A stretch of 33,624 nt of DNA, taken from Chloroflexota bacterium. Lineage in GTDB: Bacteria > Chloroflexota > JAJPGV01. The notes below the pieces were generated by a model that saw nothing but the letters and a program-made list of their open reading frames with translations, did not search any database and was not told the origin of the DNA. Positions 1-33,624 of the stretch are shown here, piece after piece. The position numbers and the translations under genes are program-made. Location of the stretch: positions 1-33,624 of the forward strand of contig DAIUFO010000002.1 in the NCBI GenBank assembly GCA_036844545.1, given 5' to 3'. How positions within the stretch are numbered: the first letter of the stretch is position 1; each line of letters begins with the position of its first letter.

Positions 1-1
1 C

Positions 2-85
2 GGCCGCCACCACCAGCCTCCCTCCAAGCACTGGCAGGCTTACCTCGATGAGATGGCGTTCAGGTTCAACAACCGCGGGAACCCG
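2..85 (+). pseudogene. 3' fragment of an IS1595-type (ISXO2-like DDE) transposase gene, cut by the window edge
   Basis: The frame starting at nt 2 reads GRHHQPPSKHWQAYLDEMAFRFNNRGNP. This matches the conserved C-terminal (K)HLQxYLDEFxFRFNRR signature of IS1595-family transposases. Recognisable similarity stops at nt 85, exactly where the stop codon (86-88) of the convergent minus-strand gene lies. The open frame runs on to 292 but is then antisense to a better-supported gene. Confidence 0.4.
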
Positions 86-1483
86 TCACGGCGTTGGCAG
101 GATGTTGAAATCCAGCACCGGATGCAGCTCGATGCCATTGGGAGCTACTCCATCCTGCCCATGCAGCCTGTCGAAGAAGCCAACACCGGTGATTTGGGCT
201 TTGCCGGTCATCGGGTTCAGCCGCGCCCTGCCGGTTTGCGGATCGATGGCCTCGGCTGGGACAGCGCCGCCCATGGCCATGCGCTGCACTAACGGCGGAA
301 CGGCGGCGAGCACTGCGCTGCGTGCCGCGTCCATGCGGTCCAACAGGACCGTGTCATGCGTCTGAGCGCACTCCCGTTTGGGGAACTCGGCGATCATGGT
401 CTCGCTCGGGCTGCTGGGGTCGGCAATCACCAAATGGACGTCGTTGTCCGCTTCGACCTTCGCTCCGACCAGCATCGCGGTCACGGTGTAGACCGTCAGC
501 TCAACGGGATCGAGACGGTTGTTGGCAGGCAACGTGGCCGAGGTAGCAGGCGGCGCTTGCTTCTGCGGATCCTGGTTTCGCAGGTCCAGGACCGTCGTCG
601 TTACGGGCGAGTTAAAGGCAACTTTGCCCACGTCCAGATCGCCGAGCGTTTTGATGGACCACCGTTCCGTGCCACACGCTGTGTGGACGGCGCTGCGCAT
701 CCACTGTTCGCGATGGGTCATCCGCCGCTCGCGGCGGCTGCCCACGCGTGGGCGCTGCCTGGGGCTGAAGGTCAGCTGCCAGGGGCCGTGCTGCTTAGCC
801 GGCGCCAGATTGGCGGGCGCGACCGCGCCGAAAATCTGGTGATAGCCGGTGCCTGTCTGGATGTCGTAGACGAGCGAATAGCCACCCTGCAGTATCGCGA
901 ACGGCTGCTGGATGGAGCCTTGCTTGTCGAATTGCGCGGATGTCGCTTTACCGGCCTGTGGGCCGGACAAATAAAAGGACTCGAACCATGCCGGATAGAG
1001 GAAGTCCGATACCAGGGTGCCGTCAATGTCGTAGCCAAGCTGATCGGCCTCGCAGGCATCACAGACTTCGTAGGCGTACAGCCTGTCGGCCTTGGCATCC
1101 GGATGAGGAAAGGCCCACAGGTTGATGTCGGGGTCGCCAAGCATCTCCAGCAACTCGTGGCTGGCGGTCACCGTCCACTGCAAGTTGTCGAGCTTGTCCG
1201 TCTGCACGAACACCTTGCCCATGGGCAAGCCTTCAGAGGTCAGGTCGTGGTAGCCCAGGGCGTTGGCTTGGTCGGAGGTATCGAGCAAACTGAGCCACCA
1301 CGAGCCGGGTGGCGGCGATTGCCCCCTCGGTACGAAGGTCAGGTCGGCATCGATTCCCCATGCCGGCGCAAAATCGTTGTGCACTTGCTTCTGCAGTGGG
1401 CTGACCGCTGCCTGCGCTTGGGCGTCCGTCAGCACGAAGTCGTCCGAAGTGGCGTTGACCACCGCTATCTCGATATTGGCCAT
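86..1483 (-). CDS. Hypothetical two-domain protein, 465 aa, function unknown
   Basis: Long ORF with balanced, protein-like composition. The N-terminal ~230 aa contain WGIDADL, ALGYHDLTSEGLPMGKVF and SHELLEMLGDP (an HExxE-type acidic/His motif). An Arg-rich linker (RQRPRVGSRRERR) follows. The C-terminal ~200 aa contain CGTERWSIKTLGD, DNDVHLVIADP, IAEFP and GFFDRLHGQDGVAPNGIELHPV. I recall this pattern as a conserved uncharacterised bacterial domain but cannot name it. Confidence 0.75.
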   Translation of the reverse strand: MANIEIAVVNATSDDFVLTDAQAQAAVSPLQKQVHNDFAPAWGIDADLTFVPRGQSPPPGSWWLSLLDTSDQANALGYHDLTSEGLPMGKVFVQTDKLDNLQWTVTASHELLEMLGDPDINLWAFPHPDAKADRLYAYEVCDACEADQLGYDIDGTLVSDFLYPAWFESFYLSGPQAGKATSAQFDKQGSIQQPFAILQGGYSLVYDIQTGTGYHQIFGAVAPANLAPAKQHGPWQLTFSPRQRPRVGSRRERRMTHREQWMRSAVHTACGTERWSIKTLGDLDVGKVAFNSPVTTTVLDLRNQDPQKQAPPATSATLPANNRLDPVELTVYTVTAMLVGAKVEADNDVHLVIADPSSPSETMIAEFPKRECAQTHDTVLLDRMDAARSAVLAAVPPLVQRMAMGGAVPAEAIDPQTGRARLNPMTGKAQITGVGFFDRLHGQDGVAPNGIELHPVLDFNILPTP

Positions 1484-1718
1484 CGACTTTCACCATTGCT
1501 CTCAAGCTCTCTGTGGAGGACCGGCCGCCGAACAACAAAGAGAGCCAGGGAGCCAATGCCACTGCAGCTCTCTCCCGCCATCGTTGTAGCCGACCGCTGG
1601 CTTCTAGTCAAGCCGCCGCACCGGCCGGCTGTGCTTCCCGCGGCGCCGTCCGCCGGTTGGCGTCTACCGACGATGGAGGCGCGGCCGCTTGTGGTCTACC
1701 CCACCGGGGATCGAGCCT

Positions 1719-1742
1719 CTAAATTCAGACCTCTGGACATTG
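1719..1742. repeat. Left terminal inverted repeat of the IS
   Basis: Matches the reverse complement of 4118-4141 at 23 of 24 positions. Confidence 0.7.
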
Positions 1743-1815
1743 AGCTTGGCCGACTAGTCAGTAATTAGTGGTGCGATTAGCTGGCGTTTGGAGCTGAACT
1801 CTGCTAGACTGGTGA

Positions 1816-4113
1816 GTGTCCGGCATCGTTCAGCCTGCGACCAGCGGCGCGCTCCCGCTCAGTGTTGTGCCCCCACCGGGGACGCTGTTTGGTCACGGTC
1901 TCCGGCTCATCCATGACCCTCGGACGCAGCGTTTGGCTGTGTATTTGGGCGGCCTGGTCATCGATAGCTGGGCGCAGGGCGATGCGGTTGGCCGGCGGTT
2001 AGCCATAGCCCGCCTGGTCAACAGCCAGCTGGCCACGGCGACCGAGGTGGCCCAGGTGTTCGGCGTGCACCGCAACACCGTGGGGCGGATGGCCCAGCAG
2101 GTCGAGGCTGAGGGCGCCACGGCGGCTGTGCGGCGCAAGCCCGGCCCGCGCAAGCGGCACAAGGTCACGGCCAAGGTGATCGACGTGCTGCGGCTGGCGG
2201 TGGCGGCGGGCTGGAGCTCGCCCGCCGCGCAACGTGAGGTGCGCCGGCGGACGGGGGTACAACTGTCACACGGCCACATCTGGGGGCTGTTGCAGCAGCT
2301 GCGCCAGGAGCAGCCAGCGACCCTGCCGCTGGACCTCCCGCTAGTGGCTGACAGCGCCGACACTGGCGGGCCAGCAGCGCAGCCAGAGGAGGATGCAGAC
2401 GACGAGACCTGGCCAGCCGTCGCGGCGCCTGAGGAGGACCAGGTAGCGGGAGCGCGTGGTCTGGACAGTCCGCTCGAAACAGCGCTGGAGCTGTCGCCGG
2501 GCGAGGCGCTGGCCAGCCGCTATCTGGGTCTGACCCTGTTTTACCCCGCCCTGCAGGTGGTGGGCTTACTCGGGCTGGCCGAGCAGGTCTACCAGCTGGC
2601 CGGAGCGCTGCGTTTTGGCGTCCAGCAGGTATTCGTGGAGCTGTTCTGCCTGGCGCTCTTGCAGGAGCCGACAGTGGAGCGCGTGAAACGCGTGCTGCGC
2701 AGCGACCTGGGGGCGGTCATGGGCTGTCTGCGGGCGGCCTGCGTGAAGACGCTGCGCCGGAAGCTGGCGGCGTTGAGCGAGCAGCGTCAGGCGGTGCGGC
2801 TGGGCACGCTCTTGGCCCGGCACTGGCTCGAGGTCGGGCTGCTGAACACCAGCTACCTGTACGTCGACGGCCACGTCAAGGTCTACAGCGGCAGCCGGCT
2901 GGTGCCGGAGGTCTGGAACAGCCAGCGGCGCATGCCGCTGCCGGGCATCGTCCAGTATTTCGTCAACGACCTGCACGGCCGGCCGCTGCTGGTGGTCAGC
3001 CAGGACGTGCGTGGCAACCTGGCCAAGAGTCTGCCGAGCGTGATTGCGGCGGTGCGCCAGGTGGTGGGTGCGGGCCGCTTCACGGTCATCTTCGACCGGG
3101 GCGGCTATGACGGGCAGCTGTTCACCTGGCTGGTGGAGCAGGGGCTGGACTTCATCACCTATCAGCGCGGCGAGGTGCACCTGGCGGCCGACCAGTTCCG
3201 GCGTCGGGAGGCCCGTTGGGAGGGCCGGCGGGTGCGCTTTCAGCTGGCGGAAGACAGCGTGACCGTGGCCGGCTCCGGCCCCTGGCGGCGTGTCGTGCTG
3301 CGCACTACGGATGGCCACCAGACGCCCATCTTGACCAGCCTGGACGCGGCGGCGGTGGCTGCTGCCCGGGTGACCGCGCTCATGCTGGCGCGCTGGCGCC
3401 AGGAGAACTTCTTCAAGTACGCCCGTGCGCACCTGGGACTGGATGTCCTCACCAGCTACGCGGCGGATACTGTGGCTGACCGAGAGGTTCCGAACCCGGC
3501 GGTCAAAGCGGCCATGGTCGAGCTGAAACGCCGTCGAGCCGGCGCCCAGAAAGTTCGGGCAGCTGTGGGCCAGACCGTCGTCGTGGATGCCGCTCAACAA
3601 ATCGCCAAACCAGACCAGGCTGCAGCCAAGGGCAAGCAAGCCAAGCGTTTGTCCGCTGCCCCACGAGAGGCGTTGCTCGCCGAAGTGCAGGCCCTCGACG
3701 CCCACATCGAGCAGGCCAGGGCACACCTGCGGACCCTGCCAGTACGCGTGCTGCTGAGCAGCCTGGGGCCGTTACCCAAGACCCCGCAACTGGAAACCAA
3801 GCTCATCGCCGAGGCGGTCAAGGTCGCCGCCTACAATGCCCAGTCCTGGCTGGCCGAGCGCTTGGCCAAACACTACGCCCATCCCAACGACCTGTACGAC
3901 CTGCTGCGTTCCTTCGCTCAGCTGTCTGGCACCATGACCCGCCACCTTGACGGCACCATCCACATCTGCCTCGACCCGCCCGACGCCCCCCTGTGCCGTC
4001 GCGCCCTTGAAGGGCTCTGCCACGACCTGAACCTCCTTCACCCGGTCTTCCCTGGCACCGATACCCCCGTGATCTATGACGTTGCCATGCACCATCCTGG
4101 CCCCGTCATTTAG
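1816..4113 (+). CDS. Transposase, 765 aa: N-terminal helix-turn-helix region plus DDE-type catalytic domain
   Basis: HTH-like segment ATATEVAQVFGVHRNTVGRMAQQV. Candidate catalytic acidic residues lie in YLYVDGHVKVY, VIFDRGGYDGQ and LMLARWRQENFFKYAR. The last resembles the RWxIExxFK/YREK region of IS4-superfamily DDE transposases. GTG start. The ORF is enclosed by the inverted repeats. Confidence 0.8.
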   Translation: MSGIVQPATSGALPLSVVPPPGTLFGHGLRLIHDPRTQRLAVYLGGLVIDSWAQGDAVGRRLAIARLVNSQLATATEVAQVFGVHRNTVGRMAQQVEAEGATAAVRRKPGPRKRHKVTAKVIDVLRLAVAAGWSSPAAQREVRRRTGVQLSHGHIWGLLQQLRQEQPATLPLDLPLVADSADTGGPAAQPEEDADDETWPAVAAPEEDQVAGARGLDSPLETALELSPGEALASRYLGLTLFYPALQVVGLLGLAEQVYQLAGALRFGVQQVFVELFCLALLQEPTVERVKRVLRSDLGAVMGCLRAACVKTLRRKLAALSEQRQAVRLGTLLARHWLEVGLLNTSYLYVDGHVKVYSGSRLVPEVWNSQRRMPLPGIVQYFVNDLHGRPLLVVSQDVRGNLAKSLPSVIAAVRQVVGAGRFTVIFDRGGYDGQLFTWLVEQGLDFITYQRGEVHLAADQFRRREARWEGRRVRFQLAEDSVTVAGSGPWRRVVLRTTDGHQTPILTSLDAAAVAAARVTALMLARWRQENFFKYARAHLGLDVLTSYAADTVADREVPNPAVKAAMVELKRRRAGAQKVRAAVGQTVVVDAAQQIAKPDQAAAKGKQAKRLSAAPREALLAEVQALDAHIEQARAHLRTLPVRVLLSSLGPLPKTPQLETKLIAEAVKVAAYNAQSWLAERLAKHYAHPNDLYDLLRSFAQLSGTMTRHLDGTIHICLDPPDAPLCRRALEGLCHDLNLLHPVFPGTDTPVIYDVAMHHPGPVI

Positions 4114-4117
4114 GGCA

Positions 4118-4141
4118 CAATGTCCAGAGGTCTGAAATTAG
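4118..4141. repeat. Right terminal inverted repeat of the IS
   Basis: Reverse complement of 1719-1742 with one mismatch. Confidence 0.7.
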
Positions 4142-4870
4142 CTCCTGGTACCCCGGCCACGTAGTTGCCCTCCGGGCCGTTGGCGCCACCGCTAACCGGC
4201 GTCTGCGTGATGCCCTACTTGCTGATGCCCCGCCTGCGCCCGATGTGGCCACCTGTCGGCGGGTGACCCGGGCCGTCACGGACCGCTGACGGGCCTGCAG
4301 GCCCCGAGTCTCCGCTTCGCGGAATCCCCGTGTCATGGCCCTGCTGGCCGCCCTGGTCGGCTTTGGCCATGTTCTTCGCGAGTGTCACTAACCCCCAACT
4401 CCGAGAGCCGCCGGGGCGGTGGGGGTCGCAATCAGACGGAGGTATATGGTCGAACGGGGACAGCGTCGACGGGCGGGGCCGCACGATTGGCATCGCGGGG
4501 GCCCGCCGCAGTACCAGCCGACGTTCAGGAAGGGCGACATCCGCCTGGCACGCGCGGTGGCCGCACAGTCAACGGCTGCTTGTGCCCGCGTGCAGCGCGC
4601 CAAGCTGGCTCTTGTGTCGTCGTCTCTTGCGCCCGACGATGGGGGATGGCTCCACGCGAACGCGGCGCGACCTTCACGGATCACACTGTTCAGTTACTGA
4701 ACGAGCCGGTTTCTCTGCCAGCCCCGAAAGAGCGGCGCTCAGAATCTGAATTGTCAGCGCGTTGACGAGTCACACGGATGCCTGGTGTAAGTGACTGGAC
4801 AAGTGGAAGCTGGCCTTGACGGGTCAGCTTCTTTGGGTCGTCAGGGAATTCGTCCGACGGAGATAAAGCA

Positions 4871-5135
4871 ATGGCGGACGATAACTGGCGAGCCGTAATC
4901 CCAGACCACCATGACCCCATTCGGATTGTCCCACTGCATCTTCCTGACGAGATCCCGGCCCCGGGCCCGGGCTACCGCCCGCATCTCAGCTACCGGGACG
5001 GGCCACTGCTCACCGACAGTCGAGGTCTTCACCCTCTTCTGGGGCAGTGACCGGCACAACGCGGACGCGAGTCTCGCCCAGCAGATCAATGGACTCTTCG
5101 ATTTCATTCGCTTGTGTCGCACGCGAAAGGTGTAG
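4871..5135 (+). pseudogene. Frameshifted remnant of a gene of unknown function (SD-led ATG ORF that changes frame near 5015 and ends at a TAG)
   Basis: GGAG at 4859-4862 lies 8 nt before ATG 4871. The 59-codon ORF reads MADDNWRAVIPDHHDPIRIVPLHLPDEIPAPGPGYRPHLSYRDGPLLTDS... and stops at 5048-5050. The sense continues in the adjacent frame as VEVFTLFWGSDRHNADASLAQQINGLFDFI up to TAG 5133-5135. The joined string (L-x-Y-x-x-G-P-L-L ... V-x-V-x-x-x-F-W-G ... D-F-I) resembles the N-terminal pattern of PHI-1/EXORDIUM-like proteins. Third-position G+C is higher in this frame than in the in-register antisense frame. Confidence 0.3.
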
Positions 5136-5594
5136 GGTCAACGTCAGCTCGTGGTGGATGATCGGCACCTCACCGCGCTCACGATGGCCACAACCGGGTC
5201 GGACTGCATCGGCCGGCTGCGACCGGCACCGCCGTCGGTGAAGGTGCGAAGCGGTATGTACTCTGGCTCCTGTGGGGTTAGCTCGCACACGGCCGCCGCC
5301 TCGCCGACTCTCAGCGCGCACGGGTCTCCGCTGCATAGCGGTCCTGCTCCACGTGCCGCAGCTGAGCCTGGGGGCACGCGGCGATGAGCTGCTGCTCGAG
5401 GTGACGCAGCGTTGCGCTGTCGTAGGCTGTCGACGGCAGAGGTGCACACGTTTCGCCAAATTCACGCAAGTGTTGCAGGCACTGCAGGGCCGGCTCGCGA
5501 CTGAGGCGAGGCATTTTCTCTATTGACGCCAATGAGACAATGAATGCGAGTTTTGCGCGTCATGGATCGCATTGTTGCTCGAAAGGAGAAAGCC

Positions 5595-5720
5595 GTGCCG
5601 TCTACGCCTGAGGAGAGAATCGCTGCAAGGGCACCAGCCTGGGCCTGGCGTCGTCCCCCGATACTCACCGACCCGATTGACATGGAGTTCGCCATCGAAC
5701 TGGGCGACCCACAGCTGTAG
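5595..5720 (+). CDS. Short ORF (41 codons), candidate leader/precursor peptide or 5' part of a TAG-interrupted 79-codon ORF
   Basis: AAGGAG at 5583-5588 lies 6 nt before GTG 5595. Product: MPSTPEERIAARAPAWAWRRPPILTDPIDMEFAIELGDPQL, ending at TAG 5718-5720. It is in the same frame as the next short ORF. It falls below the ORF-track length cutoff. Confidence 0.3.
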   Translation: MPSTPEERIAARAPAWAWRRPPILTDPIDMEFAIELGDPQL

Positions 5721-5729
5721 AAGCAGTTG

Positions 5730-5834
5730 ATGGCCACCAGATTGGAGACGCTCGCCAAGGTGTACCAGAGCATGGCTGAGGGTGCTACCAAGGCTGCTCA
5801 GGTCGTGGCCAAGAAGTCTGGGGGCCAGCGCTAG
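5730..5834 (+). CDS. Short ORF (34 codons), candidate precursor peptide immediately upstream of the radical SAM gene
   Basis: ATG 5730, product MATRLETLAKVYQSMAEGATKAAQVVAKKSGGQR, stop TAG 5832-5834. It ends only 12 nt before the GTG start of the radical SAM ORF. By my count third-position G+C is high. No obvious SD of its own. Confidence 0.3.
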   Translation: MATRLETLAKVYQSMAEGATKAAQVVAKKSGGQR

Positions 5835-5846
5835 GCCAGGCGAGCC

Positions 5847-7479
5847 GTGCCCGTCCCTCTTGATCCCGTTCGGCTCGATGACAGCCCCGCAGATGTAGCT
5901 CTCATCGGCTATCAAGACCAGGGTAATCTCGGCATGGGACACCTGGCCGCGGTACTGCAGGAGCATGGCCGGACGGTTGAGATGATCGACGTTCGGGACG
6001 GTCCCGACCGGATTGCCGCCCGCTTGGCCCGGCGGCAGCCCTCGGTGGTGGGGTTCTCTCTTATCTTCCAATTCTTTCTGCCGCAATTCCGGCGGGTGGC
6101 CAGCCAGTTGCGCGGCGCCGGCATCAAGAGCCATTTCACCATCGGTGGCCACTATCCCAGCCTGTGTCATGACGAGGTGCTCGCGGACTTTCCCGAGCTG
6201 GACAGCGTGGTGCGCTACGAAGGCGAGCTGACACTCGTCGACCTCCTGCAGCGGCTCAGCGCGGGTGAGGACTGGCGCGAGACTCCCGGAATCGCCTATC
6301 TCCGAGGTGGTGGAGTCCGAGCCCAGAGCGCTCGTACCGGATCTCGACTCCCTGCCTTTCCCCTATCGGCCCTATGAGCCGGAGCTGATTGGCGGCTTTC
6401 CGACGCTGCCGCTGCTGGCGAGTCGAGGCTGCGCGCGCCGCTGTTCCTTCTGCTCTATCCACACGTTCTACCGAACAGCTCCGGGCAAGGTGGTTCGGGT
6501 GCGCAAACCGCCAAGAGTTATCGATGAGATGCTCCATCTGGAGGAGCATCATGGCGTACGAGTTTTTCTGTTTCAGGATGACGATTTCCCGCTCTGGGGG
6601 CCTGTCGGCCGACGTTGGGCGGATGAGCTCGTCGATGGCTTGCAGCAGAGCGGGCTCGCCGACCGTACGGTCTGGAAGATCAGTTGCCGGGCGGAGTACG
6701 TCGAGCCCGACCTGTTTGCCAAACTGCGCGATGCGGGCCTTTTCCTCGTCTATATGGGGTTAGAGTCCGGCGTCGAGCAGGGGCTCAAAGTACTGAACAA
6801 GCAGATCACCGTCGAACAGAACCTTTTCGCTGTGCAAACCCTCAAGCAGCTGGGCATTCAGGTCTCTTATGGGTTCATGCTGTTCGACCCATCGAGCTCT
6901 TTCGAGTCGATCCGCCAGAATATCGGCTTCTTGCGCCAGATCGTCGGCGACGGCTCTGCTGGGGCGGCGTTCTCACGAATGCTGCCGTACGGAGGCACGC
7001 CCATCCGAGACCTACTGCGGCTCGAGGGGCGTCTGCGAGGTGACCTTACCCACCCCGACTACGACTTTCTCGACCTTCGGCTGAACGAGTATTACCCGCT
7101 GCTGCACCAAGCGGTACGTCCGTGGATTCACAACCAGGGTCTGTCCTATGAGTTGAACTATGCGTGGGATGAGCTCGAGATGGTTTCACGGCTGGTCCCG
7201 CAAGTTCGGGGACAGGAACCGTATCGAAGGGCGCTGCGCCTGCTCGCGGCGGAAAGCAACGAGCGTTTGTTCGGCCTGGTAGAGGAGTCATCGTCGGCCT
7301 TCGAACGCGGTGATGGATGGCAGGTCGATCCAATCTCCGTTAATGACTATTGCGAAACGGGACGCAGCCGGCTTCTGGATCTGCGCAACGCGTTCGTTGC
7401 CAAGAATGTTGAACTGTTGATGGAAGCCGTCAACCCAGACTGTGCCAGCGGACCGGTTTTGGCGCCGCAGGTTCACTGA
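5847..7479 (+). pseudogene. B12-binding-domain radical SAM enzyme (class B type), reading frame interrupted near 6300
   Basis: The N-terminal piece (5847-6377 frame) has a cobalamin-binding-like Rossmann segment: VALIGYQDQGNLGMGHLAAVLQEHG...VVGFSLIFQ...HFTIGGHYPS...LDSVVRYEGE. The C-terminal piece (6265-7479 frame) has DLDSLPFP, the CxxxCxxC cluster CARRCSFC at 6430-6453, FLFQDDDF and VYMGLESG. The two pieces overlap in different frames. Sense passes from ...ETPGIAYL to EVVESEPRALVPDLD around 6298-6306. Confidence 0.8.
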
Positions 7480-7498
7480 CAATCTGAGCCTTCGACTC

Positions 7499-8434
7499 GT
7501 GCCGGCGCCCCCGCGCGACCCACGACATTTCTCACCCATATTCGTGCTGGCCACGGCCCGGTCGTTCTCCTCCGTGGTCACAGCGATGATCGGCCAGCAC
7601 CCGGACCTTGTTGGTCTTCCGGAGTTGAAGCTCTTCTGCTGCCGGACCATCGGAGAATTGGAGGCGTCGCTACCTCGGTACTGGATCGAGCGGGGAGTCA
7701 CCCACCGAAGTCCGGGATTGGTGCGTGCGGTAGCGGAAGTGGTGTTTGCCGACCAAGACCTTAACTCGCTAAACCGGGCTCTAGACTGGTTGCGGGACAG
7801 GCCCCACTGGTCCGGAGCAGACGTTCTCGACGTGCTGCTGGCCCGCTTGAGCCCGCGCACCGCCGTGGAGAAATCGCCCGACAATGTGTCCACCGACGCC
7901 TCTCTCGCGCGGATGGCCTCGGCCTACCCTGAGGCCCGCTACCTGCACCTCGCGCGACACCCCGTGAGCACGCAGCGCTCCATGCAGGAACATTGGGCCC
8001 GAACCGTACCTGCGTATTCCCTGGACAGTGAACCAATGTCGAGTATCTCCGCTTGGTATGACGTCAACTGCCGGATATTTCTTTTTGGCAGCGGGCTGCC
8101 ACCTGGCCGCTACATGCGTGTCAGGGGAGAGGATGTTCTCAACGACAGCGAGTCGCAGCTGCGAGCCATCGCGTCCTGGCTGGGGCTCCCTGCCGATCAC
8201 GGCGCTATTGAAGCCATGATGCACCCTGAAACGTCGCCGTTCGCGCGCTTCGGGCCGGTCGGCAGCGGGGTCGCCGGCGGGAACGATCCCAGATTTCTGT
8301 CCGATCCGGTACCCCATGGCGTGGCGCTGCCAGACACGCTGGAGCAGCCCCCAGGCTGGATAGGCGCATCCCTGTGGTCGATGGTGGTCGATCTGGCCTG
8401 TGCGCTCGGTTACCGTGACGAACGGACCACTTGA
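7499..8434 (+). CDS. Sulfotransferase-family protein
   Basis: PIFVLATARSFSSVV resembles the 5'-phosphosulfate-binding loop. ARYLHLARHPVSTQRS resembles the 3'-phosphate-binding RxPxD/S motif of PAPS-dependent sulfotransferases. The ORF track opens at 7442, overlapping the radical SAM stop. GTG 7499 is the first start after that stop, so the exact start is uncertain. Confidence 0.7.
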   Translation: MPAPPRDPRHFSPIFVLATARSFSSVVTAMIGQHPDLVGLPELKLFCCRTIGELEASLPRYWIERGVTHRSPGLVRAVAEVVFADQDLNSLNRALDWLRDRPHWSGADVLDVLLARLSPRTAVEKSPDNVSTDASLARMASAYPEARYLHLARHPVSTQRSMQEHWARTVPAYSLDSEPMSSISAWYDVNCRIFLFGSGLPPGRYMRVRGEDVLNDSESQLRAIASWLGLPADHGAIEAMMHPETSPFARFGPVGSGVAGGNDPRFLSDPVPHGVALPDTLEQPPGWIGASLWSMVVDLACALGYRDERTT

Positions 8435-8781
8435 CCGAGACCGCTCCTGGATCGGGGTCACAGCTCTGCTCGGGCTGTTCGGGCTGAGCACGGTGTCGCC
8501 GCCCGGCTTCTGCTCGGAGTCGGTGCTAACCTGTGGAGATGGCCCGCAGTGCGGGCCAGGACCCCGCCGGCATGACGCCGTCGAGGTCCGATGCCGGTCA
8601 GAGGCCGGCGCGACGCTTGAAGAAAGTCCTGGTCCAATGCTCCGCGCGGCTGTTACTCGGCATCTGACGCGTTGCGACCCAATCGAGAACCTATCGGAAG
8701 CCAGTCACTTTTCCCCCGTATCTGTCGTTCTAAAGACGCCTGGTCAAGTAAGAGAGGACGAGCCGGCAGCTCGACGAGTAT

Positions 8782-8788
8782 AAGGAGG
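8782..8788 (+). promoter_or_regulatory. Shine-Dalgarno sequence of the sheath gene, the first gene of the eCIS operon
   Basis: AAGGAGG lies 5 nt upstream of GTG 8794. Confidence 0.6.
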
Positions 8789-8793
8789 ATTCA

Positions 8794-10365
8794 GTGACCC
8801 CAGTCACGTATCCGGGCGTGTACATCGAGGAGCTGCCGAGCGGCGTCCGTACGATCACCGGCGTCTCGACATCCACCACGGCCTTCGTGGGGCGGGCGCG
8901 CAAGGGCCCTGTCGATATCCCGGTCGAGATCCACAGCTTCGGCGAATTCGACAGCATCTTTGGCGGTCTCTGGGACCAAGGTCCCATGAGCTTCTCCGTG
9001 CAGCAGTATTTCCTCAACGGCGGCCAGACCGCGGTCATAGTCCGCGTGGTGCATGGCGCGACGGCGACAGCGACGCGCTTCTCGATACCAGGTGGCGCCG
9101 GCGACCTGCTGCTGGACTCGTCCAGTCCGGGCGACTGGAGCAAGAATCTCCAGATAGCTATCGACACCAACACTTCGGATTCCGCCAATTTGTTCAATAT
9201 CACGGTGAGCGATCCGGGACCGCCCGCCGGCACCGGGTCCGGAGCATCCGAGATCATACGCAACCTCTCAGCCGACGTGACGTCGTCCCGCTTCCTCACG
9301 CCCATCCTGGCGCAGCAGTCCCGCTTCGTGCGCGTCGCGCCGGTAGCCGGCGCCATCCACAAACCAGATCCGACGGCCGTCGGGGCGCCTATCACATCGA
9401 CGTCGGCCGGCAGTGTGGCCGGGGGCGACGGCGACGCTATCCAGGATGCGGACGTCAACGATGCCGCCGGGCCTATCGGCAAGCACGGCATGTACGCTCT
9501 GGAGGATCAGGATATCTTCAACATCCTGGTCCTCTCGCCGCTGGACTTCGGCGCGGACGTCCAGGCTGGGACGTGGTCAGCCGCCGCGGGCTACTGTCGT
9601 GACCGGCGCGCCTTTCTCATCGTCGACCCGCCGGACGGGACCATCACGCCGCCCGCTACCGCCGCCAACAGTGGCTTCGCCGCACTCGCCGCGACCCTGG
9701 CGCCAAGCAGTCTGGAGGCTCAGTACGCGGCGTACTACTTTCCGCGCGTCATGGCCACCAACCCCCTTACCAGGGTCCCGCAGGAGTTTGCTCCTTCAGG
9801 CGCCATCGCCGGCATCTTCGCGCGCACCGACAGTGCGCGAGGTGTCTGGAAGGCGCCGGCTGGGCTCGAAGCCGGCATCAGTGGCATCCTGGACCTGGCG
9901 TACAACCTGACCGACGGCGAGAACGGCGTCCTCAACCCGCTCGGCGTCAATTGTCTGCGCACCTTCAACCTGATGGGCTCGGTCGTTTGGGGATCGAGGA
10001 CGGTGCAGGGCAACGATGCGTTGGCCAGCGACTGGAAGTACATTCCCGTACGCCGTCTCGCACTGTACATCGAAGAGAGCCTCTTCCGGGGGACGCAATG
10101 GGTGGTGTTCGAGCCCAACGACGAGCCCTTGTGGGCGCAGATACGCCTCAACGTCGGCGCTTTCATGCAGAACCTTTTCCGCCAGGGCGCCTTCCAAGGC
10201 AAGACGCCGCGCGACGCCTATTTCGTTAAGTGCGACGCCGAGACCACGACCCAGAACGATATCAACCTCGGCGTCGTCAACATTCTGGTCGGCTTCGCGC
10301 CGTTGAAGCCCGCCGAGTTCGTCGTGATCAAGATCCAACAGATGGCCGGCCAGGTCCAGGCTTAG
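8794..10365 (+). CDS. cis2: Contractile tail sheath protein (eCIS Cis2 / Afp2-4 equivalent)
   Basis: The N-terminus TYPGVYIEELPSGVRTITGVSTSTTAFVG and the C-terminal GVNCLRTFNLMGSVVWGSRT...KYIPVRRL are classic phage/eCIS tail sheath signatures. 523 aa. Strong SD. Confidence 0.95.
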   Translation: MTPVTYPGVYIEELPSGVRTITGVSTSTTAFVGRARKGPVDIPVEIHSFGEFDSIFGGLWDQGPMSFSVQQYFLNGGQTAVIVRVVHGATATATRFSIPGGAGDLLLDSSSPGDWSKNLQIAIDTNTSDSANLFNITVSDPGPPAGTGSGASEIIRNLSADVTSSRFLTPILAQQSRFVRVAPVAGAIHKPDPTAVGAPITSTSAGSVAGGDGDAIQDADVNDAAGPIGKHGMYALEDQDIFNILVLSPLDFGADVQAGTWSAAAGYCRDRRAFLIVDPPDGTITPPATAANSGFAALAATLAPSSLEAQYAAYYFPRVMATNPLTRVPQEFAPSGAIAGIFARTDSARGVWKAPAGLEAGISGILDLAYNLTDGENGVLNPLGVNCLRTFNLMGSVVWGSRTVQGNDALASDWKYIPVRRLALYIEESLFRGTQWVVFEPNDEPLWAQIRLNVGAFMQNLFRQGAFQGKTPRDAYFVKCDAETTTQNDINLGVVNILVGFAPLKPAEFVVIKIQQMAGQVQA

Positions 10366-10387
10366 GGCGAGGAGGAGACGAGCAACG

Positions 10388-10912
10388 ATGGCCCAGTTCA
10401 GCGTGAACCCTCAGCGCTTCGACCCCTACCAGAACTTCAAGTTCCGCGTCAAATGGGACGGCCGCTACGTCGCCGGGGTCAGCAAGGTGAGCGCCCTTAA
10501 GCGCACCACCGAGGTCGTCGAGCATCGCGAAGGCGGCGACCCGAGCACCGGCCGCAAGTCGCCCGGCCGCAGCAAATACGAGGCGATCACCATAGAGCGC
10601 GGCGTGACCCACGACACGGAGTTCGAGAAGTGGGCCAACAAGGTCTGGAACTTCGGCGCCGGGCTTGGCGCGGAAGTCTCCCTCAAAGACTTCCGCAAGG
10701 ACATCATCATCGACGTCTACAACGAAGCCGGCCAGCTCGCGCTGGCCTACAAGGTCTTCCGCTGCTGGGTGTCCGAGTTTCAGACCATCCCAGACCTGGA
10801 CGCCAACGCCAACGCCGTCGCCATCCAGCACATCAAGCTGGAAAACGAAGGTTGGGAGCGCGACGAGGCCGTCATCGAGCCCACGGAACCCAGCTTCACC
10901 ATCCCGGCATAA
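10388..10912 (+). CDS. cis1: Tail tube protein (T4 gp19-type; eCIS Cis1 / Afp1 equivalent)
   Basis: FDPYQNFKFRVKWDGRYVAGVSKVSALKRTTEVVEHREGGD...YEAITIERGVTHD matches the conserved phage tail region (tube) family. GAGGAGG at 10369-10375 precedes ATG 10388. Confidence 0.9.
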   Translation: MAQFSVNPQRFDPYQNFKFRVKWDGRYVAGVSKVSALKRTTEVVEHREGGDPSTGRKSPGRSKYEAITIERGVTHDTEFEKWANKVWNFGAGLGAEVSLKDFRKDIIIDVYNEAGQLALAYKVFRCWVSEFQTIPDLDANANAVAIQHIKLENEGWERDEAVIEPTEPSFTIPA

Positions 10913-10914
10913 GC

Positions 10915-11628
10915 ATGCCGCCAATCTCCGCGCAGGGCCTCCTCAGCCTATGGGAACGGGGCCGCGAGTTACACCCCGTGGACCGGGCGCTCACGCTGCT
11001 CGCCGCCGCTCAACCAGGCACGCCAGCCGAGGATCTGGCCTTGCTCACTTTGGGCGCCCGCAATGCGCGGCTCATCGCCCTGCGCGAGCAGACATTTGGC
11101 CCGCGGCTCGATGTCGTTGCGGACTGCCCGCGCTGCGCTGAGCAGCTCGAGTTCGGGCTCTCCACGTTCGACCTGACAGCACAACCCGCGGAGGGGGAGG
11201 ATGGGGCCGCGCTGGAGGTCGAGTCTGGCGGGCAGCGTCTCGGCTTTCGGCCGGTGGACAGCCGCGACCTTGCCGCCATCGTCGGCTGCCAGGATCCTGG
11301 CGAGGCGCGCCAACTGCTCGCCCGGCGCTGCTTGAGCGAGCCCAACGCTGGGGACTTGCCGCCCGACGTCGTGGACGAGCTCGCCAGGCGGCTGGCCGAA
11401 TGCGATCGCCAGGCAGAGATCCTGCTGGACCTGGCGTGTCCTTCCTGCGGCCACGCCTGGCAGCTCGCCTTCGACATCGGCTCCTTCCTGTGGGCCGAGC
11501 TCTCTGCGGAGGCCCAGCGCCTGTTTCACGAGATTGACGCGCTGGCGCGCGCCTACGGCTGGCGGGAAGCCGACATCCTCGCCCTCAGCCCGGCGCGCCG
11601 CCATCTCTACCTCGAGATGGTGAGCTGA
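10915..11628 (+). CDS. Conserved eCIS-locus protein with a split zinc ribbon (two CxxC pairs), function unknown; sits in the tail-assembly-chaperone position
   Basis: ATG 10915 lies 2 nt after the tube stop. The ORF-track entry 10630-11628 includes a spurious upstream extension overlapping the tube gene. CPRC (aa 71-74) and CPSC (aa 175-178). C-terminal YGWREADILALSPARRHLYLEMV. Confidence 0.7.
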   Translation: MPPISAQGLLSLWERGRELHPVDRALTLLAAAQPGTPAEDLALLTLGARNARLIALREQTFGPRLDVVADCPRCAEQLEFGLSTFDLTAQPAEGEDGAALEVESGGQRLGFRPVDSRDLAAIVGCQDPGEARQLLARRCLSEPNAGDLPPDVVDELARRLAECDRQAEILLDLACPSCGHAWQLAFDIGSFLWAELSAEAQRLFHEIDALARAYGWREADILALSPARRHLYLEMVS

Positions 11629-11672
11629 CGGCCGATTTCCTCAGCAGGCTGGCGGAGCGCACCCTCGATGGT

Positions 11673-12305
11673 ATGGCAGATGTCGCGCGTCCCCGGATCG
11701 AGCCGCTGTTCGCTAACGAGTCACGCGTGCAAGGGGACGCCGTCCCGAATGGCGCAGACGTAGACCTCGAGCTGCCCGCTGGGCCCTTGCCTCGGCCGGC
11801 GCGCCCGCGCAGCGCGCAGGCAGCGCCGCCGCGGCCGCTCGTATCGTCACTGGCCAGCGATGCCATGGAAGCACCCCTCGCGCCGGCCCGCCTTCATGTG
11901 AGGCCGCGGCGAGATGAACAGGCCCTTACGAGCGCGCGCGCCACCAGCCCGCTTGCAGCGGACGTCAGCAATCCTCGAGAATCGCGCCCGGGCTCGGAAC
12001 GGCACGAGTGGTTGCGGCCGGCGGGGGACGGACGCGAGAGCGACAACGCCAGCTTTGCCGCTCGCCCGACGCCGCTTGCATCCGACCACAATCCGCGAGC
12101 GGCCGGCGAGTCGCGGCCCGACCCCGGCCGGCAGGAGCGCCGGATGCAGGCCACCGCGCCACAACCGAGCGTTCGCGTCACGATCGGCCGCGTCGAGGTG
12201 CGGGCGGTCTTCCCGGCGCCGACGGCAGCGACTAGCCAGCCTCGACGCAGTCCCGAGCTTACGCTCGAAGACTACGTCAAACAGCGCAGCGAGGGACGGC
12301 GATGA
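11673..12305 (+). CDS. Low-complexity Pro/Ala/Arg-rich protein with an ordered C-terminal motif; candidate tape-measure-slot (Cis14-like) protein
   Basis: 210 aa from ATG 11673, mostly disordered-looking. It ends in VRVTIGRVEVRAVFPAP...LTLEDYVKQRS. The frame is open upstream to 11538 and encodes LTADFLSRLAERTLDG from CTG 11625, which overlaps the upstream stop as CTGA. There is no SD before ATG 11673, so the true start may be 11625. Confidence 0.6.
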   Translation: MADVARPRIEPLFANESRVQGDAVPNGADVDLELPAGPLPRPARPRSAQAAPPRPLVSSLASDAMEAPLAPARLHVRPRRDEQALTSARATSPLAADVSNPRESRPGSERHEWLRPAGDGRESDNASFAARPTPLASDHNPRAAGESRPDPGRQERRMQATAPQPSVRVTIGRVEVRAVFPAPTAATSQPRRSPELTLEDYVKQRSEGRR

Positions 12306-13522
12306 GCAACTTCCTCGCCATCGCCACCGTGACGGAGACGGTTCGCCAGCTCCTGCAAGCGGCGGTCGACGTGGATCTGCCAGGCACGACGGTGACGATG
12401 GCGCGGCCAGCGGACGACACCGTCGGGCCACAGGGCCCGCGCGTCAATGTCTTTCTCTACCGCGTCACACCCAACGCTGGCCTGCGCAACAACGACCTGC
12501 CAACGCGCCGCCCCGACGGCCAGCTGGAGGAGCGGCCCCAGACGGCGATCGACCTGCACTACCTGTTCAGCTTCTTTGGCGACGAGAGCCAGCTCGAGCC
12601 GCAGCGATTGCTCGGCACGGTCGTCCGCACGTTGCACGGCCAGCCGGTGCTGACGCGACAGACGATCGCCAGCGCCCTGGCCAGCACCACCTTCGGCTTT
12701 CTGGCCAGCTCTGATCTGGCAACGCAGCCCGAGCTGGTGAAGTTCACCCCGGCGGCGCTGTCGCTCGACGACCTGTCCAAGCTGTGGTCCGTCTTCTTCC
12801 AAGCGCCATTCGTGCTGTCCGTGACCTACGGGGCGACCGTTGTCCTCATCGAAGGCGGCGAAACACCCATGGCGGCGCTCCCGGTTCAGCGGCGCAACCT
12901 GCGCGTCCTGCCCTTCCGCCAGCCGTTCATCGAACGGGTGCTTGCCCAGGGCGGCCCCTCCGTGCCCATTGTCGCCGGCAGTGTGCTGTTGATCCGAGGG
13001 CAGCGGCTGCAGGGCGACGTCACCCTGGTGCGCCTCGCCGGCAGCCTGCTCACACCCGATTCCGTGACCGATACGGTTGTTTCGCTGACGCTCAGCGAGC
13101 CACCGCTGCCGGCGGGCGCGCTGCGTGCCGGGGTGCAAGGCGTCCAGATCGTGCAGCAGGTCCTTTTTGGCACCGCGGCCGATCCCCACCCCGGCTTCGA
13201 GTCAAACGTTGCGCCGTTCGTGATACACCCGTCCGTGACCGCGGTCGGTCTCGCCGGCAGTCTGGTCACGGTCAATGTCGACCCACCGGTGCGGGCCCGA
13301 CAGCGCGTCTCGTTGCTTCTGAACGAGCGCCTAGGAGCGCCGCCAGCGGCGCTGGTCTTCGCCACGCCGCCGCAGCCAGCCGACACCGCCGCGCCAGGGT
13401 TCACTGTCAGCGGCGTCGCGCCGGGCGAGTACTTCGTGCGACTCCAAGTTGATGGCGCCGAAAGCCCTGTCGATCTCGACCCGGCAAGCGCGCAATTCGG
13501 CCCAACGCTGACGTTCCCATGA
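12302..13522 (+). CDS. cis16: DUF4255 (Pvc16_N) protein, tail terminator/cap (Cis16 / Afp16 equivalent)
   Basis: MSNFLAIATVTETVRQLLQ...VNVFLYRVTPNAGLRNNDLP...IDLHYLFSFFG matches the DUF4255 N-terminal domain typical of eCIS loci. ATGA overlap with the upstream stop. Confidence 0.85.
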   Translation: MSNFLAIATVTETVRQLLQAAVDVDLPGTTVTMARPADDTVGPQGPRVNVFLYRVTPNAGLRNNDLPTRRPDGQLEERPQTAIDLHYLFSFFGDESQLEPQRLLGTVVRTLHGQPVLTRQTIASALASTTFGFLASSDLATQPELVKFTPAALSLDDLSKLWSVFFQAPFVLSVTYGATVVLIEGGETPMAALPVQRRNLRVLPFRQPFIERVLAQGGPSVPIVAGSVLLIRGQRLQGDVTLVRLAGSLLTPDSVTDTVVSLTLSEPPLPAGALRAGVQGVQIVQQVLFGTAADPHPGFESNVAPFVIHPSVTAVGLAGSLVTVNVDPPVRARQRVSLLLNERLGAPPAALVFATPPQPADTAAPGFTVSGVAPGEYFVRLQVDGAESPVDLDPASAQFGPTLTFP

Positions 13523-15486
13523 GCCTCCAGGCGGCGGCTGTGGAAACCTGGCAGGAGGCCAATAAACGCCACCTGGTGGCGGCGCTGGCAGGCGTCAAGA
13601 ATGCTCTCGAGCGCCACGCCGCTGGCGAGCCAACGCCGATCCTGACGGGCGCCCTGCCGGAGGCCGCGGGCGCCATTTCGCCGCCGCCGGCGCTCGATCG
13701 GCTGTGCACTGCCTTCAGCCTGACCCCGTTTGAGCGCGATGTCCTGCTGCTGTGCGCCGGCATCGAGCTCGAGTCCGGCTTTGGGTCGTTATGCGCGGCG
13801 GCTCAAGGCGATCCCCAGCGCGGCCAGCCGACCTTCAGCCTGGCTCTGGCAGCATTGCCGGACGCACACTGGAGCGCTCTGTCGCCGAGCGCGCCACTTC
13901 GCTACTGGCGTCTCATAGAGGTTGGCGCAGGCAGCACGCTGACGCTCAGCCCACTCCGCATCGATGAACGCGTGCTGCATTACCTGGCCGGCGTGCAGCA
14001 TATGGACGAGCGGCTTGCCGGCATCGTCGAAAGCGTGACGCCGGCCGAGGCTCTGCTGTCGCGGTCGCAACGCCAGGTCGCGGCGCTCGTGGCGGCAGTC
14101 TGGCGGCGAGGCCGAAGCTCAGGCCTCATCTCCTGTATTCAGCTGTGCGGCCCAGAGAGCGGAAGCAAGCGTGCGGTGGCGGCAGCCGCGTGCGCCGCCT
14201 CAGGGCTGAACCTGGCGGCCATTGCCGCCAGCAGCCTGCCAACGACGCCACACGAACTGGACGGCCTGATCCGCTTGTGGCTGCGCGAGGCAGCGCTCGA
14301 GGGCTGTGCGCTGTTGCTCGAGTGCGATGGCCTGGACTTCGCCGACGCAGCGCGCTCCGAAGCCGTGCGGCGCGTGATCGAGCAGGTCCATTCGGCGCTG
14401 ATTATCTCGAGTCGGGAGCGCCGGCCGGATGAGCCGCGGGGGCTGGTTACGTTCGAGGTCGGGCGGCCAGCCTCGAACGAGCAGGCCGACATGTGGCGGC
14501 AGGCCCTGGCGGAGACTGCGTGCGCGCCTGGGACGATCGAGGCGCTGGTATCCCAATTCAGCCTCGGCGCGCCCGCTATCAACGCCATTTGCGCCCAGGC
14601 GCTTGACCCCGACAAGAGCACAGCCGACATTCCCAAACGCTTGTGGGATGGCTGTCGCAGCCAGGCTCGGCCGCGGATGGAGGGCCTGGCGCGGCGCATC
14701 GAGCCTTCCGCAACCTGGGATGATCTTGTCCTGCCGGAGGCTCAGCTCCGTACGCTGCGCGAGGTAGCGGTGCACGTCCGGCAGCGAGCCAGAGTGTACG
14801 AGCAGTGGGGCTTCGCGGCCCGCTATGCCCGCGGCCTCGGCATCTGCCTGCTCGCTGCCGGCCCCAGCGGCACCGGCAAGACCATGGCCGCAGAGGTGCT
14901 GGCTAACGACCTGCAGCTCGACCTGTACCACATCGACCTGAGCCAGGTGGTCAGCAAATACATCGGCGAGACAGAAAAGAACTTGAGCCGCCTTTTCGAC
15001 GGCGCGGAGAGCGGGGCCGGCATCCTGCTGTTCGATGAGGCCGACGCGCTGTTCGGCAGGCGCACCGAGGTTAAGGACAGCCACGACCGCTACGCCAACA
15101 TCGAGATCAGCTATCTGCTACAGCGCGTGGAAGCGTATCGCGGCCTGGCCATCCTGACCACCAACATGAAAGACGCCCTGGACGCGGCATTCCTGCGGCG
15201 CATCCGGTTCGTCGTGCAGTTTCCATTTCCAGACGTGGCGCTGCGCACGCAGATATGGCGGCGCATCTTCCCCGGGCCCACGCCCACCCAAGACCTGGAC
15301 ATCGATCGACTGGCCCGCCTCAACCTCTCGGGCGGCAACATCCGCAACGTCGCCATGGGCGCGGCGTTCCTGGCGGCGGAAGCCGGCGCCGCGGTGGGTA
15401 TGCGGCACCTGGCCGTGGCCGCGCGGAGCGAGTACGCCAAGCTCGAAAAGCCGCTCAGCGAAGTCGAGATCGGGGGCTGGGTATGA
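13519..15486 (+). CDS. cis15: AAA+ ATPase (Cis15 / Afp15 / Pvc15 equivalent)
   Basis: Walker A GPSGTGKT at 14860-14883. Walker B ILLFDEAD at 15022-15045. A single C-terminal AAA+ module follows a ~400-aa N-terminal region, the architecture of eCIS ATPases. Confidence 0.9.
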
Positions 15487-15734
15487 ACATCGAGCTGCAC
15501 ATCGAGGAGCTGGTACTGCAGGGTTTCTCACACTCTCATCGGGGGGCAATTGGTCGGGCGATTGAAACGGAGCTGTCGCGGCTGCTGACCGACCGCGGCC
15601 TGCCCGCGTCCCTTTCCGGCGGCCGAGACGTGCGATCGCTCGATGCCGGCTCCTTTGTTGTGGAGCATGGCGCCCGCCCCAGCGCCATCGGAGCCCACGT
15701 GGGGCAGCTGCTTTACGAGGGGATGACCCGATGA
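15483..15734 (+). CDS. Small protein (83 aa) of unknown function, translationally coupled at both ends
   Basis: ATG 15483 overlaps the ATPase stop (ATGA). Its own stop overlaps ATG 15731 (ATGA). Product: [83 protein letters not shown]. In the ORF track it is hidden inside the 15255-15734 entry. Confidence 0.6.
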   Translation: MNIELHIEELVLQGFSHSHRGAIGRAIETELSRLLTDRGLPASLSGGRDVRSLDAGSFVVEHGARPSAIGAHVGQLLYEGMTR

Positions 15735-17653
15735 GCAGCTTCGTTCCTCTTGCCGTCAAACGCACCGCTGCGCCATCGTTCACGGCGGTCCGTGAGGGCA
15801 CCATTCAGCGCTGCGCCGCGGCGCCCTGTTCCGTGTGTTCCGCGCAAGAAGACGAGCAGTCGGTGATGCGCCAGCGCGCCTTCGTTTCCGGCGAGCCGCC
15901 GACGGTCCCAGCCATCGTCCGCGACGTCCTGCGATCACGCGGGCAGCCGCTGGACGCCGCCACGCGCGCCTTGTTCGAGCCGCGCTTCGGTCACGACTTC
16001 AGCGGCGTCCGCATCCACGCGGATGAGACGGCGGCGCGTGCGGCGGACGCCATCGGCGCGACCGCGTTCACGGTTGGCAGCTCGATCTCGTTTGGACGGG
16101 GCATGTATCAGCCGGGAACCGCGCCCGGACTGCAGCTCCTCGCCCACGAGCTGACACACACGGTCCAGCAGCGGGGCCGGATCGCCAGCGCGCAGCCGAG
16201 CCTCCGGGTGGGGGCAGCGAACGATGCCGCGGAGTCCACCGCCGAGCGGGTGGCCAACGCCGTGCTCGCCGGCCAGTCGATCCCGCGGATCGGCGCGACC
16301 GGCGCGATCATCCGCCGCAAGCCAAAGGTCTCGCCCGTCGCCAACGATCCGTCGCTGCGCATCGTCGAGATGGACAACGGGACTCGTTACCGCGTCAAGC
16401 GAACCGTCGAGTGGGTAAAGACGACGACCAAGCACTCCGGTGCGACCACCAAGTTCGGCGGAGACATCGACAAAGACAACGTCTGGATCCAGGTCGACCA
16501 CTGTGACGGCACGGGCGAGGTGAAGGTCAAGGTCGGCGCGAACATCCCCGCCGCCGCGCAGGATGTTCTGAAGAAAGCCGGCCAGGCAATCGTTGGTGGG
16601 GCCGACCCGGTTACGGCGCTCAAGGGTATCAAGCTCGAGCCGTTTGTGTCGGTCATCGTTGCCCAGTCTAAGAAGAGCAGCGTCACAGTGACTGGCAAGG
16701 TCACGACCGATATCGACAAGGGAAAAGTGACCGGCGGCGCCGCCGGCGTCACGGTAAAGGTGCCGGGCGCGGACTTCTCCCTGGAGGGAAAGATCGAGCA
16801 GGCGCCGCCAGGCCAAAAGCGTCCCAACTTCCAGGTGGGCGGCGTGGTAACCATCCCCCTTGGCAGTGGGCCGCCGAAGGTGGAGTGCCCTTCCTTCGAG
16901 CGGACCACCCAGGAGCCGCGGGTGAGCTACCAGTGCGAAAAGATTGTGCCCGAGCACGAGGAGGAGCGCACGCGCCCGGTCACTCGCAGCCAGACTCAGA
17001 GCTTCTACTTCAAATACGCAAGAAACGAGTTTGCAAAAAAGGGCCGCACTGCCGATCTCGACAACAACGCGAAGGCGGCTGTGACGGCGGCCTTGAAAGA
17101 CGGCTACAGGATCGTCTCAATCAGCGGCTACGCCTCGCCCGAAGGTCCCATGCCTCGGAAGACAAAGGGCTTTGAGGGCAACGAGGCGCTTTCGGCGGAC
17201 CGCGCAAAGGCAGCGGAAGACTGGGTCAAGACCGTCTGTCCGCCGCCTACAGCCCTGAGCATGCGGCCCAGCTGTTTCGCGGACGAATACCGAAGAGGCG
17301 AGCAGCATGAGCTTTATGGGAAGAAGAAAAACGAGCAAGGCGCGGAGGTGGGGCCGGAGCTCGAGGGCAAGGAACTCGAGACGTTCGCGGTGGGGCAGTT
17401 CGAGACGGAGGAAGCCGAGAAATCGCGGCGCACGCCGGACGTCATGGATGAACTGGCGAAGGGCAAGACGCCGGAGCGCCAAAAGGACACCGTTTACCCG
17501 CTGCTGCGCCGCGCTGAGATTACGTTGAGCAAGCAAGAGACGGAGACATACAAAGAAACCGTCAAGGAATCCAGCACGCCGGAGAGCTGTCCCCAGGACG
17601 TCATGGACGCCGCTGATGAGGATTTCGGGCGCGAGCCCCTGGTGAAGAAATAG
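15731..17653 (+). CDS. DUF4157 (HExxH zincin-like) protein with Lys-rich beta-strand middle region, OmpA-like C-terminal signature and K/E-rich tail; candidate eCIS cargo
   Basis: RALFEPRFGHDFSGVRIHADETAARAADAIGATAFTVGSSISFG...LLAHELTHTVQQ is the DUF4157 signature, with HELTH at 16145-16159. FYFKYARNEF...LDNNAKAAVTAALKDGYRIVSISGYASPEG...GNEALSADRAKAAEDWV (about 16988-17245) resembles the OmpA/MotB C-terminal peptidoglycan-binding motif. Confidence 0.85.
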   Translation: MSSFVPLAVKRTAAPSFTAVREGTIQRCAAAPCSVCSAQEDEQSVMRQRAFVSGEPPTVPAIVRDVLRSRGQPLDAATRALFEPRFGHDFSGVRIHADETAARAADAIGATAFTVGSSISFGRGMYQPGTAPGLQLLAHELTHTVQQRGRIASAQPSLRVGAANDAAESTAERVANAVLAGQSIPRIGATGAIIRRKPKVSPVANDPSLRIVEMDNGTRYRVKRTVEWVKTTTKHSGATTKFGGDIDKDNVWIQVDHCDGTGEVKVKVGANIPAAAQDVLKKAGQAIVGGADPVTALKGIKLEPFVSVIVAQSKKSSVTVTGKVTTDIDKGKVTGGAAGVTVKVPGADFSLEGKIEQAPPGQKRPNFQVGGVVTIPLGSGPPKVECPSFERTTQEPRVSYQCEKIVPEHEEERTRPVTRSQTQSFYFKYARNEFAKKGRTADLDNNAKAAVTAALKDGYRIVSISGYASPEGPMPRKTKGFEGNEALSADRAKAAEDWVKTVCPPPTALSMRPSCFADEYRRGEQHELYGKKKNEQGAEVGPELEGKELETFAVGQFETEEAEKSRRTPDVMDELAKGKTPERQKDTVYPLLRRAEITLSKQETETYKETVKESSTPESCPQDVMDAADEDFGREPLVKK

Positions 17654-17662
17654 GCCATCGCG

Positions 17663-18841
17663 ATGCTGAACCTGTCAGACATCGAGCCGAAGCAGCGAAC
17701 CGCCTCGAAGCATCAGGACGAGCGATCGCGCCTGCGCGGACGCGCCTGGGACGCGGAGCCGGCACGCGGCACGCGGCCGATCGTCCGGGACGTCGTAAGC
17801 TCAGCCGGCCAGACGCTCGATCCGCTGGCGCGTGCCTTCTTCGAGTCCCGGTTGGGTCATCACTTCGGCCACGTCCGCGTCCACACCGACGCGCGGGCCG
17901 CGGCTACGGCGCGGGCGCTTCGAGCGCAAGCCTACACCGTCGGGCCAGACATCGCCTTCGACACCGGGCGATACACGCCGCGGACGGCCGCGGGCCTCCA
18001 CTTGCTCGCGCACGAGCTGACCCACATCGTCCAGCAGGGCGCCAGCGCCGAGGTTCAAACGCTGGGAATGGCCGCCGTCGACAGTGACTCGGAACGGGAG
18101 GCCGCCAGGACTGCGGACCTCGTCGTAAGCGGTGGCCAGGTAGGCGGTATCTCTGCCCAGGGGAACGACGGCGTGGTTCACCGCGCGATCGGGGACGTCC
18201 TTGCGGGCGGGGCTCTCGGCGGTATCGCCGGCGCGGCGATCGGCTCGATCTTCGGGCCGATCGGGGCCTTGATCGGTGGTGGAATTGGCCTGCTGGCGGG
18301 CCTGGCGGCGGGCGAGGTCGCCGGGGCCCAGCGCCGAGAACTGACTGGCGACGAGCGGCGCGAGGCAGCGATTGTGTTCGGGCCCAGCCTCAACATGTCA
18401 ACGGTCCACGTCGCGGAGTCTTCAGTCATGGCCGTCGGGGGCTTTGCGCGAACGCCTTTCGACACCATCTATTTCCCGCCGGGCACGTCACGGCTTGGCT
18501 TTCCCGAATTCATGCCCTGGCTCATCCACGAGCTCACGCACGTTTGGCAATACCAGCACGGCGTGTCCGTAACGGAGAAGGTGTGGTGGGCGCTGCACGG
18601 CCAGTCTGCCTACGACTACGGGGGCGAAGCGGGACTCCGCGCCGCTGCGAGCCAGAACAAGCGCTTTACCGAGTTCAATACCGAGCAGCAGGCATCGATC
18701 GCGGCGGACTTCTACAAGGCCCAGCACGCGGGGCAGGACACATCCGCGTACGACCCGTTTATCGCGCAGCTTCGCGCCGGCGGCCGCACGGCTGGGGCCA
18801 CGACTGGTCCAGCTTCGCCAGCCAGCGGGGGCGGACGGTGA
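17663..18841 (+). CDS. DUF4157 (HExxH) protein with glycine-zipper membrane segment and a second HExxH metallopeptidase-like domain; candidate eCIS cargo/toxin
   Basis: ARAFFESRLGHHFGHVRVHTDARAA...LLAHELTHIVQQ, with HELTH at 18011-18025. Glycine zipper GDVLAGGALGGIAGAAIGSIFGPIGALIGGGIGLLAGLAAGEVAG (about 18188-18325). The C-terminal domain carries WLIHELTHVWQYQHG, with HELTH at 18527-18541. Confidence 0.85.
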   Translation: MLNLSDIEPKQRTASKHQDERSRLRGRAWDAEPARGTRPIVRDVVSSAGQTLDPLARAFFESRLGHHFGHVRVHTDARAAATARALRAQAYTVGPDIAFDTGRYTPRTAAGLHLLAHELTHIVQQGASAEVQTLGMAAVDSDSEREAARTADLVVSGGQVGGISAQGNDGVVHRAIGDVLAGGALGGIAGAAIGSIFGPIGALIGGGIGLLAGLAAGEVAGAQRRELTGDERREAAIVFGPSLNMSTVHVAESSVMAVGGFARTPFDTIYFPPGTSRLGFPEFMPWLIHELTHVWQYQHGVSVTEKVWWALHGQSAYDYGGEAGLRAAASQNKRFTEFNTEQQASIAADFYKAQHAGQDTSAYDPFIAQLRAGGRTAGATTGPASPASGGGR

Positions 18842-18851
18842 GGGCAAGAAG

Positions 18852-19508
18852 GTGAGTGGCTTCCCGGGCTCGCCGCGGCTCGTCAAGGGCGGACTGGTCC
18901 TGATTGACCCCGACACGTCCGCGGTGCAACGGGTCATCTCGCTGCAATACAACCCGGACTCGCTCAGCCGATCGTTCCAGATCAAGGCCTTTGCCGGCGA
19001 CGCGGGCGACCGCTCGGAAGCGCTGCGACTCAAGGGCCCGCCCGTGGAGTCGATCAAGCTCGACGCCGCGATCGATGCCACGGATCAGCTCGAGATCTCG
19101 GATCAGAATCCGAACGCCACGCAGTTCGGCATCTTGCCGCAGCTCGCCGCGCTGGAGACCATCGTCTACCCCAGCAGCAGCCAGCTCCTGGCGAACAACG
19201 CGCTGGCGCAGTCCGGGACGCTCGAGATCGTGCCGATGGAGACGCCCCTCACGCTGTTCGTTTGGAGCAAGAGCCGCATCCTGCCAGTGCGTCTAACGGA
19301 CTTCTCGATTACCGAGGAGGCGTTCGACCCGGCCCTGAACCCGATCCGCGCCAAGGTGAGTTTGGGCATGCGGGTCCTCACCGTGGACGACCTGCCCTTC
19401 TCGCACAAGGGCAGCAGCCTGTTCATGCATTACCTGCAGGCTAAGGAGCAGCTCGCGGCCAAGAGCTCGGGCCTGATCAACACGCTCGGAATAGGGGGCA
19501 TCCCATGA
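18852..19508 (+). CDS. Tube-fold baseplate/tube-initiator protein (Cis5 / Afp5-like)
   Basis: VISLQYNPDSLSRSF...LTLFVWSKSRILPVRLTDFSITEEAFDPALNPIRAKVSLGMRVL follows the FQFNPE...WG...PV.I.S.SI.E..F...L.P..A.V.L pattern of contractile-injection-system tube-like proteins. GTG start after GAAGG. Confidence 0.7.
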   Translation: MSGFPGSPRLVKGGLVLIDPDTSAVQRVISLQYNPDSLSRSFQIKAFAGDAGDRSEALRLKGPPVESIKLDAAIDATDQLEISDQNPNATQFGILPQLAALETIVYPSSSQLLANNALAQSGTLEIVPMETPLTLFVWSKSRILPVRLTDFSITEEAFDPALNPIRAKVSLGMRVLTVDDLPFSHKGSSLFMHYLQAKEQLAAKSSGLINTLGIGGIP

Positions 19509-19867
19509 TCGACCCACTGCGGGCGCTGCTCCAGCCAAACCCCCTCAGAATGACCCAGTTTCCGCCCAACAGCCGCTACCACGGCGTCGACAACGCGACG
19601 CTGCAAACGCCGAACGGAACCACCCTCGCCTATCTGCGGCGACGCTTCGTGCCGGCGCCGGAGCGGTTCGCCCTGCTGCAAGAGCACACCATCAAACGCG
19701 GCGACCGGCTGGACAATCTCGCTGCCCATTACATTGGCGACCCCGAGCAGTTCTGGCGCATCTGCGATGCCAACCGCGCCATACGCCCGGAGGAGCTGAC
19801 CGAGACGCCGGGCCGGACGCTGCGCATCACTTTGCCGGAGGGCATACCCGGGGCGTCCAATGCTTAA
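19505..19867 (+). CDS. LysM-like domain protein (P2 gpX-like; Cis6 position)
   Basis: HTIKRGDRLDNLAAHYIGDPEQFWRICDANRAIRPEELTETPGRTLRITLP is a LysM-type pattern, as in phage tail protein X. ATGA overlap upstream; 8-nt overlap with the next gene. Confidence 0.7.
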   Translation: MIDPLRALLQPNPLRMTQFPPNSRYHGVDNATLQTPNGTTLAYLRRRFVPAPERFALLQEHTIKRGDRLDNLAAHYIGDPEQFWRICDANRAIRPEELTETPGRTLRITLPEGIPGASNA

Positions 19868-20990
19868 GGGCGTCCACCTCACTTTGATGATTGGCCCTGC
19901 CGTGCCATTGCCGGTGTCGCGGGATGTCCTCGACGCCCTGACGGAAGTCCAGGTGACCACGTCGGACCAGGGGCCAAGCGCCTTCCAGCTGCAGTTCAGC
20001 CTCAAGACCAGTTCGCCGCTGCACACCCTCTTTCTCCTCTCGGGCGGCAGCCCCATACCGCTGGTGCGCGTGGTAATCATCGCCACGGTCAACGGCACGC
20101 CGAACGTGCTGATCGACGGCGTCATGACGAATCATGAGATCACTCCCGGCTCGGACGCCGCCCACGCGACATTGACCGTGACCGGCGAGGACCTTACCCG
20201 AGTGATGGACTACATCGACTTCAGCGGCATCCCCTACCCAGCCATGCCGCCCGAAGCGCGAGTCCTGCTCATACTGGCCAAGTACATCATTCTCGGCATC
20301 GTCCCCCTGGTCATCCCCAGTGTGCTGATCGACGTGCCGATCCCGGTCCAGATCATACCCCGGCAGCAGGGCACCGACCTCGCTTACGTACGGCAGCTGG
20401 CGGACGACGTGGGCTACGTGTTCTACGTCGAGGCGGGGCCGGCGCCGGGGACCAGCGTCGCCTACTGGGGGCCACAGATCAAAGTCGGACTTCCGCAGCC
20501 CGCCTTGAGCTCGCCCAACATGGACTCCTTCGCCAACGCTTCCACGGGCTCGTTCAGCTTCAACAGCGACTCCAAGAGGCTGCCGGTCCTGTTCATCCAG
20601 GAACCGATTACAAAGGCGCCCATTCCGATCCCCATTCCCGATATCACGCCCCTCAATCCACCGCTGGGCCTTATTCCCCCGATCCCTAAGGGCATCGAGC
20701 CTGTCGAAGGCACGGCCAAGTATGGGCCCGTCCGCGCCGCCCTCATCGGCCTGGCCAAGGCAGCAAGGTCCTCCGATGCGGTTTCGGCCACCGGCAGCCT
20801 CGACGTTTCACGCTATGGGCGCGTCCTGAAGGCGCGGAGCCTGGTGGGTGTGCGCGGCGTCGGCGCCGCCTTCGACGGCCTGTATTACGTCAAGAGCGTC
20901 ACCCACAACGTCAAACGCGGCGAGTACAAGCAGAGCTTCGCGCTCAGCCGCAACGGCCTCGTTTCGACCCTACCCAGGGTGCCTGCATGA
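19860..20990 (+). CDS. Late-control-gene-D-like baseplate hub protein (P2 gpD / Cis7-like)
   Basis: 376 aa. The C-terminal FDGLYYVKSVTHNVKRGEYKQSFALSRNGL is the characteristic end of gpD-family hub proteins. It sits directly upstream of the spike gene. Confidence 0.75.
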   Translation: MLKGVHLTLMIGPAVPLPVSRDVLDALTEVQVTTSDQGPSAFQLQFSLKTSSPLHTLFLLSGGSPIPLVRVVIIATVNGTPNVLIDGVMTNHEITPGSDAAHATLTVTGEDLTRVMDYIDFSGIPYPAMPPEARVLLILAKYIILGIVPLVIPSVLIDVPIPVQIIPRQQGTDLAYVRQLADDVGYVFYVEAGPAPGTSVAYWGPQIKVGLPQPALSSPNMDSFANASTGSFSFNSDSKRLPVLFIQEPITKAPIPIPIPDITPLNPPLGLIPPIPKGIEPVEGTAKYGPVRAALIGLAKAARSSDAVSATGSLDVSRYGRVLKARSLVGVRGVGAAFDGLYYVKSVTHNVKRGEYKQSFALSRNGLVSTLPRVPA

Positions 20991-21502
20991 GCGAAGCCAA
21001 GAAGTTCTACGGCAAATATCGCAGCACGGTCGTGAACAACATCGATCCGCTGCAAATGGGCCGCCTCCAGGCGATCGTGCCCGACGTTTCGGCTGTGATG
21101 CTGACAAGTTGGGCGCTGCCCTGCCTGCCCGTCGGCGGCATTCAGACCGGCATCTTTTCGGTGCCGCCAATCGGCGCCGGGGTGTGGGTCGAGTTCGAAC
21201 AAGGCGACCCAGATTTCCCGATTTGGACCGGCTGCTTCTGGGGCTCAGCGGCAGAGGTCCCGGCCCTGGCGCACGCGGTGCCACCGGCCTTGTTCGGCAT
21301 CACCCTACAGACCCCGCTCCAGAACGGCATCGTCATCAGCGACGTCCCGGGCCCGACCGGCGGGATCATGCTCAAGAGCACCACCGGCGCCACCATCATT
21401 GTCAACGACACTGGCATCTACATACAGAACGGCAAGGGCGCGTCCATCATCATGACCGGTCCCACCGTCACCATAAACCAGGGCGCGATGGTGATCACCT
21501 GA
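20987..21502 (+). CDS. cis8: Baseplate spike protein (P2 gpV / gp5 OB-fold / VgrG-like; Cis8)
   Basis: YGKYRSTVVNNIDPLQMGRLQAIVPDV...WALPCLPVGG...GIFSVPPIGAGVWVEFEQGDPDFPIWTGCFW matches the Phage_base_V / gp5 N-terminal OB-fold family. Confidence 0.9.
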   Translation: MSEAKKFYGKYRSTVVNNIDPLQMGRLQAIVPDVSAVMLTSWALPCLPVGGIQTGIFSVPPIGAGVWVEFEQGDPDFPIWTGCFWGSAAEVPALAHAVPPALFGITLQTPLQNGIVISDVPGPTGGIMLKSTTGATIIVNDTGIYIQNGKGASIIMTGPTVTINQGAMVIT

Positions 21503-21819
21503 TGCCGGGCTTCGCCGTCCACCTGGGCGCCGTGGTGACGTGCATGCACGGCGGGCAGGCGCAGCCCGCGGCGCCCAATCCGCGCGTCCTCGTCAGCGGC
21601 CAGCCCGTGTCCACACTGGCCAGCCCTTACGTCGTGGCCGGCTGTCCCTTCGTCCCGCCAGCCGCTGGACCCTGCGTCTCGGCCCAGTGGGTGTCGGGAG
21701 CGACCCGCGTCTTCGTTGGCGGAGCGCCGCTGGTAGTTCAAAGCAGCCAGGCAGTGTGCGTGCCAACCGGCACCGGACTGCTGGTGATCGCTACTCAGAC
21801 CCGGGTGCTGGCTACATGA
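21502..21819 (+). CDS. PAAR-like spike-tip protein (Cis10 position)
   Basis: 105 aa, beta-rich, four spaced Cys (CMHGG, AGCPF, GPCVSAQW, AVCVP). It lies immediately after the spike gene (TGATG junction). There is no literal PAAR tripeptide repeat, so it is closer to the DUF4280/DUF4150-type PAAR-like proteins. In the ORF track it is hidden at the end of the 20848-21819 entry. Confidence 0.6.
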   Translation: MPGFAVHLGAVVTCMHGGQAQPAAPNPRVLVSGQPVSTLASPYVVAGCPFVPPAAGPCVSAQWVSGATRVFVGGAPLVVQSSQAVCVPTGTGLLVIATQTRVLAT

Positions 21820-22184
21820 CCCAGGTCGATTTTCCTTATCACTTCGACCACCGCGGCCGTACGGCTAGCCCCGACGACCAGGACGCGCACGTCCGCGACC
21901 TCATAGAGCAAGTCCTGTTCACGGCGCCGGGCGAGCGCGTGAACCGGCCCGACTTCGGCTGCGGTTTGATGCAGCTGGTCTTCCAACCCAACAGCGTGGA
22001 CCTAGCCGCCGCTACCGAATTCCTCGTTCAGAGCTCGCTGCAGCAGTGGCTGGGCGACCTGATCCTGGTCGAATCGGTTCAAGTCGAAGATGAGGACTCG
22101 ACGCTGCGGGTCACGCTGCAATACGTCGTGCGACGCACCGAGGCCAGATCGGTGGCGCAGTTCACCAGGGGCAGCACGACGTGA
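21816..22184 (+). CDS. cis9: GPW/gp25-family baseplate wedge protein (Cis9)
   Basis: AHVRDLIEQVLFTAPGERVNRPDFGCGLMQLVFQPN...LVQSSLQQW matches the gp25/gpW lysozyme-like baseplate family. ATGA overlap upstream. In the ORF track it is hidden inside 21540-22184. Confidence 0.85.
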   Translation: MTQVDFPYHFDHRGRTASPDDQDAHVRDLIEQVLFTAPGERVNRPDFGCGLMQLVFQPNSVDLAAATEFLVQSSLQQWLGDLILVESVQVEDEDSTLRVTLQYVVRRTEARSVAQFTRGSTT

Positions 22185-24658
22185 TCGCGTTTTGCTGCGA
22201 CCGCCTGCGTCGCGACGCGGTCCAAGGCAGCGCCCTCAACGGCATCGACTACCTGGAGGTGCTCGATCTCGACGCGCCCACGCCCGCCGAACGCCAGCGC
22301 AGCCTGTTCGTGCACTTCATCAATGCGCCCGCTCCAGCCCTCACGCCCGGTAACGTCATCATCTCCGGGGGCGAGCGCGTGCGTGATATCCACGTCACCA
22401 GCGCCGCCGTAGACGGGACAGATTCGCACATCCTGGTGGTGAAAGTCGACCAGCCAGGCGACTTCTCCGTCTACACGCTCAACCTGGTGCAGGATGCGCT
22501 GCATCCACAGCCGCCAGCCGGCATCGACCCCGTGCTCTCAACGGTCGACTTCACCTTCAAGGCCGAGTGCCCAACGGATTTCGACTGCAAGCCGCTCACC
22601 TGGTGCCCGCCCGAACTGGAGCCGGCACCGGACATCGACTACCTGGCGAAGGACTATGCCAGCTTCCGGCGGCTGATGCTGGACCGCATGGCGGTCCTCG
22701 CGCCGCAGTGGCAGGAGCGCAACCCGGCCGATCTGGGTATCACCCTGGTGGAGCTGCTCGCGTTTGCAGGCGACTACCTCAGCTATCAGCAGGACGCCAT
22801 TGGGACCGAGGCCTACCTGGGCACGGCCCGCCGCCGCGTCTCAGTGCGCCGCCATGCCCGCCTGGTGGATTACGTCATGCACGATGGCTGCAACGCGCGA
22901 GCGTGGGTACAGCTGCAGGTGAGCGACGACGTCACCAAACCGCTGCCCGCCTCGCCGCCGCCGCTGCCCAAGGGCACGCCGCTGTGTACCGCTCTGCTCG
23001 GCCAGGGCCCGCTGCTTGCCAACCGCGCGCTCCTGGAGAAGGCCGACGTCGTGTTCGAGACGATGGACGACGTCCAGGCGCTGTTCAAGGATCACAATTC
23101 CATGTCCTTCTACACCTGGAGCGATCAGCAGTGCTGCCTGCCGACAGGTACGACCGAGGCGACGCTCAAGGGCCATCTCCCCCACCTGCAGCCAGGCGAC
23201 GTCCTCATCTTCGAGGAGGTGCTCGGCCCGCTTACGGGTGATGCCCCGGACGCCGACGCCAGCCACCGCTGCGCCGTGCGCCTCACGCTGGTGCAGGCCT
23301 TCGACGCCGCGAGCAATCCCCTCACCGATCTGTTGACTGGCCAGCCCGTTACCAGGATCGAATGGGGCGCTGAGGATGCGCTGCCCTTTCCGCTGTGTGT
23401 ATCCGCCCGCACCGACGCCCGCCATGGCGAGCGCTACGTGGAGGACGTGAGCGTCGCGCGCGGCAATGTCGTGCTGGTCGACCACGGTTTTACGCTCACG
23501 CCCGAGGACCTCGGCCTGGTGCCCGAGTCCCGCCTGTTCTTGCCGCCTAACGGTAGCGCCTGTAACCGCCAGGACCCTGTCGCGGTGCCGCGGCGCTTCC
23601 GCCCGGCCCTGAAGAGCGCCCCCGCCACCCAAGTCGCGCCGCTTGCTATGACTGTCCCGGCGTCTCGCGCCCTAATTTCGGACCCTCATGCTGCCCTGCC
23701 GGCCATTACTCTGGCGAGCCAGCTCAACGCCGACACCGTTCGTTGGGGGCCGCGGCTCGACCTGCTGAACAGCGGGCCCGACGACCCCGATTTCGTGGCG
23801 GAGGTAGAGGTCGATGGCACGGCCTACCTGCGCTTCGGCGACGACCAGCACGGCCGCCGGCCAGAGCCGGGCACAAAGTTCAGCGCCACCTATCGGGCTG
23901 GCAGCGGCGTGGCCGGCAACGTCGGCCGCGAGGCAATCAAGCACATCTTCCTCAACGAGCAGGCAATCATTGGAGTGCGTAACCCGATGCCCGCCCAGGG
24001 AGGCATCGAGCCCGAGTCGATGGAGGATGTGCGCCAGCGCGCGCCAAGCGCCTTCCGCACGCAGGAGCGCGCCGTCACCGAGGCCGACTACGCCGACGTC
24101 GCCCAGCGACGAGCCGGCATTCAGCGTGCCGCCGCTACTTTCCGCTGGACCGGCAGCTGGCACACGGTGTTCCTGACCATCGACCGCTTCGGCGGCCTCA
24201 CCGTGGACGATGCGTTCAAACAGGATGTGCGCGGCTTCGTCGAAGGCTACCGCATGGCCGGGTACGACCTGGAGGTAGACGCCCCGCGATTTGTCTCGCT
24301 CCGCATAGAGATGCAGGTTTGCGTCAAGCCGGACTACTTCCGTGGCGACGTGAAGGCCAGTCTGCTGGAAGTGTTCAGCAATCGCATTCTGGCAGACGGG
24401 CGGCGCGGCGTCTTCCACCCCGATAACTTCACCTTCGGACAGACGGTCTACCTCAGCCCGTTGTACGCCGCCGCCCAGGATGTGGCGGGCATCGATTCCG
24501 TCGACGTCACGGTCTTCGGCCGCATGGGCGTCAGCGACCCGACGCCGCTGCAGCGGGGTGAGCTGCTGCTCAGCCGCCTCGAGATTGCCCGTCTCGACAA
24601 CGACCCCAGCCTGCCGGAGAATGGCGTCTTCACGCTGACGGTAGTGGGCGGCAAGTGA
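22181..24658 (+). CDS. cis11: Baseplate J-like protein (T4 gp6 / P2 gpJ; Cis11)
   Basis: 825 aa. N-terminus FCCDRLRRDAV...NGIDYLEVLD. Core ...TEADYADVAQRRAGIQRAAATFRWTGSWHTVFLTIDRFGG is typical of putative baseplate assembly (Baseplate_J) proteins. GTGA overlap upstream. Confidence 0.85.
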   Translation: MIAFCCDRLRRDAVQGSALNGIDYLEVLDLDAPTPAERQRSLFVHFINAPAPALTPGNVIISGGERVRDIHVTSAAVDGTDSHILVVKVDQPGDFSVYTLNLVQDALHPQPPAGIDPVLSTVDFTFKAECPTDFDCKPLTWCPPELEPAPDIDYLAKDYASFRRLMLDRMAVLAPQWQERNPADLGITLVELLAFAGDYLSYQQDAIGTEAYLGTARRRVSVRRHARLVDYVMHDGCNARAWVQLQVSDDVTKPLPASPPPLPKGTPLCTALLGQGPLLANRALLEKADVVFETMDDVQALFKDHNSMSFYTWSDQQCCLPTGTTEATLKGHLPHLQPGDVLIFEEVLGPLTGDAPDADASHRCAVRLTLVQAFDAASNPLTDLLTGQPVTRIEWGAEDALPFPLCVSARTDARHGERYVEDVSVARGNVVLVDHGFTLTPEDLGLVPESRLFLPPNGSACNRQDPVAVPRRFRPALKSAPATQVAPLAMTVPASRALISDPHAALPAITLASQLNADTVRWGPRLDLLNSGPDDPDFVAEVEVDGTAYLRFGDDQHGRRPEPGTKFSATYRAGSGVAGNVGREAIKHIFLNEQAIIGVRNPMPAQGGIEPESMEDVRQRAPSAFRTQERAVTEADYADVAQRRAGIQRAAATFRWTGSWHTVFLTIDRFGGLTVDDAFKQDVRGFVEGYRMAGYDLEVDAPRFVSLRIEMQVCVKPDYFRGDVKASLLEVFSNRILADGRRGVFHPDNFTFGQTVYLSPLYAAAQDVAGIDSVDVTVFGRMGVSDPTPLQRGELLLSRLEIARLDNDPSLPENGVFTLTVVGGK

Positions 24659-27423
24659 CGAACACCAGAACGCCCTGCCCGGCCGGCATGTGCACCTGCG
24701 GCTGCTGCCTGGGCCTCACCGCCGTTACGCCGCTGCAGATCTACAACCGGCCAGGGCGCTCGGCCATCGCCTACCGGGCTGGCACCCAGCCGCTGTTCAA
24801 GCGCAGCATGCTGGCGGCCCTGTCCTCCTCGGACCACCCCGCGCTGGCCGCCCTCGGAAGCCGCGCCGACGACGACTTCTCGATTGCCCTGCTGGACGCC
24901 TGGGCCACAGTCGCCGACGTGCTCACGTTCTATCAGGAGCGCATCGCTAACGAATCCTACCTGCAGACGGCCACCGAGCGCCTCTCTTTGCTGGAGATGG
25001 GACGCCTCATCGGTTACGAGCTGCGGCCTGGCGTGGCGGCCAGCACCCACATCGCCTTCACGCTGGACTCCGGACCTGGCTCGCCAATGCAGACCACGAT
25101 AGACCCCGGCGTCAAGGTTCAGAGCATCCCCGGCCCCAACGAGAAGCCCCAAACGTTCGAGACCGTGGCCGGCATCCAGGCGCGCGTGGAGTGGAATGCG
25201 CTGACGCCGCGCCTGACCCGGCCTCAGGCCATCGATCGGACGACCCGCCAGCTTTACCTTGCGGGCACCGACACGCAGCTGCAGGTTGGCGACGGGATTC
25301 TGGTCGTTGGTCAAGAGCGGGAGGACGACCCGGGCAGCGAACAGTGGGACTTCCGCGTGCTGGAGAGCGTCCAGCGCGACTCCGATTCCGGCCACACCCT
25401 CATTGCCTGGAGCGAGCCACTCGGCGCCGCCGCGCCTCACGTCGTCAATCCGGCCAACCTGAGCCCCAGGCTCTTCGCGCTGCGCCAGCGGGCCGCGCTC
25501 TTCGGCCACAACGCGCCCGATCCCCTCATCCTCCACCTGGACGCGACCAGCCCGCTGCTGGACCACGGCCAGTGGAAAAACTTTGTGCTCGATGCGACCA
25601 AGATCGACCTTGACGCTGTCTATACCAAAGTCCTCGCCGGGAGCTGGGCCGTGCTCGTGAGCCCGACCCGCCGCGAGCTGTGCCGGGTGTCGCAGGTAAC
25701 CAGCCTTTCGGATTCGCGCTTCGCTCTCAGCGGCAAGTTCACCCGCATCGTGCCGGATGTACTCGAGCACGCCTCCTCGTTTGGCCTGCGGAGTACCACC
25801 GTCTTTGCCCAGAGCGAACAGTTGGAGCTGGTGGAGCGACCTGTAGCCGAGCCGGTCTACGGCAGCCACATTGCGCTCGGGCAGCTCGCGCCCGAGCTTG
25901 CGCCAGCTCAGACGCTGGCGTTGAGCGGCAAACGTCAGCGCCTTCGGCTCACCTTAAAGGCCAGGAACCTGTCCCTCACCTCGGGCAGTGGCGCCACTGC
26001 CCCCGTCCTCGCCGGCGATTCCCTGGAGATTCTGGCGCCACCCACGATTCCCGCCGGCGGCGCCGCGACAACGGCCATCTCACCCGACGACCTGGTGGCG
26101 GCGCTGGGCGGCAGCGTGCCCCAGACGATCGTTTGGCAACTTCGGGACAAGAACGGCTTCACCGGCAGCCTCACCGCCGGCTCCGACCAAGTGGCTCTGG
26201 CGAAAGCCGAAAAAGACGATGACGTCGTCAGCGAGCTTGCCTTTATCGACGGCGCCGCCGACGCCGTCTCACAGGACGGCAGCCAGACTGCCATCCAGCT
26301 GCGCGACGTGCTCGCCAATTGCTACGACCGCGAGACGGTGCGCATCAACGCCAACGTAGCGTCCGCCACCCATGGCGAAACGGTGCCCCAGGAAGTGCTC
26401 GGTGCCGGCGACGCAAGCCAGACCTACCAGCGTTTCACGCTCAAGCAGCCGCCCCTCACGTACGTCAGCGCCTCCACCGCCAGCGGCGCCCGATCTACTC
26501 TGGAAGTCCGCGTGAACGACCTGCTTTGGCAGGAGGCGCCCAGCCTTTACAGCCAAGGGCCGCGGGATCGTGTCTACGTCACGCACACCTCTGACGACGG
26601 CAAGACCACGGTGGAGTTTGGCGATGGCAGCAACGGCGCCCGGCTGCCCAGCGGCGCGGACAACGTAAGGGCGAAGTATCGAAGGGGCATCGGCCTCGAA
26701 GGCGTCGTCAAGGCTGGGCAGCTCAGCCAGCTCATGACACGGCCTCTCGGTGTCAAGGACGCCATCAACCCCGAAGCCGCCACCGGCGCCGCTAACCCGG
26801 AATCGCCCGCCGACGCCCGCCGCAACGAGCCGCTCACCGTGCTCACACTGGATCGCGCCGTATCTCTGCTGGACTACGAGGACTTCGCCCGCGCCTTCGG
26901 CGGCGTCGCCAAGGCGCGGGCGAGCTGGAGTTGGGACGGCCTGGAGCGGCGCGTGTTCGTCGTTGTCGCCGGGCCCGGCGGGGCCGCCATCCCGCAGGAC
27001 AGCGACACGTTCATGAACCTGGTCGCTGCCCTGGCGTCCGCCGGCGACCCATTCGTCAGCTTCAGCGTCAAGTCGTACCGCGCGGTCACGTTCAGGCTCG
27101 TCGCGAACGTCAAGGTGGACGAGCCCACCTACGTGCGCACAAACGTTATGGCCGCGGTTGAGGCCGCACTGCGCGAGCGCTTCTCTTTCGAAGCGCGCTC
27201 CTTCGGCCAGCCCGTCGTGCTCAGCGACGTCATCGCTGCCATGCAGGACGTAGCCGGCGTGGTGGCCGTGGACGTCAACAAGCTCTACCGCGGCGACGCC
27301 GCGCCGGCTCTGAACACTCGCCTGACCGCTGCGAAGACGGCGCCGGACGCGGCCGGAGCGCTCCAGGCCGCCGAGCTCCTGACGCTCGACCCGGCGCCGC
27401 TGGGGCTGGGGGTGATGACATGA
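24655..27423 (+). CDS. cis12: Second large baseplate assembly protein (gp7-like; Cis12)
   Basis: 922 aa. N-terminal Cys cluster CPAGMCTCGCCLG, then IYNRPGRSAIAYRAGTQPLFKRSMLAAL. Also ATHGETVPQEVLGAGDASQTYQRFTLKQPPLTYVSA...LEVRVNDLLWQE. This is the common paralogue that follows Baseplate_J in eCIS loci. GTGA overlap upstream. Confidence 0.8.
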   Translation: MTNTRTPCPAGMCTCGCCLGLTAVTPLQIYNRPGRSAIAYRAGTQPLFKRSMLAALSSSDHPALAALGSRADDDFSIALLDAWATVADVLTFYQERIANESYLQTATERLSLLEMGRLIGYELRPGVAASTHIAFTLDSGPGSPMQTTIDPGVKVQSIPGPNEKPQTFETVAGIQARVEWNALTPRLTRPQAIDRTTRQLYLAGTDTQLQVGDGILVVGQEREDDPGSEQWDFRVLESVQRDSDSGHTLIAWSEPLGAAAPHVVNPANLSPRLFALRQRAALFGHNAPDPLILHLDATSPLLDHGQWKNFVLDATKIDLDAVYTKVLAGSWAVLVSPTRRELCRVSQVTSLSDSRFALSGKFTRIVPDVLEHASSFGLRSTTVFAQSEQLELVERPVAEPVYGSHIALGQLAPELAPAQTLALSGKRQRLRLTLKARNLSLTSGSGATAPVLAGDSLEILAPPTIPAGGAATTAISPDDLVAALGGSVPQTIVWQLRDKNGFTGSLTAGSDQVALAKAEKDDDVVSELAFIDGAADAVSQDGSQTAIQLRDVLANCYDRETVRINANVASATHGETVPQEVLGAGDASQTYQRFTLKQPPLTYVSASTASGARSTLEVRVNDLLWQEAPSLYSQGPRDRVYVTHTSDDGKTTVEFGDGSNGARLPSGADNVRAKYRRGIGLEGVVKAGQLSQLMTRPLGVKDAINPEAATGAANPESPADARRNEPLTVLTLDRAVSLLDYEDFARAFGGVAKARASWSWDGLERRVFVVVAGPGGAAIPQDSDTFMNLVAALASAGDPFVSFSVKSYRAVTFRLVANVKVDEPTYVRTNVMAAVEAALRERFSFEARSFGQPVVLSDVIAAMQDVAGVVAVDVNKLYRGDAAPALNTRLTAAKTAPDAAGALQAAELLTLDPAPLGLGVMT

Positions 27424-29510
27424 GCTTCGACGCCCAGCAGCTGTACGACCTGCTGCCCGAGATCTACCGCGTGCGCGACGACAAGGAAGGCGGCCCGCTG
27501 CGAGAGCTGCTGGCGGTCATTGCGGACCAGGCCGCCGTGCTGGAAGAGAACCTGGATCAGCTCTACGACGACCAGTTCATCGAAACCTGCGCCGAATGGG
27601 TGGCGCCATACATCGGCGGGCTCATCGGCTACCGGTCGCTGCACGGGGTCGTGCCGCGCATCAGCAGCCCTCGGGCGGAGGTCGCCCACACTATCGGCTT
27701 CCGGCGCCGCAAGGGCACCGCCTCGATGATCGAGCAGCTCGCTCGCGACGTTACCGGCTGGAACGCGAATGTGGTCGAGTACTTCCTGCGCCTGGGTACG
27801 ACACAGTACATGAACCACATTCGGCCCAGCCACTTCTACGCGCCCGACCTCCGCCAGTGGGAGCCACTCGAGCGCCTCGGCAGCCCATTTGACGGCCTGG
27901 CGCACACCGTCGATGTGCGCCACATCAAGACCGGCCAGGGCCTGTACAACATCCCCAACATCGGCACCTTTCTGTGGCGCCTCAACGCCTACCCGCTGAC
28001 TCAATCGCCCGCTGTCAAAGTGGACGATAGGCGCTACCTGTTCAGCCCTCTCGGCGACGACGCCCCACTCTTCACCAACCCGCGCATTGAGGCTGAGATC
28101 AGCCATCTGGCCCAGCCCATCGAGGTGCCGGCGCCGATTAGCCGGCGCGTTCTGGACGCCTATCTGGGCGAGTACTACGGCCCCCAAAAGAGCCTCCTGA
28201 TCCACCACGACGGCGCAGCCGCTGTGGCGGACGACGTCCACGCGGCCGATCTCTCGGACGCGGGCGGCAGCCTGTGGGCCCACCGACCGAAGGACAAGAT
28301 TGCCATCGATCCCGTGCTCGGCCGCATCGCCTTTCCCGAGAACCAGGCTCCGCCCGCGGACGTGCTGGTCGATTTCCACTACGGCTTCGCGGGGGACACG
28401 GGCGGCGGCGAGTACGACCGGCTGGCGACCTTCGACGCATTGCTGGAGCCGGTGAATTCGGTGAGCGCGCCGGCGCCCCTCCAGCCCGCGCTCGACGCCG
28501 TGCACAGCGGCGGGGCCGTCGAGATCGCGGGCAGCGGCCGCTACCAGGGGAATCTGTCGATCGGCATCGACGACAACCAGCGCCTGGAGCTTCGAGCCGA
28601 GAACAAGCATCGCCCGACGCTGGTGCTGAATGGCGATTTGGAGATCACCGGTGGCGTGGAGAGCGAGGTGACCCTCAACGGTCTGCTGATTGCCGGCGCC
28701 GCCCTGCGCGTTCCCGCTACGTCCGGCAACCACTTGCGCAAGCTGCGCCTGCTCCATTGCACCCTGGTTCCCGGGCTGAGCCTGACCATCGCGGGCGCAC
28801 CGCGGCACCAAGACCAACCTAGTCTCGTCGTCGAGCCGAAAGATGTCACAGTCGAGATCGATCACTGCATCGTTGGCGGCCTGCGCATCGCCGCAGACGC
28901 GAACGTGGTCGTGACCAACAGCATCGTCGACGCGACGAGCGAAACGGGCGTCGCCTACGCCGCCCTGGACGGTGATTCCGCGGGCGGCATGCTGCAGGCC
29001 ATCGATACCACCCTCATCGGCAAAGTGCACAGCGTGCTGCTGGAGTACGTGTCCAACGCCATCTTCCTGGCTCGCCTGAGGCAAGCAGATAGCTGGCCCC
29101 AGGCGATCCGCTCGGAGCGCAGGCAAACCGGCTGCGTCCGCTTCTCCTTCCTGGACCTGTCAGCGGCGGCGCCCCGCCGTTACCAATGCCAGCCCGAGAC
29201 CGGGATCGCGCAACGCATCGCGGACAAGGAGAGGGTCGGTCCGCCACTCACAGCCACACAGAAGGCGTCGATCCAGTCGGACGTCGTCTCATGGCTGAAG
29301 CCACGCCTCACGTCCACCAGGTACGGCGAGCCAGGTTACGGCCAGTTGCACGTCAACTGCCCGCGGCAAATCCGCGAAGGCGCAGACGACGAGGCTGAGA
29401 TGGGCGCATTTCACGAGCTCTATGAACCGCAGCGGGAGACAAACCTGCGCGTACGCCTGGACGAGTACCTGCGCTTCGGACTCGAAGCGGGCATCTTCTA
29501 CGCGACCTAA
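27420..29510 (+). CDS. P2 gpI-type tail/baseplate protein with a C-terminal beta-helix-like extension
   Basis: LLPEIYRVRDDKEGGPLRELLAVIADQAAVLEENLDQLYDDQFIETCAEWVAPYIGGLIG matches the N-terminal domain of P2 gpI-family tail proteins. The C-terminal half has repetitive V/I-x-N/D-x turns (LVLNGDLEITGG, VTVEIDHCIVGGLRI, VVVTNSIVDA). ATGA overlap upstream. Confidence 0.8.
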   Translation: MSFDAQQLYDLLPEIYRVRDDKEGGPLRELLAVIADQAAVLEENLDQLYDDQFIETCAEWVAPYIGGLIGYRSLHGVVPRISSPRAEVAHTIGFRRRKGTASMIEQLARDVTGWNANVVEYFLRLGTTQYMNHIRPSHFYAPDLRQWEPLERLGSPFDGLAHTVDVRHIKTGQGLYNIPNIGTFLWRLNAYPLTQSPAVKVDDRRYLFSPLGDDAPLFTNPRIEAEISHLAQPIEVPAPISRRVLDAYLGEYYGPQKSLLIHHDGAAAVADDVHAADLSDAGGSLWAHRPKDKIAIDPVLGRIAFPENQAPPADVLVDFHYGFAGDTGGGEYDRLATFDALLEPVNSVSAPAPLQPALDAVHSGGAVEIAGSGRYQGNLSIGIDDNQRLELRAENKHRPTLVLNGDLEITGGVESEVTLNGLLIAGAALRVPATSGNHLRKLRLLHCTLVPGLSLTIAGAPRHQDQPSLVVEPKDVTVEIDHCIVGGLRIAADANVVVTNSIVDATSETGVAYAALDGDSAGGMLQAIDTTLIGKVHSVLLEYVSNAIFLARLRQADSWPQAIRSERRQTGCVRFSFLDLSAAAPRRYQCQPETGIAQRIADKERVGPPLTATQKASIQSDVVSWLKPRLTSTRYGEPGYGQLHVNCPRQIREGADDEAEMGAFHELYEPQRETNLRVRLDEYLRFGLEAGIFYAT

Positions 29511-29527
29511 GTGAAGGGGAAACAGGC

Positions 29528-32500
29528 ATGAGCGGCGACTACAGCAGGCAGAGGTTCGGCCCTTTCAAGGATTACAGCGAAGTCCTTATGCAGCAAGGCC
29601 GCGTCCAGCTCGACGCGGACTGGAACGAGCTGGTCGACATCGTCGACCGGCGCATGCGGGCCGAAACCGTCGACACCATCGGCTTGGCCACCGTGCCAAA
29701 GCAAACCCCGGACGGTTTCAGGATCGAGATCACCGGCGGGGGGGCTGCGATCGGCCCCGGCCGTATCTACGTCGACGGCCTGCTTGCGGAAAACCACGGC
29801 AAGCCGCGGAATGCCGACCCACGGTTGGACTTCGACTCGGTGCTGGCCGAGCTGCGCGGCAGCGATCCCATGCCCTACGCGGAGCAGCCCTATTTCCCGA
29901 ACGTCAGCAACGTCGCACCTTTTCCGACGGACGGCGGTCCCCACCTCGTCTACCTGGACGTGTGGCGTCGAGAGGTCACCTACCTGGAGGATCCGGACCT
30001 GGTTGAGAAGGCCGTTGGCGTTGACAGCACCACACGCAGCCAGACGGTCTGGCAAGTGCGCGTTCTGCAGGACGTAGGCGCCGGCGCCACCTGCGCAACA
30101 CCCGACGGCGACGTGAAAGGCTGGCTGGACCTCGTCAGCTCTTCCGCCGGCCGCCTCACGACCGCCGCCGTCGGCGTTCCACAGGATGACGACCCCTGTC
30201 TCACGCCGCCCAGCGGCGGCTTCAGGGGCCTCGAGAATCGCCTCTACCGCGTCGAGATCCACGATAAAGGCGCACAAGGCACGGCAACCTTCAAGTGGTC
30301 GCGCGATGATGCCTCGGTGGCGACCGCGGTCACCGCTATCCCGGACCTGCACAATCTGGTCGTCGCCCGTGTGGGTCGCGACGCCGTGCTGCGCTTCAGC
30401 GCAGGGGATTGGATCGAGATCACCGACGATTGGCGCGAGCTGGCCGGCGAGCCAGGTGTGATGGCGCACGTCCAGGACGTGAACGACGCCACCCGTACCC
30501 TCACCCTGACGGACAGCCTGCCAGCCGGAGTGTTCGCCGTGAACGCCCAGGGCGAAACCGATTCAAGCCGCCACACGCGCATCCGCCGGTGGGATCAGAA
30601 GGGCCAGGTGAGCGACACCGCCAACCACGTCCTCATCGACCTCGACGCCGCGGGCAGCCCGGGGGTTATCCCGGTGCCCCCGGACGGCGCCTCGATCGTC
30701 CTGGAAGACGGTGTCCAGATCACGTTCAGCACCACGCCCGCGGGCGGCGACTATCACACCGCCGACTACTGGACCTTCGCGGCGCGAACGGCGGACGCAT
30801 CGGTCGAAGAGCTCCAGCAGGCGCCGCCGCGTGGCATTCACCACCACTGCTGCCGCCTGGCCATGGTCACCCTGCCCAACGACGTGACCGACTGCCGCAC
30901 CCTGTGGCCGCCCGACTTCGGTGAGGCCGGCTGCGACTGCACGGTTTGCCTCACACCGGAAGGCGGCGCCCAGGCCATCCAGCGGGCAATCGACCAGCTC
31001 AAAGCCACGGGCGCAACCATTTGTCTCGGTCCCGGACTCTACAACCTGGGTCGCCAGCCGCTGCACATTTCCGCGGCGCAGGCGCTGCGCATCAAGGGGC
31101 ACGGCTGGAAGACGCAGCTCGTCTACCTCGGCGCCGGGCCAGCCATTCTGGTGGAAAACTCCATCGATGTGACGCTCGAAGAGATGGACATCCTCACCTC
31201 CGGCAGGGCCATCAGCAGTGGACTGGCTGTGGCGGCGCGCAACTGCGCCCGCCTTACGGTGCAACGCTGCGTGTTGCTCCAGATTGGCGCCGGCGATACC
31301 GCTCTTCCGGCGGTTGGGCTGGCCGGAGTGATGGCCGATGTTTCCATCCGCGAGAACGTCATCCTGGCCGCCATCGGCATCGGCAATATCGCCATCCCCG
31401 GGCCGAACACCACGACAGGCGCGGCGGCGGCCGGCTCGAATGCCCTGCTGACCCTGGGGCTCGTGATCCGGGAGAACTTCCTCATCTGCCGCGAGCGCGG
31501 TGTCAGCTTGCAGGGCACCGTCGTCCATATGGGGCAGACGCGGATCGCTGCCAACTTCGTCAGTGACTGCGCCGAGGCGGGCATCGCCGCTCTTGGCATC
31601 ACGACGGCCGGCGCGGGAGTCGAGATCGCGAATAACCACGTGCAGGCGCGCGGCAGCGGCATTGTCGCCGGCAGCGATGGTGCATGCATAACCGCGAACG
31701 CCGTCACCGCTCCCGTGCAATCGCCCGCCAACGCCGCGGCTCCCGTCCAACCGACCGGCGACGGCATCGTCCTCACCATGGTCAAGGGTGGGACCGTCGA
31801 CCGCTGCCAGGTGCTCAACAACCGCGTCACGGGCGTTGGCGGCAATGGCATCGCGGTGCAGGCTAGCCTGGGCTCGGCCATGATCAAGCACAACATCCTC
31901 GAAAACGTGGGTGGGGGCATTGTCATGGCAGACGAGGCCAGCGCCAATGTGCTGGACGTCGAAGACAACCAGCTGCTGAACGTCGCAGCCGTCATCGATC
32001 GGAGCCAGGACCTGGCGGGCATTCGGGTGGTGCGGGCAGCTCATGCAGCCGTCGCCAACAACAGCCTGGTCGGCCTCGGCGCCTCGGCCGTAGACAACCC
32101 CAGCTGCGTGGGCATCCAGGTAATCGGCCCTTCGACATCCTGTCGTATCTCCGGCAATGACGTGGTGGATGTCGGGCCCCCCGGCGACGTAATCGGAGAT
32201 AAGGTCGGGGTTGAATACTTGGGGCCGTTCGACCGCTTGGACCTTGCCGGGAATCGGGTGCGGCGCAGCGAGAATTCTCCTCCAGACAGCATTGGGTCCC
32301 CCTGGCGGGCCGTGCGCATCACCGCCGCCCCCGCCGCTGGCGGCAGCGCCACGGCGTCCGGCGGCGCCACGGCCGCCGGTCGCAGCCTCGTCGCTGGCCA
32401 GAACGTGCGCTTCGTCACAGCCGGCAGCTTGACCTTCGGCGTATTCGGCAGCAAGATCGCGCGGCTGCCCAGCGGACCCGGCAACCTTACTGTTCAAGGG

Positions 32501-33624: not shown

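What the first reader, a model, noticed from the sequence alone, without database searches (positions are those of the whole stretch)
15483..18841. Cargo island inside the structural operon: a small ORF plus two DUF4157 paralogues with unrelated C-terminal payloads
Seen in the sequence: three ORFs with no tail-structural signature sit between the ATPase and the first baseplate gene. The two large ones share an ungapped, clearly homologous ~90-aa N-terminal module. In the first it reads IVRDVLRSRGQPLDAATRALFEPRFGHDFSGVRIHADE...LLAHELTHTVQQ at about 15908-16175. In the second it reads IVRDVVSSAGQTLDPLARAFFESRLGHHFGHVRVHTDA...LLAHELTHIVQQ at about 17774-18041. After that module the two proteins diverge completely.

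Established knowledge: in Afp/PVC loci payload genes lie at the 3' end of the cluster. To my knowledge, comparative surveys reported DUF4157 as enriched next to eCIS and linked it to putative toxins.

Inference: a conserved DUF4157 head acting as a loading or adaptor module, with swappable effector tails, is encoded directly downstream of the loading ATPase. That would be a modular cargo system. The mechanism and target of such DUF4157 proteins are essentially uncharacterised.
Basis: partly seen in the sequence, partly recalled or inferred. Interest (0 to 1): 0.8.

Follow-up and report, generated by a model that had tools for sequence, protein, structure and literature searches.

The report
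Toxin cargo genes inside injection-system operon
Two toxin-like cargo genes with a shared 'eCIS core' (DUF4157) head and different tails, plus a small conserved helper gene, occupy the usual cargo slot of a phage-tail-like injection system, so this is a new example of a published arrangement, not a new kind of system.

Summary
Three tightly packed + strand ORFs lie between the AAA+ ATPase and the CIS_tube gene: 15483-15734 (83 aa), 15731-17653 (640 aa, D1) and 17663-18841 (392 aa, D2). D1 and D2 are 48% identical over 158 aa (E 5e-29). Both carry PF13699, formerly DUF4157 and now named 'eCIS_core'.

Papers from 2021-2026 already describe DUF4157 heads with variable toxin tails, and the AlgoCIS cargo pair Cgo1/Cgo2 has been found inside the tube.

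In 25 syntenic loci the same slot holds 1-7 DUF4157 genes with unrelated tails. Between the window and its closest sampled relative, the D2 tail is 77% identical but the head only 51%. That shows tail swapping directly.

- **D2 tail:** a glycine zipper plus a VgrG2b/Tpe1-type metallopeptidase (PDB 6H56, E 1.9e-24), a known periplasm-acting antibacterial toxin.
- **D1 tail:** a beta-rich domain plus a weak OmpA-like domain. Its family has 167 cluster representatives (one per 50%-identity cluster).
- **Small ORF:** not cargo. It follows the ATPase in 23 of 25 syntenic loci.

AlgoCIS experiments assign loading to the disordered N-terminus, not to DUF4157. I rate this a new member of a known kind, of modest interest.

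The parts
13519..15486 (+). AAA+ ATPase (WHD + AAA), a Pvc15/Alg15-type protein and the presumed cargo loader. It forms the upstream boundary of the cargo slot.
   Evidence: Pfam AAA 6.2e-25 and WHD 1.3e-19. It is syntenic in 25 loci.
15483..15734 (+). small83: a conserved 83-aa protein, translationally coupled to the ATPase and to D1 through ATGA overlaps. It is a lineage core gene of unknown function, not cargo.
   Evidence: Sequence. 12 homologues were found by protein search. Alignment A4 shows the motifs [14 protein letters not shown] and G.QIAQA.YGG. An HMM finds it right after the ATPase in 23 of 25 syntenic loci and in 32 loci overall. It has no Pfam, NCBIfam or PHROG hit.
15731..15910 (+). 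D1 N-terminal region (aa 1-60), predicted disordered. It carries a degenerate form of the motif LQR/CxC...CxxC...LQR (IQRCAAAPCSVCS...MRQRA) and is the candidate packaging signal.
   Evidence: AF2 pLDDT is below 50 for aa 1-56. For the motif statistics in slot proteins. The link to loading is by analogy with the Cgo1/2 N-terminus.
15911..16300 (+). D1 DUF4157/eCIS_core head (aa 61-190). It has the HExxH motif at H139-E140-H143 and a following helix with an invariant E168.
   Evidence: PF13699 6.7e-31. Family invariants are in A2. It is 48% identical to the D2 head.
16301..17020 (+). D1 beta-rich domain (aa 191-430), about 13 long strands, with conserved Cys258, Cys386 and Cys402. Its fold is not assigned.
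   Evidence: AF2 model with pLDDT about 75-90. Foldseek against the PDB gave no significant match. Family conservation is in A2.
17021..17653 (+). D1 C-terminal OmpA-like region (aa 431-640), with the motif GYASPEG...N..LS..RA...RRAEI interrupted by a long insertion. It is a putative peptidoglycan-binding module. The range includes the stop codon.
   Evidence: PF00691 scores below threshold: E 0.011, 16.5 bits against a 27.2 cut-off, at aa 440-498. 10 of 32 family members hit it, best 9.8e-4. PDB profile hits 6u83 and 8vvi are weak. The top three BFVD matches are phage OmpA-domain proteins, probability 0.98 but low TM-score.
17663..17776 (+). D2 N-terminal region (aa 1-38), predicted disordered. 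It aligns with part of the D1 N-terminal region (QDERSRLRGRAW against QEDEQSVMRQRAF).
   Evidence: AF2 pLDDT is below 50 for aa 1-36. See the BLASTP alignment.
17777..18172 (+). D2 DUF4157/eCIS_core head (aa 39-170), with HExxH at H117-E118-H121.
   Evidence: PF13699 2e-34. Invariants are in A1.
18185..18328 (+). D2 glycine-zipper hydrophobic segment (aa 175-222), possibly membrane-inserting.
   Evidence: Pfam Gly-zipper_YMGG 0.0017. It is modelled as two helices of low confidence. Weak, probably compositional, hits go to tape-measure and tail-lysin PHROGs and to crAss001 cargo protein gp45.
18329..18841 (+). D2 C-terminal VgrG2b/Tpe1-type metallopeptidase domain (aa ~223-371, second HExxH at H289-E290-H293), followed by a short disordered tail and the stop codon.
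   Evidence: The A1 profile hits PDB 6H56, 'Effector domain of P. aeruginosa VgrG2b', at E 1.9e-24. 6H56 is also the top Foldseek match, E 1.9e-4, probability 1.00, TMt 0.60. More than 100 full-length homologues exist.
18852..19508 (+). CIS_tube protein (tube-initiator-like), the downstream boundary of the cargo slot.
   Evidence: PF19266 3.1e-7. It is 43-83% identical in the syntenic loci.

Best explanation
[quoted passage not shown] It has three parts.

**1. small83.** This conserved 83-aa protein is co-translated with the AAA+ ATPase. I infer that it is an accessory factor of the ATPase or of loading.

**2. D1 and D2.** Both have the three-part effector layout already shown for AlgoCIS Cgo1/Cgo2: a disordered N-terminus, a DUF4157/eCIS_core zincin-like head, and a variable effector tail.

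**3. Inferred mechanism, by analogy.** The ATPase recognises the disordered N-terminus, which is more alike within a locus than between loci. It threads the proteins into the tube lumen. Sheath contraction then expels them into a target cell.

**What the tails point to.** Both point to the bacterial cell envelope.
- The D2 tail is a glycine zipper plus a VgrG2b/Tpe1-type metallopeptidase. This family is toxic only in the periplasm, which would explain why no adjacent immunity gene is needed.
- The D1 tail is a disulfide-prone beta-rich domain plus an OmpA-like, putatively peptidoglycan-binding domain.

**Shown here:** the domain identities, the conserved slot, the variable number of cargo genes and their unrelated tails, and the separate histories of head and tail.

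**Inferred only:** packaging, delivery, the target, and the role of the DUF4157 head, which may be an accessory or processing peptidase, or a contact with the baseplate.
For: - **eCIS gene set and tight coupling:**. No + strand promoter- or terminator-like site lies inside the finding's coordinates, 15483-18841.
- **Domain hits:** PF13699 scores well above threshold in both proteins.
- **Disordered N-termini:** shown by the AF2 models.
- **Slot survey:** 25 syntenic loci hold 1-7 DUF4157 ORFs in a slot of 1.5-12 kb. Their tails are diverse and toxin-like.
- **Family contexts:** D2-family members lie in the same slot at different positions. D1-family members lie in the slot (L086, L087), next to the ATPase in a differently arranged eCIS (L085), or just outside the operon (L001).
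- **Separate head and tail histories:** D2 tail 77% against head 51% in L082.
- **Within-locus similarity:** N-termini have a median identity of 26.7% within a locus against 13.3% between loci. Heads are 46% against 36%. Tails are about 6% either way.
- **D2 tail identity:** 6H56 by profile and by fold.
- **Literature:**
  - Cgo1/Cgo2 sit in the tube lumen (PMC8894135).
  - Loading depends on the N-terminus and on Alg15.
  - The VgrG2b C-terminal domain is toxic only in the periplasm (PMC6899460).
  - DUF4157 is a marker of eCIS toxins.
Against: - There is no experimental data for this locus. Packaging and toxicity are extrapolated from AlgoCIS, a clade Ib system in Bacteroidota.
- D2-family proteins are unusually well conserved over their full length (more than 100 clusters). 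That could point to a housekeeping role in the machine.
- VgrG2b-family toxins normally have an adjacent immunity gene, and none is seen here.
- The OmpA assignment for D1 is below threshold, and Foldseek against the PDB found nothing significant.
- Cgo1 toxicity did not depend on either of its HExxH motifs, so enzymatic roles are uncertain.
- The surveyed loci were retrieved through the DUF4157 head, so loci with an empty slot were not sampled.
Confidence: 0.7

Rival explanations
1. Adaptor or structural role. One or both DUF4157 proteins, D2 especially, dock on the spike and tube-initiator complex as adaptors or tape-measure-like lumen proteins. They would not be free toxins. The models are Streptomyces Sle2 and Tme.
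For: - D2 lies directly upstream of the CIS_tube gene.
- The D2 family is conserved over its full length in more than 100 clusters.
- Its glycine zipper weakly hits tape-measure and tail-lysin PHROGs.
- Sle2, a small DUF4157 protein, was tested for binding to the tube-initiator and spike proteins and binds the effector Sle1 (PMC13277306).
- Tme co-purifies with baseplate proteins (PMC11126660).
Against: - A D2-type tail is present in only 2 of the 25 syntenic loci.
- It sits at variable positions in the slot: third of 4 DUF4157 genes, first of 2, fourth of 5.
- At 392 aa it is far shorter than Tme (2247 aa).
- Its tail is a bona fide toxin-family metallopeptidase with invariant catalytic residues.
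- The tape-measure hits are confined to a low-complexity glycine-rich stretch.
Confidence: 0.12
2. The DUF4157 head itself is the loading signal or adaptor that the ATPase recognises, and the tails are passive payloads.
For: - A head is present in all 68 slot proteins.
- The genes always lie next to the ATPase, even in the rearranged locus L085.
- Heads are somewhat more alike within a locus (46%) than between loci (36%).
- Danov et al. speculate that DUF4157 has a chaperone or recognition role.
Against: - In AlgoCIS, cargo lacking DUF4157 is still loaded, and cargo lacking the N-terminus is not.
- PVC and MAC cargos have no DUF4157.
- The HExxH is invariant across families. That suggests selection for catalysis or metal binding rather than mere recognition.
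- The solved relative of the domain, the VgrG2b C-terminal domain, is itself the active toxin.
Confidence: 0.1
3. Self-lysis or release factors. D1 (wall-binding) and D2 (membrane-inserting glycine zipper plus a bacteriolytic periplasmic metallopeptidase) act on the producer's own envelope to release the particles.
For: - Both tails are directed at the envelope.
- The window shows no recognisable holin or endolysin cassette.
- There is no immunity gene.
- Geller et al. raise the idea that eCIS toxins may contribute to lysis.
Against: - Neither protein has a Sec or Tat signal. Both have the disordered N-terminus typical of packaged cargo.
- The VgrG2b C-terminal domain is harmless in the cytoplasm.
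- Slot content varies too much between close relatives for an essential release function.
Confidence: 0.06

Closest known systems
AlgoCIS cargo proteins Cgo1/Cgo2 (Algoriphagus machipongonensis; Xu et al. 2022, PMC8894135; PROCIS preprint 10.64898/2026.05.27.728243)
   Same: Both are two adjacent paralogues inside the eCIS cluster. Each has a disordered N-terminus that is similar within the pair, a DUF4157 domain and a different C-terminal domain. [quoted passage not shown]
   Different: AlgoCIS is a clade Ib system from Bacteroidota with a different gene order. D1's beta-rich plus OmpA-like tail has no counterpart in Cgo1/2. Nothing has been tested experimentally for the window's locus.
eCIS-associated toxins (EATs) carrying an N-terminal DUF4157 (Geller et al. 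2021, PMC8213781; Danov et al. 2024, PMC11297309)
   Same: Both have an N-terminal DUF4157 (HExxH) fused to variable toxin domains and lie in or beside eCIS operons. Several such genes per locus are common.
   Different: Those surveys stress the 3' end of operons. Here, and in the 25 syntenic loci, the slot is mid-operon, between the ATPase with small83 and the CIS_tube gene.
VgrG2b C-terminal / Tpe1 metallopeptidase effectors of the T6SS (Wood et al. 2019, PMC6899460; PDB 6H56)
   Same: The D2 tail is homologous (profile E 1.9e-24, and the top fold match). It keeps the HExxH and the preceding glycine-rich segment. Family members are periplasm-acting bacteriolytic toxins.
   Different: The T6SS proteins are delivered as a VgrG or PAAR fusion or as T6SS cargo, with an adjacent periplasmic immunity gene (PA0261/Tpi1). 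D2 is fused behind an eCIS-type N-terminus and DUF4157 head, sits in an eCIS operon, and has no adjacent immunity gene.
Streptomyces DUF4157 proteins Tme (S. davawensis, PMC11126660) and Sle2 (S. lividans, PMC13277306)
   Same: These are DUF4157 proteins encoded next to tube-initiator or structural genes, with links to spike and baseplate proteins. Tme also has hydrophobic helices after the head.
   Different: Tme is 2247 aa with a tape-measure-like region and a nuclease domain. Sle2 is a small adaptor acting in trans. D1 and D2 are mid-sized and carry envelope-directed tails.

Membership tests
DUF4157/eCIS_core (PF13699) eCIS cargo / EAT class | PF13699 domain scoring above Pfam's gathering threshold | tested here: met
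   D1 scores 106.7 bits and D2 118.1 bits against a cut-off of 22.
DUF4157/eCIS_core (PF13699) eCIS cargo / EAT class | Conserved HExxH motif in the domain | tested here: met
   D1 has H139-E140-H143 and D2 has H117-E118-H121. These residues are invariant in A2, A1 and the 68-protein alignment A3.
DUF4157/eCIS_core (PF13699) eCIS cargo / EAT class | Encoded within or next to an eCIS cluster (sheath, tube, baseplate, AAA ATPase, Pvc16-type cap) | tested here: met
   Pfam annotation of the window and synteny with 25 loci.
DUF4157/eCIS_core (PF13699) eCIS cargo / EAT class | Three-part layout: disordered N-terminus, DUF4157, variable C-terminal domain | tested here: met
   AF2 pLDDT is below 50 for D1 aa 1-56 and D2 aa 1-36. 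The tails are unrelated to each other.
DUF4157/eCIS_core (PF13699) eCIS cargo / EAT class | Physically packaged in the tube lumen, with loading that depends on the ATPase and the N-terminus | not testable with these tools
   This needs mass spectrometry or cryoET of particles. It is known only for Cgo1/2.
DUF4157/eCIS_core (PF13699) eCIS cargo / EAT class | Toxic when expressed in or delivered to a target cell | not testable with these tools
   This needs expression assays.
VgrG2b C-terminal / Tpe1 metallopeptidase effector family (D2 tail) | Sequence and fold homology to the solved effector domain 6H56 | tested here: met
   Profile hit at E 1.9e-24 over positions 203-371. Foldseek top hit at E 1.9e-4, probability 1.00, TMt 0.60.
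VgrG2b C-terminal / Tpe1 metallopeptidase effector family (D2 tail) | Catalytic HExxH retained | tested here: met
   H289 and E290 are invariant and H293 is nearly invariant in A1.
VgrG2b C-terminal / Tpe1 metallopeptidase effector family (D2 tail) | Cognate envelope-targeted immunity gene immediately downstream (PA0261/Tpi1 type) | tested here: not met
   The next gene, 10 nt downstream, is CIS_tube. In L082-L084 the neighbours are other DUF4157 genes. I did not search for a PA0261 homologue elsewhere in the genome.
VgrG2b C-terminal / Tpe1 metallopeptidase effector family (D2 tail) | Delivery by a T6SS, as a VgrG or PAAR fusion or as T6SS cargo | tested here: not met
   The locus is an eCIS with no T6SS membrane-complex genes in the window. 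The domain is fused behind an eCIS-type N-terminus and head.
OmpA-like peptidoglycan-binding domain, PF00691 (D1 C-terminus) | Pfam OmpA match above the gathering threshold | tested here: inconclusive
   D1 scores 16.5 bits against a cut-off of 27.2 (E 0.011, aa 440-498). 10 of 32 family members hit it, best 9.8e-4. PDB profile hits are weak, at E 0.12 and 0.35. The top BFVD structural matches are phage OmpA proteins, but with low TM-scores.
OmpA-like peptidoglycan-binding domain, PF00691 (D1 C-terminus) | Binding of peptidoglycan | not testable with these tools
   This needs a sacculus pull-down. The motif N..LS..RA with invariant R491 is present, but the usual TD motif reads SPE.
Tme-like tape-measure-related DUF4157 effectors (Nagakubo 2024) | Very long ORF with an N-terminal DUF4157, transmembrane helices and remote tape-measure homology, encoded just upstream of the tube initiator | tested here: not met
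   D2 meets the position and N-terminal DUF4157 criteria, but it is 392 aa against 2247 aa for Tme. Its only tape-measure signal is a weak hit on the glycine zipper (PHROG_167, E 2e-4). Definition.

The most novel reading that the evidence does not exclude
The conserved 83-aa protein encoded right after the ATPase, present in 23 of 25 syntenic loci and not in Pfam, NCBIfam or PHROGs, is the missing cargo-selection adaptor of this eCIS lineage. It would read the short motif LQR(K)CxCG...CxxC...LQR, which sits at a fixed distance of about 15 residues before the DUF4157 head in most slot proteins from bacteria and one archaeon. It would then hand these proteins to the AAA+ ATPase. If so, cargo loading in this large, unstudied lineage rests on a conserved sequence signal rather than on a generic disordered N-terminus.
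Probability: 0.15. Interest if true: 0.6.

Novelty: new member of a known kind. Interest (0 to 1): 0.27.

Why it matters
The published framework already covers this locus: eCIS cargo with a disordered N-terminus, a DUF4157 domain and a variable tail. The locus adds two well-defined cargo families.
- **D2** shows that the VgrG2b/Tpe1 periplasmic metallopeptidase toxin is shared between T6SS and eCIS. That suggests this eCIS targets diderm bacteria.
- **D1** defines a family with 167 cluster representatives that has a beta-rich plus OmpA-like tail. The tail also occurs without the head, and its C-terminal part sits at the end of two-partner-secretion (TPS) exoproteins.

The comparative survey gives three practical leads for eCIS engineering and for the open question of what DUF4157 does.
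1. The mid-operon cargo slot is fixed in position, but its content turns over quickly.
2. Heads and tails have separate evolutionary histories.
3. A conserved small gene and a conserved N-terminal motif are candidate parts of the loading machinery.

None of these changes the current picture. All are testable refinements of it.

Tried and rejected
- **D1 fold.** Foldseek of the full D1 model against the PDB gave no match at E <= 0.001. The listed hits were low-probability pore-forming-toxin and outer-membrane-barrel entries. I do not assign a fold to aa 191-430.
- **Other libraries.** NCBIfam and PHROGs gave nothing for small83 or D1. Rfam gave nothing in the window.
- **Internal signals.** No + strand promoter or terminator lies inside 15483-18841, so I rejected an independently transcribed island.
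- **Foreign origin.** The low GC of the D1 tail (0.61-0.63) looked like recent acquisition. GC3 there (0.77-0.83) matches the neighbours (0.75-0.89), and the tail is rich in Lys and Glu, so I rejected this reading.
- **Third zinc ligand.** A Glu lies 25 residues after the second His and is invariant in A1 and A2. A simple motif search finds it at +20 to +28 in only about 30 of 69 slot proteins. This remains a conjecture.
- **Sampling limits.** It cannot give the frequency of D2-type cargo or of empty slots.
- **Cgo1 comparison.** I could not obtain the Cgo1 sequence, so D2-Cgo1 homology is untested.
- **Apparent gp25 fusion.** The 214-aa ORF at 21540-22184 is two genes in different frames, not a fusion.

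Full report
**1. Observation**

The window carries one + strand eCIS operon. Its genes, in order, are:
- sheath, 8794-10365
- gp19-type tube, 10388-10912
- two unassigned genes
- Pvc16_N cap, 12302-13522
- AAA+ ATPase, 13519-15486
- the three ORFs of the finding
- CIS_tube, 18852-19508
- a LysM-like gene
- a VgrG-related gene
- a VgrG-like OB-domain protein
- a PAAR-like gene
- gp25
- two Baseplate_J proteins
- a DUF6519 plus beta-helix protein

The three ORFs are small83 (15483-15734, 83 aa), D1 (15731-17653, 640 aa) and D2 (17663-18841, 392 aa). They are joined by ATGA overlaps or gaps of 9-10 nt. No + strand promoter- or terminator-like site lies inside 15483-18841.

D1 and D2 align at 48% identity over 158 aa, E 5e-29. 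The core from IVRDV to HELTHxVQQ has no gaps. The DNA repeats at a constant offset of 1866 nt. Both proteins contain PF13699, formerly DUF4157 and now named 'eCIS_core', far above threshold.

**2. What is already known**

- PF13699/DUF4157 was described in 2021 as an eCIS core domain with an HExxH motif. It lies N-terminal to many different toxin domains or next to toxin genes (PMC8213781).
- It is the strongest single predictor of eCIS toxins (PMC11297309).
- AlgoCIS encodes two adjacent paralogues, Cgo1 and Cgo2. They share a similar disordered N-terminus and a DUF4157 domain, and differ in their C-terminal domains. Both fill the tube lumen and are released on contraction (PMC8894135).
- A 2026 preprint shows that the N-terminus is required for loading and that DUF4157 and the C-terminal domain are dispensable. 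It names the AAA+ protein Alg15 as the mediator.
- In Streptomyces, the DUF4157 protein Tme co-purifies with baseplate proteins. The small DUF4157 protein Sle2 was tested for binding to spike-complex proteins and binds an effector in trans.

**3. Survey of related loci**

A genome scan seeded with the D2 family returned 80 loci containing DUF4157 heads. I mapped every window protein onto them with tblastn. Twenty-five loci share the window's gene order: sheath, tube, two unassigned genes, Pvc16, ATPase, slot, CIS_tube, LysM-like, VgrG-related, VgrG-like OB, gp25 and Baseplate_J x2.

In these loci the slot is 1.5-12 kb long and holds 1-7 ORFs with a DUF4157 head, of 218-1562 aa. All 68 slot proteins hit PF13699. 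Their tails hit OmpA (4), Aspzincin_M35 (3), Ntox44 (2), DUF6782 (2), annexin, VanY, DddA-like deaminase, Tox-REase-5, YkuD and WLM. Most hit nothing.

A D1-type tail occurs in 1 of the 25 loci and a D2-type tail in 2. The mid-operon position is therefore the lineage's regular cargo slot, not an inserted island. Its content turns over.

**4. Head and tail have separate histories**

L082 is the closest sampled relative, with structural proteins 64-85% identical to the window's. Its slot holds four DUF4157 genes plus one other ORF. It has no D1-type tail. Its D2 orthologue keeps the tail at 77% identity, but the head is only 51% identical. That is no closer than D2's head is to D1's head (50%) or to unrelated heads.

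Medians over all within-locus and between-locus pairs of slot proteins were:

| Region | Within a locus | Between loci |
|---|---|---|
| N-terminus (last 45 aa) | 26.7% | 13.3% |
| Head | 46% | 36% |
| Tail | about 6% | about 5% |

This is direct evidence for a locus-adapted N-terminus-plus-head module and freely exchanged tails.

**5. D2**

The D2 family has more than 100 full-length homologues of about 370-430 aa, 42-70% identical. Invariant residues lie in both HExxH motifs.

A profile of the family hits PDB 6H56, the effector domain of P. aeruginosa VgrG2b, at E 1.9e-24 over positions 203-371. The AF2 model (pLDDT 80) has 6H56 as its top structural match. VgrG2b-C/Tpe1 proteins are T6SS metallopeptidase toxins. 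They kill only from the periplasm and are neutralised by an adjacent periplasmic immunity protein. This domain is itself often annotated as DUF4157.

So D2 reads as N-terminus, eCIS_core head, glycine zipper and then a Tpe1-type metallopeptidase. It has two zincin-type modules, as reported for Cgo1. No immunity gene follows it. That fits a toxin that is harmless in the producer's cytoplasm, but it fails one membership criterion of the T6SS family.

D2 homologues in L082, L083 and L084 all lie in the slot, at different positions.

**6. D1**

About 35 full-length homologues were found. Invariant residues include two cysteines, with two more nearly invariant, and the motif GYASPEG...N..LS..RA...RR.

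The AF2 model (pLDDT 80) shows a disordered aa 1-56, the head, about 13 long beta strands (aa 193-427) and a C-terminal alpha/beta region. Evidence for an OmpA-like domain is consistent but below threshold:
- PF00691 at E 0.011 in D1, and hits in 10 of 32 family members.
- Weak PDB profile hits.
- The top three BFVD structural matches are phage OmpA-domain proteins.

An exhaustive search with the tail alone found 167 cluster representatives. Most start 190-300 residues into proteins of 600-720 aa, which fits an N-terminus plus head in front. Some proteins of 447-504 aa have no Pfam-detectable head. The C-terminal part of the tail also ends a TPS-domain protein and a YDG-repeat protein. D1 homologues lie in the same slot (L086, L087), after the ATPase in a rearranged eCIS (L085), or just upstream of an operon (L001).

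I read D1 as an envelope-directed effector, on the basis of the conserved cysteines and the OmpA-like motif. Its activity is unknown.

**7. The small ORF**

small83 belongs to a family of proteins of 83-113 aa with the motifs [14 protein letters not shown] and G.QIAQA.YGG. An HMM finds it directly after the ATPase in 23 of 25 syntenic loci and in 32 loci overall, including an archaeal one. It has no entry in Pfam, NCBIfam or PHROGs. It is a conserved core gene, not cargo. Its coupling to the ATPase suggests an accessory role in loading, but that is inference.

**8. N-terminal motif**

The N-terminal regions of slot proteins are not featureless.
- [LIVM]QR occurs in 49 of 66 N-terminal regions. 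The total is 89 occurrences, against 5.0 ± 2.0 in shuffled sequences.
- Its density is 1.45 per 100 aa in N-terminal regions, against 0.14 in tails.
- The last copy usually lies exactly 15 residues before the head.
- A CxC...CxxC pattern occurs in 26 of 66.

D1 keeps a degenerate copy (IQRC...CSVC...MRQRA). D2 keeps only RLRGRA. I found no description of this motif in the papers I read.

**9. Mechanism and rivals**

The most likely mechanism is ATPase-dependent loading, directed by the N-terminus, of D1 and D2 into the tube lumen, followed by expulsion on contraction and action on a bacterial envelope (confidence 0.7).

The rivals are:
- an adaptor or tape-measure-like structural role (0.12)
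- the head itself as the loading signal (0.10)
- a role in producer self-lysis (0.06)

The cargo reading therefore stands.

**10. Verdict**

This is a correct observation of an already described arrangement, and a new member of a known kind. The added value is specific:
- a Tpe1-type toxin on an eCIS chassis
- an OmpA-like cargo family
- a fixed mid-operon slot with fast turnover
- a conserved small gene and a conserved N-terminal motif as leads on the loading machinery

Noticed in passing
window 15483-15734, and the position directly after the ATPase in L002-L087 (e.g. L082 3492-3746, L083 7665-7961): An 83-113-aa protein family (motifs [14 protein letters not shown] and G.QIAQA.YGG) follows the eCIS ATPase in 23 of 25 syntenic loci. 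It is absent from Pfam, NCBIfam and PHROGs. The archaeal locus L008 has a second, partial copy inside the cargo slot at 7655-7834.
   Followed up: partly
N-terminal regions of DUF4157 slot proteins in L002-L081; window 15731-15910 and 17663-17776: The motif LQRKCACG...(GG)EC.EC.KK...LQR is shared across phyla, and its last LQR usually lies exactly 15 aa before the head. Long N-terminal regions also carry 'L.IG.P.D.YE.EADR.A..V', a helix motif that recurs after the head (D1 aa 165-178, D2 aa 142-155).
   Followed up: partly
window 5847-7479: The B12-binding and radical-SAM domains are split across two overlapping ORFs in different frames. The protein reads through a frameshift near 6300-6330, so this is a pseudogene or a sequencing error. 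A sulfotransferase gene follows at 7442-8434.
   Followed up: partly
window 21499-22184: The listed 214-aa ORF at 21540-22184 is not one gene. The true gp25 starts at the ATG near 21816 and is 81% identical to the L082 gp25. A PAAR-like (DUF4280-type) gene of about 105 aa lies in another frame at about 21499-21819.
   Followed up: yes
window 1816-4113: A DDE transposase gene (Transposase_29, E 2.3e-45) lies upstream of the eCIS locus. I did not look for terminal repeats or ask whether it bounds a mobile region.
   Followed up: no
window 11673-12305, and the equivalent gene in syntenic loci (e.g. L006, about 900-3253): In the gene before Pvc16, only the last ~50 residues are conserved between loci. 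The gap it fills between the g10969 and Pvc16 genes varies (about 0.6-0.8 kb in most loci, about 2.4 kb in L006). This is what one would expect of a tape-measure protein, but it has no family hit.
   Followed up: no
P0331 (1270 aa), P0340 (1386 aa), P0326 (2311 aa): The C-terminal OmpA-like part of the D1 tail also ends a TPS-domain (two-partner secretion) protein and a YDG-repeat protein. One 2311-aa protein carries three eCIS_core domains.
   Followed up: partly
L070 1687-13285 and L049 7727-14997 (both Hyphomicrobiales): These slots hold 7 and 4 DUF4157 genes whose N-terminal regions are nearly identical but of a different type (PKLRIGPANDPLEREADxVADAVVSNQ...IQRKCAACE). These are the only two syntenic loci with no detectable small83.
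   Followed up: no

Follow-up and report, generated by a model that had tools for sequence, protein, structure and literature searches.

The open reading frame (ORF) at positions 15731 to 17653 of the forward strand, in a 33,624-nucleotide window from a Chloroflexota bacterium, encodes a 640-aa protein consisting of a DUF4157 head, a beta domain and an OmpA-like domain. Modeling and profile comparison support the assignment of the C-terminal region as a divergent OmpA-like domain, and on balance we favor the reading that the gene encodes a conserved cargo or effector, of the Cgo1/Cgo2 class, of an extracellular contractile injection system (eCIS), a machine resembling a phage tail. The ORF, its DUF4157 head and a HELTH motif at 16145 to 16159 had been reported in a first-pass annotation of this DNA and were confirmed (Pfam E value, 6.7e-31).

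The operon containing this gene also has sheath, tube, Pvc16, AAA+, spike, gp25 and baseplate J genes. The AAA+ ATPase gene (13519 to 15486, forward strand) lies just upstream and is of the Pvc15/Alg15 type, with a Pfam AAA match (E value, 6.2e-25) and a winged-helix domain; its adjacency to the target gene is kept in related loci, and the ATPase is presumed to be the loader of the target protein. Between the two genes, and overlapping both, is an 82-aa ORF (15486 to 15734, forward strand) with zero family matches in Pfam, PADLOC and NCBIfam. An ATGA start/stop overlap ties the target ORF to the ORF upstream, and a GAGGGG sequence is located 8 nt upstream. The next gene (17663 to 18841, forward strand), termed the partner, encodes a second DUF4157 protein (Pfam eCIS_core E value, 2e-34) with a glycine zipper and a VgrG2b-like metallopeptidase domain; aa 193 to 370 match the VgrG2b effector domain (PDB 6H56; E value, 1.4e-10), and the hydrophobic glycine-zipper segment scored 1.85 in a hydropathy scan. 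Neither a signal peptide nor a transmembrane helix was found in the 640-aa protein (19-residue Kyte-Doolittle maximum, 1.23). PADLOC and NCBIfam gave no matches for the target protein or the partner. Across positions 13000 to 20000, no promoter-like sites were found and the count of terminator-like sites was not above the chance expectation.

The DUF4157/eCIS_core domain (PF13699) occupies aa 73 to 149 (15947 to 16177, forward strand) and scored 106.7 bits against a gathering cutoff of 22. The HExxH zinc-binding motif is the HELTH at aa 139 to 143, and H139, E140 and H143 are invariant among 40 homologues; the head had no significant match among PDB sequences. Upstream of this domain is an N-terminal region (aa 1 to 72; 15731 to 15946, forward strand) which, in alignment A1, is variable in length and poorly conserved across the family and carries C28, C33 and C36, which are what is left of a CxC...CxxC motif of the family. 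This region is a candidate loading sequence, as judged from its counterparts in Cgo1 and Cgo2. The zincin motif is followed by a conserved linker (aa 150 to 195; 16178 to 16315, forward strand), for which the same alignment showed invariant E168, A171 and A175 residues and an IRR-KPKVSPV segment.

A Lys/Thr/Val-rich all-beta domain of about 210 aa with one long helix spans aa 196 to 404 (16316 to 16942, forward strand) in an AlphaFold2 model with a pLDDT of 82 and a pTM of 0.54. Its invariant residues are C258, S313, C386 and C402. The peptides VKVKVGANIP (16520 to 16549) and SVTVTG...EGKIE (16679 to 16798), which had been quoted from a region of strand-like repeats, are present, but no internal repeat was detected by hhalign self-comparison of the profile or by TRF analysis of the DNA, and the region is simply rich in beta strands. 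Structure prediction, which had been proposed for this middle region, yielded the strand-rich model but no fold match. Foldseek searches of PDB and BFVD with the model detected nothing credible (TM scores of ≤0.29 and rmsd values of mostly 14 to 50 Å), and a profile search of a word-indexed database returned only two, uninformative matches. Pore-former and outer-membrane-barrel entries recur among the weak Foldseek matches and are treated as a lead only. Similarity to the barrel of Escherichia coli OmpA was rejected (hhalign probability, 0.3%).

The first part of the OmpA-like domain (aa 405 to 530; 16943 to 17320, forward strand) was defined with AlphaFold2, Foldseek and hhalign and consists, in order, of strand 1 (FYFKY), helix 1, strand 2 (GYASPEG), a lengthened loop, helix 2 (GNEALSADRAKAAEDWV), a loop containing C503 and C515, and strand 3 (ELYG). 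An OmpA-like signature had been proposed from peptides that are all present (FYFKYARNEF at 17003 to 17032, GYASPEG at 17126 to 17146 and GNEALSADRA at 17177 to 17206), and the range given for it, about 16988 to 17245, was roughly right. The AlphaFold2 model of the domain had a pLDDT of 90.4. In a Foldseek search of the PDB with this model, the best 27 matches were all peptidoglycan-binding domains of the OmpA/MotB type (OmpA, MotB, PorE, TagL and OprF), with probabilities of up to 1.0 and target-normalized TM scores of 0.5 to 0.64, and profile-profile alignment with hhalign gave 81 to 85%. Membership of the Pfam OmpA family (PF00691) was not reached by score, the protein having 16.5 bits against a gathering cutoff of 27.2; weak matches were obtained for 17 of 29 relatives (best E value, 2.4e-4), and every member fell below the threshold. 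With a sequence-only profile of aa 405 to 640, PDB sequences were matched at E values of 0.3 to 0.8, and two of the three matches were OmpA/MotB-like, which is no more than suggestive. The proposed OmpA-like assignment was upheld by the fold, the hhalign comparison and the weak Pfam matches, but the motif falls short of a full OmpA signature and the Pfam score is below the cutoff.

The last 120 aa are rich in Glu (18%) and Lys (11%), as had been reported, but the supposed K/E-rich tail is a helical insert within the OmpA-like domain, followed by the last strand of that domain. The insert (aa 531 to 585, 55 aa; 17321 to 17485, forward strand) lies between strand 3 and the last strand and contains 22% Glu and 14.5% Lys; the AlphaFold2 model shows four helices in its residues 142 to 188, corresponding to approximately aa 546 to 592. 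Two family members, P0040 and P0041, do not have the insert, and with the insert deleted the hhalign alignment covers the entire OmpA domain. Alignment and AlphaFold2 secondary structure place the last strand in a long hairpin that is followed by a C-terminal helix (17486 to 17650, forward strand). This strand is YPLLRRAEI (17495 to 17521), the RRAEI of which was paired by hhalign with RRVEI of OmpA; P590, R593, R594 and C620 are invariant, with C620 located in the C-terminal helix. The insertion site is shared with OmpA C-like/MotB domains, and E. coli OmpA has additional residues with two cysteines, CDNVKQRAALIDC, at the same site.

The GNEALSADRA peptide (aa 483 to 492) provides the N-x-x-L-S-x-x-R-A helix, in which N484, L487 and R491 are invariant. 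In Acinetobacter baumannii OmpA (structure 3TD5), Asp271 and Arg286 are the two residues holding diaminopimelate. R491 corresponds to the ligand-binding Arg286, while the equivalent of Asp271, the Asp of G-x-T-D, is the invariant Ser469 of GYASPEG, with an invariant E471 two residues on; the binding loop is 7 residues longer in the target family than in OmpA. With Ser in place of this canonical Asp throughout the family, the predicted binding of peptidoglycan by this domain is only plausible. With PF00691 domains (3TD5, PorE 6TOP, OprF 5U1H, RmpM 1R1M and TagL 5M38), the domain shares the fold, the N..LS..RA helix, the binding Arg and the RR(A/V)EI strand; it differs from them in the Ser, the additional 7 residues of the loop, the 55-aa insert and unusually long strands. 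Unlike PF00691 proteins, the target protein has no export signal, and its domain is carried on what is predicted to be a delivered protein.

Head, beta and OmpA-like parts occurred together in 104 of 186 collected proteins. The related loci were from genome bins of Proteobacteria, Chloroflexota, Actinomycetes, Acidobacteriota and Bacteroidota, and the three-part protein adjoined the ATPase gene, a second DUF4157 gene or both in nearly all 20 of them. An eCIS gene cluster contained or adjoined the DUF4157 gene both in the present operon and in 19 of the 20 related loci. The OmpA-like module, with its insert, also ends TPS+YDG exoproteins (an ORF of locus L021, P0082 and P0086) and the subtilase-containing P0142. 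Its occurrence on different delivery scaffolds is a trait of the portable C-terminal modules of polymorphic toxins. No recognizable immunity gene was seen, the next gene being the second DUF4157 effector gene here and a TPR-rich 701-aa ORF in L021; a toxin confined to the cytoplasm of its producer may need no immunity gene.

The gene had also been called a compositional outlier with a separately acquired tail. Spot values given for G+C content were correct (over 60 nt, 0.50 starting at 17281 and 0.73 starting at 12001), but the whole gene, with a GC of 0.649 and a GC3 of 0.816, agrees with what its amino acid content and the operon's codon usage predict (0.649 and 0.813). The real shift is in amino acid use: there is one Lys in aa 1 to 190 and about 10% Lys thereafter, and this contrast between a Lys-free head and a Lys-rich body is found in almost all homologues. 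The composition shift is thus an amino acid bias and not a signal of foreign DNA. A sliding-window check, as had been suggested, did rank aa 405 to 640 (GC of 0.610 versus an expected 0.627; GC3 of 0.771) among the lowest 3.5% of windows of that size, but the GC of this part is still above that of the radical-SAM gene (0.601). These low values, the sharp change in Lys at about aa 190 and a module that is portable in principle, as on the two-partner-secretion proteins, are what could be cited for a 3′ part recently acquired as a lower-G+C cassette and fused to the DUF4157 head. Separate acquisition is not supported, because G+C and GC3 match the amino acid expectation and the Lys contrast recurs family-wide. 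The fusion itself, insert included, extends across phyla, the ATGA overlap couples the gene translationally to its upstream neighbor, and a search of 15700 to 17700 detected neither repeats nor scars of mobile elements; such an acquisition is rejected as highly improbable.

Two adjacent DUF4157 genes near an AAA+ ATPase gene inside an eCIS cluster are also found in AlgoCIS, where the products, Cgo1 and Cgo2, fill the tube lumen and loading requires their N-terminal regions and not DUF4157. As in Cgo1 and Cgo2, both proteins of the present pair have an N-terminal region, DUF4157 and a variable C-terminal part, and as in Cgo1, one of the pair has a second metalloprotease-like domain; unlike in Cgo1 and Cgo2, the C-terminal part of the target protein combines a beta domain with an OmpA-like domain. 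Only for Cgo1 and Cgo2 have lumen localization and loading been demonstrated. VgrG2b of the Pseudomonas aeruginosa H2 type VI secretion system has an HExxH domain of the DUF4157 class and is delivered by a contractile system, as is predicted for the target protein. The C-terminal domain of the neighboring gene product is a direct homologue of VgrG2b, whereas that of the target protein is unrelated to it and the target head has no PDB sequence match. A cell wall-binding module on such a protein had been called unusual, which was overstated: a catalogue of predicted eCIS toxins includes 68 with a peptidoglycan-binding domain and, in Dataset EV4, "DUF4157,OmpA" proteins, while 983 of 1,130 DUF4157-containing predicted toxins have no other annotated domain (Danov et al. 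2024). These "DUF4157,OmpA" toxins resemble the target protein in having a DUF4157 head and a cell wall-binding type of domain at an eCIS locus. Judged by the catalogue annotation, they are set apart by an OmpA domain that is recognized by Pfam, that of the target family being subthreshold, and the target family further differs in having a Ser for the binding Asp, a helical insertion and one more domain, the beta domain.

As to the site of action, four cysteines are invariant (C258, C386, C402 and C620), and C503 and C515 were both present in 31 sequences, both absent from 9 and never found singly. Paired cysteines in a protein without a signal peptide were counted for an extracytoplasmic location, of which they are a putative signature. 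VgrG2b has been shown to act as a toxin in the prey periplasm, and a different DUF4157 cargo showed toxicity only when tagged for the periplasm. The bacterial envelope is a plausible target of the protein, given that the partner has a VgrG2b-like domain and that toxins of this type are known to act in the periplasm. The VgrG2b-like partner, the paired cysteines and the presence of the module on two-partner-secretion exoproteins all point to the bacterial periplasm as the place where the protein acts. Of two possibilities raised earlier, a bacterial target or an anchoring role, the former is plausible; anchoring to the wall of the producer is judged unlikely for a protein lacking an export signal.

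In the favored reading, the protein would be synthesized in the cytoplasm and loaded into the tube lumen once its N-terminal region had been recognized with the aid of the AAA+ ATPase encoded nearby. On contraction, it would be ejected into a bacterial target's envelope, where the cysteine-paired body would fold in the oxidizing periplasm and the OmpA-like domain would grip peptidoglycan via N484, L487, R491 and the remodeled S469-P-E471-G loop, possibly alongside the VgrG2b-like periplasmic metallopeptidase of the partner. These steps are inferred, whereas the identities of the domains, the OmpA-like fold and the conservation of the architecture and of the eCIS setting are shown by the analysis. 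The architecture is of the cargo type, with an N-terminal region, DUF4157 and a C-terminal part, next to an AAA+ ATPase gene and a second DUF4157 gene. Alternatively, the protein could be an eCIS cargo whose domain keeps the OmpA-like fold but has given up peptidoglycan for a different ligand or for a partner protein (the partner effector, the tube or the ATPase, for example). The invariant Ser, the loop and helical insertions and the subthreshold Pfam score are compatible with this, and an invariant SPEGP points to a family-specific site; yet the N..LS..RA core residues and the RRAEI strand are invariant, and the top PDB sequence match, the MotB-like 8vvi (nonsignificant; E value, 0.3), likewise has a Ser and a longer loop (GHTSS..EG). 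Two-partner-secretion exoproteins, which also carry the module, cross the periplasm. An altered ligand is accordingly regarded as rather unlikely.

Against a cargo or effector, the family is passed on together with the core genes across phyla, unlike typical variable toxins, and no immunity gene is seen, so that a structural role would also fit. The protein could then tether the particle or baseplate to a cell wall, as the peptidoglycan-binding domains of TagL and TssL anchor type VI secretion systems, or serve as a lumen plug or assembly factor. TagL is among the structural matches, and in several loci the gene is consistently placed between the ATPase gene and the baseplate module, but other loci place it outside the structural block, upstream of a regulator. 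With no signal peptide or transmembrane segment, the wall of the producer would be out of reach before lysis; those DUF4157 proteins that have been studied are either cargo of the lumen or effectors that are ejected, and the module occupies the C-terminal "toxin" position of two-partner-secretion proteins. A structural component is considered improbable. We give still less credence to an envelope-stapling or pore-forming effector, formed by the beta and OmpA-like domains together, in which long amphipathic beta-hairpins would enter a membrane while a disulfide-locked OmpA-like domain clamps peptidoglycan in a diderm periplasm. If true, the protein would mimic or compete with tethers of the OmpA/OprF/Pal type, and eCIS and two-partner secretion, which are unrelated as delivery routes, would have one module in common.

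DUF4157-OmpA fusions are already catalogued as predicted eCIS toxins, and no new principle is revealed by this gene. A fold is now assigned to the C-terminal third of a widespread, uncharacterized family, in which the apparent tail is an insert in that fold. Targets are obscure for nearly all environmental eCIS, and the pointers to the periplasm provide a concrete hint at the target of this eCIS lineage.

The eCIS genes in the window form a single long operon on the + strand, with the sheath gene (8794-10365) and the gp19-type tube gene (10388-10912) preceding the Pvc16-like cap gene (12302-13522) and the AAA+ ATPase gene (13519-15486). Between the latter and the target gene (15731-17653, +; 640 aa) lies an 82-aa ORF (15486-15734, +) that has a start/stop overlap with each of them, an ATGA joining its stop to the target start codon. 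The second DUF4157 gene, termed here the partner (17663-18841, +), begins 9 nt past the target stop. A baseplate block (+) lies 3′ of the partner and encodes a CIS tube-family protein, a spike OB-fold protein, gp25 and two Baseplate_J proteins, the latter being consecutive large paralogues of 825 and 922 aa (22181-27423, +); the last genes (+) encode a 1092-aa DUF6519 protein with a right-handed beta-helix (29528-32806), likely a fibre or receptor-binding component, and a Tail_X protein. Radical-SAM enzyme and sulfotransferase genes (6265-7479 and 7442-8434, +) are located directly 5′ of the sheath gene, an unusual kind of accessory gene to find where an eCIS operon begins; their GC3 values of 0.71-0.74 are below those of the core genes. 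A Transposase_29/DDE gene is present further upstream (1816-4113, +). The 82-aa ORF had no family match; an ORF of comparable length is found at this position in one related locus (L004, 8584-8799), and in two others (L001 and L002) such ORFs are close to the beginning of the operon, but tblastn found no sequence similarity to any of these.

The target contains PF13699 (aa 73-149; Pfam, E = 6.7e-31), formerly DUF4157 and now named the eCIS core domain. A search with aa 190-640 matched 42 proteins with 27-63% identity, described in their sources as just "hypothetical" or "DUF4157"; all had an N-terminal PF13699 except a 292-aa fragment and a 481-aa protein. Residues invariant in the full-length alignment comprise the HExxH motif; C258, S313, C386, C402 and Y426; S469, E471 and G472 within SPEGP; N484, L487 and R491 within GNxxLSxxRA; P590, R593 and R594 within YPLLRRAEI; and C620. 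A profile of aa 405-640 detected 256 clusters at E ≤ 1e-3, and 82 at E ≤ 1e-30, among 1.84 billion representative proteins. The head, beta and OmpA-like parts occurred together in 104 of 186 collected proteins, the remainder being mostly beta-OmpA or OmpA-only sequences; many of these are short, probably partial proteins encoded on short contigs. Ahead of DUF4157 is a cysteine motif (consensus QRxCxC...CxxC; C28, C33 and C36 of the target, aa 28-36, 15812-15838), detected in ∼26 of 40 members of the family alignment, which may be a small metal-binding knuckle inside the presumed loading region.

All of the target peptides quoted in the first-pass annotation were present at or near the positions assigned to them, and the OmpA-like C-terminal domain that it proposed was supported by structure prediction, structural matches and profile-profile alignment. 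AlphaFold2 modelling of aa 405-640 with 29 aligned relatives gave a mean pLDDT of 90.4 and a pTM of 0.78. The 27 best Foldseek matches of this model in the PDB were all OmpA/MotB-type peptidoglycan-binding domains (including PorE 6TOP, A. baumannii OmpA 3TD3-5, OprF 5U1H, RmpM 1R1M, FopA1, MotB, MotS, TagL 5M38 and ZorB), with probabilities of up to 1.0, target-normalised TM scores of 0.5-0.64 and E values from 3e-3; matches past rank 27 were noise. Alignment of the family profile by hhalign to E. coli OmpA-C and Pal (from NC_000913.3) had a probability of 81%, rising to 85% on removal of the insert columns, with the whole domain covered and RRAEI paired with RRVEI. The fold assignment is thus well supported. 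By Pfam's own criterion the target is not a member of PF00691, as the OmpA model scored 16.5 bits against a cut-off of 27.2 bits; weak matches were obtained for 17 of 29 relatives. The proposed binding signature held only in part: the Arg of the OmpA ligand-binding pair is the invariant R491, but the position of the Asp is taken in the alignment by the invariant Ser469, after which the loop is seven residues longer. Peptidoglycan binding is a reasonable inference, and the function is considered putative.

The K/E-rich stretch, previously described as a tail, is an insert within this fold. Model residues 142-188 (about aa 546-592) form four helices, followed by a long strand from RRAEI and a final helix holding C620. 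This stretch is missing in two homologues (P0040 and P0041), in which the LSxxRA helix region runs almost straight into RRAEI; this absence, and the coverage of the domain by hhalign after removal of the stretch, indicate that the fold has expanded here, at the site where OmpA-like domains usually carry insertions. The E. coli OmpA sequence likewise contains additional residues at this point, two cysteines among them (CDNVKQRAALIDC). The module and its helical insert (YFDY...GFASPEG...GNESLSGRRA...YPQLRRAEI) also form the extreme C-terminus of two-partner-secretion exoproteins with a TPS domain and YDG repeats (L021:6746-10606, from a Gammaproteobacteria genome bin; also P0082 and P0086) and of a subtilase-containing protein (P0142); DUF4157 and the beta domain are both absent from all of these.

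The 3′ part had been suggested to be a compositional outlier acquired separately from the operon. The GC and GC3 of the whole gene (0.649 and 0.816) match those predicted by its amino-acid content and the codon usage of the operon (0.649 and 0.813), while the last third (GC of 0.610 versus 0.627 expected; GC3 of 0.771) is low yet inside the range of the window. A lysine contrast exists between the head (15731-16300) and body (16301-17650): aa 1-190 contain one Lys as against ∼10% thereafter, with K/(K+R) of 0.0-0.1 versus 0.63. Across the family alignment, the head is nearly Lys-free in almost every homologue (0-4 Lys versus 7-16 Arg), and the body is Lys-rich in most and uses Arg throughout in a minority. 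These values, the family-wide contrast and the fit of the gene to its operon, including the overlap with the upstream gene, indicate that the contrast is a family trait and not evidence of a foreign 3′ half gained by this operon. The tube, CIS_tube, spike and g19860 proteins of the window have K/(K+R) much above the rest of the operon.

The middle domain (aa 196-404) was modelled with a pLDDT of 82 and a pTM of just 0.54, as ∼13 strands, several of 13-18 residues, and one long helix. The strand-like repeats suggested earlier were not recovered, no internal repeats being found in this domain. Foldseek detected no credible match in the PDB or BFVD; the top ranks in both were mostly long-beta-hairpin proteins (MACPF, cholesterol-dependent cytolysin and gasdermin pores, and outer-membrane barrels) with TM scores of ≤0.29, a likeness that, for this model, is only a lead. 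A relationship to the OmpA barrel was ruled out in this analysis.

DUF4157 is an established marker of eCIS-associated toxins, and a peptidoglycan-binding domain is present in 68 predicted eCIS toxins, with "DUF4157,OmpA" proteins, e.g., from Candidatus Accumulibacter, in Dataset EV4 (Danov et al. 2024). Carrying a cell-wall-binding module thus does not by itself make an eCIS effector unusual, contrary to the first-pass annotation. Specific to this family are an OmpA-like domain below Pfam detection, Ser for the binding Asp, the 55-aa helical insert and a beta domain that always precedes the OmpA-like domain.

The partner consists of a DUF4157 head, a hydrophobic glycine-zipper segment (aa ∼179-215) and a C-terminal domain with its own HExxH (HELTH); aa 193-370 match the effector domain of VgrG2b (PDB 6H56, E = 1.4e-10), a P. 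aeruginosa DUF4157-class metallopeptidase that exerts its toxicity in the periplasm of prey cells. This domain type adjoins target homologues in at least four other loci (L002, L011, L014 and L015). The related loci derive from genome bins of delta- and gammaproteobacteria, Actinomycetes, Chloroflexota, Acidobacteriota and Bacteroidota, and in nearly all of them the three-part gene is beside an AAA+ ATPase and/or at least one further DUF4157 gene; in one, the pair sits instead upstream of regulator and sheath genes. This arrangement matches that of AlgoCIS, in which two DUF4157 proteins, Cgo1 and Cgo2, fill the tube lumen and require their disordered N-terminal regions for loading, DUF4157 itself being dispensable. 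A DUF4157 protein of Streptomyces davawensis is recovered together with baseplate proteins on purification and functions as an effector that is ejected.

Several observations point to the target body working in the periplasm or exterior. Four cysteines are invariant, and C503 and C515 are both present in 31 sequences (counting three misaligned ones), both absent in nine and never single, in a protein for which no export signal was found. The VgrG2b match of the partner, and the recurrence of that domain beside the family, argue for the same location, as do a Parabacteroides DUF4157 cargo that is active only with a periplasmic tag and the OmpA-like module at the C-terminus of two-partner-secretion exoproteins, which transit the periplasm. 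That the target is an envelope-inserting, OmpA-mimicking effector of a kind common to eCIS and two-partner secretion appears improbable. With localisation, ligand and any toxicity as we infer them, the best reading is that the target is a cargo that the ATPase would load for delivery into a bacterial envelope; there, its OmpA-like domain would retain it on the wall.

Follow-up and report, generated by a model that had tools for sequence, protein, structure and literature searches.

VgrG2b of the Pseudomonas aeruginosa H2-T6SS carries a C-terminal gluzincin domain that has been proven to act as an antibacterial toxin in the periplasm (Wood et al. 2019, PMC6899460). The domain is joined to the T6SS spike behind a TTR domain, and the immunity protein against it, PA0261, is periplasmic. 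It is toxic only in the periplasm, where it is bacteriolytic and needs its HExxH motif, and it is harmless in the cytoplasm (PMC6899460). A construct spanning residues 847-1019, in which most of a hydrophobic helix is missing, is still toxic in an HExxH-dependent manner (PMC6899460).

DUF4157 is a hallmark of eCIS toxins, in which it lies N-terminal to the toxin domains (Geller 2021 PMC8213781; Danov 2024 PMC11297309). These DUF4157-marked eCIS-associated toxins (EATs) combine an N-terminal DUF4157 with a C-terminal toxin-type domain; their genes lie in an eCIS operon, and an immunity gene is often missing (PMC8213781). Cgo1 and Cgo2, cargo proteins of AlgoCIS, consist of an N-terminal domain that is disordered (NTD), DUF4157 and a domain at the C-terminus (CTD) and are carried in the tube lumen, with the NTD needed for loading (PMC8894135; bioRxiv 10.64898/2026.05.27.728243). 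DUF4157 is dispensable for loading in AlgoCIS, and cargo leaders are system-specific (bioRxiv 10.64898/2026.05.27.728243). The CTD of Cgo1 (ALPR1_12695, Algoriphagus machipongonensis) is described in these papers as a predicted metalloprotease. Full-length Cgo1, which has two HExxH motifs, kills E. coli regardless of both of them and of periplasmic targeting (PMC8894135).

The whole stretch of 33,624 nucleotides analyzed here, referred to as the window, contains an eCIS operon of the Afp/PVC-like type. Pfam searches of the window identified sheath, tube, Pvc16_N, AAA ATPase, CIS_tube, gp5-like spike, gp25 and Baseplate_J genes, as well as a weak PAAR/DUF4280-like match under the Pfam cut-off. 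The gene set is of the Afp/PVC type. The same searches found no T6SS membrane-complex genes within the window, nor did they reveal a recognisable holin or endolysin gene. Contractile-injection-system genes (sheath, tube, Pvc16, ATPase, spike, baseplate) flank the gene of interest on both sides. It sits within a variable block of DUF4157 genes bordered by the AAA+ ATPase on one side and the tube initiator on the other (Table 1). By analogy with the PVC and AlgoCIS literature, the ATPase is presumed to be the cargo loader. The small ORF following it had no Pfam match, and counterparts of 83-98 aa occupy the same place in three related loci (L083, L084 and L085). The 640-aa neighbor contains an OmpA-like stretch near its C-terminus; with 17.4 bits this match is under the cut-off, and it was not taken as a pointer to a bacterial target. 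No sequence relative of the neighbor was found in the PDB. The next ORF had been called structural, which its match to CIS_tube bears out; it begins 10 nt past the stop codon of our gene.

Table 1. Features of the 392-aa protein and of the adjacent genes in the window
Feature	Position	Strand	Evidence or conservation
Pvc15-like AAA+ ATPase	13519..15486	+	PF00004 + PF22977
Small conserved ORF, 83 aa, between ATPase and DUF4157 block	15483..15734	+	
640-aa DUF4157 protein, neighbor, second putative cargo	15731..17653	+	PF13699 6.7e-31
392-aa DUF4157 / glycine-zipper / VgrG2b-C-like protein, putative eCIS cargo effector	17663..18841	+	open reading frame
N-terminal leader, aa 1-38, candidate cargo-loading sequence	17663..17776	+	charged, predicted disordered
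Domain 1, canonical DUF4157/eCIS_core minigluzincin, aa 39-155	17777..18127	+	AF2 pLDDT 81-98
First HExxH (HELTH), aa 117-121	18011..18025	+	H117, E118, H121 invariant 76/76
E-R-E-A motif, aa 144-147	18092..18103	+	E144 70/76, E146 68/76, A147 72/76; model helix 142-155
[VIL]-[QRH]-R-[STA] motif (VHRA, aa 172-175), just before zipper	18176..18187	+	R174 75/76
Glycine-zipper segment, aa 179-217: two predicted helices, conserved G-P turn between	18197..18313	+	
Domain 2, VgrG2b-C-terminal-like gluzincin, divergent DUF4157-type, aa 225-371	18335..18775	+	
Second HExxH (HELTH), aa 289-293	18527..18541	+	H289, E290 invariant; H293 75/76
N-T-E-Q-Q motif, aa 339-343	18677..18691	+	E341, Q343 invariant (76 homologues)
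Tube-initiator-like gene (Afp5/Pvc5 type), directly downstream	18852..19508	+	PF19266 CIS_tube 3.1e-07

The original prediction described one 392-aa protein with two HELTH motifs. The plus-strand frame is open over this length, both motifs lie exactly where they had been placed, and the C-terminal strings quoted at that time all occur in the translation. A Gly/Ala/Ile segment between the two motifs is also present, but its predicted length of 45 aa has to be corrected, the uncharged run being 39 aa. Chance is excluded as the source of the paired HExxH motifs and of the zipper. Two or more HExxH motifs occurred in 0.04% of shuffled proteins (20,000 shuffles), an uncharged run of at least 39 aa in 0.01% of shuffles and at least 14 Gly in 36 aa in 0.27%. 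The latter two tests were used instead of a [GAS]xxx chain-length statistic, which was dropped as not discriminating because its observed value was reached in 13% of shuffles. Three minus-strand ORFs (17801-18181, 18178-18468 and 18488-19081) were dismissed as shadow ORFs arising from high GC, since the plus-strand frame has hundreds of homologues.

The same architecture was found in more than 100 clusters at 90% identity, and conservation was counted in an alignment of 76 homologues that share it. This family of at least 100 clusters, whose members are now labelled only as DUF4157 or eCIS core domain-containing, can be described as leader, DUF4157, glycine-zipper hairpin and VgrG2b-type gluzincin. 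Such a description does not overturn current views; the protein belongs to a recognisable family and the annotation is a useful one. Neither the whole protein nor its C-terminal half matched any NCBIfam model, and the same holds for the 640-aa neighbor. A viral structure library gave no match at E <= 0.001, and thus no link of the domains to phage proteins.

The C-terminal domain, domain 2, is related to the effector domain of VgrG2b. The original prediction had connected HELTHVWQ-type domains with Vgr elements, and this connection proved real in both sequence and fold. A phmmer search against the VgrG2b effector domain (PDB 6H56) gave an E value of 1.4e-10 over aa 193-370, and blastp gave 30% identity over 151 aa. 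Foldseek returned 6h56_A/B as the top match of the model (E 1e-4, probability 1.00, TM (target) 0.59-0.60), in which domain 2 has a pLDDT mostly above 90. The VgrG2b effector domain is the only significant PDB match, by sequence and by fold alike. Both proteins have the motif HExxHxWQxQHG and the third-ligand motif N-x-E-Q-Q. Using the 6H56 phmmer alignment and the residue numbering of PMC6899460, residues H289, E290, H293 and E341 align with H935, E936, H939 and E983 of VgrG2b, which makes E341 the aligned counterpart of the third zinc ligand E983. A zincin fold of the C-terminal part had been proposed as a check on the prediction; by model and alignment, domain 2 has this fold with a complete predicted HExxH...E zinc site. 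The next-best structural matches, abylysin (4JIU), the M56 peptidase BlaR1 (8EXQ/8EXR) and the M48 peptidase ZMPSTE24 (6BH8), are all small HExxH...E gluzincin cores, combined with transmembrane helices in BlaR1 and ZMPSTE24. These matches to minigluzincins and membrane gluzincins are weak (E 0.02-0.9, TM <0.5, no sequence similarity) and support the fold class only.

VgrG2b and the protein studied here also share a hydrophobic Gly/Ala-rich helix ahead of the domain and an association, here by gene context, with a contractile injection machine. Unlike in VgrG2b, domain 2 comes after DUF4157 and a complete glycine zipper of two helices, in an eCIS operon with no adjacent immunity gene; the fusion is to DUF4157 in an eCIS, and not to VgrG or PAAR or within a T6SS cluster. 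A structurally solved T6SS antibacterial effector domain is also present in a putative eCIS cargo and so common to both kinds of contractile machine, which hints that the eCIS lineage examined here may target bacterial envelopes. Among the close homologues of domain 2 that stand alone, several have housekeeping genes around them and no eCIS, and domain 2 is therefore not intrinsically a weapon.

The first HExxH had been assigned to DUF4157, and rightly so, since it lies in a genuine DUF4157/eCIS_core domain (PF13699, 118.1 bits where the cut-off is 22, E 2e-34, aa 52-127). The motif ends this domain and is followed by QQ (HELTHIVQQ, aa 117-125). Either E144 or E146 of the E-R-E-A motif is the probable third zinc ligand of domain 1. 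When domain 2 was scanned alone, PF13699 scored 21.8 bits, and hhalign of domain 1 against domain 2 gave 97.2%. On this profile comparison the two domains are homologous and the protein is consequently a tandem of two small gluzincins. The homology between them had been missed in the original prediction. This sets the protein apart from other DUF4157-marked EATs in that its toxin-type domain is related to DUF4157, and in that the gene lies in mid-operon; the N-terminal DUF4157, the C-terminal toxin-type domain, the eCIS operon and the missing immunity gene are as in those toxins. A C-terminal toxin-type domain homologous to the eCIS marker bears on what DUF4157 does.

The N-terminal leader lacks a Sec-type hydrophobic core, and AF2 pLDDT is below 50 for residues 1-35. 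AlgoCIS and PVC experiments suggest by analogy that it may serve in cargo loading. In its architecture and in the two HExxH motifs the protein resembles the published description of Cgo1, the only comparable cargo that has been investigated, whose gene likewise adjoins a second DUF4157 cargo gene. Cgo1 is 498 aa long vs 392 aa here. A second HExxH is common among DUF4157 proteins and many unrelated C-terminal HExxH families follow DUF4157, so that homology to Cgo1 is not to be assumed. No Algoriphagus locus was among the DUF4157 matches listed in a genome scan, and when a Bacteroidales relative was used as the query, short standalone proteins were all that came up, with no Algoriphagus protein.

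The segment between the two domains is a genuine glycine zipper, as had been suggested, with GxxxG-type repeats that are conserved in the family and a predicted helical hairpin. Its run of uncharged Gly, Ala, Ile and Leu includes a 36-aa string, GGALGG...GLAAG (aa 182-217, 18206-18313), with 14 Gly. The motif [GAS]xxx[GAS]xxx[GAS] occurs ten times, with overlaps, over two helices with a central G-P, and residues G198, G201, G206 and G209 are each at least 90% conserved in the 76 homologues. AF2 places the helices at residues 177-197 and 199-221 with low confidence (pLDDT 53-68). The Kyte-Doolittle 19-residue maximum is 1.85, which is borderline positive, and Hessa dG values of +2.3 to +2.7 kcal/mol are unfavourable for membrane insertion. 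PF13441 scored 18.5 bits on the zipper, under the gathering cut-off of 28.9; some homologues carry precomputed PF13441 or PF13488 matches, and some family members have a zipper of a single helix. Proteins of PF13441 (YMGG-like) and PF13488 (Gly-zipper_Omp), for example SlyB-type lipoproteins, have the same GxxxG-repeat hairpin with a central turn, and one homologue carries the source name “outer membrane lipoprotein SlyB”. Unlike these lipoproteins, the protein has no lipoprotein signal peptide, and its zipper lies inside the chain with an enzyme domain on either side. At the equivalent place in VgrG2b there is a hydrophobic stretch, rich in Ala and Gly, that is shorter. The VHRA motif might flank the hairpin with positive charge or serve as a processing site. 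Zippers were present in 13 of 175 DUF4157 ORFs, with unrelated C-termini, and one accompanies domain 2 outside eCIS too, in the standalone homologues; on these grounds we rejected the idea that the zipper belongs in general to the DUF4157 delivery module.

Glycine zippers occur in pore-forming toxins. The hairpin could itself be the toxic principle of an injected protein, by membrane perturbation or as a pore, with the gluzincin domains accessory to it in processing, folding or targeting. We consider this rather unlikely. It would agree with a zipper as conserved as the catalytic residues and flanked by conserved Arg, with the recurrence of zippers beside unrelated C-termini, and with the killing of E. 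coli by Cgo1, a two-HExxH DUF4157 cargo, even with mutations in both motifs, and with or without periplasmic targeting (PMC8894135). The H/E/H/E residues, however, are near-invariant in both domains (76 sequences, counts in Table 1), and this speaks for selection that acts on metal binding or catalysis; toxicity of the 847-1019 construct of VgrG2b persists without most of the hydrophobic helix and still depends on HExxH (PMC6899460). The toxicity of Cgo1 being independent of HExxH nevertheless means that catalysis may not be the toxic principle. A protein as compact as this one would allow catalysis to be told apart from membrane action through separate mutations of its two catalytic Glu residues and its zipper.

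Another possibility, which we regard as quite unlikely, is that the DUF4157 domain cuts at the hydrophobic-Q/R-R motifs on either side of it (L24-R25, with R25 kept in 62 of 76 homologues, and V172-H173-R174) and frees a zipper-peptidase module. The zipper would then insert in the target membrane and carry or anchor the peptidase at the periplasmic face, or would itself kill. If true, such self-cleavage would set a definite task, the maturation of cargo, for DUF4157, which among eCIS domains of unknown function is the most widespread, and would account for the toxicity of Cgo1 without dependence on HExxH.

The reading that we favor, and hold to be reasonably probable, is that of an eCIS cargo toxin built from a disordered loading leader, DUF4157, a membrane-active hairpin and a VgrG2b-like peptidase, as judged from sequence, model and analogy. 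The protein would be made in the producer cytoplasm together with the rest of the operon. The Pvc15-like AAA+ ATPase may recognise the charged disordered leader of the protein, about 38 residues long, and loading would follow, either inside the tube lumen or onto the spike. Domain 1, the small gluzincin that marks eCIS cargo, is probably accessory, for example by touching the tube initiator or the spike, or in cargo processing or refolding. Upon contraction the protein would be released into or at the envelope of the target cell, where the Arg-flanked hairpin may associate with the membrane and hold domain 2 at its surface. By analogy with VgrG2b, domain 2 could attack envelope proteins of a bacterial target and lead to lysis. 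Counting against a cargo toxin are the HExxH-independent toxicity of Cgo1, the dispensability of DUF4157 for AlgoCIS loading, the membrane insertion of the zipper, marginal on simple energy scales and in a low-confidence part of the model, the standalone occurrence of domain 2 without eCIS and the high conservation of the family.

The observation that no immunity gene follows was correct; the gaps to both neighbors are 9-10 nt, and the neighbors are DUF4157 and tube genes. A search of related loci for a conserved small partner gene, which had been put forward as a check, found none in the five compared. Protection of the producer has an ordinary answer, since VgrG2b-Cter does no harm in the cytoplasm (PMC6899460) and eCIS toxins frequently come without an immunity gene (PMC8213781). 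A producer of the proposed cargo toxin would need no adjacent immunity gene if its VgrG2b-type domain is likewise harmless in the cytoplasm, the particles are freed by lysis and the tail fibres send them to other cells. A rival reading is a producer-side release factor, whose zipper would insert in the producer's own membrane while the VgrG2b-like peptidase helps lysis to free the particles. Particles of eCIS do leave by lysis, the window has no recognised lysis gene of the holin or endolysin type, VgrG2b-Cter is bacteriolytic once in the periplasm (PMC6899460), and Geller et al. raise a possible contribution of eCIS toxins to lysis (PMC8213781). The single-helix zipper of some members would put domain 2 across the membrane, whereas a two-helix hairpin would keep it on the cytoplasmic side. 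A disordered leader with DUF4157 is, however, the architecture of proven cargo, and the gene lies among variable effector genes and not lysis genes. With domain 2 present in only 4 of 80 DUF4157 loci among the matches listed, a general release device is not indicated, and we find this role very improbable.

The five related loci (L003, L023, L083, L084 and L085) come from other genomes and metagenome bins, the named sources being Acidobacteriia/Acidobacteriaceae MAGs and Inquilinus limosus. In all five, the gene belongs to a group of 1-4 DUF4157 genes with the ATPase on one side and the tube initiator on the other, and the DUF4157 genes of these blocks differ in their C-termini, for example by a Gln_deamidase_2 domain. 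The tube-initiator gene occupies the same position in L003, L023, L083 and L085. The family gene lies directly upstream of it in 3 of 6 loci, and this adjacency would suit a non-toxic structural or assembly accessory, such as a plug associated with the spike or tube initiator, or an adaptor for other cargo, with peptidase motifs used for maturation. In Streptomyces CIS, spike and tube-initiator proteins co-purify with DUF4157 proteins or were assayed as their binding partners, and the DUF4157 proteins can partner other cargo (PMC11126660, PMC13277306). Identity within the family is 45-70% across phyla, which is unusually conserved for a polymorphic toxin. We nevertheless judge an accessory of this kind distinctly unlikely: the place of the gene inside the DUF4157 block varies, the family is absent from most DUF4157 loci among the matches listed, and domain 2 also occurs as a T6SS toxin and in standalone proteins unrelated to any particle. 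The rarity of domain 2 among those DUF4157 loci likewise led us to reject the gene as a universal eCIS core component. An identical protein, with the same neighbors, was found on two metagenome contigs.

The ORF encoding the 392-aa protein is open, and the original prediction of two HELTH motifs with a Gly/Ala/Ile segment between them is confirmed, its interpretation being largely right: both motifs fall exactly where expected (see table), and the segment is present, conserved across 76 homologues of the same architecture and enclosed in a 39-aa run (aa 179-217) with zero charged or amide residues. At least two HExxH motifs arose in 0.04% of shuffled versions of the sequence, an uncharged run as long in 0.01% and a Gly density like that of the segment, 14 in 36 aa, in 0.27%, so these features are not due to chance. 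In the alignment of the 76 homologues, H117, E118, H121, H289, E290 and E341 are invariant, H293 is found in 75, and conservation reaches 90% or more at the zipper glycines and the central G-P. An AlphaFold2 model based on this alignment (mean pLDDT 83) gave the domain limits listed in the table.

Features of the 392-aa protein and of the genes around it
Feature	Position	Strand	Remark
ORF	356-1768		no Pfam match
765-aa DDE transposase	1816-4113	+	Transposase_29, HTH domains
ORF	4330-4749		no Pfam match
B12-binding ORF	5847-6377	+	
Radical-SAM ORF	6265-7479	+	overlaps B12-binding ORF in another frame
Sulfotransferase	7442-8434		
Sheath	8794-10365		
Tube	10388-10912		
210-aa Pro/Ala/Arg-rich low-complexity protein	11673-12305	+	no Pfam match
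Pvc16_N cap protein	12302-13522		
AAA+ ATPase	13519-15486		
Small 83-aa ORF	15483-15734	+	
640-aa DUF4157 protein	15731-17653	+	
392-aa protein	17663-18841	+	
Disordered leader	aa 1-35		AlphaFold2 model
Confident domain (domain 1)	aa 39-155		AlphaFold2 model
First HELTH	aa 117-121, 18011-18025		
Short strand	aa 171-175		AlphaFold2 model
Two helices, low confidence	aa 177-197 and 199-221		AlphaFold2 model, pLDDT 53-68
Gly/Ala/Ile string	aa 182-217, 18206-18313		
Confident domain (domain 2)	aa 225-371		AlphaFold2 model
Second HELTH	aa 289-293, 18527-18541		
CIS_tube-like tube initiator	18852-19508		
gp5-like spike	20987-21502		
PAAR/DUF4280-like	21502-21819		weak, below Pfam cut-off
gp25	21816-22184		
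Two Baseplate_J proteins	22181-27423		
DUF6519 + beta-helix protein	29528-32806	+	
Tail_X-like protein	32825-33499		

Domain 1 is a canonical DUF4157 (PF13699, 118 bits; eCIS_core in current Pfam) with all defining features present, and we infer that its third metal ligand probably lies within the conserved E-R-E-A motif at aa 144-147. The C-terminal domain with its HELTHVWQ-type motif had been linked to Vgr elements, and both sequence and fold bear this out. Among solved structures, domain 2 has a sole significant relative, the VgrG2b effector domain from P. aeruginosa (PDB 6H56), matched by phmmer at E 1.4e-10 and with 30% identity across 151 aa, and 6H56 is also the top Foldseek match (probability 1.00, TM 0.59-0.60); lower-ranked structural matches were weak and all gluzincins (BlaR1, abylysin, ZMPSTE24 and ArdC). 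In an alignment traced on the numbering of PMC6899460, H289, E290 and H293 align with VgrG2b H935, E936 and H939, and E341, within an invariant N-T-E-Q-Q motif, aligns with the third zinc ligand, E983. In sequence, fold and metal site the protein matches the VgrG2b-Cter family, whose T6SS linkage and adjacent immunity gene it lacks. VgrG2b-Cter is a gluzincin toxic in the periplasm only and dependent on its HExxH; it causes midcell blebbing followed by lysis and is neutralized by the periplasmic protein PA0261 (PMC6899460).

Scanned alone against PF13699, domain 2 scored 21.8 bits against a cut-off of 22, and profile-profile comparison of the two domains (profiles from the family alignment) gave a probability of 97.2% (E 3.6e-11, 78 columns). 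The two domains are thus related, and the protein consists of two divergent DUF4157-type minigluzincins in tandem, in agreement with the frequent annotation of VgrG2b-Cter relatives as DUF4157 (Wood et al., PMC6899460). The protein is a new, uncharacterized member of already known protein kinds. Two modest points are new, namely that its toxin-type domain and DUF4157 are related and that a conserved glycine-zipper hairpin lies between its two gluzincin domains.

The zipper segment shows small-xxx-small periodicity and a conserved central G-P, with arginines on both sides (R174 and R225, each in 75 of the 76 homologues). Its match to Pfam Gly-zipper_YMGG is below the cut-off; several homologues have recorded PF13441 or PF13488 matches. 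It is a candidate membrane element, with a borderline 19-residue Kyte-Doolittle maximum of 1.85 and an unfavourable Hessa insertion energy of +2.3 to +2.7 kcal/mol. Taken together, the segment is a genuine glycine-zipper hairpin under selection, as opposed to a floppy soluble linker. Standalone domain-2 homologues of 190-230 aa (P0001, P0002, P0003, P0005 and P0010) begin with a zipper, and VgrG2b has a Gly/Ala-rich helix at this position, shorter than the one here. Among 175 DUF4157 ORFs from the 80 loci listed, only 13 have a zipper, five of them from the family of the 392-aa protein. Our literature search found no paper in which DUF4157 and "glycine zipper" occur together, and the portion searched of the enrichment table of Geller et al. 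(PMC8213781) gives no eCIS counts for Gly-zipper_Omp.

A short hydrophobic-[Q/R/H]-R motif lies on either side of DUF4157, at L24-R25 (17732-17737) and aa 172-175 (18176-18187), with R25 conserved in 62 and R174 in 75 of the 76 homologues. Similar motifs (GTIQRC, VMRQRA and AIIRRK) surround DUF4157 in the 640-aa neighbour. These could be processing sites or merely charged flanks.

A search with the full-length protein gave 792 matches, and more than 100 clusters, formed at 90% identity, span 80% or more of its length at 35-70% identity. The few full-length matches with a named source are from Chloroflexia and Inquilinus limosus; those from Ktedonobacterales and Longimicrobiaceae cover only about 38%. 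Domain 2 alone matched the representatives of 1,247 clusters formed at 50% identity (E <= 1e-3; 279 at E <= 1e-10) and is mostly C-terminal in proteins 150-850 aa long. Some standalone members lie in mobile-element or housekeeping contexts. Standalone homologues about 150-280 aa long, many of them starting with a hydrophobic segment, are present in ordinary chromosomal contexts far from injection systems, for example P0028 at locus L088 8001-8471 and P0007 at L089 8001-8609; those homologues whose source taxon is named are from Actinomycetota. This suggests that one branch of the domain-2 family has a housekeeping or other non-weapon role. At eCIS locus L086 (7322-8651), a 194-aa DUF4157-only ORF is followed after about 95 nt by a 216-aa ORF with zipper and peptidase; this is either a natural arrangement in two genes or a gene that was disrupted.

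A second HExxH was found in about 60 DUF4157 ORFs of the 80 loci listed, in several unrelated C-terminal families. Recurrent types are TILHEPFHI..., TL[ML]HE[AS]GHNCGIP... and LLKHEQxH[FY]...; the loci include L005, L007, L018, L023, L047, L053, L083 and L073, the last with four paralogues of a single type in tandem. A second metallopeptidase after DUF4157 seems to be a general pattern.

Gene order is the same in all five related loci compared: L083, L084 (Inquilinus limosus), L085, and L003 and L023 (Acidobacteriia or Acidobacteriaceae MAGs). These have one to four DUF4157 genes with differing C-termini, such as Gln_deamidase_2, flanked by the ATPase and tube-initiator genes, and the position of the target-family gene inside this block varies. 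An identical protein occurs on two metagenome contigs with the same neighbours. The original prediction saw no immunity gene and took the next ORF to be structural; the latter is the tube initiator, and the former holds as well, since the gaps to both neighbours, 9-10 nt, are too short to contain an immunity gene, and in the five related loci the family has no conserved small gene next to it. This lack is ordinary for eCIS toxins, and many DUF4157 toxins have no immunity genes (PMC8213781; PMC11297309).

DUF4157 is the hallmark of eCIS loci and stands on the N-terminal side of a variety of toxin domains (PMC8213781; PMC11297309). The 392-aa protein resembles such toxins in build and, by analogy, may resemble them in working. 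With its operon position, domain identities and complete, invariant metal-site residues in both domains established, we hold with moderate confidence that it is an eCIS cargo toxin. The leader would direct loading via the AAA+ ATPase, DUF4157 would play an accessory role, the zipper would associate with the target-cell membrane after firing, and the VgrG2b-like peptidase would attack proteins in the envelope of a bacterial target. Domain 2 would do no harm in the cytoplasm and the particles would be aimed at other cells, which would keep the producer safe; that the protein instead serves in producer lysis or release is very improbable.

Two proteins carried as cargo by AlgoCIS, Cgo1 and Cgo2 (disordered NTD, DUF4157 and CTD) fill the tube lumen (PMC8894135), and loading requires the NTD, DUF4157 being dispensable (bioRxiv 10.64898/2026.05.27.728243). 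Cgo1 has two HExxH motifs, and its toxicity in E. coli is independent of both and of periplasmic targeting (PMC8894135). This result favours another possibility, which we rate as unlikely: that the true cause of toxicity is membrane damage by the zipper. Work on actinobacterial and archaeal CIS ties DUF4157 proteins to the spike/tube-initiator complex and to secretion (including PMC11126660 and PMC13277306). Domain 2 occurs in only 4 of the 80 DUF4157 loci listed and so is an accessory family, as opposed to part of the machine's core; a structural or adaptor role for the 392-aa protein is quite improbable.

The C-terminal part of the 640-aa DUF4157 protein directly upstream carries an OmpA-like peptidoglycan-binding signature (ISGYASPEG...NEALSADRAKAAEDWV; 17.4 bits in Pfam against a cut-off of 27.2), and this protein has no relative by sequence in the PDB. 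If real, the signature would hint at a bacterial-envelope target. The DUF6519 and beta-helix protein, likely a tail fibre or a receptor-binding protein, could give a clue to the target organism. Between the AAA+ ATPase and the DUF4157 block, a small ORF (83-98 aa) without a known domain is conserved in every related locus examined (L083 5492-5746, L084 9665-9961 and L085 6705-6956). The 210-aa Pro/Ala/Arg-rich protein, between the tube-region genes and Pvc16, has an ORF of similar size at its position in related loci and may determine length or act in assembly. The B12-binding and radical-SAM ORFs look like a single gene for a B12-dependent radical SAM protein that a frameshift or an assembly error near 6300-6370 has broken in two; next comes the sulfotransferase gene, with the sheath gene just downstream of it. 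Upstream of the operon, the DDE transposase and the ORFs without Pfam match suggest that the eCIS locus borders mobile DNA.
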